From NCBI GenBank assembly GCA_965207445.1, contig CBDBLX010000002.1, positions 384,001 through 448,000 of the forward strand: a DNA stretch of 64,000 bases, given 5' to 3'. The first letter of the stretch is position 1. Each line of letters opens with the position of its first letter. Positions 1 to 64,000 of the stretch are shown piece after piece. The notes beneath the pieces were generated by a model. That model saw only the letters and a list, made by a program, of their open reading frames with translations. It was not told the origin of the DNA and did not search any database. The DNA comes from Nitrosopumilus sp. (GTDB taxonomy: Archaea > Thermoproteota > Nitrososphaeria > Nitrososphaerales > Nitrosopumilaceae). Position numbers and translations under genes: made by a program.

Positions 1-11
1 GACGTCTCATA

Positions 12-383
12 TTGACCCTTCGGGGCATGGTAGTTGCAAAAAAGATCTGGAACGAATCCAGTCTGGATGAACAAAAGTTCGTGTCCGAGACAAAAAAATT
101 TTTTAATGAAATGAGATATTGGGAAATTATTGCATTTTCGTATTCAACTCATCCCGAAACGACAATCAATTCGGAAATCAAGCCTGATTTTGAAAAGAGA
201 CGCCTGCCTGCTGCTATTGATCTCTTCAAAAAGCGCAAAATTTCACTTAAAAAAGCCGCCTCAGTAGCGGGAGTCTCTACTGAAAAGTTCAAGGAAGAGT
301 TGTCGAAGAGACAAATTTACCCCTACGAGCTGAATGAAGAAAAATATAAGGAATCACTGAGGCTAATTGAAAATATTACTTGA
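12..383 (+). CDS. UPF0175 family protein (putative antitoxin)
   Basis: C-terminal AAIDLFKKRKISLKKAASVAGVSTEKFKEELSKRQI fits the UPF0175 HTH pattern; overlaps a PIN gene. The true start may lie outside the window. Confidence 0.7.
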   Translation: MTLRGMVVAKKIWNESSLDEQKFVSETKKFFNEMRYWEIIAFSYSTHPETTINSEIKPDFEKRRLPAAIDLFKKRKISLKKAASVAGVSTEKFKEELSKRQIYPYELNEEKYKESLRLIENIT

Positions 384-714
384 CGCCAGTTTCCTCAGGC
401 ATTTGGAACAAGTAAACTTACTTTATCTTATCTCATTTTGGTCGGAAATACACGCATGGAAACTTGTGATGCCTGAGACAATTTATGACGAACTTGCTGT
501 CAGAGGCATTCCACTGGAGATTGAAAATCTCCTACAAGCCGATACAATCCGAATAGAGTCTTGTAACCAACTCCAACTTTTGGTAGCAAGGCACGGATTG
601 CACAGTTTGGATGATGGGGAATTGGAGGCAATATGCATAGATATATTATTTGCATGGTGTGCAATCTCAATATGTTGCTACTATACACAAAAAACAATCT
701 CTTATACATTTTAG
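367..714 (+). pseudogene. PIN-domain (DUF3368/VapC-like) protein, probably 3'-truncated
   Basis: MKILLDAS...VMPETIYDEL...LDDGELEAI motifs are present; similarity is lost after GELEAICID and the later acidic (LxDD) motif is absent. Confidence 0.6.
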
Positions 715-758
715 ACACAGATTATGCCATTTGCATTCTTGGTGTATGGGTGCAATTG

Positions 759-801
759 AACCCACACCACAACTAGTAAACCCACACCACAACTAGTAAA
801 C
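759..801. repeat. Intergenic tandem duplication (~20 bp unit)
   Basis: aacccacaccacaactagtaa occurs twice in tandem. Confidence 0.85.
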
Positions 802-873
802 AATTGCTAGTAAATACTATAAATTAAAATCAAACTGTATGATTGATATATTGTTACATTTACGTTTTATATA

Positions 874-2142
874 ATGTCGCATAAAAATGACGAATCTGAT
901 CCAGATTTCTTGGCAATGACTTTGTACATGACTGTCATCTTGCACGAATCAATAGAATTGGCAGGTGTCATCAGAGATTTAGTGTACGAAAAGTTAACCA
1001 ATAATCCAAAAATTGTTCCAATAATGATAAAAATGTTTGAGGCTGCAGCAGACAAGGCTGCTGTTACACCACACTTGACTGATAAAAGTTTTCTCGAATC
1101 TTTGAATGCGGCATCGCATATAAAAGACCCTGCTGCAATTGCGATTAATGATATAGTATATGAGGAAGTTAGTGACTGGATGATTCGTCTACCGCATTTT
1201 GGGATCAATCAAGTGTCTGCTGAAGCCTTTGTGGCATCTTCTCCTCAAAAGGCAGCTGTTTTGGCTACTGGACGCGTAGAACAAAGTTATCTAAAAGAAC
1301 TACACGCGATATTTATGTCTCATATTAAAAAAGGATTGGTAGACTGGCCGCCTCAAGGTCGTGCTAAAAAGGTTTTTAAACAGGCCTCTGAGGCCGCAGG
1401 CTCACGAGCAGCTAGAATGGCGCTTGCAGACTGTGGCAATGCCTATGCAGTGGCAGCAGCAGCACAGGCAGTACTAGTGGAACAAACCACACCAAAACCA
1501 AAAAAATTCCTACAAAATAAAGCACCAGATATATGCGATGAATTATGTGTGGAGATGTCTAAAGTGGGCGTCTCACGAGAATGGGCCTCGGAACTGACAA
1601 AAGAGATGTTAGATGGAGCGCGCATGTATCCATATGATGGGGCCGAGGCTTGTGGGGAAACAGCAGTCCGTGCTCTCAGAGCAGCTAACAATAGAGCTGC
1701 TGATACTGCTGCGCGAACCGCGTTCTCTATTACATACTCGTTGGCTATTAGTTGTGCCTGGAGAGTCGCTCTGGACAAAGATCGCTTTGAGTCGTTGCAC
1801 AACAGAGCACTATCTGTTGCTGCACGAATGGATCGTGCGATATTTTGTGCCTTTGATCAGTTTGAATCATTTACGGGGAGTGATGCAGTAGATGATCCTC
1901 TTGATACATGGAGTATCTTTTTGTCTGCATCAAAGCTAACTGTATCTGAATGGGCTCAGATAGCACAAACAATAGACTATAGGGCCACAGCACTTGCAGC
2001 GGAGAATGCCCCTCTTATAGAATTGTATGTAAAAGAGTATGGTATAGAACCAAAGTCTTTTAATGTACAGTCTGAGTTCGTGTCAGATAAACAAATGTAC
2101 ATGCACCAAGATGATGGTGATGATTCAAAGATTGCCCACTAG
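874..2142 (+). CDS. Hypothetical Ala-rich helical protein (422 aa)
   Basis: Long uninterrupted ORF; no motif recognised. Confidence 0.7.
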   Translation: MSHKNDESDPDFLAMTLYMTVILHESIELAGVIRDLVYEKLTNNPKIVPIMIKMFEAAADKAAVTPHLTDKSFLESLNAASHIKDPAAIAINDIVYEEVSDWMIRLPHFGINQVSAEAFVASSPQKAAVLATGRVEQSYLKELHAIFMSHIKKGLVDWPPQGRAKKVFKQASEAAGSRAARMALADCGNAYAVAAAAQAVLVEQTTPKPKKFLQNKAPDICDELCVEMSKVGVSREWASELTKEMLDGARMYPYDGAEACGETAVRALRAANNRAADTAARTAFSITYSLAISCAWRVALDKDRFESLHNRALSVAARMDRAIFCAFDQFESFTGSDAVDDPLDTWSIFLSASKLTVSEWAQIAQTIDYRATALAAENAPLIELYVKEYGIEPKSFNVQSEFVSDKQMYMHQDDGDDSKIAH

Positions 2143-2219
2143 ATAACACTCAACTAATTTACTTGATTGCATACATGCACCTCGTGCAATTCTGAAATTT
2201 TAACTGTGAGCCAATTAAT

Positions 2220-3326
2220 TCACTTTACTGCATACCTGAGTAATGCTACTATGCCTCCTAAACCTGACACTCGAAGACCAATATCAGTTGTAGTGTCTAC
2301 ACCGTATATCTTGGCACCTGCTGTCTGCGCAGAATTGAGTAGATCAATTATAATCTGCTCATCATTATATTGATGTAAAGCCTGATCTGAGAATATGACA
2401 GAGTCAATTGCTCCTGTTTTGGCAGCATCATAAGTCTCTTTGTACCCCATTGTATATTTTGGAATTTTTTTATGTGCATATTTTATAATCATGTTTAAGA
2501 GACTTGTTACGTGTGCCAACTTACTATCTGACATTGCTTCTTGCATTGCCTCTGATTTGATAAAAATGTGAATGCCATCTTCTCCACTTACATCTATGCC
2601 TTCGATGATTCTAATGTTGTTGTTGTTGATTTTATCTTTGTATTTCGTATTTAGATAGTTTGCAAATTTGTTTTTTGTGTTGCCGGGTCCAAATATCATT
2701 ATCATATGATCTGTATTGTGACTCTCAGTTATGGTGTTGATGGATATGCCAATCTGTGCAAAAAAACTTTCCGTATTTTGACTTGTCTTGTAGCGCTTAC
2801 CCCCTGCACCAGAGTATATGTTAGGAGAGATATCCAAATGTGTACCTTTGAGGGTTGCCACACTACAATCCCTTGTATCAATTGCAACTAGAATAAAGTT
2901 TGTACTTTTACTGGATTTGTTATCTCCTTTTTTTAGTATGTTGTATTCTATTTGTGACCAACGAGTATTACCATCATCACTCTTTGTACCTTTTTTTGTT
3001 ATTGTAATTGTGCTGTTTGGTGTAATGGTCATAGAGTGATGCGTACCGTGTGATACTGACTCGTTATTTGACTCTAATACAGATCCTCCAACTCTAAGTC
3101 TACTTAATGTACCATCAAGTGATATCTTTTCTGCTGTAATTGATACGATAATTCTAACACGTTCACCTCTATCTGGTCTAGCGTAGTCTCTGTCTCGTTT
3201 GATTACTCGCATTGTGGATCCTGTGACAATGTAGCCGAACTTTATGACACGTCGTAATGCAATCAAGTCATCTATGTCCTCTACTGTTATGACTAGGGTG
3301 GATTCATCTATTTTTTTGACTATCAC
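2220..3326 (-). CDS. pelA: mRNA surveillance protein pelota (Dom34)
   Basis: eRF1-like three-domain layout: DDLIALRRVI, RPDRGERV, HGTHHS, FGPGNTK, GLGGIVALLRY. Confidence 0.93.
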   Translation of the reverse strand: MIVKKIDESTLVITVEDIDDLIALRRVIKFGYIVTGSTMRVIKRDRDYARPDRGERVRIIVSITAEKISLDGTLSRLRVGGSVLESNNESVSHGTHHSMTITPNSTITITKKGTKSDDGNTRWSQIEYNILKKGDNKSSKSTNFILVAIDTRDCSVATLKGTHLDISPNIYSGAGGKRYKTSQNTESFFAQIGISINTITESHNTDHMIMIFGPGNTKNKFANYLNTKYKDKINNNNIRIIEGIDVSGEDGIHIFIKSEAMQEAMSDSKLAHVTSLLNMIIKYAHKKIPKYTMGYKETYDAAKTGAIDSVIFSDQALHQYNDEQIIIDLLNSAQTAGAKIYGVDTTTDIGLRVSGLGGIVALLRYAVK

Positions 3327-3433
3327 ATGTTACCCTACTTGTATCGTGATAAATTCTATGCGCGTGTAATAGGTGCTTGTTGTTATCAGTGGCAGTTATT
3401 GGAAATTTTTATCATTTTCATTGGTGTCTTGTT

Positions 3434-3964
3434 CTATTTGGTCAATCCACTTGAAGAGGTATTTGACCTCACATCAAAATTTTTATCATTTTCATTGGTG
3501 TCTTGTTCTACTCTTTGTCCATCACCATCACTCACATCACCACCATCACTCACATCACCACCCTCGCCATCATCTTTCTTTGTCTTTTCTTTGAGATACT
3601 CTTTGACCCATTCTAGAGTTATTACACCTGATTCTGATAGATTTGCCAACGAGTTTATCGATGCCTCCCCTGTCACCTTGCCGTTGTATCGTCTCAGATT
3701 GCGCCACTTAAGGCTTGTGTTCCCACTCTTTGATTTGTATATTATACCCAAAACACCCCTTGCATTGACAAACGTCACGCCCCTGATCTTTTTTAGTGTG
3801 ACTTTGTCAACTGCCTCTACATATATTGCACTGTCTGGCTCTTCTCTCTCTGCAAATATCTCTTGATCATTGAGATAGCTTCGGGGTGCATATGATCTAC
3901 AGGTACTAAACATGACAAATTTTCTAAAACTTTCAAGTGATGCTGGAGTCTCAATTAGAACCAT
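3434..3964 (-). CDS. Conserved thaumarchaeal hypothetical protein with low-complexity C-terminal tail
   Basis: MVLIETPASLESFRKF...GKVTGEASINSLANL core; GDVSDG duplicated in the tail. Start taken at MVLIET. Confidence 0.7.
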   Translation of the reverse strand: MVLIETPASLESFRKFVMFSTCRSYAPRSYLNDQEIFAEREEPDSAIYVEAVDKVTLKKIRGVTFVNARGVLGIIYKSKSGNTSLKWRNLRRYNGKVTGEASINSLANLSESGVITLEWVKEYLKEKTKKDDGEGGDVSDGGDVSDGDGQRVEQDTNENDKNFDVRSNTSSSGLTK

Positions 3965-4267
3965 TTTGCAGAAATGCAATTTGGCCCATTTATCAAGCTT
4001 TTGAGACGGTCTGTATTTTGTATTTTACTCTCAAATTTAACACAAATTATCATCAAAACATGACACAAGGTTGAATGACCCTTTATCTATACATATTGTA
4101 GCAATGGTAGTAAAGATTGATACAACTAGTAGAGTGTTTATCAAATGCAGGCAATGATGAATCTATCCCTCTGATGTTCCACTAGTGGGTAAACATATGA
4201 TGACGATCTTGAGTTCAGAGTCCTGCAATATTTTTAATAACTGCCATTCTCTGACCACTAGTAACAA

Positions 4268-4690
4268 TTGAAATCCCTCACAAAACACTTGGTCTTTGAG
4301 ACCAATTCACGCATTGAATTTATCAACATAACACCTCAGATCAAACATCTAGTCAAAGAGAGCGGTGTTCGAGAAGGTATTTGCCTTGTAAATGCAATGC
4401 ACATTACAGCTAGTGTATTCATAAATGATAATGAAGATGGATTGTTGCATGACTATACACAATGGTTGGAGAAACTAGCACCTCATGAACCAGTTGATGC
4501 ATACAATCATAACTCTGGAACAGGAGAAGACAATGCAGATGCTCACATGAAGCGTCAGATAATGGGCCGCGAAGTCGTCGTTGCAATTACAAACAACACT
4601 CTTGACTTTGGGCCTTGGGAGCAGATCTTTTATGGTGAGTTTGATGGAATGCGCAAAAAACGTGTTCTAGTCAAGATAATCGGTGAGTAA
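4268..4690 (+). CDS. yjbQ: YjbQ / UPF0047 family protein
   Basis: [34 protein letters not shown]. Confidence 0.92.
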
Positions 4691-4701
4691 AAATCAATCA
4701 A

Positions 4702-4866
4702 CTAACCAAAATCCGCATCGCGTTTTTGGCTTTGTGTCTCGTTCTTTCGTGCAGACACTCTGAATTCGTCTTTGTGGTTTTGTGGACCATGACCGCATAG
4801 TATACACCCAATCTTAAAACCATTCTCATTCTTACTATACTCATTACAGCCACAAAAACATACCAT
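4702..4866 (-). CDS. Small Cys/His-rich putative zinc-binding protein (54 aa; absent from the ORF track)
   Basis: Manual translation MVCFCGCNEYSKNENGFKIGCILCGHGPQNHKDEFRVSARKNETQSQKRDADFG*; a TATA-like AT tract lies upstream. Confidence 0.7.
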   Translation of the reverse strand: MVCFCGCNEYSKNENGFKIGCILCGHGPQNHKDEFRVSARKNETQSQKRDADFG

Positions 4867-5109
4867 GGATTGAAATTCTGTATAGTAGTTATATCTCTTG
4901 TTTTCTTGGTGTATGTTTGACGTTTAATTTGTGTGATGATTTTGTATATCGTATTTTTGTATATCGTATTTTTGTATATTATGATTTGATATATAATGAT
5001 CTTATATATAATTATTTTATATATGATTATTATAAAATATGGTCGTTATAATATATGATTATTTGATTATATAATATTTTAAATGATAGAGTTTATTTAT
5101 ATAATTATA

Positions 5110-5592
5110 TTATTTTTTGTCATCTTTTTGATCAGTCGGGCAACACTCACCTAATGGTATTGCGTGTCCATGTGGGGATACTTCTGGGCATCCTAACATC
5201 GTACATAACGCATCTGTAAATTGCTTGTTCATGTGATGCTCTATACCACAGACCATCTCTTCGTTGATCTCTACTTTGAGTGCATTTTGCATCAAAACTT
5301 CTAACAGTCTGCTGTTTCTTACCATACTGGCTCCGATCTTTGCACCCTCTGCTGTCAATTTTACTCCTGCTTTGTTATAGTTGACAAGTTTTTTCTTGTT
5401 GAGTTTTTTGAGCATCTGTACTACACTTGGTTGCTTGACGTGCAACATATCTGCAATTGAGGTGATCTTTACCTCACCTCCTCGTTCTTTGATGTGCCAT
5501 ATTGCCTTGAGATACATCTCTACGTGTTCTGCTTCTGCTGTGCCTACAAAAAGACGCTCGTAGGTTTTGTCGTCTCGTGTATTATTTTGCAT
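5110..5592 (-). CDS. DtxR/MntR family metal-dependent transcriptional regulator
   Basis: EMYLKAIW, HTH IADMLHVKQPSVVQMLKKL, CGIEHH, SPHGHAIP. Confidence 0.9.
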   Translation of the reverse strand: MQNNTRDDKTYERLFVGTAEAEHVEMYLKAIWHIKERGGEVKITSIADMLHVKQPSVVQMLKKLNKKKLVNYNKAGVKLTAEGAKIGASMVRNSRLLEVLMQNALKVEINEEMVCGIEHHMNKQFTDALCTMLGCPEVSPHGHAIPLGECCPTDQKDDKK

Positions 5593-5679
5593 ATTGTAAA
5601 TATTTTGTATCTTTTAATAAATATTTGACTTTGTTTTGTTCTGTTATGGTGTTCTATGTTTGTAGAGTATCTTTTTTTT

Positions 5680-6717
5680 CTACTCTTCGCGTAAAACTAA
5701 TTTTGATATTGTAACATCTGTTGGTATATTTTGCTCTACTGCATAGGCTATTGCTGCAATGTTGCGTACCTCAAAGGCTGTTAGTTTGGTGATCCCTATG
5801 ATTGTTGAGAAACTAAACATTTTGGTAAATGCCCTTGTAGATGCAGTGTATATTGCCATCTCAAAGGCGCGCTCAAATTGGGCTACTGCATCAAGTTCAT
5901 TTTCAACATCTGGTATCATTGTTTTATATCTGGTGCTTGAGAGCTCTGCAAATGCATCTGATACTTTTGCTGCTGTAATCATTCTGCCTAATAGTTCTCT
6001 TGGTATGGAGGGTGTACTTGATACGATCAGATCTTCTATCTGAGTGTCGTCTAGTCCCCAAAGTTTTCCCCTTATTACACAAAGTATATTGTAAAAGTCT
6101 ATATCCATCCCAATGAGTCTGATGACTTCTCTCTCTCGTGTATTTTTAATAGCCTTGCCAAGTTGTTTGTAGAGAATCTTATCAAAATATGTATCAAATA
6201 TTTGTATGTTCTTTTTCTCATTGTATGCCGCTAGTGCCTTTACAATATCTGCTCCAAATCGTGCTGAGCTTAGGTTGGCTACTGCCTCCTCCAAGTCCTT
6301 TGCAACTAGTGCCTTTACTACAATATCGCGTTGCTTCATCAACTCTTCTGCCTTTAGATTCAAATGTCGCTCAAGTTCACTTTGATTCTTCCCTAGTACT
6401 TTGCCTTTGAGTATTATCTTTAGGTTTGTTATGATGAATCTCATGTAATATGCATCAAGCAATAGTGACTTTTTTCCTGTTGTACGTGCTATGGAGTGGT
6501 GTACTTGTGCCAAATGACCTCTCAAGGAGGATTCTATCTTTTGTGACGTGTATGGCTTTTGTATCTCTGATACTGCATCTGCATATATGGTGTTCTTGAT
6601 TCGAGTCATCAACTCATCTAGATCTCTTGATTCTGCCAAGGTTTGAAAGTCAGATCGTGCTAATAGCTTGCCTTTTTTGCTATATGCCTTTACCGATGCG
6701 TATATGTTTTTACCCAT
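5680..6717 (-). CDS. atpC: A/V-type ATP synthase subunit C
   Basis: 345 aa helical protein with KAYSKKGKLL, NLKIILKG, IDFYNI and EVRNIAAIA motifs of the AC39/C family. Confidence 0.88.
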   Translation of the reverse strand: MGKNIYASVKAYSKKGKLLARSDFQTLAESRDLDELMTRIKNTIYADAVSEIQKPYTSQKIESSLRGHLAQVHHSIARTTGKKSLLLDAYYMRFIITNLKIILKGKVLGKNQSELERHLNLKAEELMKQRDIVVKALVAKDLEEAVANLSSARFGADIVKALAAYNEKKNIQIFDTYFDKILYKQLGKAIKNTREREVIRLIGMDIDFYNILCVIRGKLWGLDDTQIEDLIVSSTPSIPRELLGRMITAAKVSDAFAELSSTRYKTMIPDVENELDAVAQFERAFEMAIYTASTRAFTKMFSFSTIIGITKLTAFEVRNIAAIAYAVEQNIPTDVTISKLVLREE

Positions 6718-6787
6718 TTATTATTTTACAATGCGCTGTGGATTTTAATGTTTGTGCATTATGATTCTCCTGCAAACTGGTCGGAAC

Positions 6788-6833
6788 AGGCGTGCCTATT
6801 TATGATCATCAATAATTGGACCTGAACGCTTAC
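6788..6833. mobile_element. IS66(ISBst12)-like terminal fragment
   Basis: Ends in gacctgaacgcttac (reverse complement GTAAGCGTTCAGG); ~45 bp also found at 29842-29886 and 30700-30742. Confidence 0.6.
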
Positions 6834-6885
6834 TCAAATCAGCGCTCTACTGTATCATGCCAAATAAATAACTCCAGTTAATTTC

Positions 6886-8382
6886 TTGCGTATGATCAAA
6901 CACTATATTATGAGGAATTTTAGACGGTCCAGCAACTCCACCCACCTGAATCTAGATGTCGACATTCGTAACTTTGGACCTATATCAAAAGCACATATTT
7001 CACTCAAACCACTCACCATACTTGTAGGTCCAAACAACTCGGGCAAATCATACGCTGCAGCGCTCATCCACTCCATAGTGTCATCACAGGAGGAGTTTGC
7101 GGGACTATCCTGGTGGGGACGTTATAAACCGCGTATAGCGCCACGTTCTAAATTAGCAAACGAAATGACAGTCTGTAAGAACAGAATACGTGACTTGATC
7201 AAAAATAAGGGCCATGTGGATGTACCTACAGACCTCATGGACATTGTAGCCAAACTGTACATTGAAACAGTTACCAAAGATGTGTTGATTCCCAGAATCG
7301 AATACATCTTTGGCTCATCTATCAGCAACATGACTAAGATCGGTAGCAAATCACTCTCAATAACAATCACAACAGATAGTAAAAACAAAATCGTCATTAA
7401 TGACAAAAAAATTCCAACGTCTCGATATTCCAAATTAGGAGTAAGCTCGAGTATTGAATTTGTGCGTACATCTCAGCGCACTTTACATGAATACGAATTA
7501 AGCAACAACCATGTTGTTTACAAAGTAAATCCAGATTGGCCAGAACACATACAGTTAGAACACGTGTTGTCGTCAATGCATGACTACTTGTCCGATGTGA
7601 TAAGTTCTGGTTTGCCATCTGATTCACACCACCTTCCCGCCACGAGATCGGGCGTTCTTCAAGGCCACAAAGCACTGACCATAAATATAATCAAAAATGC
7701 GGCCCATGCCGGTCTGGATCCACTGGTGATCACCAAGCTGTCTGGAATCACTTTGGACTTTATATCGACAATCATAGATATGCCCCAACACAAAGGCCCA
7801 TTCTTTAACATTGCCCAAGATCTGGAAAAAAACATACTGGGTGGGAAAATCAATATTTCAGTCGATGCTAGGACAGGTTCTTCTGAGATACAATACCGAT
7901 ACAAACGCAGAGTGCTTCCTCTGCACCTAACGTCCTCCACAGTATCGGAGCTTGCACCCCTGATACTATACCTCAAATACGTGGTTAGAAAAGGTGACCT
8001 AATAATACTTGAAGAACCGGAGGCTCACTTGCATCCACGTATGCAGATAATTCTTGCTCGCTATATTGTAAAAATGATTAGACACGGGATCAATATACTG
8101 ATAATGACCCACAGCATCTTTGTATACAATCTATTGAGTCAGTTTTTAATGAGCAGTAAGACTAGATCAAAAACAAGTAAAAAGTTAAACTTTGACGAGG
8201 ATGACTACCTTGAGGAGAGTGAAATATCTGCCTACTCTTTTGAAAAATTAGATGTTGGCTCCTATGTTGCCAAATCCATGGATCATTCTGCCGAAGAGGG
8301 TATGCAGTCAAATGAGTTTTCAGAAGCTATTGATACCATGTATAACGGAAGAGTAATCATAGAACAGAACATGCCAGTGTGA
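6886..8382 (+). CDS. AAA_15/AAA_21 ABC-type ATPase of the kind found in defence/TA modules
   Basis: IRNFGPI, Walker A GPNNSGKS, SSTVSEL signature, Walker B IILEEPEAHLHP, H-loop MTHS. The start may be ATG 6910. Confidence 0.85.
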   Translation: MRMIKHYIMRNFRRSSNSTHLNLDVDIRNFGPISKAHISLKPLTILVGPNNSGKSYAAALIHSIVSSQEEFAGLSWWGRYKPRIAPRSKLANEMTVCKNRIRDLIKNKGHVDVPTDLMDIVAKLYIETVTKDVLIPRIEYIFGSSISNMTKIGSKSLSITITTDSKNKIVINDKKIPTSRYSKLGVSSSIEFVRTSQRTLHEYELSNNHVVYKVNPDWPEHIQLEHVLSSMHDYLSDVISSGLPSDSHHLPATRSGVLQGHKALTINIIKNAAHAGLDPLVITKLSGITLDFISTIIDMPQHKGPFFNIAQDLEKNILGGKINISVDARTGSSEIQYRYKRRVLPLHLTSSTVSELAPLILYLKYVVRKGDLIILEEPEAHLHPRMQIILARYIVKMIRHGINILIMTHSIFVYNLLSQFLMSSKTRSKTSKKLNFDEDDYLEESEISAYSFEKLDVGSYVAKSMDHSAEEGMQSNEFSEAIDTMYNGRVIIEQNMPV

Positions 8383-8386
8383 AAAT

Positions 8387-8652
8387 ATGTCACTTGATGA
8401 TATACGTAAAAAATACGACTCAGGTGATGGATGCCACGAGAAAGGCAGTTAAATGCATGTATATCGCTTGCAGAGCAGATCTGCAATCAACATATAAAGA
8501 AAAACAGTCCAATCATAATGCCCATTATTCTGAGCAAAAATGTTCGAGATGAAATTAGGATGAAAATCGGAGAAGCTACTGTGCAAATTCGTGAAAAAAC
8601 CAAACACATTTCACGTAAAGATTGCGGCACGCATATATCCAGCATATACTAA
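8387..8652 (+). pseudogene. Collapsed partner gene of the ATPase
   Basis: ATG 4 nt after the ATPase stop gives MSLDDIRKKYDSGDGCHEKG; a protein-like sequence continues in another frame (RQLNACISLAEQIC...PIILSK...DCG). Confidence 0.45.
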
Positions 8653-8687
8653 ATCCGTGATTATCAGATGAAATTAGACCTTATGCG

Positions 8688-8796
8688 TACTGATATGATT
8701 CAAGATCCGATATTTTGATTGATATTCATCTCGAAGTTGAGCACATATTATGAATACAAAATATTAGAAAACTATCGGATCTTTAATGAAACTATT
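8688..8796 (+). mobile_element. 109-bp MITE family A, copy 1
   Basis: Subterminal inverted repeats ATT(A/C)AAGATCCGAT / ATCGGATCTTTAAT; 5-bp TSD atgcg. Confidence 0.9.
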
Positions 8797-8899
8797 ATGC
8801 GCAATGGGTTCTTTTGCAAACGCGGTTGGTGACAATTAATACAGATTTGAACCATTACAGTCAATCCGGACACGTAACTCGTATTTTATCGCCACGTAT

Positions 8900-8985
8900 G
8901 ATAAACTTCAAACCCTCTGCCTTGTGCCCGCCAGACATTAGGCGATGAATCTGTGTCTAAGTTTAGGAAAGGGTTAAACGATTAC
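8900..8985 (+). mobile_element. IS66-like end remnant (related pieces near 24140-24221 and 16278-16350)
   Basis: Shared ttaggcgatgaatctgtgtctaa core, ending in (t/g)aacg(a/g)ttac. Confidence 0.5.
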
Positions 8986-9050
8986 TTGTGTGGCGCATAA
9001 TTTATGATCAAATTTTTGGATTAGTTGTATGGATGGCTCATGAAAATCAC

Positions 9051-9791
9051 TTAAAGTGGTTTGTCTTTATCACCATTTATCATCTCATTTAGCATATCTA
9101 TAACATCACTACGTTTTTGCTTTGAGAATGTCATAAATGCTACCACGAGCTCTTTTTGAATCAAGAATGATTCATCACGTATAGTGTAAAGTTGCATCAG
9201 ATCAAATGGTAGCAGACTTTTGATCTTTTCCTCACAAAATGCACTTACATACAACTGTACAATATAGGCAACAAATAGAGGACATGTCTCAGATAGCATA
9301 ACTAGTACGTCTGCAAATCTTTCTTTTTTATGCTCCTCTGTTGCTGGAGTTGGAGTTGTTGTTGTGGCAGTAGATGTGGCCGTAGATGTTTCCCTAAAAA
9401 ACTCCTTTAACAACTCTGTTCTCTGTTCTGCGTCACTTGCAAGTGCTACTGCTACCAAGATTCCTTCTCTTGTGAGCTTGTAATACGGAACTCCTACTTC
9501 TTGCAGTGCTTTGGGACCTCGTTTTAATGGCAACCTTCCCTCTTCTTTTACTATATGCATAGGCAACAAGATCTCATCAAAATCTCTGAATATTCCAGAG
9601 TATATGTTCTTCCATACAGTCCCTTCTGTCTTTGCCATCAGTTGTGCTATACCTGTTCTTGTACGGTCAGCGGGATTGCCTTTACTCTTTGATAATGCAT
9701 TTATTATATTGCGCTGTCTCTTGGCCTCGCCTGTGATTCCTTTTTGACCTGTCTTGAATCTACTAAATACTGCTAATTTGTTCTCTTTCAT
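9051..9791 (-). CDS. Conserved hypothetical protein divergent from amt, possible winged-helix regulator
   Basis: TRTGIAQ...WKNIYSGIFRD...EEGRLPLKRGPKALQ...YYKLTREG; Thr-rich insertion. Confidence 0.75.
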   Translation of the reverse strand: MKENKLAVFSRFKTGQKGITGEAKRQRNIINALSKSKGNPADRTRTGIAQLMAKTEGTVWKNIYSGIFRDFDEILLPMHIVKEEGRLPLKRGPKALQEVGVPYYKLTREGILVAVALASDAEQRTELLKEFFRETSTATSTATTTTPTPATEEHKKERFADVLVMLSETCPLFVAYIVQLYVSAFCEEKIKSLLPFDLMQLYTIRDESFLIQKELVVAFMTFSKQKRSDVIDMLNEMINGDKDKPL

Positions 9792-9905
9792 TATCTCACC
9801 TTGACATATTTTTTACTTTTTATGATATTATCCAATCATTGGCAAATATAAGAATTTACTATTTTTATATTTTTTTAATATTCAACTCTTAAATAATTTC
9901 ATTTT

Positions 9906-11480
9906 GTGGTTTTTTCAATGAATTCTAGAAACCACAAGTATGCTCTATTACTTGTGGCCGCAGTAACCATTACGGCAACAGGCGCAATGTCGCAAGCATA
10001 TGCGCAGAGTGTCAATGATGGTATGGACGGATATGTAAAGGGGACCAGTGGCATTTACACTGGCAACCCTGCCGAATGTTGGTATGATGATGGTGAAGGA
10101 GGTATGCTGCCTTGTCTCATAGATACAGGAGACACCGCATGGATGCTTACTGCAACCTCTATGGTACTCTTCATGTCACCTGGAGTCGGGTTCTTTTATG
10201 GCGGTCTTGCCAGATCAAAGAACATCGTAAACGTATTGGGCATGACCCTGATGGTTATGGGTCTGATGTCAGTACAATGGGTGCTATGGGGATACTCACT
10301 AGCATTTGGCGGAATTGATTCAGATGCAAACCTATTCATGGGTAACCTTGACTATGTAGGATTTAACATGGTCTCGGCTTGGGCACCATTAGGTGAACTT
10401 GGACCTTGTCATGATACGTGGTCTGCTGCATATCAGATGAACGAGTTCAAGGATGGTGAATATTGTAGCCAAAGCTGGCCTGGTACTGTTCCACACCAGC
10501 TCTTTGCAATGTTCCAAGCAACCTTTGCAATTATCACACCAGTTTTGATTATTGGTGGTCTGATTGACAGAATCAAGTTCAGCGCACTTGTCATATTCGT
10601 ACTTCTCTGGGGTACTTTCGTATATGACCCAATTGCACACTGGGTCTGGGGCGGAGGATACATCGGAGGTGGATCACTAGACATTGATCCAGAACTATCT
10701 CCATCGTATGCACTTGACTTTGCTGGTGGTACTGTTGTACACATCTCTTCAGGATTCGCTGCATTGGCAGGAGCCATAATTCTTGGTAGACGCCTTGGAT
10801 ATGGCAAGGTACCAATGGAACCACACAACATCCCATTCATTGTATTGGGTGCAGGAATTTTGTGGTTTGGTTGGTTTGGCTTTAACGCAGGAAGTGAAGT
10901 GATGGTAGATGGTATCACTGTAAGCGCATGGACCGTAACTAATACTGCAACAGGTATGGCAGCTGTTACTTGGGTGCTCTTGTCATGGGCACATACAGGA
11001 AAGCCAAGTATAGTTGGCGCCGCATCTGGTGTTGTAGCAGGATTGGTAGCAATTACTCCAGCCTCTGGTTGGGTAGGTCCGATGGCCGCTATCATAATTG
11101 GTATTGCTGCGGGTACGATTTGTTATGCAAGTATTGCATTCAAGAATGCACGTAAATGGGATGATGCCCTTGATGTATGGGGAGTACATGGAATGGGTGG
11201 TCTTACAGGTGCAATCTTGACAGGCACACTGGCAAGTCCCCACGTATGGGATACCGGCGACGGTATAGGTGCGTGGACCGGTACAGCAGAAGGAATGGAA
11301 CAGCAGGCAATTAGTATAATTGCAGCTGCAATGTCCATTGCATATGCATTTGGTGTGACAGTAGTCATACTAAAGGTCATGGATGCTGTATGGCCAGGCG
11401 GAATCAGGGTCACTCCCAAAGAGGAAGAGATCGGTCTTGATCTGGCTCAACACGGAGAAAGAGCATACATAAACGAGTAA
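9906..11480 (+). CDS. amt: Ammonium transporter (Amt)
   Basis: DTAWML, FQATFA, DFAGGTVVH, WFGWFGFNAGS, DDALDVWGVHG; both pore His residues present. Confidence 0.97.
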   Translation: MVFSMNSRNHKYALLLVAAVTITATGAMSQAYAQSVNDGMDGYVKGTSGIYTGNPAECWYDDGEGGMLPCLIDTGDTAWMLTATSMVLFMSPGVGFFYGGLARSKNIVNVLGMTLMVMGLMSVQWVLWGYSLAFGGIDSDANLFMGNLDYVGFNMVSAWAPLGELGPCHDTWSAAYQMNEFKDGEYCSQSWPGTVPHQLFAMFQATFAIITPVLIIGGLIDRIKFSALVIFVLLWGTFVYDPIAHWVWGGGYIGGGSLDIDPELSPSYALDFAGGTVVHISSGFAALAGAIILGRRLGYGKVPMEPHNIPFIVLGAGILWFGWFGFNAGSEVMVDGITVSAWTVTNTATGMAAVTWVLLSWAHTGKPSIVGAASGVVAGLVAITPASGWVGPMAAIIIGIAAGTICYASIAFKNARKWDDALDVWGVHGMGGLTGAILTGTLASPHVWDTGDGIGAWTGTAEGMEQQAISIIAAAMSIAYAFGVTVVILKVMDAVWPGGIRVTPKEEEIGLDLAQHGERAYINE

Positions 11481-11686
11481 TAGTAGAGGTTTACCTCTTA
11501 TCTCCTCTTTTTATTATATTTTTTAAATTACAATTTATGCGCTGAATATTTTTTTATATTGGTCGTTGAATTACTCTGTCTAATATTACATAAAATAATG
11601 ACTGATATTTATGCATAAAATAATTTACAAATAACTAAAACCACTTTTTTTCATCTAGTAGATTACTGACAAACAAATTATTATTA

Positions 11687-12541
11687 TTGCCAATTTTTAT
11701 CTCTATTTTTGTGCATAGTCATAATAATGTGATATCAACTACACAACTTGATGATATAATTTCAGATGATCCTGACTCTGTGACCATACTAGATGCACGT
11801 AACTTTTCTGATTATTCCAAGGGACATATTCCTAGTGCGATCAACTTGGACCTATTTGCATTTCACTGGAACGATACCACACAAGAGGGCATACATAATT
11901 TTCAACAACAGGCAACTAAACTATTCTCATTTGCAGGCTGCACCAAAAATAAAACCATTATAATTTATGATGACAAATCCGGCATGCTTGCCGCACGTGG
12001 TGTTTGGATGCTTTTGTATATGTCGTATTATAATGTGTACATGCTAGATGGTGGTTTTACACAGTGGTGCAAAGAATCACGTCGTAGTGATGTTGCAATG
12101 TACGAGTTTGAACCCACAAATGTTTATCCTGATTTTGATTCTAGTGTAATTGTTGGTTATGAATATGTACTGAACAATTTGAACAAACTTGTAATAATTG
12201 ATGCACGTTCTGTTAATGAGTATAATGGTACTGTAATTCGTGCAGCACGTGGTGGACACATACCTGGTGCCATAAATATAGAGTGGAGTCAAAACATCGA
12301 TGACGATACTGGTATGTTCAAGAACAATAAACAGTTGGCTGAATTGTACAAGGATATATCTCGTGACTCTGAGATAGTGACGTACTGTCAAGGTGCGTAT
12401 CGTGCTGCAAACTCTTTTTTAGCACTCAAAAAGGCAGGATTCAAGAATGTTAGGGTTTATCTTGGTTCGTGGGGTGAGTGGGGGAATTTATCAAATGTGC
12501 CTGTAGAGCGCAACTTTAAGTCTAATAATAATAATATGTGA
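11687..12541 (+). CDS. Tandem-domain rhodanese / sulfurtransferase
   Basis: GHIPSA, GHIPGA, active-site YCQGAYRA, YLGSWGEW. The start is probably slightly later. Confidence 0.92.
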   Translation: MPIFISIFVHSHNNVISTTQLDDIISDDPDSVTILDARNFSDYSKGHIPSAINLDLFAFHWNDTTQEGIHNFQQQATKLFSFAGCTKNKTIIIYDDKSGMLAARGVWMLLYMSYYNVYMLDGGFTQWCKESRRSDVAMYEFEPTNVYPDFDSSVIVGYEYVLNNLNKLVIIDARSVNEYNGTVIRAARGGHIPGAINIEWSQNIDDDTGMFKNNKQLAELYKDISRDSEIVTYCQGAYRAANSFLALKKAGFKNVRVYLGSWGEWGNLSNVPVERNFKSNNNNM

Positions 12542-12928
12542 AAATCACATCCAATATTAATTTAATATATGTATATGAACATATGATTGGATTTACTTTT
12601 TAGAATAAATCTGGCAAGCTGATAAACGTTACAGTTTTGATCAAACTAAATATACTTGGCAAAATTTTGGCAACGCATTGATATCAAATAAAATTCAAAA
12701 GATTATGGTTTGCCTAAATTTCAATAACAAAAGAGTTGGATTAAAAAATATTAATAATAATAATAATTATTTTTTTAATTTATAGTGTGTTGTATAATTT
12801 TTTGATCATCTAAAATAGAATCATATATAGCGTGTGTGTGCGGTAGGTTTGTAGTAGATGTACAGAGATGCATGGCATCTCAGTTAACTGATTATTGTTT
12901 GACTCGTGATAATTCTGATGAAACATTC

Positions 12929-13244
12929 GTGTAAACCAACCTACTTTGGCATAATAATAAGATCATACATCTTTAAGATTTATTATCCGACGACGGACCA
13001 ATAATTTTACACAATTCATTTTAGACATTTAGTCCATGTAGCTTCCACGTCTCAACACAACTAAACATCATACAGAGATTTTCTGCCCCTTGTCACTTTA
13101 ACTGTAGATGACTGTTCCTCTGATCTAATAGGTTTCATTGACTATTCTACAAGATTTGTGGTATAGTTGATAAATGGATACAAAACAAATGTAAAAAGTT
13201 CGGGCGCTGTATTTTCTAGTGTGGCGCCAAACTTTTTTTCACAC
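12929..13244. mobile_element. Internally deleted family C element carrying an IS66-like transposase 3' remnant
   Basis: Homologous to 31915-32230; ends gtgtaaaccaac ... ttcacac. Confidence 0.75.
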
Positions 13245-13288
13245 AATACATCTGTACGTTTTTATAATATGTTGGGAATGACAGATGT

Positions 13289-15291
13289 ATGGTAATTTCA
13301 CTAATTAGGCAGTTGCGCGTCAAGCAGAGTTCTATTTTCTCTCAATCCTCCATCATCCCCCCTCCCCCCCCCCCCACATCCACAACCATTCTAACGCGCA
13401 ACGCCATATTTTTACAGCAATTTTACTTGCCGGAATTATTATCACACTAGTCGCAGCCGTTCCGGTGGCTGACTGGGCCGACGCTGCTCACAATACTAAT
13501 GTAATTCCGCCACCCCCGGCCGACCTCAACAGGGCGGCCGTCACGTTCAACTCGCCCTCGGGCGGTGGCACCCTGATAGGGACCGTGACGCTCGAGCGCA
13601 ATGCCGCCGAGCGGATGGAGTTCGCGGCCGAGATACGCGAGTGTGTGGTGGACCTGGGCAACGTCGGCAATATCCCACTCCGGTCGGCCAACATGTGCGG
13701 CAGCGACGCGCACGCCAGCCTGGACCCCAACGACACGGGGCGCGACTTTTCGCGCAACGTAATCTGGACGGACTCCACCAAGAGCACCATATCATACTAC
13801 TATATCCCGACATACAGGACGATAACCATAGAGAAGGGCCAACAGACCGCCGATGTCACGTGGCAGACGCACAACGACGGCACGTCGAACGCGCAGTCGT
13901 TTACTGTGGCGGTCCAGCCCCTCACCGGGGGCTCCGTGTACGGACACCACTGGGTGGATCCGTACAGGCCGTCGACAGGGACGTTCATGTCCCAGCACCA
14001 CTGGAAGGCTCAGATAAACGGCCCCCAGCCGGAGCTGATAATGGTGGCAGGCGGCCCCACCATCGTTACGGAGGGCACAGTACTGCGCGTATTGGTGTTC
14101 GCCACCCCATCGGCGAACCCGGAGCTTAGGTTCAACTACCACATATCCGACCCCCGTAGTGACACAAACCCCGACGGCTTTATTCCCAACACCGCTGAGG
14201 GCGACAAGCACAATAACATCGCCGCTCGATTCAACTTAATGGTCCCGACCGATAACGACAACACCGACGAGCGCGACGGCATCATCACGGTATCGCTACG
14301 CTCCGGCTCCGGCTACACCGTGGGCACGCCTAACACCGTCTCATTCACGGTGCGGGACAACGACCCAGGCCCGCTTGACGGCACCGGCAACAGTCCCCCG
14401 CCCCCGACTACAGTCTCAATTGGGCTGGCAGGCGGCGGCTCGGAGGGCGACCCCGTCTCATTCAGCATCGGCGCAACCCCCGCCCCTCTGCAGTCACCTT
14501 TGCCGGTCAACGTCACCCTTTCGGGCGCCGGCGGGATTCTGAACGCCTCCGACGCGGGCTGGCGCATCGTGGAGATTCCACCGATCGGCTCGTATACGCT
14601 GGAGGTCCCGACCATAGACGACGGCGTCATAGACGTCAACAATGTTACGCTCACGATAAACCCCGGAGCCGACTACACGCCGGGCCAATTTGCAAGCTGG
14701 ACTGTGGACGTCCAGGACGCCGGGACGACGTCAAGTCTGATGCAGCCGCCCGTGTACAACAAGCTCACCCAGGCGCAGAATCTGACGGCAGTCGCCATAG
14801 ACCCGGCGCTGGTCGCCAACGTGACCGCGATGGCCAACCAGACGCAGCACGGCGCAGATCACGTGGACAGATGGAACCGCGTTCTAGCTGCCTTTGGCGA
14901 GATTGACCACTCAAACCCGATGACCGCAGCAGAGGCGCAAACCAATGCAGAAAAGTACAGCAGCCCGCTGTGGTCGCAGATTGCAGACGTGCTGACATTA
15001 CTAGAGGCGGCAGCAGCAGAACAGGACGGGCCGCAGACGCCGCCGGACGTACCGACCGAGCCGGACGCGCCGCCCGCCGTCGACCCGGAACTCGTCTCCA
15101 AGGTAAGGGCGCAGGCGGCCCAGACGCAGCACGGCGACGCGCACGTGGACAGATGGAACCGCGTTCTAGCTGCCTTTGGCGAGATTGACCACTCAAACCC
15201 GATGACCGCAGCAGAGGCGCAAACCAATGCAGAAAAGTACAGCAGCCCGCTGTGGCCCCTGATAGCCGACGCGCTGGCGGCGCGCGAATAG
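13289..15291 (+). CDS. Secreted/surface protein with Calx-beta-like repeats and C-terminal HVDRWNRVLAAFG repeats; currently out of frame at a poly-C tract
   Basis: TATA at ~13259-13267 and ATG 13289; C6TC12 tract 13357-13375; signal peptide IFTAILLAGIIITLVAAVP is in frame with ORF 13465-15291; Calx-beta-like DGIITVSLRSGSGYTVGTPNTVSFTVRDND. Confidence 0.7.
14839..15255 (+). repeat. Two near-identical 135-bp coding repeats (14839-14973, 15121-15255)
   Basis: Both encode QTQHGxxHVDRWNRVLAAFGEIDHSNPMTAAEAQTNAEKYSSPLW. Confidence 0.95.
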
Positions 15292-15497
15292 CAGACATAC
15301 GCTCTTATGCAGCAGAGAAATACCACGGACAAGAAAACATTGACCGTTGGCACCGTGTACTAGAGGCCTTTGGAGTAGAATCCTTTGACAATCTAGAACC
15401 AACGACTGCAACAGAATCTCAGACATATGCTGACCGAGGATGGGGCCGTTGGATTCCAGTGGTAGTAGCACTTGAAAAGATAGCGTCCGTTGACTAG
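15288..15497 (+). pseudogene. Orphan third repeat unit, out of frame and AT-richer
   Basis: IADIRSYAAEKYHGQENIDRWHRVLEAFG...TATESQTYADRGWGRW is homologous to the preceding repeats. Confidence 0.75.
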
Positions 15498-16434
15498 ATA
15501 ACAGTAATGATAACCGTAATGATCACAGTTCAATACTATTACATTTTTTGGTAACACGCCGCGTTTTTGAAGTGACTTTGATGGTCACATGGTGTACTTG
15601 GAGGCACGCATGAATGGGGGCTAAAGACAAGGGACGGAGGGTGTACGTTGACATTAGGTGCGGGTTGTAAGTTATGGCGACGAGCACAAGTCATACACAT
15701 CAATTTTACACGATTTTATGCCTGAAAAGATCATATGTAAAAATATTGTATTTTGAAAACGTTACATCTGTTTTTAATATGAATAGAAATGTTTCAGATG
15801 TGCATTGTAATAAGTGCAGTATGCCCAAAGGTGTAATGCGTCCAATTGTCAGATTGGAAGGTGAACTGAGTTCTAAAGCAAAGGAATACAACATGATCAT
15901 CTCGATAACAGCAACAACATCAGCAACAACATCCGCATCCGCAACAACAACAAAAAAAAGAAAAAGATAAACTAGCAGTATGAAATTACATTATCACCCA
16001 TGTACATCTTCTCTCAACATGGTTATCACTATGTATAAGCACACATCATAGATATCCATATCAATCTTGAATTTTATTCCATTCTATGGTGTATGATTGG
16101 GCATATTGCAACATACTGCCATAATTTTGAACATAAAAATAATCATATTATGATTTCCTGTAATGTTTTTACAATTGGACTTTGCCACATGTGATTATTT
16201 CAGGCACAAAATCACAAAAATCCACTGCACAGAAACTTATGCCTATCATTATACGTGCAACAGGGCAATGGATGCCGTCAACTCATCTCTAAATTCATAT
16301 ATGGATTCACCGTCTATTATCTGGCGCAGACACAGGGGTTGAATAGTTGCAGCAATAAAGTGTTTATCTTTACAAGGCCCCATTGGTAAAGTGTAGATTA
16401 AAAAATTAGATTGACAAATTATTATGCAACACAT

Positions 16435-16543
16435 AGTAGTTTCATTAAAGATCCGATGGTTTTCTAATATTTTGTATTCATAATACATGCTCAACTTCGA
16501 GATGAATATCAATCAAAATATCGGATCTTTAATCATATCAGTA
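16435..16543 (-). mobile_element. 109-bp MITE family A, copy 2
   Basis: Reverse complement of copy 1; flanks cacat/cacac. Confidence 0.9.
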
Positions 16544-16550
16544 CACACTA

Positions 16551-18671
16551 CTAGTTTGACTTTTTCCACACAAATTGGTTGTATATCATCTCTGGTCTGA
16601 GCTGTCTGAATTCGTGACCTCCGCCATCATACCATTTGGTAAAGAATTCGTACAGATGTAATCTAAGTGACTGTATGTATACGATCAACCCCTCGATCAT
16701 CATTATGCCTATATTTCCACCTATTATCATAGCCCATGCACCTATTGACTCTGCACCACCAAGTGAGTAAAACGCATTATTCACCGTAAGTAATAGCGCA
16801 GCATGCACTAGCAACATAATTCCTATACGCGCATAACTGATTGTATGCGCTAGACTCTCTACTGTCTTTCCTAAAAATACTTCCATTATGACATTAGCAG
16901 CAGAGCCACCTTCTTCTGGATGTTTCTTTGCATGCAATATACCACCTATCATCATTATTGTCATGGATGCAATTACAGTCACGACTGCTATTCTAGTTAC
17001 GATCCAGACCTGTGCCCACTCACCTAGAAATATAGTAACCCACGGTACGGGCTCTGTATGTGTTCTAGAGTACATGTTCATTACATCGTACTGTGAGCCA
17101 ATTGCACACATCATTATCACAACAATTCCGCCATACAAAGTAATGTTTGGTAGTGCTTCCATGTATAACGCAATCTTTTTTCCTTCACGTGCAAGTTTCT
17201 TGATGCGCAGGATCATTGCCCACAACAGATGAACTATCCCTATGAACAAAGACACCTTGAGTATATCAATTACCTGCTCAAATGTTAATTCTGCTACTGA
17301 TATAACACCTACAATCCAACTGACCGGATACAATATGCCACCTTCTGCTAGCATGCCTGATAACGGTGCCATTACTGCAATGTGATGTCCGAACACCTCA
17401 CCTGTCCCAACACCTGCAATTGCTGATGCCGCCCCTGATATGGCAAGCAACATGCCCCATCTTGTTAGGTTACCTTGCCCTTTCATCTTAAATAAGAGTC
17501 CCATTCCCATCAATAGCAGACCGTGTCCAAGATCTGCGAACATGATCCCATAAAATATAGGCCACATTAATGCAATCATCGGGGTAGGATCTGCCTCACC
17601 CTTTTTTGGAATTCCTTGACTGTTTGTAATGGTCTCAAATGTCCTTATAAATCTCTTATTATCATATAATGTCGGTGCATCTTTGAGTAGTTTTGCATCT
17701 GTTATATCCTCTACAATTGCTGTCCATCTGTCTGCAATCTTTTTGAACTTTGACTCCATCTTGGCAGGTATATAGCCCTGAATAAGTGCAAAATGTTTTG
17801 TGCCAGCAGGCTTTCTGAGCGTCTCTAGCATATCTTTTGCAACCTTTGCCTCCTCATGTAGCGCTAGTATGTCTCTCCTTGATTCTTTTACAATCTTGGC
17901 AATTGCCTTTGAATTTACTTTTTGTTTTTCTGTAATCTCTTTGATCTTAGATTCAGTCAATGCATATGCTTTTGATGGTATTTGCGGCATTCCTTCTGGG
18001 ATGGTAAATGGATTTGAATTAAAACTACGAAATGTCTTGAGTATGGTTTCAGTGTCATTTGTGCTACCAAATACCAGCACTGCTGCTGCCTTTTCTTTTT
18101 TACCACCCGATGCTAACTCGTATCTATACAGTGTAGTTGCAGTACCATCAAGTGATCTTGATATCTCTTCATAGTCTGCTGAATTAATCACAAAGAGGTT
18201 TGTGTAAAAGTACTTCATCATTCCGAATCCTGACAGATCAATGTCAAGATTTTTTGCAACTTCAATGGTGTCTTTTAGTGTTGTATACTCGTCTAGTGCG
18301 CGCTTTGTATCTACTTGCTCTTCTAATAGGCGCGCCGCATATGCTATCTTGTTTGGTGCCTCTTCTTTGAGGTGGCTTACCATCTGTTCAATCTCGTCTA
18401 ACTCGTAATCTTTCTTTTTTATGACGGTTCCCTTGAAGAGTATCTCAAGCATACCTACTGTGAGTGGTATACCTAGACCCTTTACAATATCATCTATTGA
18501 TTGGTATGTCTTTTGAGCATCTAATAACAAGTCGTCTATCTCTGGTGTTACGACATCGTACTCACTGTTGATTTTGTGAAACCACTCAAATTCGGCAAGA
18601 CGTGATATGGCCGCTGGAGATTCACTCCTTGGCAGTATTACGCTTCCTAGCTTTAACTCTGCTAGCCCCAA
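16551..18671 (-). CDS. atpI: A/V-type ATP synthase subunit I (a)
   Basis: DPTP, GIMFADLGHG, HTISYARI, IQSLRLHLYEFFTKWY. Confidence 0.95.
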   Translation of the reverse strand: MGLAELKLGSVILPRSESPAAISRLAEFEWFHKINSEYDVVTPEIDDLLLDAQKTYQSIDDIVKGLGIPLTVGMLEILFKGTVIKKKDYELDEIEQMVSHLKEEAPNKIAYAARLLEEQVDTKRALDEYTTLKDTIEVAKNLDIDLSGFGMMKYFYTNLFVINSADYEEISRSLDGTATTLYRYELASGGKKEKAAAVLVFGSTNDTETILKTFRSFNSNPFTIPEGMPQIPSKAYALTESKIKEITEKQKVNSKAIAKIVKESRRDILALHEEAKVAKDMLETLRKPAGTKHFALIQGYIPAKMESKFKKIADRWTAIVEDITDAKLLKDAPTLYDNKRFIRTFETITNSQGIPKKGEADPTPMIALMWPIFYGIMFADLGHGLLLMGMGLLFKMKGQGNLTRWGMLLAISGAASAIAGVGTGEVFGHHIAVMAPLSGMLAEGGILYPVSWIVGVISVAELTFEQVIDILKVSLFIGIVHLLWAMILRIKKLAREGKKIALYMEALPNITLYGGIVVIMMCAIGSQYDVMNMYSRTHTEPVPWVTIFLGEWAQVWIVTRIAVVTVIASMTIMMIGGILHAKKHPEEGGSAANVIMEVFLGKTVESLAHTISYARIGIMLLVHAALLLTVNNAFYSLGGAESIGAWAMIIGGNIGIMMIEGLIVYIQSLRLHLYEFFTKWYDGGGHEFRQLRPEMIYNQFVWKKSN

Positions 18672-18926
18672 GATGAATAAACCGCAAACTATTGCGTTTT
18701 AATACCTTTCCAAGTGATTTTTTTGGGCTATAATTTGCGCAATTATCCGTATTTGTTCAAATTAAAATATTTACTAGTGTGCAAGTCTCAAGTCATATGT
18801 ATTGTTCATCTTTATCTCATCTCATATCTCATCTCATATCTCATCTCATTTTCCATTCGCCCTTTACAACCCCCTACGTAAAACAACTCCAAAACATTAA
18901 AATCTATTACCTCAAGACGCCAAATA

Positions 18927-19559
18927 TTGACTAATACCACAACAACAACTACTGTTGGTAGCGGATCACAACTAGAACAGACAGTTGACAAGATACTTGC
19001 ACAGACTCAAAATGAGATCACCGCCAACATTGACTCTGCACTAAAAGAGGCACACCAATCACTTGATCAAACAATTCCAATTTTAGAGCAAGAGTATGAA
19101 AAGATCATATCTGATGCACACAAAGAGGCAGACAAGATAAAAAGACAGATCGTCGGAGCCGCTGACCTCAATAGACGCAACAATCAACTACTTACCCTAG
19201 AGGATGCCGTTGACCGTGTATTTACACAGGCACTAGATCAAATTGCATCAAAAGATCGCACTAGTCCTGAATATTCTAATTTACTAAAATCACTCCTTGC
19301 AGAGTCCACTACAATATTGGGCTCTCAAGATGTTGTTGTATTTACTAGCACACAAGATAGAGATGCTGTTGCATCTGTAATAGAGTCTGATTACCCTAAT
19401 GCACAGTTATCATCTGATGCAATTGATTGTTTGGGCGGTGTACGTATACAATCAAAAGACGGCGCCATGACATTTGACAATACACTTGATGCAAAGATTG
19501 AGCGTATGAAGCCTTTAATTAGGAAGGAAACCGCATCGAAATTCGGAGCAGGTAATTAA
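18927..19559 (+). CDS. atpE: A/V-type ATP synthase subunit E
   Basis: Coiled coil plus [12 protein letters not shown]...FDNTLD; directly upstream of atpA. Confidence 0.9.
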
Positions 19560-19560
19560 G

Positions 19561-21342
19561 ATGGTAGTAGCACAAGGTAGAATTGTATGGGTAAGCGGTC
19601 CTGCTGTTAGAGCAGACGGAATGTCAGATGCCAAGATGTATGAGACCGTAGTTGTAGGTGACTCAAAGTTAGTAGGTGAGGTGATCAGACTCACAGGTGA
19701 TGTTGCATTTATTCAGGTTTACGAATCTACAAGTGGCTTAAAGCCAGGTGAGCCTGTAATTGGTACGGGTAATCCTCTAAGTGTGTTGCTTGGTCCTGGA
19801 ATTATCGGACAGTTATATGATGGTATTCAAAGACCCCTGAGAGAACTCTCAAAAATATCTGGTTCTTTTATTGGACGTGGTATAACGACCTCGCCTATTG
19901 ATATGGCCAAAAAGTACCACTTTACTCCAAGTGTAAATGCCGGTGATCAGATAGAGGCAGGTAGTGTGGTTGGTATGGTTCAAGAGACAGATTTAATTGA
20001 TCATCCAATAATGGTTCCACCTGATCATCCTGGTGGCACGATTGCAAGTATAGTTGATGAGGGAGATTATGATCTAGATAATGAAATCGTAACCTTGTCA
20101 TCTGATGATGTGGCACCAATAAAGATGTGTCACAAGTGGCCTGTAAGAAAACCTCGTCCTTATAAGAATAGATATGATCCTACTGTTCCTCTCTTGACAG
20201 GACAGCGTGTAATTGATACATTCTTTCCTATTGCAAAGGGTGGTACTGGTTCAATACCTGGCGCATTTGGAACTGGTAAGACCGTAACGTTACACCAGAT
20301 AGCAAAATGGGCAGATTCACAAGTAGTTGTGTATATTGGATGCGGTGAGCGCGGAAACGAGATGACTGAAGTGCTAGTAGAATTCCCACACTTGACTGAC
20401 CCGCGAAGTGGCAAGCCATTGATGGACAGGACTGTATTGGTAGCCAATACAAGTAATATGCCAGTAGCAGCTAGAGAGGCGAGTATATACACTGGAGTTA
20501 CGATAGCCGAGTATTACAGAGATATGGGCAAGGATGTAGTATTGGTAGCAGACTCGACTAGTAGATGGGCCGAGGCTCTCAGGGAGATGAGTGGTAGACT
20601 AGAAGAGATGCCTGCAGAAGAAGGTTATCCGTCATATTTGGCATCACGTTTGGCAGAGTTTTATGAACGTGCAGGACGTGTCAGGGCTACTGGTAGTCCT
20701 GATAGGGATGGTTCTGTGACACTTGTAGGTGCAGTATCGCCATCAGGTGGAGACTTTACAGAACCAGTCACTACACATACAATGCGTTTCATAAAGACAT
20801 TTTGGGCACTTGATGCCAAACTTGCATACTCTCGACACTATCCTTCAATTAATTGGATGAACAGTTATTCTGGTTATTTGGCAGATATTGCACAGTGGTG
20901 GGGTGATAATATTAAAGAAGATTGGCTTGATTTGCGCTCAGAGGCATATGGTGTACTACAGCGTGAGGATACACTAAAGGAGATTGTCAGATTGTTGGGA
21001 CCCGAAGCCCTTCCTGATGAGGAGAAACTGATCTTGGAGGTGGCAAGAATGATCAAAATTGGACTATTACAACAAAACTCTTTTGATGATGTTGATACAT
21101 ATTGCGGTCCTGAAAAACAGTATCGATTACTCAAAATGTTAGTAGAGTTTTACAAACGCGGACAGACATCACTCAAAGAAGGCGCTAATTTGGCTGACAT
21201 TAAAACTATGTCTGTTATCCCGTCTCTACTCAAAGCTAGAATGGAGATTAAAGATGATGAGACTGACAAGCTTGATAAACTTGATGCACAAATATTAGAA
21301 CAGTTTCAGGGATTAGTAGGAGGAGGAGAAAGTAAAAATTGA
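19561..21342 (+). CDS. atpA: A/V-type ATP synthase subunit A
   Basis: [26 protein letters not shown]; no intein. Confidence 0.98.
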
Positions 21343-22739
21343 GTAGCACTAGTAGTAATGAAAGTGGCGGTGGTGTACAGTACAGCAAGATCGCAGAGAT
21401 CAAAGGACCTCTTGTAATTGTAGATGATGTTAGTAATGCTGCATTTGATGAACTAGTACAAATTGAGACAAATGATGGTGAAAAACGACTTGGCAAGGTA
21501 CTCGAGGTAGGAAATGGCAAGGCTATAGTTCAGGTGTTTGAAGGTACCACGGGACTCTCAGTATCTGGTACCAACGCCAAGTTTGTAGGAAAGGTAATGG
21601 AGATGCCCGTGTCGCGAGAGGTATTGGGGCGTGTATTTGATGGACTAGGACGTCCAAAGGATGGATTACCTGACCCAATTGCAGACAAGTTTATTGACAT
21701 AAATGGTGAGCCGATGAATCCTGAACAACGCGAGTACCCAAAGGACTTTATCCAGACAGGTGTCTCTGTAATTGATGGAATGATCACACTAGTAAGAGGT
21801 CAAAAACTACCGATATTCTCTGGCTCTGGTATGTCTCATAACTTGCTTGCAGCTCAAATAGCAAGGCAAGCTGCTGTAGTTGGAACTGATGATGACTTTG
21901 CTGTGGTATTTGCAGCTATTGGTGTGCAGTATAGTGAAGCCGAGTACTTTAAGCGAAGCCTCGAAGAGTCTGGTGCACTCAAGAGAAGTGTTCTATTTTT
22001 GAATCTAGCAGACGATCCGGCAATTGAGCGTATTATCACACCCCGTGTAGCGCTTACAGTAGCAGAGTATTTGGCATTTGATCTTGGTATGCATGTACTA
22101 GTCATTTTAACTGATGTGACAAATTATGCTGAAGCCCTCAGAGAGATTAGTGCTGCTCGAGAAGAGGTGCCAGGACGCAAAGGTTATCCAGGATATCTAT
22201 ACACTGACTTGTCTACCATATATGAGCGAGCAGGTAAACTCGTAGGTAAAAAGGGCAGTGTCACACAGGTACCTATTCTCTCTATGCCTTCTGATGATAT
22301 CACTCATCCGATACCTGATCTGACTGGATATATAACAGAAGGTCAAATTGTACTTGGTCGAGACTTGTTCAGACAGGGTGTATATCCTCCCGTTAACATA
22401 TTGATGAGTCTCAGCAGACTGATGAAGGATGGGATAGGAGAAGGACACACACGTGAGGACCACGGTGAGATCTCAAACCAAAATTATGATGCATATTCAC
22501 GTGCTCAAGAGGTAAGGGCTCTTGCAGGTATTGTAGGTAAGGCAGGACTAACAGAAATTGATCTAAAGTATATGGATGTGGGGGACATGTTTGAGAAAGG
22601 GTTCTTGGCACAGTCAATTGATGAGAACCGCAACATTGAGGAGACTCTATCCATACTATGGAAAGTGGTCTCACAATTGCCAAAAAATGAGATTACAAAG
22701 GTAAAGGACAAATATATCGACCAGTATTATCAAGAGTAA
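21339..22739 (+). CDS. atpB: A/V-type ATP synthase subunit B
   Basis: [41 protein letters not shown]. Confidence 0.98.
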
Positions 22740-22755
22740 TGATGGTGGATAGATA

Positions 22756-23388
22756 ATGTCATTTGGTCAGAATGTTGCAACAACAAAGATAGAGCTCTTC
22801 AAGTACAAACGCTCAAGCCAAGTTGCCACCATGGTTCAAAAGATACTTGATGACAAACGAAAGGTGCTCTTGAAGAATATTGAAGAGATGATTGATGAAG
22901 CATCAAAGGCCCGCGGTGGGATCTGGGACCCACTACAAGACATCTACACGTCAGTTAATGAAGCATATTTGGCACTTGGTACATCGACTGTCGATACTGT
23001 TGCAGAGTCTACACCACCGATCATGCAAGTGTCAGTCAAGGTACGTCGTGTTGTAGATGTCAAGATTCCAACATTGACAGTCACAGAAAAGGATACTGGT
23101 ATGCTACCATATGGTTTTACTGATACTAACTCTTCTATTGATAGGGCAGCAAAGCAGATAAAAGAACTGTTGCCGAGCATATGCAAAGCGGCCGAATATG
23201 AGAACTCTATATTCAGTTTGGCCAAAGCACTTGAAAAGACCCAGAAACTACTCAACGCACTTGAAAATGTCATTATTCCACAGTACACGCAACATATACG
23301 ATTTATTCTAGCCACACTAGAGGAGAGAGAACGAGAAGAATTCGCAAAGTTAAAAAAAGTAAAGGCTGCAATGGAGAGTAGAAAGTAA
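22756..23388 (+). CDS. atpD: A/V-type ATP synthase subunit D
   Basis: LDDKRKVL, NALENVIIP, LEEREREEF. Confidence 0.95.
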   Translation: MSFGQNVATTKIELFKYKRSSQVATMVQKILDDKRKVLLKNIEEMIDEASKARGGIWDPLQDIYTSVNEAYLALGTSTVDTVAESTPPIMQVSVKVRRVVDVKIPTLTVTEKDTGMLPYGFTDTNSSIDRAAKQIKELLPSICKAAEYENSIFSLAKALEKTQKLLNALENVIIPQYTQHIRFILATLEEREREEFAKLKKVKAAMESRK

Positions 23389-23516
23389 TGCCCAAGACAG
23401 ATATCAAAGAACTAGTAGAAGAATCAAAAAAACAGTTGGAACAGGATAGTAAAAAATTCACAGAATCTATAAAGACAGATTTAGACTCATTTAAGAAAAA
23501 AGCATTAGGTCAATAA
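23388..23516 (+). CDS. Small charged helical protein coupled to atpD (42 aa; absent from the ORF track)
   Basis: TAATG overlap with the atpD stop; MPKTDIKELVEESKKQLEQDSKKFTESIKTDLDSFKKKALGQ*. Confidence 0.7.
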   Translation: MPKTDIKELVEESKKQLEQDSKKFTESIKTDLDSFKKKALGQ

Positions 23517-23818
23517 TAATTATCATCATATATTTTTTGTAAGCACAATAATGATGTGAAATTTGTCGTGTAATTGTGTACGTTGACTAATCTTGTTGTG
23601 GTTGCAGTTGCGGTTGTTGTGGTCAGATTAGAATCTTGTCATCTATTATGACAAAAAATATACGTTTTGAGTTTTCCAAGTTTTTAAAGAATAAATTTTG
23701 AAATGCATGTAAAGATGATATCAAATTTTACTATATCTGGTAGACCCACTAAATTCTTTTGCAACGATTGGATCTTGGCATTAACACATGGCATCAAACG
23801 TCGATTAAAAGATTAATG

Positions 23819-23963
23819 GTGTGAACCAAGATCCATGACTGATATAATCATTTAAAAGTAACTTAGTCAAATGTAGTGTATACACGATATTCAATATGCA
23901 AAAAGATGTGACCAACTGCAAATATGTGCTTTTATTATTGCATCCACAGATCTTGGCTCACAC
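23819..23963. mobile_element. ~145-bp MITE, family C
   Basis: TIR gtgtgaaccaagatc / gatcttggctcacac; homologous to 29551-29699 and 46403-46551. Confidence 0.8.
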
Positions 23964-24631
23964 TTTCCTACTTAATTATTCAAGCTAACCAATTTGGAGT
24001 ACAAAAATGACAAAATAAAACACCATCGAAGAAAGCTAGAGATGAGAACCGTAATGCGTCCAAGAAAGATAAGAGATGGTGATTCAACGAACAGATCAAT
24101 ACTGTTACAGAAAAAACAGTAAGACAGCAAATCAACGTAGTAAGTTCAACTCCCGTGTTGCCTACACTAAAAGTTAGGCGATGAATCTGTGTCTAAACTT
24201 GAGAATGAGTTGAACGGTTACTATCAACTGAGTTTACCAAAAGAACTTGGTATTGTACTGTTTTTAATCATAATAATAATAATAATGACAATGATGATAG
24301 TGAGAATTAATGTTTGTATCATATAATAACACCGATCCATAAATTGACACATGTTTGGTGTATCTATCGCATGCACAATACACACCAAATCCACATGTCC
24401 ATCCTATACTACTGATGTAATTATTCATTTATGTATCTAGATATATGTCAACTAACTGAATCTGTTCATTACAATTATAATTTATGCATGGTTTTATACC
24501 TGATATTTGTACATTTTCATATTTAGGTATATTTGAATTATCGAAACCATGACTTTGGTCGCCAAATATAAGATTATTTAAATATAAAAAATAATTAATC
24601 AAGCACCATGGTTTAAATAAGGACTTTCGAG

Positions 24632-24958
24632 ATGCCAAATTATAACATGAAACCGATAGTTTTGGTGCTTTTCGCAATAGCAGTAATATCGATTACTGGT
24701 TCAACCGGCCTCGCATATGCCGCTGAGGGCGATGCTTCATCATCTAGCTCTGACTCTATGAAGATTCTAGGTGCAGGGTTAGCCTTTGGAATGGCAGCCT
24801 TTGGTGCAGGAATAGGTCTAGGACAGGTAGGTGTAGCAGGACTTGCAGTAATCAGTGAGAATCCTGCCCTGCAATCAAAGGTATTCATATTTGTGGGCAT
24901 GGTGGAATCGATTGCCATTTATGGTATCGTCATGATGTTCATTATATTGGGACAATAA
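24632..24958 (+). CDS. atpK: A/V-type ATP synthase proteolipid subunit K (c) with leader peptide
   Basis: GAGIGLGQVG, ENP loop, conserved Glu in MVESIAIYG. Confidence 0.95.
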   Translation: MPNYNMKPIVLVLFAIAVISITGSTGLAYAAEGDASSSSSDSMKILGAGLAFGMAAFGAGIGLGQVGVAGLAVISENPALQSKVFIFVGMVESIAIYGIVMMFIILGQ

Positions 24959-25077
24959 ATCCCCCGTCTTTTCTTCTCTACACTTTTTAGTTATTTGATT
25001 TGTTGTTTGCTGTTGCTAATTTTGGGTATAGGTAGTTTTTGTTGTTAGTTTGTTTACTAGTTGTAGTTTGTTTGCTA

Positions 25078-25539
25078 TTAATTATATCTCAACTTGTCAA
25101 CATCAAGTGTCCTTGAGCAATATCTGCACCCGAGAACTCTGTTCTCTTTATCTATTACATCCATTACCGATTCGATCTTCTCAGTACTGTTTGTAATACA
25201 GTCTGGATTACTGCATCGAAATATGCGGTCGATCTCATTTGGAAGAGATACTCGGCGTTTCTCTACTAGTCTATAGTCTTTGATCATATTGATTGTGGCC
25301 TTTGGTGCTATAACTGCTAGTTTGTTGGTATCATCATCCTCAAGAAATCTATCCTCTACCTTTATGATATCCTTTTTTTTAAACTTACCACTAGGAACAT
25401 TTAGCGCAACTGTAATCAAACTACCATCCGTACCATCTATTTGCAATGCATTGAGAACTTTGAGTCCCATACCGCCCTCAATATGATCGATGACTGTGCC
25501 TCTCTTTATTCGGCGTACAAGTAGATCTGATTGCTCCAT
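25078..25539 (-). CDS. pyrI: Aspartate carbamoyltransferase regulatory chain
   Basis: GTVIDHI, KKDIIKVE, CSNPDCITN, CRYC. Confidence 0.96.
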   Translation of the reverse strand: MEQSDLLVRRIKRGTVIDHIEGGMGLKVLNALQIDGTDGSLITVALNVPSGKFKKKDIIKVEDRFLEDDDTNKLAVIAPKATINMIKDYRLVEKRRVSLPNEIDRIFRCSNPDCITNSTEKIESVMDVIDKENRVLGCRYCSRTLDVDKLRYN

Positions 25540-25575
25540 AAAGATTTTTTATATCACTTGTATATAATATAAAAA

Positions 25576-26523
25576 GTGAAAGACGACTTTTATCATAATA
25601 ACGTAATCTCGATTAAAGACTTTGATCGTGGCAATCTTGAGACCATATTCACTGCTACTGATCGCATGCTAGAGTTGTCACCTGATGCGCGCCGTCAACT
25701 GTGTCGTGGCTCTACACTAGGATACCTCTTTTATGAACCTAGTACTCGAACACGTCTTAGTTTTGATGCTGCAATATCGACAATTGGGGGAAACTCACTT
25801 GGGATATCAGACATCTCATCATCATCCATACACAAGGGTGAGAGTCTTGCAGATACAGTAAGAGTGATGTCAACATACTCTGATGTACTAGTACTGCGAC
25901 ATCCACTTGATGGCTCTAGTAAATTTGCATCCGAAGTGTCATCAAAGCCAGTCATTAATGCAGGAAGTGGTACAGAAGAGCATCCAACACAGGCCATGCA
26001 GGACCTATTTACAATCAGACGTGAAAAGAGAAAGATTGATGGATTGAACATTGGAATAATTGGTGACTTAAAGTATGGTCGTACTGTTTACTCACTATTA
26101 TATGGTCTTGGAAACTATGATGTCAATGTAAATCTAATATCCCCTGAATCCTTACGCATCCGTTCGAACTCTGTATATGAGATTAAGAAAAAATTAGACT
26201 TTACAGAATCTACTGACATTACAGAATACATTGAGGACATTGATGTACTGTACGTGACACGTATTCAAAAAGAGCGATTCCCAGATGTAGAAGAATATCT
26301 CAAGGTAAGGGGTAGTTATGTTGTGGGAATGGATCTATTAAAACAGATGAAAAAAGACTCTATAATACTTCATCCTCTACCACGAATCGATGAGATATCA
26401 CCTGATGTTGACAAGACACAGAATGCAAAGTACTTTGATCAGGCCAAATATGGAATGTACACCCGTGCTGCATTATTAAATTTGATACTAGTGGGGCAAA
26501 ATGCCTCAAATATGGTGGTTTGA
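25576..26523 (+). CDS. pyrB: Aspartate carbamoyltransferase catalytic chain
   Basis: FYEPSTRTRLSF, HPTQ, GDLKYGRTV, HPLPR. Confidence 0.97.
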   Translation: MKDDFYHNNVISIKDFDRGNLETIFTATDRMLELSPDARRQLCRGSTLGYLFYEPSTRTRLSFDAAISTIGGNSLGISDISSSSIHKGESLADTVRVMSTYSDVLVLRHPLDGSSKFASEVSSKPVINAGSGTEEHPTQAMQDLFTIRREKRKIDGLNIGIIGDLKYGRTVYSLLYGLGNYDVNVNLISPESLRIRSNSVYEIKKKLDFTESTDITEYIEDIDVLYVTRIQKERFPDVEEYLKVRGSYVVGMDLLKQMKKDSIILHPLPRIDEISPDVDKTQNAKYFDQAKYGMYTRAALLNLILVGQNASNMVV

Positions 26524-26550
26524 TATGTTGTGTGTTATTGAGGATGATAT

Positions 26551-27312
26551 GTGATGAGCACTATTACCATTCCGTTGTTTCCACTTGATTTAGTTTTGTT
26601 TCCAAGACAGCACCTTCAATTACATGTATTTGAGCCACGATACAAGCAGCTAGTAGATGATTGCATGTTAGATGACAAGCAGTTTGGTGTGTGTCTGATA
26701 AATGACAATGAGTCTATACTTGGGTGGAGTATGCCTTATAAAATTGGCACACTAGCTAAAATTGTAAAGTGTGATGACGTTGGTCTTGATGGTTTACAAT
26801 TAAAACTTGACGTTGTTGGACGAAATCCATTTCGCATAGTTGATATAATAAATCCATCTTTGCCACATCCGCATGAGTATGATCCGCTGTCAGTAGAAGG
26901 ACACCAACTTGTATCTGAGATGAACCAAAAATCATCAGATGGTAAAATGTACATACGGGCAAATGTAGAGATGCTTCCTGAGATTGATGGTGATGTATCG
27001 TTGTCTGCATGGGAAAATTTGGTCTTTTTGTGGAAGCAAAATGTCTTATCTCATACAAAATCTGCACATGTAACAATGCATGCACTTGATGATGTGCTAA
27101 AACAATATTATTTGTTAACTGATACTCCCACTACTGAATATGTGTATAGTTTGTGTGCACTTGCCTCATCAGAACCATTAGATCTTCAGGTGTTATTAGA
27201 GTCAACTGTCACTGATGAACTATTACAAAAGGCAATGGAGTTGATGCGCCGTGGTGGTGGTGGTAATACTAATGGTACTGACGACCGTGGTAATATTATA
27301 CCATTAAATTAA
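26551..27312 (+). CDS. LON peptidase substrate-binding domain protein
   Basis: IPLFPLDLVLFP...LHVFEPRYKQLV. Confidence 0.88.
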   Translation: MMSTITIPLFPLDLVLFPRQHLQLHVFEPRYKQLVDDCMLDDKQFGVCLINDNESILGWSMPYKIGTLAKIVKCDDVGLDGLQLKLDVVGRNPFRIVDIINPSLPHPHEYDPLSVEGHQLVSEMNQKSSDGKMYIRANVEMLPEIDGDVSLSAWENLVFLWKQNVLSHTKSAHVTMHALDDVLKQYYLLTDTPTTEYVYSLCALASSEPLDLQVLLESTVTDELLQKAMELMRRGGGGNTNGTDDRGNIIPLN

Positions 27313-27349
27313 ATTACTAAGTTTGTTTGTAAAATAATTTCTTATATGT

Positions 27350-28921
27350 GTGAAAACATCTAGACAGCATTTTATATATAGTGTTTCTCTTTATAGTATG
27401 GTGCAATGTCTGTCTATTCATACCATTTTTCGTACTAGTCGCGTCATGTATAATTTGCTGGTTCCATCAAGTATGTCAATTGTATTGGCTTTACTATTGT
27501 TTATAAATATGACCATTTATGATGATAAACTTGAGAATATTTTCATAGAAACCACAACATCTTCATTTTTACTACCTGCTGCTTTTGGACACGGTTTGGG
27601 TGTTGACCGCATATCCTCTGTTCATATAGGTGATCAAACGATCAATATCACAGTTGAGATGCCACAAGAGTTTACAGGTAGTGATACTGAACAAATAACA
27701 ATAACTGCTACTGACTCGATCACAGACAAAGGCATAAACGATATTACTTATTTGCTTGGCATAACTCATAACAATAAAACTATATTTCGAGATTACTTTT
27801 ATGCCAAAAATGATGTGCTATCTCTTGATATTGAAACTACAACAATGAGCAATGATCCTAAAATAATAGGTATGCAAGATGGCTCATTAAATGCATGGCA
27901 ACCACTACTACTACAACAAGAGGGCAATGCTAACTCTATTAGAATAAACGACTCTGCATTTGGTGCAAGTGGATTATACACATTTGATATTGCAGTATAT
28001 GGTTTAGGCCAGATGCCCATAACATCTGACCCTGTCACACATTATGCTGACTTGAGTGTAATCGAGTCTGCGACATCTTTTCAGACGAGTTCTGATGGTA
28101 GTATGGTTTCATTTGGCACAAAGTCATACTTTGATAATGTAGAGGATATCACATATGATGCACAAAATGGCAAAGTTGTGCTCGTAATGCCATTTGATTG
28201 GCGTGAGAGTAGAATGTCTCACATACCTGTTGTTCATGTAGAGACACATTTTCCAAAAGACTTTTTGGAGTTTAACTCACTTGGGTATGAGGGGTTTGTA
28301 AATGGTATCAAACTTTTCAAATCTTCACTAGTGATTGATGATTATACTCTTTCAGATCAAAGAACGATTCATTTTATCTTGTTGCAAGATCATATCAGAT
28401 TTCTTAAAAATGAGATGAAAAAGACCGGTGAGCCGTTTCCAGATACTATGACATTTGAAATCAAGATGGTCGACAAGGTGGATTTTCCACTTGTTGCATA
28501 TACAATAAGTGAAGATTTCCTTGTAAATCTGTCGTGGGATCCGCTTGAGATAGAACCAAATGAGGAGATTACTTTTGTTTTCACCATACGTGATGGCACC
28601 ACAGGTGAGCCTCTTAGAAATTCTGACTATACATTTGTTATAGAACAAAATGGACAAGAAATTTTTAAAAAGACAGATAGAGCGCAAATAGGGGGTCAAT
28701 TTATCAAATTCACATTTGGTGAAGATCAGACAGGGCCAACTTCAATCAAATTTGAGAATATACGAGGTACTGGCCAAGAGACCGAATTTGGGATACTTGT
28801 AGTGCCTGAATTTGGATATATTGTGATATTTGTACTTGCAGGTGCGACTGCTATGATATTGGTCTTGTCGCGTCTGTGTAATAATATGTCTACATGTTTT
28901 ATATCTCATACTAGAACGTGA
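27350..28921 (+). CDS. PEFG-CTERM sorted surface protein
   Basis: C-terminal VPEFG followed by a TM helix; AFG|HG cleavage-like site. The start is uncertain and probably later. Confidence 0.82.
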   Translation: MKTSRQHFIYSVSLYSMVQCLSIHTIFRTSRVMYNLLVPSSMSIVLALLLFINMTIYDDKLENIFIETTTSSFLLPAAFGHGLGVDRISSVHIGDQTINITVEMPQEFTGSDTEQITITATDSITDKGINDITYLLGITHNNKTIFRDYFYAKNDVLSLDIETTTMSNDPKIIGMQDGSLNAWQPLLLQQEGNANSIRINDSAFGASGLYTFDIAVYGLGQMPITSDPVTHYADLSVIESATSFQTSSDGSMVSFGTKSYFDNVEDITYDAQNGKVVLVMPFDWRESRMSHIPVVHVETHFPKDFLEFNSLGYEGFVNGIKLFKSSLVIDDYTLSDQRTIHFILLQDHIRFLKNEMKKTGEPFPDTMTFEIKMVDKVDFPLVAYTISEDFLVNLSWDPLEIEPNEEITFVFTIRDGTTGEPLRNSDYTFVIEQNGQEIFKKTDRAQIGGQFIKFTFGEDQTGPTSIKFENIRGTGQETEFGILVVPEFGYIVIFVLAGATAMILVLSRLCNNMSTCFISHTRT

Positions 28922-29294
28922 CTAGTTCAACTGAGTTCATGTGCCTATTATTCTTGTATGTGTTTGTCATTTTTGTAATCTCGTTTGCATCCCCTCGTAA
29001 TACAAAGAGATCCATGCATTTGTTACCTTCAAATTTACTGTGCATCTTGGTAGTTATGACATCTTCATATTCACTTCCTAATTCTGCTGCTATATTGTCT
29101 GCTTCGTCATAATGTATTACTAGTAGTATGGCGTTTATTGTCCCCTTTAATTTTGATTTTTTCTTCTCATCTGCAACAAATGTTCTAATTCCGGCCCTGA
29201 TTATATCTGAGCGTCCAGAAAATCCTAGTGACTTTTGGTAGTTATCAAGCTCAGATAAAATTTGTTCACTAAGTGATATAGATACGATTGCCAT
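28911..29294 (-). CDS. NikR/CopG-family ribbon-helix-helix metal-responsive regulator
   Basis: MAIVSISL...GFSGRSDIIRAGIR followed by an ACT-like domain with H...C. Confidence 0.88.
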   Translation of the reverse strand: MAIVSISLSEQILSELDNYQKSLGFSGRSDIIRAGIRTFVADEKKKSKLKGTINAILLVIHYDEADNIAAELGSEYEDVITTKMHSKFEGNKCMDLFVLRGDANEITKMTNTYKNNRHMNSVELVTF

Positions 29295-29550
29295 TTCCTC
29301 TTAATTATTAAATATGTGGTTTGTATTTATTATTTTGTTATTTATAATATGATCAATTGTTTTAATTTTTTTAGTTACGATATTTGCTATCTTGATAATT
29401 ATAATATGTATATATGAAAATTAGATACTTGATATATGATAAATGAAGATTGTTGGTAAAAATGTGTGTAATTTATCTACATTATATGTATATATTAAAT
29501 ATACGTACCAATATGATATATGCGTATGGTCTATCAAAAGAAAAAAAATG

Positions 29551-29699
29551 GTGTGAACCAATCTCCATGATTGATATGATTATTTAAAAATAACTCCTAG
29601 CCAAATGTATCGCATGCATGGTGCTCAATATACGAGCAGGGATGTGACCAAATACAAATATATGATTTCATTATTACATCCAAAGAGCTTGGTTTACAC
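29551..29699. mobile_element. ~149-bp MITE, family C
   Basis: gtgtgaaccaa...cttggtttacac. Confidence 0.8.
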
Positions 29700-30032
29700 C
29701 GACAGTCTAATACCATAAGGACAAAGGTGAAACGACTCTAAGGAGTCACTCCGTCGAGACTCTAAGGAATCTCTCCTTTATCTGACAGATAATACACCTC
29801 ATTCATATTTTAATGCTCGGTTACCGGGAGATTGGTGCGTAGTAAGCGTTCAGGTCTAATTATTGATGATCATAAGCAGGCACGCCAGCACGGGTCAATT
29901 AATGATATTGCAGAGGATAATCCAGAATTGATTATATCTAGATGTAAGGTGATGGGTATGATAGTCCGAATTGTGAGTTATGTAAATTTTAGCAGTTGAT
30001 ATGATGTAAAATTTTAGGTGTTGTGACTAGAT

Positions 30033-30413
30033 GGAGGTTGGTGCGTAATTGACATTAGGCCTGCCTGTGACCCTTCTGTGAGCTTGGTTTATTGTACATT
30101 CAATCTACAAAAGACTGAAATCTATCTATAGTGCGTTTTGTTTTTGAATATACATGTGTGTTTTAGCAGACAGATTATAGAACATGAAACATGCAAGTGT
30201 GATAGCAGTCACTATCATTCGTATGATGGAATTTTTTGCCCTTTTTCATGAGCGCAGATAAATCTGTTCAGGACGTTGATATTCCATGCAATCGATAATA
30301 TTTTACCAAACCGCTTTCTGTTTTCGGCCAGACGCATACGACAGTGTAGCCTGTGATTCTTTGTTTCTTCTGCTCCAAATATTGCCTCGATAAGTGCGCG
30401 TTGTTTGTATGCA
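30033..30413 (-). mobile_element. Right-end fragment of the family B IS
   Basis: Reverse-complement match to ~60790-61175; begins ggaggttggtgcgtaatt. Confidence 0.85.
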
Positions 30414-30522
30414 TACTGATATGATTAAAGATCCGATATTTTGATTGGTATTCATCTCGAAGTTGAGCATGTATTATGAATACAAAATATTAGAAAACCA
30501 TCGGATCTTTAATGAAACTATT
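30414..30522 (+). mobile_element. 109-bp MITE family A, copy 3
   Basis: Same length and inverted repeats; flanks atgca/aggca. Confidence 0.9.
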
Positions 30523-30988
30523 AGGCATTACGCTTGCACCTCCCATCTGATCGCATGTATCATGGTTAAATTCCCATTGTACAATATTGTATTGTTGATG
30601 TTTCTATTTGTCATTTTTGTCGGATAATGACAAATAGCGATATCTCCTTATAACCATGTTGTCTGTATATTTAATATCGTGCTCGAGGGTTGAAACAAAC
30701 GTGCCTATTTATGATCATCAATAATTAGACCTGAACGTTTACCTATGCAACAAACTATATTTTTTAAAGAGTTATGTGATAGAAATTTTAATTACTTTTA
30801 TGGCAAATTGCACACCAATACCCAATGCAGATATGGACGCTGCAACTGATTGTTCTAGTACAAGTCACGTATTACAAAATATTGAACTTACACTTAGATA
30901 TTGCAATGAAGCAAATGTTAAAACAGAGTTAGAATCACAACGGGGGGTTCTTTTTCAACGCCAAATTGATCTTGGGTGTTAAAATACA

Positions 30989-31866
30989 ATGAATACACAA
31001 GCCCTCATTTCTTTGCATAATATAAGAAAAAACATTCTTGCTAAATCTCCTTCAAATCTTTTATTTTTTGCCTTGTTCGGCTCGCAAGTCAGAGGTACAG
31101 AACGCCCAGACAGTGATTTGGATTTTCTTTATGTAGTGAAAGATTTTGAAAAAGAGGATGAAATTACACAAAGTAAAGTAAGTGAGATTGTGCGAGCTAA
31201 TGGAGGCCTGCAAACTTTAACGCGTCTTCGGTCTGATAAAAAAGGCATCTATAATGAAATGAATATTTATGGCACTGTAAATTATAGAGTTATGCGGGGT
31301 GAAGATACCATGATATTATACAAACAGTTTGATTTTAAAATAGAAAAAAAGTGCCGAGTTTTATTTTCACTCTGCACTTGCTTTTCAAAGTGATATTATA
31401 CAAACACCCAGAGTTTGACTTACCTTTAATAAATAAAATAGATTTTAAAAAAAGTGCCGAGTTTTATTTTCACTCTGCACTTGTTTCAATTGCTTTGTCA
31501 AAAGAACCTGCAACAAATTTTTATCCACCAGGTACAATCTGCTCTCGTATGTATAATATAATTAATGATTTGTTAAAAACTTGTCTTTTATATGGAAAAA
31601 TAAAATTCCCTTTTACAAAGGATTTACATGTACTTTATGAGATGCTTCCCTTAAATCACAAGCCTAAATTAAATATGGATGTAATACAGGGTTGGGATGA
31701 TTATATTTATGAGCGTTATAGAAAGAAAGACAGTTGGACAAAAAAAGAGGCTAGCCAAGCTAGACGCATTTCTACATATTTTTTAAATTATGTCAGAGAA
31801 AATTATCCCGTATCAAAACAAAATTTTGACTTGAAAAAATTTAAAAAAGAAAATAATTTACTTTAA
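30989..31866 (+). pseudogene. MNT (nucleotidyltransferase)-HEPN fusion split by an imperfect tandem duplication
   Basis: LFGSQVRG...DSDLD in ORF 30989-31393; LLKTCL...FPFTKDL...YERY in ORF 31351-31866; 31311-31380 duplicates 31391-31483. Confidence 0.75.
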
Positions 31867-31914
31867 TTATATTTTTATGAATATCACCAAGGCGTAAATA
31901 CAATCATTAATCAT

Positions 31915-32440
31915 GTGTGAACCAACCCATTTTGGCATAATAACAAGATCACATATTTTTAAGATATATCATCAGACGGTGGGCCAATGATTTTACACAA
32001 CTCCCACCAGACATTTAGTCCACGCAGCTTCCACGTCTCAACACAACTAAATATTACACAGAGATTCTCTGCCCCCTTGTCACTCTTCAACTGTAGATGA
32101 CTGTTCCTCTGACCTAATAGGTTTCATTGACTGTTCTCCAAGATTTGTGGTAGAGTAGACAAATGGATACAAAATAAATGTAAAAAGTTCGGGCGCTGCA
32201 TTTTCTAGTGTGGTGCCAAACTTTTTCATTATTTCATATCTGCTTTGTCTGGTCTTTTTTGACTCATAGTATTGGTAAAAACCTTTGATCATATAAGTGT
32301 ATTTATTGTTTCCACTGATTTAGATAGATTAATTTAAATATGAGAAAAAATATTATCGTAAAACCTTAAAATCTAAATTATTTTATTTACTCATATTCAA
32401 ATTTTAAATGAATATATCAGTCAGAGAGGTTGGTTCACAC
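31915..32440 (-). mobile_element. 526-bp non-autonomous family C element with IS66-like transposase C-terminal remnant
   Basis: TIR gtgtgaaccaacc / ggttggttcacac; the remnant LENAAPELFTFILYPFVYSTTNLGEQSMKP resembles the IS66 PTNNxAERxLR region. Confidence 0.75.
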
Positions 32441-32602
32441 AAAAAATGTAATGATGGATGATTCTCTCATATATGGTGCTCATATATGGTGCTCATATAC
32501 GGTACTCGTATACGATACTTGAGTCCAACCCATCCCCACAAACATTTTCTTTCCTAGTCTGAAACCCACTAAATTATAATACAGTCAAATAATACCTGAT
32601 AC

Positions 32603-33598
32603 ATGGTGGGATCATCATCCAAAAAAAAGATAAGATTTGCAATTCCAAAAGGATCGTTAGAATCTGCAACATTTAACATACTTGAGCGGTCTTGGACTAG
32701 TGTAAAACGTAAAGATCGCACGTATCGCGTATATCTTGATGATCCAAACATTATAGTAAAAATGCTCAGGCCACAAGAGATACCTGTCTTAGTCGAAGAA
32801 GGGCTGTATGATGTTGGGATTACCGGCAAGGATTGGGTAGGGGAGACCAACTCTGATGTAGATGCAGTGCTTGATTTAGAATATGGCAAGATTCGACTAA
32901 TAGTAGCATTTCCTGACAAATATCGATACAAGAAACTCGATGACATGGTTGCAGACTATGCCAAAAAGAAAAAGATATTGCGTATATCATCAGAGTATTT
33001 GACAACAACATCAAAGTTTATCAAAAATCTGCCCATGTACAAAAAATACTATGGGACAAAAAGTCCACTTATAGTAACCCCGTGGGTAAAACTAGGAACA
33101 AACAACGACGTTCAAATACACTTATCTTTTGGCGCAACAGAGGCAAAACCCCCTGAAGAAGTTGACTGTATTGTGGATGTGACAGAGACCGGCACTACGC
33201 TCAGACAGAACAAACTAACTATTGCCGATGAGATCTTGACATCGACTGCACATCTTATTGCAAACAAAAATTCCCTTACAGACGCGCACAAACGTGAAAA
33301 GATCTATGATATAATTACATTAATGCGAGGCGCGGTACATGGTATCAAATATCTACACTTGTATCTGAATGTAGAAGAAAAAAATCTCAATGAACTTCTC
33401 ACCAAGATACCTTCCCTCAAAAAACCAACCATTAGTAATCTAAGTGAGTCGGGATGGTTTGGCATCAATACTGTAATTCTTAAAGAAGATTTTTACAAAT
33501 TAATACCAATGCTACGAAAAATAGCGCAGGGGTTAGTCGTTCATGAACCACGTCAAATCTTAGAATTAGAGGAGATAAAACGAGATGAAGAGAATTGA
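32603..33598 (+). CDS. hisG: ATP phosphoribosyltransferase (long form)
   Basis: AIPKGSL, RPQEIP, DVGITGKD, GATE, DVTETGTTLRQN. Confidence 0.96.
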   Translation: MVGSSSKKKIRFAIPKGSLESATFNILERSWTSVKRKDRTYRVYLDDPNIIVKMLRPQEIPVLVEEGLYDVGITGKDWVGETNSDVDAVLDLEYGKIRLIVAFPDKYRYKKLDDMVADYAKKKKILRISSEYLTTTSKFIKNLPMYKKYYGTKSPLIVTPWVKLGTNNDVQIHLSFGATEAKPPEEVDCIVDVTETGTTLRQNKLTIADEILTSTAHLIANKNSLTDAHKREKIYDIITLMRGAVHGIKYLHLYLNVEEKNLNELLTKIPSLKKPTISNLSESGWFGINTVILKEDFYKLIPMLRKIAQGLVVHEPRQILELEEIKRDEEN

Positions 33599-34935
33599 TG
33601 CGTATCATACCACAAAGAGATGCAGAATCTGCTGACTCATTTGCAAAACGCATAGATGCGCATGCTCAAAAGAGCCGTATTGAATCAACTCGTGACGTAT
33701 CTCGTATAATCAAAAATGTCAAAGAAAATGGCGATAGTGCCATTTACAAGTATGAAAAAAAATTTGATGGAATAAAAAAATCTAATGTGCCACTCCGTCT
33801 GTCTCATAATGATATCAAAGCCGCATATGATGCAATATCTAACGCGCAATACACGTCATTGAAAAATACCGCAAATCGTATGGCAAAAACTGAAACATCT
33901 ACATTAAAGATAATTCACAAAGATATTACAATAAAATATCATAAAAATAAAACACATGGTAATGCTCACATTACACGAAAGTTTGTACCGTTGTCTAGTG
34001 TCGGATGCTACATACCTGGTGGACTCGCACGATACCCATCATCTGCTATAATGTCTATCATACCTGCCGCAGTGGCTGGTGTTCCTAGAATTGTTGCAGT
34101 GTCACCAGTATCTTATACGGGTGAGATAGATCCCTTGACCATAGTAGCAGCTGACATGTGTGGTGCTACTGAGATATATCGTGTTGGAGGCGCTCATGCA
34201 ATAGCTGCTCTTGCATATGGCACCTCGTCAATTGCACGTGTAAATAAGATTGTGGGACCTGGTGGCTCTTTTGTTACATCTGCAAAATCTGCTGTTTCAT
34301 CAGTTGTCGGCGTAGATATGATTGCAGGTCCAACTGAACTTGGAATTATTGCTGACTCTAACACATCTGCCAAATTGGTAGCATTGGATTTGATATCTCA
34401 ATCAGAGCATAGTGCCGATACGCAGTGTTATGTAATTACACAATCGAAAAAACTTGCACGTGATGTTTCACGTATACTAGATCGCATAACTGCAACAACA
34501 CCACCACCACCACAACAACAACTACCGCGCTCAAAAATAGTAAAGAAGAGCCTTGCCAAAAATGGTTTTTTTGCACTTGTCAAAAACTCTGAATCTGCAA
34601 TCACAGTAGCAAATCAATTGGCCTCTGAGCACTTGCAGATAATGACTAAAAACCCTATGCGTATGGCAGAGTCAATAACTACTCCTGGTATGATTTTGTG
34701 TGGCATGCAATCTCCGTCTGCTGCAAGTGACTATACACTTGGGTCTAATCATGTTCTACCTACTAATCGTCAAGGTAGGATCAGGGGTTCACTATCTGTA
34801 TTTGATTTTGTAAAGATGCTCACACTAGTAGAGTCTTCTCGTGATGTGCTGTGTGATATACAAAATGATATGAAGATACTCACTGATGCAGAAGGGTTGC
34901 CTAATCACTATGAGGCTGTTCGCAGCAGGTTGTAA
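33598..34935 (+). CDS. hisD: Histidinol dehydrogenase
   Basis: GCYIPGG, KIVGPG, DMIAGPTE, SQSEH, ASEHL, GSNHVLPT. Confidence 0.96.
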   Translation: MRIIPQRDAESADSFAKRIDAHAQKSRIESTRDVSRIIKNVKENGDSAIYKYEKKFDGIKKSNVPLRLSHNDIKAAYDAISNAQYTSLKNTANRMAKTETSTLKIIHKDITIKYHKNKTHGNAHITRKFVPLSSVGCYIPGGLARYPSSAIMSIIPAAVAGVPRIVAVSPVSYTGEIDPLTIVAADMCGATEIYRVGGAHAIAALAYGTSSIARVNKIVGPGGSFVTSAKSAVSSVVGVDMIAGPTELGIIADSNTSAKLVALDLISQSEHSADTQCYVITQSKKLARDVSRILDRITATTPPPPQQQLPRSKIVKKSLAKNGFFALVKNSESAITVANQLASEHLQIMTKNPMRMAESITTPGMILCGMQSPSAASDYTLGSNHVLPTNRQGRIRGSLSVFDFVKMLTLVESSRDVLCDIQNDMKILTDAEGLPNHYEAVRSRL

Positions 34936-34977
34936 ATAGGCCAAAAACAACATAATAGCGTAAAGTTTGGGGTAAGC

Positions 34978-36186
34978 ATGGGTAAATTTGAGTCACAACG
35001 TAATGTGAAAAGATATGATGACAAAAATGATGGCCATAATAGTGGCCACAATGATGGCCACAATGATATTAATAATAATAATAGTAACAATACTAGTAAA
35101 AAATATGCTTGGGTCAATGAGCGCATAAAAACTCTATCAAAGATAGGTGGTTATCAAAAGCCTCCTATTCTTGAGGGTGCGTTAAAACTTGACTCTAATG
35201 AGAATTATGCCATCCCGAAACAGTTTCAATCAGATATCATAATAACTGCTCGTAAGGGTGCTGATGTTCGTGAATATCCACTTGGTGGCACAGACAGACT
35301 AGTATCTGCGATATCTCATGCAATCAAAATTCCTGCATCTATGATTTCAGTGGGCAATGGCTCTGATCAGATTCTGGACCTGTTGCTTGGGCATCTAATA
35401 CATACGCGTAACAAAAAAAATACCATGCGAATATTAACATCTGATCCTACATTTGGTTTTTTTGAGGATCGTTGTAGACTTTATGGCATTCCGCTTTTAC
35501 AAGTGCCATTTGAGGATGATATGAAGTTAAACGTATCTGAATTTATTGATTCTGCGAGTAATGCTGATGTCCTATATTTGGACTCGCCAAATAACCCTAC
35601 AGGTTTTCAGTTCTCAAAGTCTGATATGCAGAGTATAATCAAAAACTTTGATCATGGACTAGTTATAATAGATGAGGCATATGGTGAATTTGGAAACTAT
35701 AGCGTATCTGCCATGACACGCAGACACAAGAATTTGATAGTGGTGCGTACATTATCAAAGTCATTTGGGCTTGCAGGACTCAGATTGGGGTACATGATTG
35801 CAGACAATAGCATATCTGCTGTGTTTACTAGTGTGATGCAATACCCGTATCCACTTAGTACAATTACCATAGAGTCTGGTATAGACGCAGTAAAGCGCTC
35901 ATCGGAGATACATGATATGGCAAAAATGATCAAGGCAGAGCGCACTCGTATTATATCTACACTCAAAAGTTATGATGCATTTGAGGTTTTTGAGTCAAAT
36001 GCCAACTTTGTCTTGTTTGATGCACGCGGCTCATACAAGCGAATACACTCTGCTCTTGCAGAACAGGGCATATCGATAAGACGTATAGGAAGTGTGGGTA
36101 GATACAATGGATGTTTACGTGTAACTGTGGGTACACGTGAAATGAACTCTAGATTTTTACTTGCAATACGGGACTTGCTTGGGTGA
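34978..36186 (+). CDS. hisC: Histidinol-phosphate aminotransferase
   Basis: LDSNEN, GNGSD, SPNNPTG, DEAY, RTLSKSFGLAGLRLG. Confidence 0.95.
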   Translation: MGKFESQRNVKRYDDKNDGHNSGHNDGHNDINNNNSNNTSKKYAWVNERIKTLSKIGGYQKPPILEGALKLDSNENYAIPKQFQSDIIITARKGADVREYPLGGTDRLVSAISHAIKIPASMISVGNGSDQILDLLLGHLIHTRNKKNTMRILTSDPTFGFFEDRCRLYGIPLLQVPFEDDMKLNVSEFIDSASNADVLYLDSPNNPTGFQFSKSDMQSIIKNFDHGLVIIDEAYGEFGNYSVSAMTRRHKNLIVVRTLSKSFGLAGLRLGYMIADNSISAVFTSVMQYPYPLSTITIESGIDAVKRSSEIHDMAKMIKAERTRIISTLKSYDAFEVFESNANFVLFDARGSYKRIHSALAEQGISIRRIGSVGRYNGCLRVTVGTREMNSRFLLAIRDLLG

Positions 36187-36192
36187 GTTATA

Positions 36193-37419
36193 ATGTTGTA
36201 CACTGACTCGAATGAAATACAAAAAATGTCACCAAATAAACTCATTGATAATATTTCGACAAAAGATGTAGATTGCATCATATTTGATTGTGATGGTGTA
36301 TTGGTGGATGTCTCTGACTCTTACTATGCTACTATAAAGGAAACTGTCTCTTTCGTGTTGCATATGGTAATGCCATCTGTTTTATTTAACAAAGATGACC
36401 TTGTTAACCATCAAATAATTGAAAAGTTCAAAGATACTGGGAGGTATAATGATGAGATTGATCTCTCGTGTGCCATTATAATTGGCGCTGTAATTGCTGC
36501 AAAGACTGTACGTAATACTGGTGATAATACTGTTGTTGATGGTATGACTAGTGTAACTACTGCTATGACGGCTGGTAATGATACTGATAATGATACTGAT
36601 AATGATACTGGTAATGATACTGGTAATGATGCCAATAACACCACTGATAATCATATAGATGATGATGATGATAATGATACATCTGACATTATATCACACT
36701 ATGTCCCTATCATTGATGATATAATATCTAATTCTGCGCATGGTGGAATCAATTCTGTCATATCATATGCATTGAATATAGCAGATGTATCTGATGTCAT
36801 TACATATATGGAACATCCGTCTGATAATCGAGATGGCAAATTATGTAAAATATTTGATCAAATATTTTTTGGCTCTGACTTGTACAAAAAGATGCGCAAA
36901 CGAGATCCTGAAATTATCACACATAATGCTATGATAAACAACGATCATGTGATAATGACTCCTCAAGTACTGCGTATATTGTATAATCAATTTAATGGGC
37001 ATATTGCCATGGTGACGGGCAGGGGTATTGACTCTGCACGATATACATTAGGCTCTTTATTTGACATTTTTGATATTGAGAATTCTGCGTTTTTAGAAGA
37101 TGAGCCTCGTGTGTATGCAAAACCAAACCCGGCAAAGTTAGCCGAGTGTATGCAGGGTATGGGATGCAAAAACGCCATATATGTTGGTGACTCAATAGAG
37201 GATGCAATAATGTCACGTATGCTATCTGATGCTACTACTCTAAATCACGATCAAGATGCACATGATGATACATCTCTTGACAAAACTGTGATGTTTTGTG
37301 GCATCACTGGCACTAGCAGTAATCCTGTTCAACGTCATAACATGTTGTTGCACAAGGGCGCCAGCATGATCTTGGATTCAGTACTTGATATTCCAAAGGC
37401 ATTAAATTTAGTGAAATGA
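36193..37419 (+). CDS. HAD-superfamily phosphatase, candidate histidinol-phosphatase
   Basis: DCDGV, VTGR, KPNP, YVGDSIED; lies between hisC and hisB. Confidence 0.85.
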   Translation: MLYTDSNEIQKMSPNKLIDNISTKDVDCIIFDCDGVLVDVSDSYYATIKETVSFVLHMVMPSVLFNKDDLVNHQIIEKFKDTGRYNDEIDLSCAIIIGAVIAAKTVRNTGDNTVVDGMTSVTTAMTAGNDTDNDTDNDTGNDTGNDANNTTDNHIDDDDDNDTSDIISHYVPIIDDIISNSAHGGINSVISYALNIADVSDVITYMEHPSDNRDGKLCKIFDQIFFGSDLYKKMRKRDPEIITHNAMINNDHVIMTPQVLRILYNQFNGHIAMVTGRGIDSARYTLGSLFDIFDIENSAFLEDEPRVYAKPNPAKLAECMQGMGCKNAIYVGDSIEDAIMSRMLSDATTLNHDQDAHDDTSLDKTVMFCGITGTSSNPVQRHNMLLHKGASMILDSVLDIPKALNLVK

Positions 37420-37431
37420 TGTGTAATTCGT

Positions 37432-38052
37432 ATGACGACTGGCAATACTACAATTGACAAAAAAAGAGATGCAACTGTAAATCGTACCACCAAAGAGACT
37501 GACGTATCTGTGTATGTTGATCTGGATGGTGTAGGTAAATCTGACGTTAATACGGGATTGCACTTTCTTGATCACTTGTTAGCATCATTTGCCAAGCATT
37601 CAATGATTAATGTACGAATCAAATCCAAATCACTTGATAATATAAAACATCATTTGATCGAAGATACTGCTATAACTGTAGGTAGTGCAATTGACTGCGC
37701 GCTAAATACCCGAGATGGGATTGTACGGTTCGGCCACGCCTCTGTGCCACTTGATGAGTCGCTTGCAACAACTACAGTTGATCTAGTGAGACGACCGTAT
37801 GTGCGTGTGTCTCTATCTTTGAATCCTAAAAGTCAAGATATTGAGGATATGCCTACGGAGGACGTAGAACATTTTTTCCAATCATTGTTGTATAATATTG
37901 CAGCTTGTATACACCTTGATGTTAAATATGGTCAAAATGATCACCACAAGGCAGAAGCTGCCATCAAATCAATTGCTGTTGCTTTACGTAGCGCACTTGA
38001 GATTGATCCGAGGCGAGCAGGAGAATCTCCTAGTACAAAGGGTCTGTTGTAA
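37432..38052 (+). CDS. hisB: Imidazoleglycerol-phosphate dehydratase
   Basis: [31 protein letters not shown]. Confidence 0.96.
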
Positions 38053-38727
38053 ATGACAAAGATAGCGATATTTGATTATGGTGCAGGTAACATATTTAGT
38101 CTTAAAAATTCACTTCAACGACAAGGCGCCAGTGTTGATGTTATACGTGACTTTACGTATGATAGTAATGATAATGATAACACTAACAATTATGATGATA
38201 CAAGTGTCACATACGAGCGCAGTGTAAAAAAATTTGATGGTCTCTTGTTGCCTGGTGTTGGAAATTTTGATCCCGCCATGAATGCTATATCTAGGGATGA
38301 CTTGATCAAATATGTAGATGATACCATACCTGTTTTTGGAATATGCTTAGGTATGGAGATGTTCTTTGCCAAGAGTCAGGAAGGGACGCAACGAGGCCTC
38401 TGCATACTTGATGGTGAGGTCGTATCACTACCTGATACGATCAAAGTACCGCACATGGGATGGAACAACCTCCACATACGAAGAGATGATAGTCAACTAC
38501 TTGATGGCATAAATGATGATTCTTGGGTATACTTTGTACACTCGTATATGGCAAAACCACTAGTACCCTCTAGTAATATAATCACTTCTGAGTCTGATTA
38601 CAATGGTATCTCGATTCCTGCATCCATTGAGTACAAAAACTATTTTGGTACACAATTTCACCCAGAAAAATCTGGACTCGTTGGACGTCAAATGATAAGT
38701 AACTTTCTAAAGGTGTGCCGCAGATGA
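38053..38727 (+). CDS. hisH: IGP synthase glutaminase subunit
   Basis: DYGAGN, PGVG, GICLG, VPHMGWN, YFVHSY, QFHPEKS. Confidence 0.96.
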   Translation: MTKIAIFDYGAGNIFSLKNSLQRQGASVDVIRDFTYDSNDNDNTNNYDDTSVTYERSVKKFDGLLLPGVGNFDPAMNAISRDDLIKYVDDTIPVFGICLGMEMFFAKSQEGTQRGLCILDGEVVSLPDTIKVPHMGWNNLHIRRDDSQLLDGINDDSWVYFVHSYMAKPLVPSSNIITSESDYNGISIPASIEYKNYFGTQFHPEKSGLVGRQMISNFLKVCRR

Positions 38728-39521
38728 TAAATGGCACCCGGGTCATACCTGCTGTTGATATTATGGATGGTATGGTCGTGCGTCTTTACAAAGGGGATCC
38801 AAATCAAAAGACCATATATGGTGACGATCCTGTTGCAATGGCACTGCAGTGGCAAGAGCGTGGAGCTGATATGTTGCATGTAGTGGACTTGGATGCAACA
38901 CTAGGTTCTGGCTCTAATTACAATGTGGTGAAAGATATAGCTAGTGCAGTATCTATACCTGTTCAGATAGCCGGTGGGTTGCGCTCTGTTCAATCTGCCA
39001 TTGATGCGGCAAGTATTGCTGACCGAATAGTGATAGGAACGTTAGCATTTACTGATAGAGATTCGCTTTTACATATTGCAGATGAAATCGGCTCTAGTCG
39101 CATTGTCGTTTCTGCTGATCATTATGATGGTGATATAGTGATATGTGGATGGCAAGACTCTACTGGAATTACAATGCGTAATGAGGTGGAGGCTTTGCAT
39201 CGTGATGCAAAAATTAGCGAGTTTTTGATAACTCATGTGGGTACAGATGGTACATTGCAGGGACCTGATACTAAATATTTGCAGCAAGCATGCGACATAT
39301 CTGAGAAACTAAACATTATTGCAAGTGGTGGTATATCACGTGTTGATGATGTGCGTTTGGTGAGTAGTGTTGGAGCTTGGGGAATAATATTAGGTCGTGC
39401 CTTGTATGATAACAAAATTACAATACATGATGCCAAAAAAATGTTGCATACACATGATTGCATACTAGATGACCAAAAAAAAATGCTCGCTCGAGAGTAT
39501 GATACTAATAATGGAGTCTGA
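38724..39521 (+). CDS. hisA: ProFAR isomerase
   Basis: VIPAVD, VVRLYKG, LHVVDLD, DGTLQG, IASGG, GRALY. Confidence 0.95.
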   Translation: MINGTRVIPAVDIMDGMVVRLYKGDPNQKTIYGDDPVAMALQWQERGADMLHVVDLDATLGSGSNYNVVKDIASAVSIPVQIAGGLRSVQSAIDAASIADRIVIGTLAFTDRDSLLHIADEIGSSRIVVSADHYDGDIVICGWQDSTGITMRNEVEALHRDAKISEFLITHVGTDGTLQGPDTKYLQQACDISEKLNIIASGGISRVDDVRLVSSVGAWGIILGRALYDNKITIHDAKKMLHTHDCILDDQKKMLAREYDTNNGV

Positions 39522-39530
39522 TGTGTTGTA

Positions 39531-40508
39531 ATGGCCCTTACAAAACGGATAATACCGTGTCTTGATGTGAAAGGTGGCAGAGTTGTCAAAGGTACTAGAT
39601 TTGTTCAGATAAAAGACGCAGGTGATCCTGTAAATTTGGCAAAACAGTACAGTGATCAGGGTGCAGATGAGTTGGTATTTTTGGATATCACTGCTTCTGC
39701 TGAACGACGAGAGACCATCAAGGAACTGGTACGTGGGGTGGCATCTGTGATTGATATACCATTTACTGTTGGCGGTGGTGTGGCATCGATGCAGGATGCT
39801 CGCAATATATTGTTGAGTGGCGCAGATAAGGTTGGTATCAATACTGGGGCCATAAACAATCCTACTGTAATTACTGATATGATGAATCTATTTGGGCGAC
39901 AGTGCGTTGTGGTGGCAATAGATGCAAGGCGCAACTATACTGTACCTGAAAACACTTCTGGCTCTTTGCATGATGTTGTGTTGTTTGAGGAGGACAATGG
40001 TCGTGTTATTGATAATTGTGATGATACTCGTGACTATACTCGTGACTATACTCGTGATAATTGTGATCCAAAATTTAATACCATATATGATAACCACAGC
40101 AACAATACTAACAACAATACTAGCAACAATACTAACAACAATGATACCCACAAATCATTCTGGTTTGAGGTCCATACTTATGGTGGCAAAAAAGGTACTG
40201 GAATTGATGCCATACAATGGGCAAAAGAGGCACAGCGACGTGGTGCGGGAGAGATACTACTCACTAGTATGGACCGTGATGGAACAAAAGACGGTTATGA
40301 CGCTATACTAACAAAGGCAGTCGTGGATGCAGTATCTATACCTGTTATTGCATCCGGTGGCTGTGGACACCCTCTTGATATGGCAAAGATATTTGAGGCA
40401 ACTGATGTGGATGCTGCACTTGCTGCATCAATATTTCATTATCAAGAACACGGTGTTGCTGGCGTCAAGAAAATATTACAAGAAAAGGGCATCCCTGTAA
40501 GATTATAA
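39531..40508 (+). CDS. hisF: IGP synthase cyclase subunit with low-complexity insertion
   Basis: [39 protein letters not shown]. Confidence 0.96.
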
Positions 40509-40532
40509 ATCTGTTTTGACAAGTAATACTGA

Positions 40533-40868
40533 TTGACAGACTGCAATATTGATGATATCGATTTTGATAAAGGAGGTGGGTTAGTTCCAGTTATTGTGCA
40601 GGATGCAGAAACTAAAGATGTGTTGACACTTGCATATGCGAATCGCGAATCATTAAATCTGGCAATCAAAACTGGCAAGTCTTGGTTTTTTAGCAGATCG
40701 CGTAAAAAACTATGGATGAAGGGTGAAGAGTCAGGCAATGTTCAAAACATAAAGGAGATTATAGTTGATTGTGATTTTGATGCAATTATATATTCTGTCA
40801 CACCTACGGGACCTGCATGTCATATGGGTGAGCGTACATGTTTTCATAACATGTTGAATAAAATGTAA
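40533..40868 (+). CDS. hisI: Phosphoribosyl-AMP cyclohydrolase
   Basis: SRSRKKLWMKGEESG, DCDFD, GPACHMGERTCF; no HisE domain. Confidence 0.95.
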   Translation: MTDCNIDDIDFDKGGGLVPVIVQDAETKDVLTLAYANRESLNLAIKTGKSWFFSRSRKKLWMKGEESGNVQNIKEIIVDCDFDAIIYSVTPTGPACHMGERTCFHNMLNKM

Positions 40869-41082
40869 TTGCCACTTGCATGTTAAATGTGATAAACAAG
40901 TGTACAAATTTTTTTAACAGTTTGATAATTATATGATTATAAATAACTATAATTAACATCGTGTGCATATTTTACAAAATGTTTAAAATTACACAATATG
41001 CATTCAGTGTATTTTATGTGTAAAAGAGTTTGAAAAAATTGCTTGCATGATGTATGGGCATTGAGAATGGTTCTTACTACTA

Positions 41083-41637
41083 CTAGGGTGGTGGTGGTCC
41101 TTGCACTGTTATCATGTTCGGATCATTTGTCTGCTCTTGCTCCTCTTGTTCTATATCATTGGGATCTCTCAAGTCGACAATATTTTTTTCCGCACCTGGT
41201 ATAAATTCATCTATTATATTAAAATATATCGCATTATTATTAACACCTTCAAACCACATCGTCCACGTTCCGATCAATTGATCTTTTGTGTAAATGCCCT
41301 TGTTACTGCTCGTATCTGGTGTAAAGTAAAATTTAACTATTTCTCGTTCTATTCCGTTATAATATTTTTCAAGAATTATTTTACCTTCTGGACTAGCTAC
41401 TCTGATTAATGCCTGTTGGTCCGGTGCCAATGTTCCTACAAAAAATACCGTTTCACCAAGTTTGTACGTGTCCTTGTTAATCCCAAATGTTCCTTGGACA
41501 TTCTGGATCTCTTTCACCACATTATCGTTACTATTACTATCGTCATCATCCATCGTCACCACATTGTAAAATATCATCACACCTACAATAATTATTGCAG
41601 CACCCACAATGCCGCCAAATATTGACTTTTTATCCAT
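41083..41637 (-). CDS. Membrane-anchored hypothetical protein
   Basis: N-terminal TM helix followed by a beta-rich domain (INKDTYKLGETVF). Confidence 0.75.
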   Translation of the reverse strand: MDKKSIFGGIVGAAIIIVGVMIFYNVVTMDDDDSNSNDNVVKEIQNVQGTFGINKDTYKLGETVFFVGTLAPDQQALIRVASPEGKIILEKYYNGIEREIVKFYFTPDTSSNKGIYTKDQLIGTWTMWFEGVNNNAIYFNIIDEFIPGAEKNIVDLRDPNDIEQEEQEQTNDPNMITVQGPPPP

Positions 41638-41745
41638 TTATGACTAGTTCTAACTTTATCTTATATGCGTTGAGAAATAGGGCATTTTGAGTGTTTCCTA
41701 CTAAACCCTTAAATAGAATTCACAATCCACGAGATCTAATTACTC

Positions 41746-42009
41746 ATGAAAGGTATCATACTTGGTGTGTTCTTAGGATTTGCAGCATTAGCTCTTCTTC
41801 CCATACTAAACATTGCATTTGCAGCTGGAGACGAGCCTGGTGAATACCTTGACCGTCGTGTACTTATCTGGAACTTGTTCTTTAGAATGATGACTGTTGC
41901 TTTTACTGTTGGTGCTGTTGTGTCTGGCACTATAATATGGCAAGTGTGGCGTTTCCGAGAATCTCATCCAAAGGCCAAGCCTACACCATACGAGGGGACT
42001 GATTGGTAA
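41746..42009 (+). CDS. Small membrane protein resembling the TM part of heme-copper oxidase subunit II
   Basis: Leader plus TM helix ending WRFRESH; stop overlaps the coxB start. Confidence 0.75.
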   Translation: MKGIILGVFLGFAALALLPILNIAFAAGDEPGEYLDRRVLIWNLFFRMMTVAFTVGAVVSGTIIWQVWRFRESHPKAKPTPYEGTDW

Positions 42010-42449
42010 TGGGACTTGGAGGACACCACTCAAATTGGCCAGAATGGATTTACATTGGAATCGTAGTTGCCCTAATGACATGGGTAGGGGCAGAGGCCTG
42101 GGAGGTAGAACGACTTATTGAACATGTCCCTGCTGATGCAGAGATCATCAAGGTGACAGGACAGCAATGGTTCTGGACATTTGATCATGAGGATGGTACA
42201 CGAGAGATAGGTGAGTTGCATCTAGAGGCAGGAAAAGCCTACAAATTTGAGGTCGTTGCAACTGATGTTTCACATTCATTTAACATACATGATTATGTGG
42301 TTTTAATAGATGCAATACCTGGTCGTGTAAACACTGTGTGGTTTGCGCCTACTGAGGCAGGAGTTCATGATATACAGTGTCGTGAGTATTGTGGCTTGAT
42401 ACATTATAATATGCGTGGTACGCTATACGTACAGGAGCCATCGTCTTGA
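42009..42449 (+). CDS. coxB: Heme-copper oxidase subunit II (CuA)
   Basis: GQQWFW, DVSHSF, CREYCGLIHYNM. Confidence 0.94.
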   Translation: MGLGGHHSNWPEWIYIGIVVALMTWVGAEAWEVERLIEHVPADAEIIKVTGQQWFWTFDHEDGTREIGELHLEAGKAYKFEVVATDVSHSFNIHDYVVLIDAIPGRVNTVWFAPTEAGVHDIQCREYCGLIHYNMRGTLYVQEPSS

Positions 42450-42582
42450 TCACGCTTTTATCTCAATCTGTACTCGTTGTTGTTGTTGAAGTACACTTGA
42501 TGCTAACTTCAAATACGCTCATAAAAACAACAACAACAACAACAACAATAACAACAAAAGATAGAGGAGAGGTTATAGTATA

Positions 42583-44109
42583 ATGGTACTAGAACTACAA
42601 AAACCACGCCCTATATGGCAGATAATGTTCTCTACTCATCACACTGATGTCGGACTGTTGTATCTGATCATGTCACTTGGCTTTTTGTTCTTGGGTGGTG
42701 CACTTGCACTTGCGATCAGAGTAGAGTTATTCTTACCAGGCGCACAAGTGATCGGTGACGCAATGACGTTTAATCGAATATTTACAGTACATGGCACAAC
42801 TCTGATATTTCTATTCATTATACCGTTTGCATCTGCTGTTGGCAACTATTTTGTACCCATAATGGTTAGATACAAGGACATGGCATATCCAAAACTCAAT
42901 GCTATTGCATTTTGGATGATACCTCCATCTGGTGCCTTGATATGGCTAGGATTTGCAGATTTTACTTGGTATGCTACTCCACCATACTCGATAATTAGTG
43001 CGCCTGGTCCTGCTGCTGATATGTGGATATTTGGTCTAAAAATTTTGGGTATATCATCAGTACTTGGCGCCATCAACTTTGTTGTGACTATACTAAAGTG
43101 TAAACACCCTGACATGTCAATAGGACAAGTTCCCCTACTTGCATGGTCATTTTTATCATCATCATTGATTATACTAGTTGCAATTCCAACATTTGCAGCA
43201 GCATTATTGATGTTGCTAACTGACAGGTTGGGTGTGAGTGGTTTCTTTAATCCTGCACTAGGCGGTGATCCGATTGCGTATGCTCATCTGTTCTGGTTTA
43301 CCTTTCACCCTGAGGTCTATGTGTTGGTAATTCCTGCAATAGGAATGATGTATGAGATTATACCGCGTTTTTCACGCAGACCGATATACAGCTATAGTTC
43401 TGGAGTCTTTGCATTTGTGTTATTGTCTATAGTTGGATTTTCATCTTGGGCGCACCACATGTATGCAACTGGTATGTCATTTACAGAAAAGACTGTATTT
43501 ATGGTAGGAACACTTGCCGCTGTTCCTGCATCTGCAATGCATGTCTTTAACTTTATTGCCACAATGTGGAATGGACGCATCCGATTCTCTACGCCAATGA
43601 TGTGGGCAGTGGGAGGTATTGCACTGTTCTTCTCAGCAGGTGCAGGTGGTGTTGTGAATAGCGCAATGCCACTTGACTTTACCACACATGATACGTACTG
43701 GGTCGTAGGACACTTTCACCTGTTTGTGATGGGCACAATTGCATTTGGTTCAATTGGCTATCTATACTATATGTTCCCATATGTGACTGGACGTATGTAC
43801 AGTGAGACTATGGGAAAGATTCACTTTATAATGTCATTTATTGGAACTATTTTGGTATTCTTTACACAACATATACTTGGCTTGTACGGCATGCCACGTC
43901 GTATATTTGACTATCCACCAATACCTGAGTGGATTGCAATGAATCAGATTGCATCTATTGGTGCCATGATTATTGGCGTTAGTATGGTGATATTCTTGGT
44001 TAACATGATACATAGTTCTGCCAAGGGTGAGCCTGCAAATACTGATGATCCATTTGGCGTTGGAGGCAAGTACTATTATCCATTTGAGGCAAAGAACCCA
44101 TCGCACTAG
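42583..44109 (+). CDS. coxA: Heme-copper oxidase subunit I
   Basis: TVHG, FHPEVY, WAHH, HDTYWVVGHFH, GMPRR. Confidence 0.97.
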   Translation: MVLELQKPRPIWQIMFSTHHTDVGLLYLIMSLGFLFLGGALALAIRVELFLPGAQVIGDAMTFNRIFTVHGTTLIFLFIIPFASAVGNYFVPIMVRYKDMAYPKLNAIAFWMIPPSGALIWLGFADFTWYATPPYSIISAPGPAADMWIFGLKILGISSVLGAINFVVTILKCKHPDMSIGQVPLLAWSFLSSSLIILVAIPTFAAALLMLLTDRLGVSGFFNPALGGDPIAYAHLFWFTFHPEVYVLVIPAIGMMYEIIPRFSRRPIYSYSSGVFAFVLLSIVGFSSWAHHMYATGMSFTEKTVFMVGTLAAVPASAMHVFNFIATMWNGRIRFSTPMMWAVGGIALFFSAGAGGVVNSAMPLDFTTHDTYWVVGHFHLFVMGTIAFGSIGYLYYMFPYVTGRMYSETMGKIHFIMSFIGTILVFFTQHILGLYGMPRRIFDYPPIPEWIAMNQIASIGAMIIGVSMVIFLVNMIHSSAKGEPANTDDPFGVGGKYYYPFEAKNPSH

Positions 44110-44117
44110 GAGAAGAG

Positions 44118-45185
44118 ATGAATTTGACAGACAATATAGAATCCTATCAACAAGTATACCGAACGACGCCTGCACGTACAGGTAAGATGATGGCAATAAT
44201 GCTTGGTATCTGTATTGTTGGTGGTGCAATATTTTTTGCAATGTGGGATTATTGGATATCAGAACCTGCACCGGTAGTTGCTATGATGGCAAGTAGCGGT
44301 GATGGGGGGTCAGCTGATGCTGCTGGTAGTTCTACTGCTACAGTGCAGACTGGTGAGACTATACCTGTTGATCTTGTGTTTGTAGAAGGGGATGACTTTA
44401 TCACAATGGCATTCAACGCACTGCCTGGTGAGGAAGGAAATAATCCTCAGATTGACATGAATGTAGGTGACAAGTTAGAATTTAATATAGTGAGTAGCGG
44501 GGTATCATTTCATGCGTTTGGTGTGACAAAGGATACTGAAGGCGTTGGTAATATTATACCTGGAACTGAGGTCGGTTCTATGAGTGCCCCGTTGCGAGAT
44601 GGCGATTCTGGAAGCTCAGAATTTATTGCAGGTGAGGAGGGAACATTTTATTACATTTGTACTGTGCCAGGGCATAGAGCGCAAGGAATGGAAGGCTTGA
44701 TTGTGGTGGGTCCTGGAGATGGTGGCGATGCTGCTGGTGGTGGTGATGATGATAATGGTAGTAGCAGCAGCGCAAGTCGACCAACCGATCAGGATCATGC
44801 AAAATATCATGATTCACCAACTGGTGTATCACACGAGTTCCAACTTGACTTTGTAGAGTCTGATGACTTTAGAACTTTTGGTTTTAATGGGTTAGAGGGT
44901 GATGAGGGTGCAAACCCGGAGATTGTTGTAAATGCCGGTGATGAGATTACCGTCTCTGCTATAAATACTGGCGTGTCTTTTCACTCTTTTGGTGTAGTGT
45001 ATGCTCCAGAGGATTTCAACAATGTGTTGTGGGACTCTGAAATTGGCTCATTTACTAGCCCACTAAAGGCAGGTGAGGATGGTACCGTCACGTTCTTGGC
45101 CGGTGCACCTGGCAAGTATCATTACATATGCACAGTACCTGGACATGCATTGCAGGGTATGCAGGGCGTATTTATAGTGGAATAG
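44118..45185 (+). CDS. Membrane-anchored blue copper protein with two cupredoxin domains
   Basis: Two H...CTVPGHxxQGM type-1 copper sites. Confidence 0.92.
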   Translation: MNLTDNIESYQQVYRTTPARTGKMMAIMLGICIVGGAIFFAMWDYWISEPAPVVAMMASSGDGGSADAAGSSTATVQTGETIPVDLVFVEGDDFITMAFNALPGEEGNNPQIDMNVGDKLEFNIVSSGVSFHAFGVTKDTEGVGNIIPGTEVGSMSAPLRDGDSGSSEFIAGEEGTFYYICTVPGHRAQGMEGLIVVGPGDGGDAAGGGDDDNGSSSSASRPTDQDHAKYHDSPTGVSHEFQLDFVESDDFRTFGFNGLEGDEGANPEIVVNAGDEITVSAINTGVSFHSFGVVYAPEDFNNVLWDSEIGSFTSPLKAGEDGTVTFLAGAPGKYHYICTVPGHALQGMQGVFIVE

Positions 45186-45187
45186 AC

Positions 45188-45637
45188 TTGGCTGTACAAT
45201 ATCTGGCATTATCAAGTATGATCGTACTGTACTCGTTGATGTTTCTTGGTGGGTACATATCTGCAGCAGGATTAGGTTTAACATGTCCTGAATGGCCCCT
45301 GTGCCCTGATGGCATAATGCCATCTGAGGAATATCTGATTGAGTGGATACATAGATTGGCCGCTGCTACGACAGGCGCACTGATTGTGGCTACCATGATT
45401 GCAGTTTACTTGAACAAGAATGCAGATACCAAGATTAAAGCTGTCAGCTCACTTGCAACTGTATTTGTAATAACTCAGATCACGTTAGGTGCGCTTGTAA
45501 TTGACTTGAAACTACATGCTGTACTAGTTGCAATTCATCTTGGAATAGGCATATTGCTCTTCTCTATGGTATTGTTAACTACATTGTTTGCATTTCGTAT
45601 ATCATCTAGCACACATCGTCCCATAACTACTGTTTAG
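45188..45637 (+). CDS. ctaA: Heme A synthase (short COX15/CtaA type)
   Basis: GLTCPEWPLC, EWIHR, QITLG, AIHL; start at TTG 45188. Confidence 0.9.
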   Translation: MAVQYLALSSMIVLYSLMFLGGYISAAGLGLTCPEWPLCPDGIMPSEEYLIEWIHRLAAATTGALIVATMIAVYLNKNADTKIKAVSSLATVFVITQITLGALVIDLKLHAVLVAIHLGIGILLFSMVLLTTLFAFRISSSTHRPITTV

Positions 45638-45665
45638 GATTGTTGTTGTTTGTAGTGGTGTGTGG

Positions 45666-45735
45666 GTGTGAACCAAGCTCTGTGTGTGGAAAATGGTGTT
45701 TGGTGGATTTTCTAGGCATGGAGCTTGGTTCACAC
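45666..45735. mobile_element. 70-bp minimal family C MITE
   Basis: Perfect TIR gtgtgaaccaagctc / gagcttggttcacac. Confidence 0.8.
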
Positions 45736-46173
45736 GAGTGAATACATGACTCACGCCTATTCTACAACCGTCAGGCTCAACCACGTGCAAATCAACGATC
45801 CTCAGACTGGAGTTCTGATAAAGACAATTACATCCGAACCGATCAAAGAAGAGTGGCTGCAAAACAATAGTGTCTAAGATTAGTCCATGAGGTGCTTTAT
45901 ATAGAATTTCATAGATATATTATCAGACTTGATTGACAAGACACATGAACCAAACTATTCTGATGAGAGACTTGACGGTGTGCTTGATCCAATGCCAGTC
46001 TTCAAAGAAACTACTTCGGGACTGGCCTCTGCGTACCAGCTTGTGGACTATTCTACTGCCGATGTAAAGTTCATCTCTGAGTCGACTGATGCGTCATATC
46101 TACCGAATCTCACCTGTGACTAGCGTTTGTTCAAGTTGCATACAAGTATGATATTACACTCTACAGCACCATC

Positions 46174-46377
46174 ATGTGAACCAACCTTCCTGATTGATAT
46201 ACTCATTTTAAATTCGAATATAACATGTAAAATTAATTTAGATTTTTAGGTTTTGTAATAATATATCTTTTCATATTTAAATTAATCTATCTTAATCATT
46301 GGAAATAATAAATACATTTATATGATCAAAGTGTTTTATCAACACTATGAGTTAAAAAAGACCAGACAAAACAGATG
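46174..46377. mobile_element. One-ended fragment of the family C element
   Basis: Reverse-complement similarity to ~32238-32440. Confidence 0.7.
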
Positions 46378-46402
46378 ATGCATGTATTAAATTAAAAATA
46401 AA

Positions 46403-46551
46403 GTATGAACCAAGCTCTTTGGATGCAATAATTAAATCACATACTTGTATTTGGTCACATCCCTGCCTGTATATTGAGTATCATATATGCGATGCATTTG
46501 ACTAGGAGTTATTTTTGAATGATTATATTTGTCATGGAGCTTGACTCAGAC
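46403..46551. mobile_element. ~149-bp family C MITE (inverted), overlapping a gene end
   Basis: Reverse-complement homolog of 29551-29699. Confidence 0.75.
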
Positions 46552-47124
46552 TCTTTTTTTACCCTTTAGCAATTTTGGTAAATATATGTACATCATCACT
46601 ACTGTAAAACTAATTGCGCCAATTGTAATTGCAATTATGAATATGTATCCAAATGGACTTTGTGTTCCCATGTTAAATGTATATGTAGTGACACCTGGTT
46701 TATCTATCATATCATAAAGATCCACCATCACAATGTGGTTTCCTTGATTGCGCCACACATACGTAAAGTCCCAATGTCCGCCTTCAATTGCTGTAGGTGG
46801 TATGGCGTCTATCTGTTGGTTGTTAAAGGTGAACCTAATACCCATTCTGAACCTGTCAACTTCTTCAAAGTCTGAGTCTGTAACCCTAACTAGAAACATG
46901 GATGGTTCATTAATCTGCGGAAATTCTGGGGCAGTGGCAACTTGGACCCTATACCCTGCAATGAATTTTTCAGCAGAGTTGAACATAGAGTGGCCGAATG
47001 CCTCATTATTATTATTATTATCATCATCATATGTGACTAGTAATATTGCCCCAAATATGCATAGTGTTGCTACAACGACACAATACTTGATAGATAATGT
47101 GAGGCCAACTTTTTCTCTTACCAT
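46546..47124 (-). CDS. Conserved exported protein with C-terminal TM anchor
   Basis: Signal peptide, AFG|HSMFNS, C-terminal TM helix and basic tail; start reassigned to ATG 47124. Confidence 0.75.
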   Translation of the reverse strand: MVREKVGLTLSIKYCVVVATLCIFGAILLVTYDDDNNNNNEAFGHSMFNSAEKFIAGYRVQVATAPEFPQINEPSMFLVRVTDSDFEEVDRFRMGIRFTFNNQQIDAIPPTAIEGGHWDFTYVWRNQGNHIVMVDLYDMIDKPGVTTYTFNMGTQSPFGYIFIIAITIGAISFTVVMMYIYLPKLLKGKKRV

Positions 47125-47179
47125 GTTGTCTTTTGAAATCTTCAAAAGCTTTAAATCCTTATTGCCAAGAATCGAATTG

Positions 47180-47800
47180 TTGACACTTGTCACCAAATCC
47201 ATCGATGTAAAGGTTCCAGTTGATAACGTCTTTACGTACTTTGCACGTCCAGAGCACGTATCGGATCAGATGAAAAATGAGACTGTTGGTATGACCGTTG
47301 TACCGATGGATATCAAAGAAGGAATGGGCGTCGGAACTACGTTTCGTGTAATTGGCGACTTTGGCGGTAAACGTCTAGAGTGGGACTGTGAGACGACAGA
47401 GTTCATACGCAACAAAAGAATATCTGCAAAACAGACTGATGGTCCGTTCAAAAAGTGGATAATCACAAACGAGTTTGAAGAACTAGGAGCAAATCTAACC
47501 AGAGTTACAATGTCAGTTGACTATGATATGCCATTTGGTCCACTAGGGGCCATTGTCGACAAGGCAAAATTTGCAAAGTCTGCTGAACGTGGTATGGAGA
47601 CTGCACTGTACAATGTACGTGGACTCTTGGAAGGGAATGGTTCTATTCCGGTGTATATCACGCTGGATTCTTACCAAAGGTTGCTTAAAGTAAAAAAAGA
47701 GATGAATGACGTACCTGTATCTACAGCATTGACTGCTATAATACAAAAGTACAATGAATCTCAAAGCGCAGAAACAGCAACAGCCACAATCTCAAAATAA
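47180..47800 (+). CDS. SRPBCC / polyketide-cyclase-like protein
   Basis: TKSIDVKVPVDNVFTY, GVGTTF, GPFKKW, YDMPFGPLG; start at TTG 47180. Confidence 0.88.
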   Translation: MTLVTKSIDVKVPVDNVFTYFARPEHVSDQMKNETVGMTVVPMDIKEGMGVGTTFRVIGDFGGKRLEWDCETTEFIRNKRISAKQTDGPFKKWIITNEFEELGANLTRVTMSVDYDMPFGPLGAIVDKAKFAKSAERGMETALYNVRGLLEGNGSIPVYITLDSYQRLLKVKKEMNDVPVSTALTAIIQKYNESQSAETATATISK

Positions 47801-47943
47801 GACTATACTATACAACAACTCTATCTATTTTATCTTTGTGTTTTAATGAATTTAGATTTAAAATATATTCTTATAATTTTATCAAATATTTTGTTTGATG
47901 TAATCTTAAGATTATAATACCATTTTTTTTAATAATATTTAGT

Positions 47944-48017
47944 GGGTCTATGGCGCAGCCAGGTAGCGCACAGGACTCTTAATCCTGCTGTCGTGGGTTC
48001 GAATCCCTCTAGACCCG
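47944..48017 (+). tRNA. tRNA-Lys(CTT)
   Basis: Acceptor GGGTCTA/TAGACCC, D arm GCGC/GCGC, anticodon arm CAGGA-CTCTTAA-TCCTG, T loop TTCGAAT; no intron, CCA not encoded. Confidence 0.97.
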
Positions 48018-48573
48018 CTAATTTATCTATTCATATAGAATTAGTGATTGGATTGTGCCACATACAACAAACATGTATGTATTCGTATGGGGTGAATGGA
48101 GGTTGGTGTGTAATTCATCAAATCGCCACCTGCATCGTGCTTGCAGTCATCTGGAAATATCGCCAGAGTTTTATATGTATAAATTAAATTATTCAATAAT
48201 CTCATAGAAGGGTCACAGGCAGGCTAATGTCAATTACGCACCAATCTCGCATATCTACACTGCATAATGGCACATTGTATAGGTTAAACACAAATATGGA
48301 GATATGTGTATGTACTCACAAAATGCCAAGGCGTCTCCCACACCATGTTTTGCGCGTACACTTTGTAGGCTTGGAAGCACGGCCTGCTTATGGCTTGTTG
48401 TAGGCGTGACTTGACACCCCCCGCTGGCATCATATCTTGAGGCAGACAGTCTTCCTGTCCAGTTTACAGAACATTTGAGTGGCTTTGAATCGTGTAACGT
48501 AGGTTGCGCGGCTCAGACCACATGGCCACGACCCCAGAGGAGTATAAATTTACGAGTTATGCAACACGCTAGA
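48002..48573 (+). repeat. ~570-bp direct repeat, copy 1 (begins inside the tRNA 3' end)
   Basis: Matches 52837-53407 with about a dozen substitutions and one indel. Confidence 0.95.
48098..48248. mobile_element. ~150-bp MITE derived from the family B IS (second copy ~52933-53083)
   Basis: Left and right ends of 59480-61175 joined together. Confidence 0.85.
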
Positions 48574-48834
48574 TACATCGACTTTGTTAAATAATCTATC
48601 TGTAACTATCTTTTGTTGCTGTATACATTTACTCATTTTTTCTCTATATGAGTAAATGACAGCATACGTATTTAACTACCCATATACTTTTTTTACACTA
48701 TCTTACAATTTCAGTGATTTGTAATGATGGTGGTGGTGGTGGTGCGTGTCCATGCCTAGTCCACGTGGTATAGAGAAGGGGGGAGGTGACACGTTACGAT
48801 GGCGCCGAAATCATTAAAAAATAAAAAAAGAAGT

Positions 48835-49464
48835 TTAGAGGGCCGATGCCACTTTCATCAGATCTGACAATGTATAGGCAGTCGAGATCAGTTCTATTTG
48901 GATCCTGCCGTCATGGAAGATCAGTTTTGATGTCATTCCGTGTTCGGGATCCCCGTCCACGCCAATGGCGTCAAAACCGTTTACCACTACACTCTGTGTG
49001 TAAGGCCGTTCCTTCAGGAAGTCTACGCGCCACTTTTCAATGTTGAAGCCATCGCGCTCTTTGTCATACAATATGATGATCCCGTGAGAGTCCATCACGT
49101 CTGCAAATGTCTCGAGTTTGTTGTAGTCTATGGATTCCGGCCCGTAGATCACCGCTGCCAGACTGGCCCTTTCTGATCCCGTTCCCCTGGTCATCAACGC
49201 CTTGACTTCCAGACCGGCTGGAAGCAGTGTGGATTCCGTTACCTTGTAACCCGCCTTTACGGACAGTGCCTCGACGTTTGGATATGCATCCCCGTAGTTT
49301 CCCAGCTTGTAGGAGTACGGCATCTTGGCGGCTGCAAGCGACTCGGAATACTTTCCAAGATACGGCAAGTCTTGCGTTTGCTGCGAGTCCTGCATCCAAA
49401 CAAGCCCGATGCCAGCAATCCCGACTGAGACTACCAGCGCCGCAATCGTGGCTTTTTTCAGCAA
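48835..49464 (-). CDS. Cassette 1 partner: single-TM protein with DUF4367-like extracellular domain
   Basis: TTG start overlaps the upstream stop; LLPAGLEV, VVVNGFDA and LSDLMKVASAL patterns. Confidence 0.7.
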   Translation of the reverse strand: MLKKATIAALVVSVGIAGIGLVWMQDSQQTQDLPYLGKYSESLAAAKMPYSYKLGNYGDAYPNVEALSVKAGYKVTESTLLPAGLEVKALMTRGTGSERASLAAVIYGPESIDYNKLETFADVMDSHGIIILYDKERDGFNIEKWRVDFLKERPYTQSVVVNGFDAIGVDGDPEHGMTSKLIFHDGRIQIELISTAYTLSDLMKVASAL

Positions 49465-50183
49465 GTCTCTGACCCTCCTATACCGACCTTGATGTTCTTG
49501 TAGGCGGGCGTGCACTGGGTTATGAACGCGTCGTTTTCTTCGTGTTCGATATCGTTGTCCGTCCAGTAGCTCCACCTAGAACCGTCATGCCACTGTATGT
49601 ATCTCACGTCTGTTTTGGGGACCGACGTATCATCGTCCTTGGATTCTACTCCAGTGATTACGTTCCCATAGTCATAGCTCATGATTAGGCCGGCGCGTCG
49701 GGCACCGTCTGCATATGCCAGCCACTTTTCGTCCTTGTTTGTGTCTGATATCTCGTAGTATATGTTGTCAGACGGGCTGACAGAACCGGTCAATCTGTAT
49801 TCATAATAGCGCCCATCTTGCTGATATGCCAGATAGTGAAATTCATCTGAGTTGTGACATGTTCCGTTTACGTTGCCCGATACGACTCCGATTTCTATCC
49901 ACTCGTCGTTGGGAAAGACAACCCAAGTAGCTACCAGTGAGAACCCTACACCGTTTGGCGAGCATGAATCTGATACTGTTATGTCGGGAACAGTCACTCT
50001 TGCTTTGACGCCTGATATCGGAGATGAGTCCGTACTGTGGAGTTCTTGGGTTCCAATGCAGTGTGCTTCCCACCACCCACTCGTGCAGTCTTCAGTAGAA
50101 GCCGAGCTGGCCGAAGGGATCAATGCCACCCCCAACAGGATTGGAAGCACAGTCAAGATTGTTTTGGTATGTTTTGCAATCAT
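49458..50183 (-). CDS. Cassette 1 secreted protein, neprosin-like (putative glutamic peptidase)
   Basis: Signal peptide; SGVKARVTV, EWIEIG and TGVES motifs; six Cys. Confidence 0.6.
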   Translation of the reverse strand: MIAKHTKTILTVLPILLGVALIPSASSASTEDCTSGWWEAHCIGTQELHSTDSSPISGVKARVTVPDITVSDSCSPNGVGFSLVATWVVFPNDEWIEIGVVSGNVNGTCHNSDEFHYLAYQQDGRYYEYRLTGSVSPSDNIYYEISDTNKDEKWLAYADGARRAGLIMSYDYGNVITGVESKDDDTSVPKTDVRYIQWHDGSRWSYWTDNDIEHEENDAFITQCTPAYKNIKVGIGGSETC

Positions 50184-50204
50184 TATGTACACTTGCACCC
50201 TACG

Positions 50205-50243
50205 TTATATAAGGCGGCATATCCAAATATGGAGTGCCTTTTG
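50205..50243 (-). promoter_or_regulatory. Shared cassette promoter 1
   Basis: CAAAAGGCACTCC-N18-TTATATAA. Confidence 0.8.
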
Positions 50244-50683
50244 GCCGCGGATTCAGGCATGCAATACGGCAGCCACGGTATGTACTGGCAACTGGGCCGG
50301 GGCCGTACGGCACTGATCTGTCGATAGCTTTCATATGACATGGTAGGATCTATCCCGCTTCTTCCAACACTTTTTCCAGAGAAGAGATACTGGCATACGG
50401 AACGTGTTGAAAATGACTAGATTCTGTAGCTTTTCTGTCCGGTGGGCCTCGGAATGGTCGGACACTAGATCACCAGCAACAGCAATAGCAACAATAGGTT
50501 CATGGCAGCCATCAGAAACGGTATCACGGGAGCAGCTACTATTACCAGCCGTCCTGCCTTTGCGCCTATCTTCCACACGGGGGCACCGGCGGCCGGACTG
50601 TGGGCGATCCAAACTGGATGGCGGTAAACGTGCAAAGATAACAAAGATTTCTTTGTCACCTTTGTACTTGCCAAACCCGCGGC

Positions 50684-50722
50684 CAAAAGGCATTCCAGAT
50701 CAGGATAGGCCTCATTATATAA
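50684..50722 (+). promoter_or_regulatory. Shared cassette promoter 2
   Basis: CAAAAGGCATTCC-N18-TTATATAA. Confidence 0.8.
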
Positions 50723-50743
50723 TGCAAAGTGTGAGGGTGTACA

Positions 50744-51765
50744 ATGAATGCAAAACGAGCAAAGACATCTTGTTTGCTTCCTTGATCGTCGCAGTGGTTA
50801 TTCCACTTTCAACGATGGGCGCAGTGGATGCAAAACAGTCTGAAGACAAAATACCTGACGATAAACTGATCCCAAGAGATCCTGCAAAATGGGTTTTACA
50901 ATACGAGAATAAGCAGAAATTTGATGGGTATGAAAACGCTATCAAGATATACGTCGAATCTGCACAAAAAGACAACAAGTGGAATCAGGTAATGGCCAAA
51001 GAACACATACGATTGCACAACCTAGACACCAAAGTAGGCGAGATCGGCGCGGGACTACAAGCAGTGTTGGTGGACGTTGAGCATCAACAGAACCTAGGAG
51101 TATATGATCCTACCGAGGCTGAGAGAAGATACCACCAATGGGCTTTCGAACTATACCCAAACCCAACAATGCACCCAGAGATCAAGAATGTCTGGCTAGA
51201 ACAGATAGTAAAGTCACACAACAGCATAGCAAATCATGGAAACGTGCCGTCTGAACTCTCATTACGAGACCCCGAGTTTTGGATAATGACTGCAAATGAA
51301 TCAATGTGTCAATACGTTGATTGCACACAAGATATTCCAGACTCAGATCCAATCACGAATTTTGTACAAAAATACATAATTCCAAACGCACATGCATACA
51401 AAGTCAACACGTGGCACATTATGAATGGCTACATCTACACACACAGTTGTGAGGGCCAAACCGGAGGATGTATGTTCACTTTGGATACAAAAAGCGGCGT
51501 AGGCACACTGAGTTCTAGCAAGACAACTGCAAGATCTTACGATTCTGACGCAATAGTATATGCCTCAAACTGTTCACCATACTACACTACAGCGCACAAC
51601 ACACTCGATGGTGACTTGACAAGCGGTGTGCAGGAATGGTCATGGAACGACAGCAGCGATACAAGTTGCGCGGTAATATATGAGATACAAGAGATAGCGC
51701 AAAACCCACATGCGTCATTTTTTGCGACTTGGACTATTGAATCAGAGACTACTATAGAAAATTGA
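50744..51765 (+). CDS. Cassette 2 secreted precursor (family X); probable 1-nt deletion near codon 8
   Basis: Signal peptide ILFASLIVAVVIPLSTMGAVDA; homologous to 57754-59046; internal IIPNAHA. Confidence 0.7.
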
Positions 51766-52331
51766 ACCTCTCTCCCACTCTTTTTGTTGTTACCAAGAAA
51801 TATGAGTTATTGCCACTTGGCATGTTTGTCTTTGCGGTTTTGTTTTTAATAAGTTACAACACACTTGACACGTACTTTACAGTCACCGTTCCACTGCAAC
51901 ATGCAGTCCAGCTGGATTATGTCGGAGAGTACCACTATGATCCGACGGACGACCCGCAGTCAGACATTGGTACGGTCACTCACGTAAAGGCGATAGGTGA
52001 AGATTACATAGAGGTTCAGTTTACAGATAATGATTTTTTTGTAGGTTCGTATAGAATACCGGAATTTGTACATACCGAAACCATAAGAAAGGGAGACGTG
52101 TTCGTAGAGACATGCCTAAACTTTGATTCCGGTGTGAGTCTGGGGCTTTTGACGTATATGGGCGTCGAAGAATATGACGGAAAAGATCACTACAAGTTCT
52201 TTCGTACGAGCGCAGACACGGACAAGGAGCTACAATGCAAATATCCTCAAGTCATCATAGAAAGCCTGAAGATTGACTTGGACATTACAATACCACAAGG
52301 CAAGATCCTCACTATCGTACTTGAAGAGTAG
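51762..52331 (+). CDS. Cassette 2 partner: single-TM protein with a two-Cys extracellular domain
   Basis: 4-nt overlap with the upstream stop; N-terminal TM helix. Confidence 0.75.
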   Translation: MNLSPTLFVVTKKYELLPLGMFVFAVLFLISYNTLDTYFTVTVPLQHAVQLDYVGEYHYDPTDDPQSDIGTVTHVKAIGEDYIEVQFTDNDFFVGSYRIPEFVHTETIRKGDVFVETCLNFDSGVSLGLLTYMGVEEYDGKDHYKFFRTSADTDKELQCKYPQVIIESLKIDLDITIPQGKILTIVLEE

Positions 52332-52836
52332 AAAGATTTTTCCAGTGCGCTGGAATGTATCCTACAAATTCTAGCTGGAAATTAGTGACAATCTAGTGTC
52401 AACGACGTATAATTCTGGGTTTTCACTTTGGCGTTCCTAGTTCTCCATACCTAGATTCTCACTCTATCGCACCTGTTTCTCAGGTGTGCCTAGAATACCG
52501 TAGATCATTCTGCAGTGGAAACGGCAGCACGGCGGCAGCAGACCGCGGCGGCTATCCTCAAAGAATCATAGAGCTTGTTGATTCTTTCCGGATATTATAT
52601 AGTCGGTGGTGGTGTGGGGCGTACCTGCATAGCAGACTGCTTGTTTTCAGTTTGAACGCTGCCGGCAACAACTGCCCTCCGCGCACTGTGTCCTCAATCC
52701 TGCTAGTTTGTCCTGCCTAACCACAACCGGTTCTGCCCGTTCCAGATTCCATATTCTTATTAGCTGGGTATTTGCTACCATATCACATGCAGGGTTCGAA
52801 TCCCCTAAAATCAGGACACTCCTGTTCTAGCTGGCT

Positions 52837-53407
52837 AATCCCTCTAGATTCGCTAATTTATCTATTCATATAGAATTAGTGATTGGATTGTGCCACATAC
52901 AACAAACATGTATGTATTCGTATGAGGTGAATGGAGGTTGGTGCGTAATTCATCAAATCGCCACCTGCATCGTGCTTGCAGTCATCTGGAAATATCGCCA
53001 GAGTTTTATATATATAAATTAAATTATTCAATAATCTCATAGAAGGGTCACAGGCAGGCTAATGTCAATTACGCACCAATCTCGCATATCTACACTGCAT
53101 AATGGCACATTGTATAGGTTAAACACAAATATGGAGATACGTGTATGTACTCACAAAATGCCAAGGCGTCTCCCACGCCATGTTTTGCGCGTACACTTTG
53201 TAGGCTTGGAAGCACGGCTTGCTTATGGCTTGTTGTAGGCGTGACTTGACACACCCGCTGGCATCATATCTTGAGGCAGACAGTCTTCTTGTCCAGTTTA
53301 CAGAACATTTGAGTGGCTTTGAATCGTGTAACGTAGGTTGCGCGGCTCAGACCACATGGCCATGACCCCAGAGGAGTATAAATTTACGAATTATGCAACA
53401 CGCTAGA
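52837..53407 (+). repeat. ~570-bp direct repeat, copy 2 (attR-like tRNA 3' fragment)
   Basis: Starts aatccctctagattcgcta, versus tRNA aatccctctagacccgcta. Confidence 0.95.
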
Positions 53408-53408
53408 A

Positions 53409-53592
53409 AATTGCGCAACGATTCATAAAGACAAGAATGATGCGTCCAGAATTGCGCAACGATTCATAAAGACAAGAATGATGCGTCGTTATTATAGTCA
53501 CTGCCGTCCATGCGAACGGCAGCGCGTATTTTGCCTATCGTTGTTTAGAACGATAGCGCGCATTTGGAACTGCCGTCCATGCGAACGGCAGT
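53409..53592. repeat. Iteron-like block: two 38-bp direct repeats plus three spaced palindromes
   Basis: Direct repeats at 53409-53446 and 53450-53487; CTGCCGT-N8-ACGGCAG twice, flanking CTATCGT-N8-ACGATAG. Confidence 0.85.
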
Positions 53593-53716
53593 GTGTATAA
53601 TACCTTATGCACCCCGGAGTCTCAATTTAAGCATTCTGATCCGCAGTCCGGTGTAGGTGCGCACCCACCACGTCCCGTCTTTTCGGCTACGCGGCGCACG
53701 TCTTGTAAGCGACATG

Positions 53717-53990
53717 CTATTCCGCCATCTTGTAGAGCCCGTTCGCGTTGCTCATCACGGGGTCGCCCGGGACTACCACCTTGAACTCCTTTAGCTTGGC
53801 GGCCAGCCTCTCCTGCATGCCGGGGATCAGCAATACCTCTCTCGAGAGCGCTACTGCATACCGGTTGCCGTACTGCCCGGACACGTCGTGTATCTCGCGG
53901 GCCAGGTTATCGGCCATTATCTTTGCGTACCTGTGGCACACGTCGTGGTTCCTGTGGAGCAGGTCCGTGTCGAGGTGGGCGTACCTGCCT
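53717..53990 (-). pseudogene. C-terminal remnant of an actin-like (ParM/StbA/MreB-type) ATPase
   Basis: AVALS(REV)LLIPGM...VVVPGDPVMSNANGLYKMA matches the adenosine and connect-2 regions; GC-rich and 5'-truncated. Confidence 0.6.
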
Positions 53991-54217
53991 ATCTTTCTAT
54001 ATAAACACTGATTAACTGTGTTTTCAAGAGAACATCCTTGCAGTCTTTAATAAATAATAAGAAAGTGCCATCAAGACTCAATTGCATTGATGGCTCTACG
54101 TATAATGGCTTTAATATCTGGGTCTGATATCTCAGCCTCACATTGACGTAACCCCGTTGTATCGTACATATAATACAAAATATGCCCACTTTTTTAAACA
54201 TTACTAAAACCCTATGT

Positions 54218-54505
54218 ATGGATGAAGGTTTAATGAACTCTGTAAAATATGCATATAAAGAAGTTCTCAGTAATTTAGAAATAGCTAACATAGATCTAAT
54301 GAATGCAGAATCTGATAAACTTGGTGCAGAACAGACATTAGACAAGGCAAAAGATAACTATCATAACGCCGAAGTTGAACTTGAGCAGGCAAAAACAACC
54401 CTTGAATCATGTAAAACCCGTGTTAATGAATTAACAGAATGTAGTGATAATTTACGTATAGTAATTGACAATTTACGTATAGTAATTGACAATAATAATA
54501 ACTAA
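54218..54505 (+). CDS. Small coiled-coil hypothetical protein
   Basis: Heptad pattern; 21-bp tandem duplication (DNLRIVI twice). Confidence 0.55.
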   Translation: MDEGLMNSVKYAYKEVLSNLEIANIDLMNAESDKLGAEQTLDKAKDNYHNAEVELEQAKTTLESCKTRVNELTECSDNLRIVIDNLRIVIDNNNN

Positions 54506-54680
54506 TCCATTTTTTTGAGATTACATAGGTATTCCAGACAACCTACGCACTCTTTGACATTGAGGGCACATGCACATATCAAAATATTGTGATGGATTCC
54601 ATGGGTAATGAATTATCAAGCGATTAATACCAAGCTACCATAAAGTAACGGCATGATTTACAACTCATCTTTACATTGCA

Positions 54681-54789
54681 TACTGATACGATTAAAGATC
54701 CGATATTTTGATTGATATTCATCTCAAAGTTGAGCACATATTATGAATACAAAATATTAGAAAACTATCGGATCTTTAATGAAACTATT
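54681..54789 (+). mobile_element. 109-bp MITE family A, copy 4
   Basis: Flanks ttgca/atgca. Confidence 0.9.
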
Positions 54790-54944
54790 ATGCACATACT
54801 GACAACGGTCCGTATGCCGGGAGCAGGACTGCTCAACGTTCTTGTGCCCGCGTTCATTCCTGCCTGGATGCAGCAGGTCGGATAAAACAGATGCGGTAGC
54901 AGGCGGGGTCCCAGTTACTATATACGAAGCCCCATATACCATGA

Positions 54945-55145
54945 TCAGTCAACGCTGCAGTTAGGCATAGAGTGTAGTTTTGGACTTGACAATCCCCGAT
55001 GAACGGGATCAAACCCCATGATGCACATGTATAAATCCGAAAACGGATCCTGCGGGTTCCTATATGCGTACATGGGTATTATCACAACCAGTACGATCAA
55101 GAGGCCGACTACAATTACACTAATCCTGAAAAACAACTTGTCCAT
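54945..55145 (-). CDS. Cassette 3 partner: 66-aa single-TM protein with two Cys
   Basis: TM helix ISVIVVGLLIVLVVIIPMY; directly downstream of the protease. Confidence 0.6.
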   Translation of the reverse strand: MDKLFFRISVIVVGLLIVLVVIIPMYAYRNPQDPFSDLYMCIMGFDPVHRGLSSPKLHSMPNCSVD

Positions 55146-55197
55146 GCTCGGTCACCATATTATTTGTATATATAAGAAAAGAGTGTCTGTTGCAGAT

Positions 55198-56457
55198 TTA
55201 GTTTAAGACTGCTGTTATGTCCATTTCGTCGGCTATGTTGTCATACGCGGCGTGATAGACGCCCCACAAGTCGTGCGTGGTGAGTATCCAGTACAGGTTT
55301 CCTTTGTCTCCACTTGCAACTATTGGTCCGCCGCTGTCACCGTGTTTAAAAGCCACGTTGGATCTTACAAGATCCCGCATGATCTCTCCATCAAGAAGAT
55401 TCAGTACCGTAACGTGTAGCGCGGAGATTGTCCCAAAGGTTACGCCACTGGCCTGTCCTGACTTCATTATCGTGTCGTTTTGCTGTTGGGCCTGAGATGT
55501 CGTGTTTGTGACCCTGTGGAGTCCGCCGCCGTACACCATGTCGTTTGTTGTATTTGAACTGCTGGTGACTATCCACGCGCAATCACAATAGGTTCCGCGA
55601 TAATATTTTTCCACAGACACGGTGCCTATGTTGCTTCCTCGAGCATTGCGTACGTCTTCTCCCACTTGACTTTCTGCGCAGTGGCCCGCGGTTATCCAAC
55701 CCCATGTTGTGCCTTTTTTGGCCTTAAAGCCAAAACTGCATCTTTCTACATCCCTCTTGGGATCCGCGCTGTCTATCTCGATGTAGTTCCCGCCTATTAT
55801 CGGCGCGCATATTCGTTGCGTGCACGATGCCGTTTCCGCCGGGGTGGAGTATACCGCGTGCCAGGGAGCACCCGGTGGCATCATATCCTCGAGATCACTT
55901 ACAATGTACCTGATGTTGGTGGAATTTACCGTGGCGTTGTTCAGCCACACCTGGATTTCTTGACTGTCGATGTCTATCCTGATGCTGGTGACAAACCAAA
56001 GCGTTGTGGAGTTGAACAGTCTGAGTTCGAATGCATCCTGCTGCGCAATCAGTTGCGAAAGCCCCTCTTCTGGGATGTCTCGTTCGTGGTTTTTCTCCTC
56101 TATTGCCCTGATTTCAGACTCTATCTCACTTACGCGCGTATGATTTGTCTGATCTCCTGCGTCAGCCCCATGGGAACTGCCCAGTTTTTCTGCTTCCCTG
56201 TACAGTTTCCCAAGCCTCTCTGATATTTTTGCGCGTTCCAGCTTCTCCCGCATTCGCTCTTCAGTCTTGTCTCTGGGATGCGTCTCGTCTATGTCCCGAT
56301 CCGTGATCTTTTCTGCGTCCGGGTGCAAAAGTTCATCTAGCAGCGTTGCCGCATCCTCTTCTCCCGCGGCGTCTTCAATAATGCCTGCCGCTACAAGTGA
56401 CGCCAAGGTGACGTCCACCGGCAGCGCGACTGTGATTGTTTCTGGTTTGGCTTGCAT
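55198..56457 (-). CDS. Cassette 3 secreted S1 (chymotrypsin-like) serine protease with long prodomain
   Basis: Triad motifs ITAGHC, CDCAW, GDSGGP. Confidence 0.88.
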   Translation of the reverse strand: MQAKPETITVALPVDVTLASLVAAGIIEDAAGEEDAATLLDELLHPDAEKITDRDIDETHPRDKTEERMREKLERAKISERLGKLYREAEKLGSSHGADAGDQTNHTRVSEIESEIRAIEEKNHERDIPEEGLSQLIAQQDAFELRLFNSTTLWFVTSIRIDIDSQEIQVWLNNATVNSTNIRYIVSDLEDMMPPGAPWHAVYSTPAETASCTQRICAPIIGGNYIEIDSADPKRDVERCSFGFKAKKGTTWGWITAGHCAESQVGEDVRNARGSNIGTVSVEKYYRGTYCDCAWIVTSSSNTTNDMVYGGGLHRVTNTTSQAQQQNDTIMKSGQASGVTFGTISALHVTVLNLLDGEIMRDLVRSNVAFKHGDSGGPIVASGDKGNLYWILTTHDLWGVYHAAYDNIADEMDITAVLN

Positions 56458-56484
56458 GTTATTACTATGGGTCCGTAGCTTTTG

Positions 56485-56523
56485 TTATATTGCGATTGAT
56501 TCTGATTTGCGGTATGTCTTTTG
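56485..56523 (-). promoter_or_regulatory. Shared cassette promoter 3
   Basis: CAAAAGACATACC-N18-CAATATAA. Confidence 0.72.
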
Positions 56524-56794
56524 TGATTTCGGGTTCGAAACATCGAACCCCATCACTACTTTTTATGTGAGCTTTTTAGGGAGTTACTCCAAATGCCTAA
56601 TTTTTAATTAATTAGTCTCTGAGTGAGAGCAGCTTGGCTGAGGGTTGCTTTTTGAACAACTGTAATTTGATACGTCCTCTATATGCCAGATCGTATGAGG
56701 TCTGTTTTTTTTTGGAGATGCGTTGTTTTTGTGGCAATGAATTTGTTTCGGTGCCAGTGGGTTCTTGTACAAACACGTCGACATAGTTGGCGCG

Positions 56795-57283
56795 CTAATC
56801 CAGCAGGCATGTGTCATACCCATAAAGATCAGACAGATTGGTAGACTGAATGTCTGGTTTGGGATATCGATCTGGAGCAGAAAGACATGAAATTGTTCTG
56901 TAAACAAAGCCCTCTTTATGCTGCAGATCCAGCTCGAGGCGATTGCCATGTATGTCATGCTGGGATACAGTCAGCACGGTGGATCCGTCAATTGCCACTC
57001 TAAATTCGTCAGTAGAGTTTGGGTACATTGATTTGAATTTTTTGTAAACGGGGCTCTTTTGCAGTTCAGTGTATCCTTTAATCTCCGGGGATTCGTCAAG
57101 CATTGCGTTCTTAACTGCAAAATACAGCGTCTTCATCCTGTCACCCGCACTCGTCCCGGGTATCTGGTTTGGCAGCGATTCAAGGTATGTGACTGCAAGT
57201 GTTGTTATTATTATGGCCGCCGCACCCATACACAAAAGCACGGTCCTTGACCGGATAGGGAAGACATGCGCGGCGCTCAACAT
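56795..57283 (-). CDS. Cassette 4 partner B (paralog of partner A)
   Basis: TM helix, then ESLPNQ, YFAVK, PVYKKFKSMYP, GYDTCL. Confidence 0.8.
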   Translation of the reverse strand: MLSAAHVFPIRSRTVLLCMGAAAIIITTLAVTYLESLPNQIPGTSAGDRMKTLYFAVKNAMLDESPEIKGYTELQKSPVYKKFKSMYPNSTDEFRVAIDGSTVLTVSQHDIHGNRLELDLQHKEGFVYRTISCLSAPDRYPKPDIQSTNLSDLYGYDTCLLD

Positions 57284-57757
57284 TCAGTCCTCTAGACACT
57301 CATTATAACCAATAAAATCAAATGCCGCCTCAAATGGAACCCCTGTGGGGTGAGGCAGGGTATTGTTAGTCGTGCAGTGTACCGCATAAACAAACGGAGG
57401 ACGATTGTCATCTTTCATCATCTCCAAGGTAATGTGGTTGCCGCGGCCGTCGTACTCTGTTACGCGCAGTATCGGGGTGCCGCTTACTGTAGTTTCGAAT
57501 TCCTCAGTAGAGTCGGGGTACGCCGACTTGAACTCTGTATAGATCGGGTGGCTTGTGAATGCGTTGTACTGTTGTATGCCCTCGTGCTCTTCGAATGCGG
57601 ATTTTTTGATTGCAAAATATGCGTTTTGGAATCTGCCACTCATATCTGTGCCTGTCGTTTGGTTTGGTATTGATTCAAAGTACGTAAATCCAATTATCAC
57701 TACGGCGCCCACACATGTGAATGTTACTAACCTCTTGGTAGAAAAAAAGGGATTCAT
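57284..57757 (-). CDS. Cassette 4 partner A: single-TM protein
   Basis: ATGA overlap with the precursor stop; ESIPNQ, YFAIK, PIYTEFKSAYP, GYNECL. Confidence 0.8.
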   Translation of the reverse strand: MNPFFSTKRLVTFTCVGAVVIIGFTYFESIPNQTTGTDMSGRFQNAYFAIKKSAFEEHEGIQQYNAFTSHPIYTEFKSAYPDSTEEFETTVSGTPILRVTEYDGRGNHITLEMMKDDNRPPFVYAVHCTTNNTLPHPTGVPFEAAFDFIGYNECLED

Positions 57758-59046
57758 GGTATCCACGAATTTGTAATTCCGCGCAGATACCACACATAGT
57801 GGGGATCGTCTCTGTCACTTGCTTGTACTGTCGTATCGACCTTTGCACATCCGTTACCCGATGCGGTAAAATACACCGGCTGAGACGTGGTTTGAAATTT
57901 GGCTACTGCGCTGTTGTATGCGTGTGCACTGGAGCATGTCATTACATAGATGCGCATGTCGTTGCTCGTTCCGTGACCGGCGCCTGCGGCACCTTCGAGG
58001 TCCGGCGGAGTGGCAAGTACGTTATGTTCTCCCACGCTCCAAGGCTCGTCTTCTTGAACTTTGCATGTGCCGTACGTGCACGTGTAAGGCTCACCGTAGA
58101 CTATGGTATAGTGATAAGTCTCACTCCATGCAAATGCTTTTGGCAAAAGGATTGACAACCAATCAGATGCTACGTCCGGGGGCTGGATGGAATCTTTTTT
58201 GTACGACTCTGTATCCAAGATCTCTTGAAGGGATGTGACATTGCATCCCTGGCTGTACCCGCACGAGGAGATGCTCGCTACGAGAATCCAGTAGTCAGAA
58301 TCGTGCTCAAGCAACTCATCGGGCACGTTTCCGTGAAGCGCAAGCATGTTAAACACGCCTGCCAAATCGGGTGCAAACCCGATAAAGTCGGGTTCTGATA
58401 TGATCTCAGTGAGCCTCTGATCAATCTCTTCTACTGAGTCAGGGGCCGGGTATTTTTCAGCCAGCCAGCCGTGAAACCTCTTGACAGGCTCTGTGTGGTT
58501 GTACTGATCCAGCAGTTTTTGCTTTGCAGCAACTAGTGATGTAATTTCATGCCCAAATCCCGTCTTTTCGATTATCGTGTCAAAGTTGTGAATCTTTGTG
58601 TATGCCAAGACCATTGCTTTGTTCCAACCGTTATCGGGCATTTCTGCTATTGTGTATGTCATTAGAGCGAGCATCATCTCTCTGAATTCTCGCGGGCTTG
58701 AAAACTGGGTTTCCCATTTCTCTCCATATCGTTCGATCAGCTTGTCGTCGTAAATGTCTCCTTCATTCAGCGTAGTTTGCCTCAGATCCGACAGGTCTTG
58801 TTGGTATTTTGCCAAGACGGCTGCATTTTGAGCGGCCTGCGGCGGATCTTCTTCCTGAGTCTTTGTTTTATTGTCTTTGTCTTGTACGTCTGCAACAGTT
58901 TCTTTGTCCACGGTGGCGTTTCTCACATCTGCAATGGAAGCATCATCATCTCCAAATGACGCACCCCTCATGCCAGCTAAAAGCACGATTGCTGTCGACA
59001 GTGCCGCAATCAATATTGTTTTTGTTTGATATGTTTTTTTACGCAT
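57754..59046 (-). CDS. Cassette 4 secreted precursor (family X)
   Basis: Signal peptide; DDKLI, DNGWN, HNFDT, HGNVPDEL; internal LLPKAFA; four-Cys C-terminal domain. Confidence 0.82.
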   Translation of the reverse strand: MRKKTYQTKTILIAALSTAIVLLAGMRGASFGDDDASIADVRNATVDKETVADVQDKDNKTKTQEEDPPQAAQNAAVLAKYQQDLSDLRQTTLNEGDIYDDKLIERYGEKWETQFSSPREFREMMLALMTYTIAEMPDNGWNKAMVLAYTKIHNFDTIIEKTGFGHEITSLVAAKQKLLDQYNHTEPVKRFHGWLAEKYPAPDSVEEIDQRLTEIISEPDFIGFAPDLAGVFNMLALHGNVPDELLEHDSDYWILVASISSCGYSQGCNVTSLQEILDTESYKKDSIQPPDVASDWLSILLPKAFAWSETYHYTIVYGEPYTCTYGTCKVQEDEPWSVGEHNVLATPPDLEGAAGAGHGTSNDMRIYVMTCSSAHAYNSAVAKFQTTSQPVYFTASGNGCAKVDTTVQASDRDDPHYVWYLRGITNSWIP

Positions 59047-59073
59047 ATTATTACTGCGGTGTAGGTACGTTTG

Positions 59074-59112
59074 TTATATAACAACTATGATGGGGTTACG
59101 GTATGCCTTTTG
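59074..59112 (-). promoter_or_regulatory. Shared cassette promoter 4
   Basis: CAAAAGGCATACC-N18-TTATATAA. Confidence 0.8.
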
Positions 59113-59479
59113 CGAATGACTCGGCGACAATGAAACGCGCGTCTTCATATAGCCTAAACCCGCAGAGGAGAATTTAAAAAATGTCTGATTATTTCCGGAT
59201 ATTCTTATGATCGTGCTTTGGCGCTCTTATAATCGAATAACTGGGCATTCCACACCGTTGCGGCGTGATGGCCTCACAAGGGCCGCGGACATGTTGCATG
59301 TCGCAGGCAACGGAACCGATCCGGCACGGGACGGGCATAAACTTGGGAACGCGGTGCGCAGTCCAGCGCGCCGCGGCTACATCTGCGCAGGCGCAGATAT
59401 TTGACATATATGGAGGCCGCGTCACAAATCCTCGTTGGAATATGATCCACAGACATACGGCAACCTGATGGCCTACAAG

Positions 59480-61175
59480 GGAGGTTGGTGCGTAATTCAT
59501 CAAATCGCCACCTACATCGTACTTGCAAAATCATCTACAAATATCGCCAGAGTTTTATATGTATAAATTAAATTAATTAATAAACTCATATATAAAAATA
59601 TCTGCGCGCATATCAAAAGTTACTTATAGGGACATCTCAATTGAATAATTGTGATACGAACAAAGGGGATGTTAAACAGCGTCGACTAGCCAATGTTATC
59701 AACGTATCGTTTGTAAAGTGTGGTGGAATGACGACATATGTGGGGTAGGTTGCCACAACATACTATGCTACACAGAGAATGACGCCCATTATAATGCATG
59801 GCTTGTGATGAATGTGGCGTCTGTTTATTGTTTGTGTAAATTTAGTGTGTGGGTTTCAAATAAGAATAGATTATGGAGGCAGACAGTACAGTGACAGAGT
59901 AGCAGCACAAGCGACACGAAGGTTATTGGCTGTATTACGAACAGACATGCAAATTTGAGCAGGGTTTTATGCGCAAGACATGGATGTCGGCGATACGAAA
60001 AAATTCACATCCGTACAAGGAAAAGAAGACAAATAGAGGAGGATGCGAGCCTGTACACTTGCGTGGCAAGATGGATTTTTTGTGCCTTTAAAAAGTTGCA
60101 AAAAATATTCCTTTTCGTGACGTGATAAATGATCTTGGACATATGCAGGATGAGCAAGTTGACGAGCCGGAGCCTGATTAGTTGGGTAACAAAACATGTG
60201 CAAACAATTGATCTCGACTGGTTTGATTCTATTTTGGCATATGCTGCCAATATGTGTCTAAATAAACTTGAAAAATCAGGGACAAATCCGGTACCGATAA
60301 AAGGTAAAGAGTTCATATTTACGCACGGATCCGAGGATTTTGAGGGCGGTAAACAAGACGTAAAAAAAGAACCTACAGGTACGATTGGGATAGACAGTAG
60401 TGTCGGGGGCAGAAAGACTGACAGATACGAAAAACAACAAAGACCAAATCATTTACTACACGACTTAACTGACACGCATCAAGACGTACCTAAAATATCA
60501 TATTATTTGATAAGCGGACACCAGATCATACTTGCATCATACACAACTCCACGCAATGCAAGTGTCACATCAATGCTTCCATATGTGGTCAACTTTCTCG
60601 TAAAAACTATACACAGATTGAAAAACGCTTATTCAACGGAGACAAGAGATACATTCGGATCAAAACTGTGAGACAATATTTGATGCAAACATGAAACCGA
60701 ACATAAAACAGCGCAATCATACAGCAGGTCATACAAACCGTGGTAAACCACCAAGCAGAAAAAAGGTAGCAGAAATCTTTGACAAAGATGCATACAAACA
60801 ACGCGCATTTATCGAGGCAATTTGGAGCAGTAGAAGAGACAAAGAATCACAGGCTACACTGTCGTATGCGCCTGGCCAAAAACAGAAAGCGGTTTGGTAA
60901 AATACTATCGATTGCATGGAATATCAACGTCCTGAACAGATTTATCTGCGCTCATAAAAAAGGGCAAAAGATTCCATCATACAAATTAGTGACTGCTATC
61001 ACACTTACACGTTTCATGTTCTATAACCTGTCTGCCAAAACAACACACATGTATATTCAAAAACAAAACACACTATAGATAGATTTCAGTCTTTTGTAGA
61101 TTAAATGTGCAATAAACCGAATAAGTTCACAGACGGGTCACAGGCAGTCCAAATGTCAATTACGCACCAACCTCC
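59480..61175 (+). mobile_element. Family B insertion sequence (IS5/IS4-like DDE) with degraded transposase
   Basis: 18-bp TIR GGAGGTTGGTGCGTAATT; IGIDSS, GDKRY and YKQRAFIEAI motifs spread over several frames with stops. Confidence 0.85.
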
Positions 61176-61213
61176 CTGCTCGCTCGTTGACTACACACGT
61201 GCCTCAATTTGAG

Positions 61214-61459
61214 TTATACATCTCTTACAACCTCGCGTTTAGCTAACTGCTCCCACGCACCAATGTTGTCTTCGCAGTTGTACGATTTGTATTTTTGAAG
61301 AGTTTCGCGAGTATTCTCACCCTCAATTGCCAAATCGATCATTTCATCATATGTTTCGGCGCAAATTGATAATGTTTCTGTATATGCTTGATTGAATATT
61401 AACAATGCACTAAGAATAATTATGCCTGCGATTATTGAAACTATGAAAGGAGTCTTCAT
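61214..61459 (-). CDS. Cassette 5 partner: 81-aa single-TM/signal protein with two Cys
   Basis: MKTPFIVSIIAGIIILSALLIF; downstream of the protease. Confidence 0.65.
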   Translation of the reverse strand: MKTPFIVSIIAGIIILSALLIFNQAYTETLSICAETYDEMIDLAIEGENTRETLQKYKSYNCEDNIGAWEQLAKREVVRDV

Positions 61460-61707
61460 AATACCACAACTGATAAGCCATGTATAGTTAGGACATGCCT
61501 AGTGGGGACTACGTCGTACTCGCATGATGTCGATCCCAGGTAGTTTGATAGGCGTTGTACAAGCATACTTGATCCAATTGCGGCACACCTCATATGCAGA
61601 CGCCTCAGACGTGGAACCTGCAAACCGTGCCTGCCTCTGGACGTGAGCCCGAGGTGGGAACTAGGTGTATATTCCATGAGTAAAAATGAATTAGGGAGCA
61701 AACTCAT
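61456..61707 (-). CDS. Doubtful ORF linking the protease and its partner
   Basis: ATGA overlaps at both ends, but atypical amino-acid composition. Confidence 0.25.
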   Translation of the reverse strand: MSLLPNSFLLMEYTPSSHLGLTSRGRHGLQVPRLRRLHMRCAAIGSSMLVQRLSNYLGSTSCEYDVVPTRHVLTIHGLSVVVL

Positions 61708-62904
61708 CTCAATGGTCCCAAGCCGGTTGTTGAATCATTGATATTTTCCCAAGGTGTGTAGTAGCTTGCAGATGAGGATGTTGTCTTGTTCATTCCATGG
61801 AAATTGTCTTCTGCCGAATTCGTAACGGCGCCTCCACTGTCGCCACGGTCCATTACATCAGTAGTGGTGGAAACTACATCGAACCAAATTCCATCGATGT
61901 AGACTCTACTTTCTGGATCGTCTACTATGCCATAATCAAGATTACTCGTCGCTCCGTGGATGACTATGTTAGCTCCGGCAGCTGAGCGATCAGTAAAGCC
62001 GGTTATCGTTGTCCAATCATTAGTGTTACTCCATACCGCCCGTTCGCTGTCATCCTCACTGCTTTGCTCCACCCAGGCGCAGTCGCATTCTGCTTGGTAC
62101 AAGTCAATTTCTACGTCTCCAACCTTGTTCCACCCTAGCCAGTCCTCGGTTGGCTGGAAAACATCGTCGCCGGAACCACTGGCGTCATCCACACAATGGC
62201 CGGCAGTGATGAATCCATCAACGCCGTTACGTTCCATAGGCAGTCCTATGGTACAGTACGAATGATTTTTGGACTCCATCTTAATTCCGCCAATGAGGGG
62301 GGTTACAGTTGGAATTAGGATGGGTGCAAGACGCATCAACTATAGTGTCGAACTTTACCTGTACTGATAGATCCGCATATCTGCGCTCAATTATGTCTGT
62401 GTAATATGTCTCATTTTTTTCGACAGTAATTTGACTTGCGTCAACAGTAACTACCAAGGCGTGATGAAGGCCGCTAACAGATACACCGATTAATGGCAAA
62501 TTGGATCCCACCACATCGTCTTGTGCGACACGTAGCTTTTGTTCTAATGCAGATTCAATTTTGTACCTTTCTATTCTTTCCTGTTCCATTTGATCTAGAA
62601 TGTTTTCATAATTTACAACGTCCTGTTTTAATTTTTCAATCTTTGATTGCAATTTAGCAATTTCTGCTGACGTTCTATTGCCGTCACTAATCATCGATTG
62701 GAGTTGTTTTTGGAATTCCTTCAATTCGCTCTTTGCAAATGAATATGGCTCCATCACTTCCCTCAACTTTTGAACTTTTGCTAATGCCTTGTTATCGTCT
62801 TGATCGGGTACTGCGCTAATTTGCGTTATGGAAACTGAGAGGATTATTGCAGATGACGATACTACAACCAATGCAATTTGTGTCGTTTTTGAAGTATTTT
62901 TCAT
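61704..62904 (-). pseudogene. Cassette 5 secreted S1 serine protease, frameshifted at a G6 run (62297-62302)
   Basis: Signal and coiled-coil prodomain in one frame; PLIGG, ITAGHC, CDCAW and GDSGG in the next; removing one base fuses them. Confidence 0.85.
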
Positions 62905-62933
62905 GCTGTTGCCACTACATGTGCGCCCCCGTG

Positions 62934-62968
62934 TTATATAAGCACGTATATTAAAATCTGGAGTGCCT
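62934..62968 (-). promoter_or_regulatory. Shared cassette promoter 5, interrupted by a MITE
   Basis: AGGCACTCC-N18-TTATATAA; CCAAAAAGGCA continues on the far side of the MITE. Confidence 0.75.
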
Positions 62969-63077
62969 AATAATTTCATTAAAGATCAGATAGTTTTCTA
63001 ATATTTTGTATTCATAATATGTGCTCAACTTCGAGATGAATATCAATCAAAATATCGGATCTTTAATCATATCAGTA
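62969..63077 (-). mobile_element. 109-bp MITE family A, copy 5
   Basis: Perfect 5-bp TSD tgcct. Confidence 0.92.
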
Positions 63078-63329
63078 TGCCTTTTTGGAAGATAGGATCC
63101 AGATCCGCGACTCGGAGGCATAGGAGTGACCCGACAGGCAGCAAGCGGAGTCGCTGTGACGTAATGCGTAGCAGACGCATTTGGAGACGCGCCGCAGCCT
63201 CCACATGACAAATCTCGCGCGCGGACGGACGCGCCGTGCCCCCATCGAGGCCAGCGTCGACAAATAACCAACGGGAGGATGACCACTGCGGCGACAATAT
63301 TTTGGCCTGCGAGCACCTGCCGCCCTCAA

Positions 63330-63638
63330 CTATGAGGGCGTACGACCTGCCGAATATGCGGCTGAAGCGAGAGGCAAGACTTGACAAGTTTACCAAGGAT
63401 ACAGGTGTGCTTATCCATTGCACGGGCGTTCCAACAAGCAAGGAGAGGCGATCCCTGACATCAAGGACATCTGTACGGCACGCAGTGTGGATACTGCAAC
63501 CTATGCAGAAATTGGTTTGAGCATCACCACTTAGAGGTCGACCACGTCATACCAAAGGCCAAGGGCGGGCCCGATGATGGTGACAATTCAGTTACTGTGC
63601 AAATACTCAACCGCATCAAGGGCATGCGCACCACGGAA
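63330..63638 (+). pseudogene. HNH endonuclease remnant (resembles the C-terminus of methyltransferase-HNH fusions)
   Basis: LYGTQCGYCNLC...LEVDHVIPKAKGGPDD...NRIKG with frameshifts; cut by the IS at 63640. Confidence 0.7.
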
Positions 63639-63639
63639 G

Positions 63640-64000
63640 GAGGTTGGTGCGTAATTGACATTAGTCCTGTCTGTGACCCGTCTGTGAACTTGGTTTATTG
63701 CACATTCAATCTACAAAAGACTGAAATCTATCTATAGTGTGTTTTGTTTTTGAATATACATGTGTGTTGTTTTGGCAGACATAGATTATAGAGCATGAAA
63801 CGTGCAAGTGTGATAGCAGTAGATATCATTTGTATGATGGAATCTTTTGCCCTTTTTATGAGCGCAGATAAATCTGTTCAGGACGTTGATATTCCATGTA
63901 ATCGACAATATTTTACCAAACCGCTTTCTGTTTTTGGCCAGAGGCGCATACAACAGTGTAGCCTGTGATTCTTTGTCTCTTCTTCTGCTCCAAATTGCCT
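63640..64000 (-). mobile_element. Right end of another family B IS (runs off the window)
   Basis: Begins ggaggttggtgcgtaatt; reverse-complement match to ~60815-61175. Confidence 0.88.

Follow-up and report, generated by a model that had tools for sequence, protein, structure and literature searches.

Secreted-effector and membrane-partner cassettes in a Nitrosopumilus tRNA-Lys island: a candidate antagonism system with surface immunity proteins

What is the role of a row of genes for predicted secreted proteins, each adjoined by one or two genes for small membrane-anchored proteins, behind a tRNA gene of an ammonia-oxidising archaeon? The window, i.e. the whole stretch of 64,000 nucleotides that was analysed, carries five such units, for which the original prediction proposed secreted antagonism or host interaction with cognate partners, in the layout of polymorphic toxin and archaeocin loci. 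All five were found where they had been placed, each with an effector and its adjoining partner gene(s) (5/5):

48835–49464, minus strand: cassette 1 partner, N-terminal membrane helix and DUF4367-like domain, 209 aa, TTG start
49458–50183, minus strand: cassette 1 effector, signal peptide and neprosin/G1-like glutamic peptidase domain, intact
50744–51765, plus strand: cassette 2 effector, frameshifted family X protein made up of a helical pro-domain, the motif IIPNAHA and a 122-aa beta-sandwich
51762–52331, plus strand: cassette 2 partner, a member of family P-A with a membrane helix and a beta domain that holds a cysteine pair, start codon uncertain
54945–55145, minus strand: cassette 3 partner, 66 aa with a single membrane helix, without the C-terminal motif of its relatives
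55198–56457, minus strand: cassette 3 effector, S1 protease of alpha-lytic/streptogrisin type with a long pro-region
56795–57283, minus strand: cassette 4 partner 2, 33% identical to partner 1
57284–57757, minus strand: cassette 4 partner 1, membrane helix and domain of ~120 aa
57754–59046, minus strand: cassette 4 effector, intact family X protein of 430 aa with an ILLPKAFA motif
61214–61459, minus strand: cassette 5 partner, 81 aa with a single membrane helix and two cysteines
61704–62904, minus strand: cassette 5 effector, a frameshift-interrupted S1 protease that carries a signal peptide and a pro-region

The start/stop overlaps claimed for cassettes 1, 2 and 4 were confirmed: the partner of cassette 1, with its TTG start at 49464, overlaps the effector end by 7 nt, cassette 2 is joined by a TTGA overlap (51762–51765) and cassette 4 by an ATGA overlap (57754–57757), with partner 2 abutting partner 1. 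Gaps of 52 nt and 244 nt separate effector and partner in cassettes 3 and 5, respectively. Effectors 1 and 4 have the exact KTIL start, of which effectors 2, 3 and 5 show variants; a signal peptide had been assigned to every effector, and effector 3 is atypical in having no clear hydrophobic signal stretch. A hydrophobic helix was present at the N-terminus of all window partners (6/6). Pfam and NCBIfam searches gave no match for family X or any window partner. That homologous effectors have unrelated partners held for cassettes 2 versus 4 and 3 versus 5, as partner–partner comparison gave no match. An 83-aa frame at 61456–61707, which consists of unique DNA without a match, was dropped as a gene.

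The array is a mosaic island and not a single operon, since a 572-nt direct repeat, a broken insertion sequence (IS) and MITEs separate the units and cassette 2 has the opposite orientation. The following elements were located:

47944–48018, plus strand: tRNA-Lys(CTT), left edge of the island
48002–48573: 572-nt direct repeat copy 1, tRNA 3' end and multi-copy repeat DNA
52837–53407: 572-nt direct repeat copy 2, opening with a duplicate tRNA 3' end (27/29 nt)
54678–54795: 118-nt MITE-like repeat, inverted copy at 62963–63080, 65 genome matches of at least 100 nt
59477–61177: broken 1.7-kb IS, 20-nt terminal inverted repeats, 21 genome matches of at least 1000 nt

The DNA behind tRNA-Lys(CTT) was different in 5/5 same-genus genomes examined. 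The 572-nt repeat copies are 97.7% identical and flank cassettes 1 and 2, and an inverted copy of the broken IS, which is IS5-like by its DDE motifs, begins at 63639. The earlier reading had overlooked the IS elements and the tRNA-end duplication that interrupt the array. Integron- or shufflon-type sites were rejected, as the recurrent motif GGAGGTTGGTGCGTAATT belongs to an IS end, with 59 genome matches, and is not cassette-specific; an inversion, considered from the opposite-strand joint 54795/62960, was rejected because the 118-nt repeat at the cut end accounts for the joint.

Unrelated effectors have a common promoter and signal start. The shared 41-nt promoter gave 19 matches in the genome, corresponding to 18 distinct sites; scores of at least 16 were reached at 19 genome places, whereas a single shuffled C2 strand gave no score above 9.5. 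In and at the edge of the array it lies at:

50203–50243, minus strand: shared 41-nt promoter, cassette 1
50684–50724, plus strand: shared 41-nt promoter, cassette 2
62932–62972, minus strand: shared 41-nt promoter, cassette 5

A signal-peptide start, intact or broken, follows the promoter at 17/18 sites, and the promoter-linked effectors comprise S1, M10 and neprosin-like proteases, family X and three unknown families. Genome-wide there are 17 cassettes (5 in the window) in which a gene for a membrane-anchored protein accompanies that of a predicted secreted one. The same promoter was detected upstream of such genes in genomes G103, G054, G073 and G092, and a search of G009 and G216 found the pattern in neither; multi-cassette arrays also occur in G103 (4 units), G092 (3) and L195 (4). 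Their patchy distribution is IS- and tRNA-linked, and multi-copy, patchy occurrence contradicts a role of the effectors as single-copy housekeeping genes. Family X has 8 matches in its own genome; among 250 other genomes of the family, strong matches were obtained in 17 for family X (8 of 26 matching genomes being excluded as weak: E >1e-20, mostly signal peptide alone), in 8 for the neprosin-like type and in 10 for the S1 type. A TIMP-like identity of the M10 partners, proposed by eye, found no support in Pfam or PDB sequence searches.

The S1 effectors show TAGHC, Asp and GDSGG motifs, and in cassette 3 the His, Asp and Ser motifs are intact; among solved structures, this effector matched alpha-lytic protease (E 2.5e-12) and streptogrisin B (7e-12). 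Cassette 3-type proteases (63% and 50% identical) carry the cassette 3 partner family and a cassette 5-type protease (60%) the cassette 5 partner family (E 3e-11), with cross matches at 0.03 or worse. Elsewhere 5/12 S1 loci are without a partner and 4/12 have partners of other kinds, and the cassette 3 partner domain also occurs downstream of family X at L013 and L015.

In the cassette 1 effector, E98 and E181 are invariant in 20/20 aligned sequences and would be equivalent to the catalytic dyad of neprosin (G3)/G1 glutamic peptidases, whose two glutamates lie some 80–110 residues apart in a beta-sandwich. Look-alikes in the Atlas were neprosin (0.91) and peptidase A4 (0.91); Pfam PF03080/PF01828 and PDB sequence searches gave no match, and a genome-collection scan with this effector returned no relative. 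For the partner, the top Atlas clusters are named DUF4367 (0.93–0.94), with a PF14285 cluster at 0.91, and hmmscan gave no match to PF14285 or any other Pfam family. An anchored gene adjoins in 8/8 neprosin-like loci and matches the cassette 1 partner by search in 6/8. Neprosin-like domains, like family X domains, are also found N-terminal to giant Ig/PKD proteins.

Family X consists of a helical pro-domain, a P-x-A-x-A motif and a disulfide beta-sandwich, of which the C-terminal cysteine pair is invariant in 28/28 aligned proteins. The C-terminal domains are divergent yet homologous, and pro-domain and mature-domain similarity co-vary (r 0.72); the swapping of unrelated C-terminal domains on a constant N-terminus, as expected of a polymorphic-toxin layout, was not seen. 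The pro-domain is also found alone or membrane-anchored (P0070, P0128, L010, L029, L031). For the mature domain, a structure search with a family X model ranked lactococcin 972 third (Z 5.7, rmsd 2.2, 65/66 residues) and formosin D fourth (Z 5.6); the lactococcin 972 match, which is below Z 8 and tied with unrelated folds, is a weak resemblance, and its alignment starts at model residue 231, directly after the P-x-A-x-A motif. Foldseek returned no match for family X at E 0.001, Pfam bacteriocin models including the lactococcin 972 family matched 0/28 members with filters that drop most matches above E 0.1, and no Pfam or NCBIfam match to halocin C8 was obtained for the cassette 2 or 4 effectors. 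Fold searches with the cassette 2 partner gave no clear structural relative (best Z 5.1), and a PDB sequence search with the cassette 4 partner profile gave nothing.

Linkage to the partner in other genomes, on which the original prediction depended, was kept for cassettes 1, 3, 4 and 5, and at the family level for cassette 2. Strict cognate pairing is not supported for family X, because P-A partners show no co-variation with their effectors and close family X kin have unrelated partners. The predicted effector–partner co-variation failed between family X mature domains and P-A (Mantel r 0.07, p 0.30, 11 pairs; r -0.18 after removal of near kin), and partners are unrelated both between family X proteins that are 61–63% identical (L013/L015 versus L014) and between L012 and L042 (68% identical), the L042 partner being a DsbA-like oxidoreductase. 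L195 combines a cassette 4-like effector with a P-A partner, and family X is without a partner at 8/28 loci outside its own genome and in 3 intact copies within it. The closest cassette 4 relative (57%) carries a cassette 4-type partner (45%); it comes from an eight-locus search in which 4/8 loci were repeats of loci already counted. Judged by sequence similarity, the partner tracks effector type for the S1 subtypes, cassette 4 and the neprosin-like group, and does not do so within P-A.

The partner families are effector-less in most genomes and commonest in small, low-GC, effector-free ones. Best-per-genome loci, own genome included, were beside family X in 7, tandem in 8 and alone in 15 of 30 cases for P-A, beside an effector in 3, tandem in 9 and alone in 17 for the cassette 4 partner family (n=29), and 13, 3 and 14, respectively, for the cassette 1 partner family (n=30). 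Long, tightly coupled tandem arrays in relatives, strain-variable and toxin-free, include partner-family genes; ten 20-kb array loci contain 56 MK[T] starts with a common junction. The partner families make up only some of the array members and named immunity families none, one array includes a serpin-like gene (recognised by eye), and the arrays are rich in large surface proteins and unrelated anchored proteins without a known effector link.

Frameshifts in effectors 2 and 5 had been overlooked in the earlier reading. The ATG of effector 2 that follows the promoter (50744) lies in another reading frame than the gene, and its frame closes after 13 codons; effector 5 is frameshifted in a run at 62297–62302. 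Contigs of runs X1–X3 cross both sites without a gap, and an assembly error behind the frameshifts was rejected, as the X1–X3 contigs agree (one sample, possibly the source; technical support); P0003, from another assembly and 98% identical, has the same broken start as the cassette 2 effector. Frameshifts or deletions affect 10/17 partnered effectors versus 0/18 partners and 1/48 conserved single-copy genes, a count biased by the intact reading frame having been the criterion by which partners were recognised. Given their 32% codon share, the chance of lesion-free partners is 0.022. A broken effector with an intact partner was also observed in G081, G173 and G054, and twice in G103. Effector decay with the partner kept, together with orphan partner arrays, fits immunity.

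The cassettes, whose families are uncharacterised, are given about an even chance of being a system for secreted antagonism in which surface proteins confer immunity or act as inhibitors. As regards antagonism with cognate partners, the original prediction gained from linkage, decay and orphans, and gave way on family X, where pairing is not strict. Mobile cassettes, mostly under one common promoter whose sites may be co-regulated by one transcription factor, would encode a predicted secreted precursor and a predicted membrane-anchored protein. The precursor would be exported by Sec and likely processed outside the cell to a protease or bacteriocin-like domain; in family X, a cut after P-x-A-x-A, suggested by the resemblance of the motif to a second signal-peptidase site, would free a disulfide beta-sandwich of 110–150 residues. 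Once processed, the protease or bacteriocin-like domain would act against the envelope of microbes nearby, the likeliest targets being related ammonia-oxidising archaea in a crowded common habitat, e.g. sponge tissue, and the adjacent anchored protein would likely neutralise the effector at the producer surface. The helical pro-domain may have a holding or self-immunity role, which would account for partner-less family X. Only tentatively is this extended to a family-wide extracellular arms race. In it, a promoter-linked regulon of interchangeable proteases and of a new archaeocin family, itself built as a helical pro-domain for self-immunity, a second cut by signal peptidase and a warhead like lactococcin 972, would be opposed by anchored immunity proteins, and the long MKT-start arrays of effector-free ammonia oxidisers would be polyimmunity loci that gather such proteins.

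The partner might instead anchor, fold or activate the secreted protein in the pseudo-periplasm, as accessory to a surface enzyme in S-layer or matrix remodelling, adhesion or virus escape, with the arrays as a general store of variable surface proteins. This somewhat unlikely explanation agrees with the interchangeable family X partners, including the DsbA-like oxidoreductase, with effector domains fused to Ig/PKD stalks, which would suit adhesion, with arrays full of unrelated anchored proteins, and with the DUF4367 link to GerS/SsdC: a protein of GerS/SsdC type carries the domain and, in the part of the source drawn on here, GerS activates an enzyme (10.1101/2025.01.13.632879). An activator or anchor is, however, useless once the enzyme is broken, yet partners are intact in 10/10 such cassettes, and most genomes have partners without an effector. 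The same orphans, commonest in small low-GC effector-free genomes, also count against the improbable case of an animal-symbiont secretome, in which proteases digest host matrix or defence proteins and partners are self-protecting inhibitors. The genome is IS-rich and of 2.6 Mb, pieces of four cassettes were recovered at 97–100% identity in another study's sponge metagenome (X5, depth 2–3), and self-protection of this kind has been proposed for the subtilisin–serpin pairs of sponge ammonia oxidisers, Moeller et al. reporting exported S08A proteases that adjoin serpins in a sponge symbiont (PMC6790972); family X is, however, present in a record titled groundwater MAG, most effectors in the own genome are broken, and strain-specific diversity better suits microbe–microbe conflict than digestion. 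Kin-recognition pairs, with the processed domain as ligand and the membrane partner as sensor, would also agree with the processing of a precursor, the strong divergence of the sequences and the location of the partners in the membrane, but few residues precede the partner helix, so no cytoplasmic output is evident, and three of the five effectors are proteases, which makes such pairs very improbable.

The antagonism reading was compared with known systems. Staphopain–staphostatin and serralysin–Inh are operons of a protease and its cognate inhibitor, and the S08A–serpin clusters of sponge ammonia oxidisers (PMC6790972) were placed with them. The cassettes resemble them in that a secreted protease adjoins a small partner tracking protease subtype, and differ in their S1E, neprosin-like and M10 enzymes, in partners outside known inhibitor classes and in a promoter common to unrelated enzymes. 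Lactococcin 972 is exported by a signal peptide and has downstream membrane immunity genes. The modelled family X sandwich aligned across nearly the entire bacteriocin (PDB 2lgn; formosin D 9hkj). Family X differs in its 5–6% identity, Z <6, larger domain and long pro-domain. The target of lactococcin 972, lipid II, is absent from archaea. Polymorphic toxin and polyimmunity systems, as covered in part by Zhang et al. 2012 (PMC3482391), share the secreted protein followed by a small partner, the strain-variable loci and the toxin-free tandem partner-gene arrays, extended polyimmunity loci being given there for four bacterial groups only; the cassettes differ in having no recognised toxin domain, one homologous C-terminal fold in family X and partners predicted to face outward. 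Halocin C8/ProC8, in the sections used (10.64898/2026.07.27.741052), is likewise an archaeal precursor, cleaved to yield an N-terminal portion and a C-terminal one with cysteines, and the occurrence of the family X pro-domain alone or with a membrane anchor adds to the likeness, whereas family X has signals of Sec type by eye instead of twin-arginine, a 110–150-residue beta-sandwich mature domain and an extra partner gene. ABP systems of Gram-positive bacteria, from what was available of PMC13460014, have in common diffusible secreted precursors, serine proteases and proteolytic maturation; the ABP immunity protein is cytoplasmic, in contrast to partners with an N-terminal hydrophobic helix, and the ABP protease serves the toxin, whereas here the proteases have their own promoter and partner. 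In Thermococcales, VARTIG (PMC8416519, in the excerpts drawn on) likewise combines archaeal hypervariable secreted proteins with subfamily-linked membrane proteins, Ig-stalk forms and the absence of a classical toxin domain; the cassettes are of other families, form dispersed two-gene units with one promoter, and include proteases. A literature search returned no description of the families, promoter or arrays, and overlap with Makarova et al. 2019 (mBio, archaeal toxins and archaeocins) or its supplements is possible.

The cassettes represent candidate new protease-inhibitor and archaeocin families, and a function is suggested for large unknown membrane-protein arrays in variable genome regions. 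As clonable effector–partner pairs, they allow the question to be asked whether ammonia-oxidising archaea fight kin or neighbours. These archaea are among the most abundant microbes of the sea and are usually seen as passive autotrophs; if the antagonism reading is true, such an abundant group would be waging war by means of proteins.

All five effector-partner units of the original prediction were found in the window, and its description stands with corrections, among them that effectors 2 and 5 are frame-broken. Effector 1 gave no Pfam match; its look-alikes in the Atlas (a collection of protein clusters compared by look-alike score) included clusters named neprosin and peptidase A4, both scoring 0.91, two glutamates were invariant across 20 aligned sequences, and its partner resembled DUF4367 clusters in the same collection. 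In the two S1 proteases, effectors 3 and 5, the motifs around His, Asp and Ser are all intact; the proteins nearest to effector 3 are alpha-lytic protease and streptogrisin B. Effectors 2 and 4 belong to family X. The frame of effector 2 is lost just past the promoter-linked ATG (its relatives P0004, P0005 and P0007 are unbroken 343-residue proteins), and effector 5 is split at 62297-62302; both breaks were crossed gap-free by contigs of sequencing runs X1-X3 (one sample).

The window spans positions 384001-448000 of C2, one of the two contigs (C1 and C2) of a 2.6-Mb genome. The cassettes lie in an island with the following features in the window:

47944-48018: tRNA-Lys, left of the variable region
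53717-53941 (-): 74-residue frame between cassettes 2 and 3, single-copy in the genome
54182-54505 (+): coiled-coil frame of 107 residues, located between cassettes 2 and 3, containing a 21-nt tandem repeat; single-copy in the genome

G+C content is 45% behind the tRNA versus 39% over 14001-47900. The gene upstream of the tRNA was the same in five of five same-genus genomes and the DNA behind it different, which marks a variable insertion site. Cassettes 1 and 2 are flanked on both sides by a 572-nt direct repeat starting with the tRNA 3' end, cassette 5 is bracketed by a broken 1.7-kb IS (presumably IS5-like) and an inverted copy of the same IS, and MITE-like repeats are interspersed between island elements; no integrase was evident within the island. 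Just past the window, after the inverted IS, lies a frame of 814 codons (C2 449668-452112) that contains Gly-rich repeats as well as a signal-like stretch, and the island seems to continue to about C2 452900. Reads contained related DNA of other organisms at 53700-54000, and G+C content reached 55-57% within 13001-16000, against about 39% in the surroundings. Contig C1 (121 kb) duplicates part of C2 (tRNA-Gln, tRNA-Gly and the cassette at 44724), which may explain the 5.5% contamination figure.

A 41-nt element with a TATA-like box at its end (consensus CAAAAGGCACTCCAGAT-N8-ACCTCCTTATATAACG) precedes effectors 1, 2 and 5, with degenerate versions at effectors 3 and 4. A matrix built from 16 pattern matches was scanned across the genome and gave 19 places (18 distinct and one duplicated on C1), against zero on a shuffled strand. 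At 17 of the 18 distinct sites an M-x-A-K-x-T-K-T-type start, or a broken version of it, followed 20-29 nt downstream; the genes comprised family X, neprosin-like and S1 effectors, two M10 matrixin-like proteases (one exceeding the Pfam cut-off) and three uncharacterised families. One factor may regulate all these sites. Both M10 proteases (C2 233900-235350 and 601200-602900) are broken, and downstream of each lies an intact anchored protein, OB-fold/TIMP-like when judged by eye, a reading for which database support was not found. Four further secreted families stand behind the promoter at C2 2209004, 44724, 2379538 and 1743952; three of these effectors precede proteins of 90-107 residues that have two or three membrane helices and so look like typical bacteriocin immunity proteins, and the one at 2379538 has its start out of frame in the same manner as cassette 2. 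Among other genomes, the element was counted five times in G103 and twice in G054, and was not found in G009 or G216; in G073 and G092 it stood ahead of genes for family X or S1 proteins. Multi-cassette islands recur in G103 (four promoters within 6 kb, two broken effectors), in G092 (three units) and at locus L195 (four units).

Partner linkage was counted per locus. Neprosin-like effectors, found in 8 of 250 other genomes, adjoined an anchored or secreted gene in all eight cases (5 downstream, 3 upstream), and six of these neighbours matched the cassette 1 partner by search. For the S1 type (12 loci across 10/250 genomes), the two loci nearest cassette 3 have its partner family and the one nearest cassette 5 has that of cassette 5; four others adjoin other proteins and five have no partner. 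The match between the cassette 3 partner and that of L142 was weak directly (E 0.03) and was bridged via L140 (8e-14). The 28 family X loci outside this genome carried the cassette 2 partner family (P-A) in 12 cases, the cassette 4 family in 2, another gene in 6 and none in 8, one of the last at a contig end. These figures are to be read as counts rather than tests, since related genomes are not independent. The nearest cassette 4 relative has a cassette 4-type partner, but over 11 pairs of family X and P-A the similarities of mature domain and partner were uncorrelated (r 0.07, p 0.30), and effectors 61-68% identical can have unrelated partners. The linkage is therefore real; type matching is good for the proteases and between close relatives, but poor over family X as a whole.

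Family X had 8 matches in this genome, occurred in 2 of 24 same-genus genomes in a first draw, gave strong matches (E below 1e-20) in 18/251 family genomes with this one counted, and comprised 270 proteins among 50% representatives. In the predicted model (pLDDT 79) the N-terminal domain is helical, and a beta-sandwich begins at residue 227. The inter-domain motif (IIPNAHA in cassette 2, ILLPKAFA in cassette 4) was found in strict form in 32 of 57 long homologues, 102-148 residues before the end, and its resemblance to a signal-peptide end suggests a second cleavage. No hit of the structure search reached Z 8, the four best being a phage needle protein (6.9), SIDT1 (5.8), lactococcin 972 (5.7; 65/66 residues aligned over model 231-344) and formosin D (5.6), and Foldseek gave no match at E 0.001; the modelled likeness to lactococcin 972 is a lead, not an assignment. 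Lipid II is the target of lactococcin 972. For the protease cassettes, operons of a protease with its cognate inhibitor, such as staphostatin or the serralysin inhibitor, offer a comparison. The helical domain also stands alone, carries a C-terminal membrane anchor or, with a beta domain, tips Ig/PKD proteins of 1500-1750 residues. Very long proteins of Ig/PKD/fn3 repeats likewise bear family X and neprosin-like domains at their N-terminal tip (P0132, P0135, P0138, P0149; loci L100, L101, L165, L172, L179, L180), the neprosin-like ones with the partner gene upstream; these could be contact-dependent versions. P0151 is an apparent fusion of a partner domain (206k type) and the family X helical domain.

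Decay was assessed in 17 partnered cassettes of this genome, i.e. the five in the window, nine at other promoter sites and three identified through homology (C2 201k, 206k, 219k). The effector was frameshifted or deleted in 10 of 17, compared with 1 of 48 conserved single-copy genes, and an evident break was seen in 0 of 18 partners, a count biased by their identification as open frames; the cassette 3 partner is without its family's C-terminal motif and the start of the cassette 2 partner is uncertain. Partner families exceed effectors in spread (P-A in 37/250 genomes, cassette 4 family in 27, cassette 1 family in 23), and most best-per-genome partner loci were without a cognate effector inside 0.9 kb. 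Many sit in tandem runs of anchored genes with M-K-T starts and a common AGAAA-ATG junction, together with cassette 3 partner relatives and, by eye, relatives of two other cassettes' partners and a serpin-like gene. These runs fit polyimmunity loci as described in PMC3482391, but also hold large surface proteins without known effector link. Long runs of predicted membrane-anchored genes were seen at L075-L084 (e.g. L076, L077, L081), L066, L115, L122-L128, L135 and L166-L176, with starts M-K-T(R/K)-L-L-I-I or M-K-T-L-H, junctions GGAG...AGAAA-ATGAAAACTAG and 4-nt overlaps; the gene upstream of a junction frequently terminates in KRK or ENEN, which is the junction read off-frame. Several runs occur per genome with differing gene order, which looks like a cassette-shuffling system of its own. 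A serpin-like gene and a protein with an apparent protease pro-domain end lie inside such arrays, both recognised by eye (L124 188-1504; L126 41-1471).

The interpretation given in the original prediction is partly supported. The preferred reading, an antagonism system with surface immunity, has about an even chance of being correct. The effector would be exported and then processed, and would attack the envelope of neighbours, while the outward-facing anchored partner would neutralise it; after effector loss the partner would be retained, as neighbours still produce the weapon. This reading predicts both the effector-biased decay and the spread of orphan partners, and linkage agrees with it; loose type matching across family X counts against it. 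The family X pro-domain might itself give self-protection, which would account for the loose pairing; a report on halocin C8 (10.64898/2026.07.27.741052) ascribes self-protection to HalI, an analogue of that role. Accessory or adhesion modules are an improbable account, as an activator or anchor role predicts neither the decay bias nor the orphan spread, and signalling is very unlikely indeed.

A host-directed secretome appears doubtful, at a level between these two alternatives. Short, near-identical pieces of cassettes 1-4 were present at depth 2-3 in run X5, a sponge metagenome from a separate study, which hints at an association of the cassettes with sponge. Family X also occurred in a groundwater MAG record and in a record titled IBTHAUMO2, which we take to be a sponge symbiont, and is accordingly not host-limited.

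Some of these families may already be listed in Makarova et al. 2019 or its tables. The interpretation now reaches beyond the five-unit array of the original prediction, to a set of cassettes across the whole genome and to partner arrays across the family.

Follow-up and report, generated by a model that had tools for sequence, protein, structure and literature searches.

A shared promoter box before secreted-protein genes of a Nitrosopumilus-type archaeon is probably the on-switch of a signalling system

In the cited sections of PMC5937170 and PMC5512572, the archaeal regulators TFB-RF1 (Pyrococcus) and EarA (Methanococcus) have a conserved box upstream of BRE and TATA, with a weak BRE, and the ara-box of Sulfolobus, taken second-hand from PMC5512572, is an activator site upstream of a weak BRE. 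Membership of the TFB-RF1 regulon proper was considered and rejected, as the host box is not the palindrome TCTG-N5-CAGA that the cited part of PMC5937170 places directly upstream of BRE. The promoters described here, from a Nitrosopumilus-type archaeon, resemble those of TFB-RF1, EarA and the ara-box in that a box lies at a fixed distance upstream of BRE–TATA and the BRE departs from the purine-rich consensus. Unlike theirs, the host box differs in sequence, is non-palindromic, ends 14–18 nt before TATA and has about 20 targets, all of one functional class; its candidate factor matches no family in Pfam, NCBIfam or PADLOC and is tied to a kinase and a receiver.

In bacteria, the PlcR box and the hrp box each stand before many unrelated exported proteins, and acquired genes plug in to these regulons. 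The host box also precedes many unrelated exported proteins, but it belongs to an archaeal TATA promoter that is itself copied as a module. Polymorphic toxin–immunity cassettes combine a shared 5′ end, a variable exported payload, a small gene behind and many broken copies. Our cassettes have all four features, a likeness of arrangement only; their shared part ends at about codon 7, and a conserved N-terminal delivery domain was not found.

According to the cited section of Galperin et al. 2018 (PMC5847659), about three-quarters of thaumarchaeal response regulators are receiver-only, with output not known; stand-alone receiver genes lie beside ArsR-type genes (HTH_20, arCOG03067), and contact of receiver-only proteins with neighbouring DNA-binding proteins is undemonstrated. 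In the system below, too, the receiver-only protein has a putative DNA-binding protein as its neighbour, and a contact between the two is putative in both cases. As that section describes them, the published pairs are divergent and occasional, whereas our regulator–receiver pair is convergent and near-invariant with a kinase; the regulator, of about 280 aa, has no HTH_20 match, and we propose both a DNA site and targets for it. The named homologue ABX13145 is placed at about 1.15 Mb and, judged from that position, is unlikely to be Nmar_0452/0453. A literature search, with supplements outside its scope, found nothing on the box, the regulator or the gene cluster, although Table S2 of PMC5847659 may list the kinases and receivers.

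The window (the whole 64,000-nt stretch of DNA analysed) holds five cassettes, and an earlier note had reported one motif exactly 18 nt before the TATA box of each. Cassettes 1–4 indeed carry four intact 12-mers, each followed by 18 nt and TATA. The features are as follows.

48835..49395, minus strand: second gene of cassette 1, probably membrane-anchored; frame open further 5′ through a hydrophobic stretch; no Pfam family
49458..50183, minus strand: cassette 1, 241-aa exported protein; neprosin or peptidase A4 look-alikes as a lead only (Atlas 0.91); no Pfam family
50205..50212, minus strand: TATA box 1, palindromic TTATATAA; ATG 21 nt downstream
50231..50242, minus strand: box 1, type A, intact 12-mer
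50685..50696, plus strand: box 2, intact 12-mer
50715..50722, plus strand: TATA box 2 (TTATATAA), 18 nt behind box 2
50744..51765, plus strand: cassette 2, exported protein of the same uncharacterised family as cassette 4
51822..52331, plus strand: second gene of cassette 2, hydrophobic stretch at the N terminus
54945..55145, minus strand: 66-aa membrane-anchored gene behind cassette 3
55198..56457, minus strand: cassette 3, 419-aa S1 (trypsin-like) protease with a long pro-region; Pfam Trypsin E = 7.4e-5, His/Asp/Ser motifs present
56485..56492, minus strand: TATA box 3 (CAATATAA); ATG 27 nt downstream
56511..56522, minus strand: box 3, type B, nearest to the regulator-start form (matrix scoring)
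56795..57757, minus strand: pair of mutually related genes of 157 and 162 aa behind cassette 4, both membrane-anchored
57754..59046, minus strand: cassette 4, 430-aa exported protein of the cassette 2 family (protein alignment)
59074..59081, minus strand: TATA box 4 (TTATATAA); ATG 27 nt downstream
59100..59111, minus strand: box 4, type B (matrix scoring)
61214..61459, minus strand: 81-aa membrane-anchored gene behind cassette 5
61704..62904, minus strand: cassette 5, S1 protease split between two frames that overlap, one for a 207-aa pro-region and one for a 210-aa protease part (alignment, motifs)
62934..62941, minus strand: TATA box 5; ATG 29 nt downstream
62960..63085, minus strand: box 5, split by a miniature element (reads and sequence)
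62969..63077, no strand: 109-nt miniature inverted-repeat element with a 5-bp target duplication (direct repeats)

The payloads fall into three unrelated families, as the earlier note had held. Cassettes 3 and 5 encode S1 proteases (27% identity over 206 aa), cassettes 2 and 4 share one uncharacterised family (33% over 186 aa) and cassette 1 is the third; proteins of different families do not align with one another. In cassette 2 the frame from the promoter-proximal ATG ends after 13 codons and the body lies in another frame. PADLOC matches on cassette 5 were dismissed as coiled-coil noise, and a plasmid search returned only two distant actinomycete proteases. The box of cassette 5, previously reconstructed across the miniature element, is borne out by the reads: contigs from three of four runs, all of one sample, contain a joint that skips 114 nt (62963 to 63078), and an uninterrupted allele therefore exists. 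The element has 64 near-full copies in the genome and is present at this place in some cells only; none of the 64 copies masks a box other than that of cassette 5.

Genome-wide, the 12-mer AAAAGRCAYWCC lies exactly 18 nt 5′ of TATA at 21 distinct sites, and nearly all genes behind them have a hydrophobic N terminus (proteases, Ig-like proteins and uncharacterised exported proteins). Site 44725 enters these counts without its C1 copy, C1 being for the most part a duplicate of the beginning of C2. The window has 11 box matches at ≤1 mismatch, compared with 2.41 ± 1.66 in 100 shuffles, and the strict box-N18-TATA pattern occurs 15 times in the genome and in none of 10 shuffles. Spacing is not random: a matrix scan found 17–19 TATA partners at 18 nt and no more than one at each of the other spacings between 8 and 30. 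Specificity resides in the composite only, and the 12-mer by itself is not confined to cassettes. Five of its 20 exact matches lack TATA at 18 nt, including one in the window by an A-ATPase I gene (18503-18514, minus strand), so the earlier observation that the motif is not seen before core genes holds for box-N18-TATA but not for the 12-mer. The predicted enrichment before secreted genes was found, with a hydrophobic N terminus in 16 of 20 box genes compared with 355 of 1,916 ORFs, as crudely called. By the same crude calls, 169 ORFs have a TATA-like word 19–27 nt 5′ of ATG; six are within one mismatch of the box, all of them cassette genes, and the remaining 163 have at least three mismatches. 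At 10 of the 21 sites the first ORF ends before 200 aa or lacks a start, which indicates that part of the cassette set is decaying. Two of 22 places with payload homologues in the host genome lack a site.

What the cassettes share is a module of about 85 bp, from the box to about codon 7, common to unrelated payloads. Where promoters of unrelated payloads are compared, DNA likeness usually sets in at the box edge (median −1); the longest of these pairs stay alike until about +80 to +90, some seven codons into the gene. The module is thus a promoter plus the charged start of a signal peptide, rather than the whole signal. The box is its most conserved part. Among 16 type-A copies, pairwise identity is 91% in the box, 59% in the spacer, 45% in the leader and 31% in the flank, and between the two promoter subtypes it is 78% in the box and 27%, the chance level, in the spacer (sites chosen by the box, cassette 5 left out); a half-box test agrees, selection by the left half alone giving 21 sites, 20 of them already known with the right half. 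The module without its box recovers 15 of 16 type-A sites in a leave-one-out search and adds one copy with a worn box. At the BRE position the purine fraction is 0.28 (20 sites), compared with 0.58 in 162 unverified TATA-bearing ORFs, and A at −3 occurs at 0 of 20 box sites compared with 42% of the 162. This pyrimidine-rich position, less pronounced at type-B than at type-A sites, resembles activator-dependent promoters. Box conservation and BRE composition suggest an activator site, and the comparisons support the view that the two alternatives posed earlier, activator site and shared 5′ module, are compatible and each partly right.

Type A, with the form CAC-TCC-RGAT, accounts for most host-genome sites and scores only 8–12 bits on a matrix of regulator starts. 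The core box is not a palindrome, and a second half-site is present in some regulator starts only; a non-palindromic core is unusual for a dimeric winged-helix protein.

Those regulator starts are a candidate link between the box and signalling. In genomes of Nitrosopumilaceae the box lies across the start codon of a winged-helix gene that carries no annotation; its position there and the linkage of that gene to two-component genes are new here. The non-coding CC and CA beside the start are kept in 24–26 of 27 loci from many genera (a table that omits L057 and L086). A matrix built from 29 regulator starts of other genomes, leaving out L070, whose start is mis-set, finds 17 host sites at spacing 18 and at most two at any one other spacing. 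Of 129 genus genomes, 29 have the strict pattern. Their first-listed site is an intact regulator start in 18 cases and a decayed one in 1; in the other 10 it lies elsewhere, and all 10 of these genomes encode the regulator. In a family sample the pattern is present in 10 of 41 genomes that have the regulator and 4 of 79 that lack it (Fisher p = 0.005, with kin not independent); 31 of the 41 have no strict site, and the hits in two of the four, G201 and G228, look like real promoters. The regulator itself occurs in 40 of 95 family genomes and in 0 of 55 others of the class. In a phylum sample the strict pattern was found in 4 of 45 family genomes and 0 of 255 others, and a shorter pattern matched twice in five complete genomes and not in three Nitrosopumilus genomes. 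In eight genomes (G073, G097, G105, G137, G141, G142, G204 and G214) the regulator and box-driven cassettes are no more than about 3 kb apart, and G073 has seven near-identical cassette promoters, of which the regulator start is one. No box is present at the regulator start of the host (−11 bits) or at those of G097, G105, G130, G137, G141 and G144; the self-site is therefore missing in most multi-site genomes. Most payload homologues elsewhere lack the box, which is present at five of 20 S1 loci and at none of nine cassette-1 loci, some loci being incomplete; G303 has the regulator and an S1 homologue without a box.

The regulator model has a winged-helix fold (residues 20–138, pLDDT 86; Z 8.9, r.m.s.d. 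1.5, 62 aligned), with invariant basic residues on the predicted recognition helix. Its match list is filled with winged-helix domains, no subfamily being prominent, and Foldseek gave nothing at E ≤ 0.001. Of 42 regulator loci, 40 have a receiver gene and 39 a histidine kinase gene no further than 1.5 kb away. Receiver and regulator genes are convergent in the listed loci apart from L084 and L085, where they are in tandem. The host genome has one HisKA kinase and one receiver, both of the regulator-linked type, the kinase 0.73 Mb from the regulator–receiver pair. The kinase has HisKA and HATPase domains, and the receiver's phosphoacceptor Asp, D59, and Lys, K110, are invariant in 28 of 28. Complex prediction for receiver and regulator scored 0.34 against a best control of 0.02 (contact agreement at least 46%, partner pLDDT at least 81). 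Of 157 solved pairs 116 attained this mark, as did 2 of 215 mismatched ones, but those at ≤0.60 comprise only 18 solved pairs and both mismatches; the contact is thus putative and weakly supported.

NarX/NarQ kinases and the chemoreceptor McpN have a membrane-flanked four-helix sensor with the motif A-x-N-x-A-G-x-x-R, as given in the cited sections of PMC8199190 and PMC6381276. The host-type kinase sensor likewise is a four-helix domain between two membrane helices (pLDDT 94) with this motif; G43 and R46, of the G-x-x-R linked to nitrate binding, are invariant in 31 of 31 and align to the McpN site. Its top eight fold matches are NarQ and McpN (E about 1e-3 to 3e-3), and a profile search of the PDB gave McpN 6GCV as best match (E = 2.1e-5), although the single domain sequence gave none. 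Unlike the described proteins, it departs from the full McpN N-box at the Q, M and final Q positions and has no HAMP match and no NarL-type partner. This likeness makes nitrite or nitrate a candidate signal.

We give a probability of about 0.6 to the reading that the box, in its ~16-bp form AAAAGRCAYDCCRSAW, is the operator of a kinase–receiver–winged-helix system, copied onto mobile secretion cassettes. Because in relatives it sits on the start of the winged-helix gene beside the kinase, it is probably the on-switch by which this system controls secreted proteins. Against this reading count the boxless regulator start of the host, the broken cassettes, the distance of the host kinase from the regulator–receiver pair, the non-palindromic core, the low scores of type-A sites on the regulator-start matrix, the many regulator-positive genomes with no strict site, the promoter-like hits in two regulator-negative genomes, the payload homologues that lack a box and the departures from the McpN N-box. 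The Nitrosopumilaceae-specific winged-helix protein would be the DNA-binding output of the histidine kinase and stand-alone receiver. In the presumed ancestral state, the box covers the regulator start codon, 21 nt to one side of a two-way TATA, with a target gene on the other side; the bound regulator would block its own gene and, sitting upstream of the target's weak BRE, could recruit TFB/TBP. In some lineages the compact promoter and first signal-peptide codons would then have been copied ahead of numerous exported payloads, among them S1 proteases, M10-like proteases, Ig-like proteins and uncharacterised families, mostly with a small membrane-anchored gene behind; these cassettes move between species. 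A tentative and on balance doubtful extension is that, in ammonia-oxidizing archaea, their own waste nitrite or nitrate acts on the NarQ-like kinase, phosphate passes to the receiver, the receiver activates the separate winged-helix protein, and this turns the two-way TATA from its own gene to the target; in host-associated lineages the ~85-bp module would be a portable plug, placing protease cassettes traded between genera under density- or host-dependent control on arrival.

Missing self-sites in the host and six other multi-site or linked genomes would also follow if a different, unlinked factor, such as a global regulator or a special TFB/TBP partner, bound the box and the three-gene system were another target. 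Sites before kinase, PAS and 50–55-aa peptide genes (the 55-aa peptide was not found in the host genome) and one or two plausible sites in regulator-negative genomes fit this too. Yet box and regulator co-occur over the same family range, and the cassette 3 orthologue of G139, a genome without the regulator, has no box; we consider an unlinked factor unlikely. Lower still we place the idea that the box is a passenger, a regulator start copied along with a strong two-way promoter and alike by descent only. On the opposite strand the box spells a start codon and two further codons, a G073 cassette promoter keeps the first six regulator codons, G002 has a site with a decayed regulator, and type-A copies resemble one another in spacer and leader too; against this stand the chance-level spacer between subtypes beside a conserved box, and the half-box and leave-one-out results. 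Moreover, no regulator remnant was found opposite any host site; a weak regulator-like match near cassette 3 (E = 3.8) was dropped, as it aligned to mid-protein.

It is very unlikely, in our estimate, that the winged-helix protein binds the box to repress or flip the two-way TATA, box genes being on in its absence: 15 of 21 sites have a perfectly palindromic TATA and a box over the regulator gene start is in a repressor position, but the cassette box upstream of a weak BRE is in the activator position of TFB-RF1, EarA and ara-box promoters (cited sections of PMC5937170 and PMC5512572). Nor do we give much more than nominal weight to the box as a recombination (attachment) site for cassette integration, even though likeness of unrelated cassettes starts at its edge and cassettes move between species. 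In the two near-identical transferred tracts the likeness continues beyond the box, for about 87 nt in one and about 970 nt upstream, to the locus end, in the other, and an integron-type or att-site cassette bounded by the box was rejected accordingly; the TATA spacing is exact, no second box copy closes any cassette, and a tRNA lies within 5 kb at 6 of 22 sites compared with 15% expected at random, no clear excess.

With the box as operator, one receiver-only system would have candidates for its output protein, its DNA site, its targets and its signal. Sponge archaea have expanded secreted proteases, mainly subtilisin-like and M72 enzymes rather than the present cassettes, in the cited section of PMC6790972; the operator reading, if true, offers a possible control mechanism for such expansions, and it would supply a compact inducible promoter to a group for which genetic tools are scarce. 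Genomes of cultured Nitrosopumilus, in which the system can be tested, have named homologues.

The earlier note described five genes for secreted proteins in the window (cassettes 1–5), each with a conserved box 18 nt before its TATA box. All five box sites are as it described, and only the fifth needs qualification: in the assembly a 109-nt element, flanked by a 5-bp target duplication and present genome-wide in 64 near-full copies, interrupts it, whereas contigs from three of the four runs of one sample join across that element, which means that the uninterrupted allele reconstructed in the note is real in the reads. Genome-wide, 15 of the 20 exact copies of the 12-mer have a TATA box 18 nt behind, and the combination of box, N18 and TATA appeared 0 times in 10 shuffled genomes. 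A matrix search found 17–19 TATA partners at a spacing of 18 nt and at most one at every other spacing from 8 to 30 nt; the spacing is thus fixed rather than random. The final set holds 21 sites (one assembly duplicate left out, one site from a half-box search added), plus one module copy whose left half is worn.

These promoters share further anatomy. Conservation extends four bases beyond the box, as RGAT in type A and GCAA in type B. The TATA box is perfectly palindromic at 15 of the 21 sites. Twenty sites have a start codon, which follows the TATA box by 21–22 nt in 15 cases and by 20 or 27–29 nt in the others. An A 11 nt behind the TATA box, kept at 19 of 21 sites, fits the archaeal −11/−10 element. 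The BRE position is rich in pyrimidine (purine 0.28 at box sites versus 0.58 in other ORFs with a TATA-like word). In the accessible parts of two reports, this pattern is that of the activator-dependent promoters of TFB-RF1, EarA and the ara-box (PMC5937170, PMC5512572). The box resembles the kind of activator site that archaea combine with a weak BRE, although it is different from the TFB-RF1, EarA and ara-box elements.

An activator site and a shared 5′ module onto which payloads are recombined had been offered as alternatives; both are supported, and they are not exclusive. Similarity between promoters starts at the edge of the box (median −1, 109 pairs) and, where the payloads are unrelated, ends at about +80 to +90, about seven codons into the gene. 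Within this module the box is the conserved part: pairwise identity among 16 type-A copies is 91% in the box, 59% in the spacer, 45% in the leader and 31% in the flank, and between type A and three type-B copies it is 78% in the box and 27% in the spacer. Because the sites had been chosen by their box, the search was repeated with half of it. The left half-box with TATA gave 21 matches, against a chance expectation of about 0.8 estimated from 1501 TATA words, and the right half gave 19; all but one were already known.

The note had asked whether such promoters are enriched before secreted genes. By a crude cut-off, 16 of 20 first genes behind the box have a hydrophobic N-terminus, whereas among all called ORFs the figure is 355 of 1916. 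Of the four exceptions, two reach a stop inside 18 codons, one lacks a start codon and the last falls just short of the cut-off. A TATA-like word stands at the usual distance before 169 ORFs, and of these none but cassette genes has the box within one mismatch. Among the payloads are S1 proteases, an M10-like protease, a 1197-amino-acid Ig/cadherin-repeat protein, families of unassigned function and, as a lead, a neprosin-like protein; in most cases a small gene whose product has a membrane anchor comes next. The first ORF reaches at least 200 amino acids at 11 of 21 sites, two of these being pro-regions only, so much of the site set is broken. Of 22 places in the genome with payload homologues, found with the site genes themselves as queries, 20 have a site. 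One of the unassigned exported families, that of cassettes 4 and 2 (window 57754–59046 and 50744–51765, alignment A4), has an invariant His, Cys and G-x-x-P motif, with at least eight members in this genome and others in other genera.

The genome is 2.6 Mb in size, and the core genes of the window (contig C2, 384001–448000) include an A-ATPase, an ammonium transporter, a his operon and cytochrome oxidase. As their proteins group with those named Nitrosopumilus or Nitrosarchaeum, the host is an archaeon that oxidizes ammonia, and its TATA boxes are of the archaeal kind. Amid these core genes, a G+C-rich stretch holds a 558-amino-acid ORF (window 13615–15291) for which no Pfam family was found. 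Contig C1, probably a strain variant, repeats a large part of the initial 120 kb of C2 with 98–100% identity.

A scan of 129 other genomes of the genus found the strict pattern in 29 (reversed control, one match). In 18 of these, the first-listed site overlaps the opposite-strand start codon of a gene of about 285 amino acids, and a gene for a 52–55-amino-acid peptide lies behind the TATA box at most such sites. The longer gene encodes a candidate regulator with a predicted N-terminal winged helix, annotated as hypothetical wherever it bears a name and without a family in Pfam, NCBIfam or PADLOC. Single-sequence and profile searches agree on its presence in 41 of 120 genomes of the family, and it was found in 0 of 55 genomes from other families of the class. 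Non-coding bases adjoining its start are kept in 24–26 of 27 loci, even where the second codon differs. A matrix built from 29 regulator starts of other genomes finds 17 sites here at spacing 18 and at most two at any other spacing. In other genera, sites away from the regulator precede the peptide gene, kinase and PAS genes and secreted cassettes; they occur in 10 of 41 regulator-positive versus 4 of 79 regulator-negative genomes, and every checked genome with at least three sites encodes the regulator. Genome G073 has seven near-identical cassette promoters, the start of its regulator among them, and a distant copy keeps the regulator's first codons, which shows which way the copying went in this lineage.

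Some observations concern the same loci. Peptides of 50–55 amino acids (L008:1315–1479, L127, L142 and L011) end in an EDLxGLSW-like motif and occur behind the box, next to the regulator as well as alone, in up to three copies per genome; they have no Pfam family, were not found in this genome and are candidate feedback inhibitors. In G130, three box promoters (L110–L112) precede a repeated 35-amino-acid ORF with no long gene behind. A second, broken copy of the winged-helix gene lies here at C2:1844454–1844789.

A receiver gene lies within 1.5 kb of the regulator at 40 of 42 loci and a kinase at 39 of 42, a set in which several loci are close kin or duplicate records of one gene. The regulator gene of this genome occupies C2:1320962–1321789, and ABX13145 is the homologue in a cultured strain. 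The one receiver of this genome adjoins the regulator (pair at C2:1320566–1321789), and its one HisKA kinase (C2:593633–594904, L150) is directly behind the box-driven Ig-repeat gene. By coordinates, at least 15 other genomes have a homologue of the kinase sensor adjoining the regulator; other homologues are elsewhere. All 31 sensor sequences retain G-x-x-R, which the accessible parts of two reports describe as the nitrate-binding motif of NarQ/NarX and McpN (PMC8199190, PMC6381276). Profile and fold searches both rank NarQ/McpN first; the strict N-box pattern was not found in the kinase sensor, and such a sensor is present in some, not all, regulator-linked kinases. Many Nitrosopumilaceae have kinases with such a sensor: at E ≤ 0.001 they were found in 77 of 251 genomes, although many of these matches are weak. 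The predicted receiver–regulator complex scores a weak 0.34 (best control, 0.02), a level at which most passing complexes are false unless the pairing was already likely.

The comparisons establish a fixed-spacing box on a shared module before genes for predicted exported proteins, and its homology to the element at the start of the kinase- and receiver-linked winged-helix gene. From these sequence patterns we infer that the winged-helix protein probably binds the box and activates (probability about 0.6). The receiver would pass control to this regulator, which in the ancestral layout would repress its own gene, with nitrite or nitrate as the signal; that the whole chain holds is unlikely. 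Several findings count against this reading. The regulator start scores −11 bits here and is likewise boxless in most multi-site relatives, the kinase has moved away from the regulator in this genome, the box is non-palindromic and type-A sites are only a moderate match to the ancestral matrix. Moreover, 31 of 41 regulator-positive genomes are missing a strict site, regulator-negative genomes have two plausible sites, and G303 has the regulator and a protease homologue without a box.

Receiver-only regulators adjoining ArsR-type genes appear in the accessible part of Galperin et al. (PMC5847659), where contact is called undemonstrated; the present cluster differs from those pairs in orientation and family. 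Proteases and transposases of sponge archaea are treated in what was available of Moeller et al., Haber et al. and PMC6697440, and the words 'promoter' and 'two-component' do not occur in the first two. No description of the box, regulator or cluster was found in the literature covered, main texts with few subscription journals among them.

Cassettes also move. This genome and G105 share one cassette, box included, at 99.6% identity over 1653 nt, a case in which binning error is possible, and the regulator–receiver loci of the two are 65% identical. G142 and G225, which belong to different genera, share another at 99.5% over 2234 nt. The box is ruled out as the boundary of transferred tracts because they extend past it. 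Elsewhere the box is present at 5 of 20 S1 loci and 0 of 9 cassette-1 loci, so payload and promoter are separable. The window also holds repeats:

62969–63077 and 54678–54795, 109-nt miniature inverted-repeat element
47944–48573 and 52837–53407, direct repeats of about 570 nt enclosing cassettes 1 and 2
60815–61175 and 63639–64000, long inverted repeats of a high-copy element on both sides of cassette 5

The 109-nt element prefers TGCAT-like 5-bp targets; the population is polymorphic for its copy in box 5, possibly a natural off-switch. The direct repeats start from the 3′ end of a tRNA-Lys gene, a weak joint in one run skips 4687 nt, and cassettes 1 and 2 may be an integrated block. The inverted repeats could make cassette 5 a composite mobile unit.
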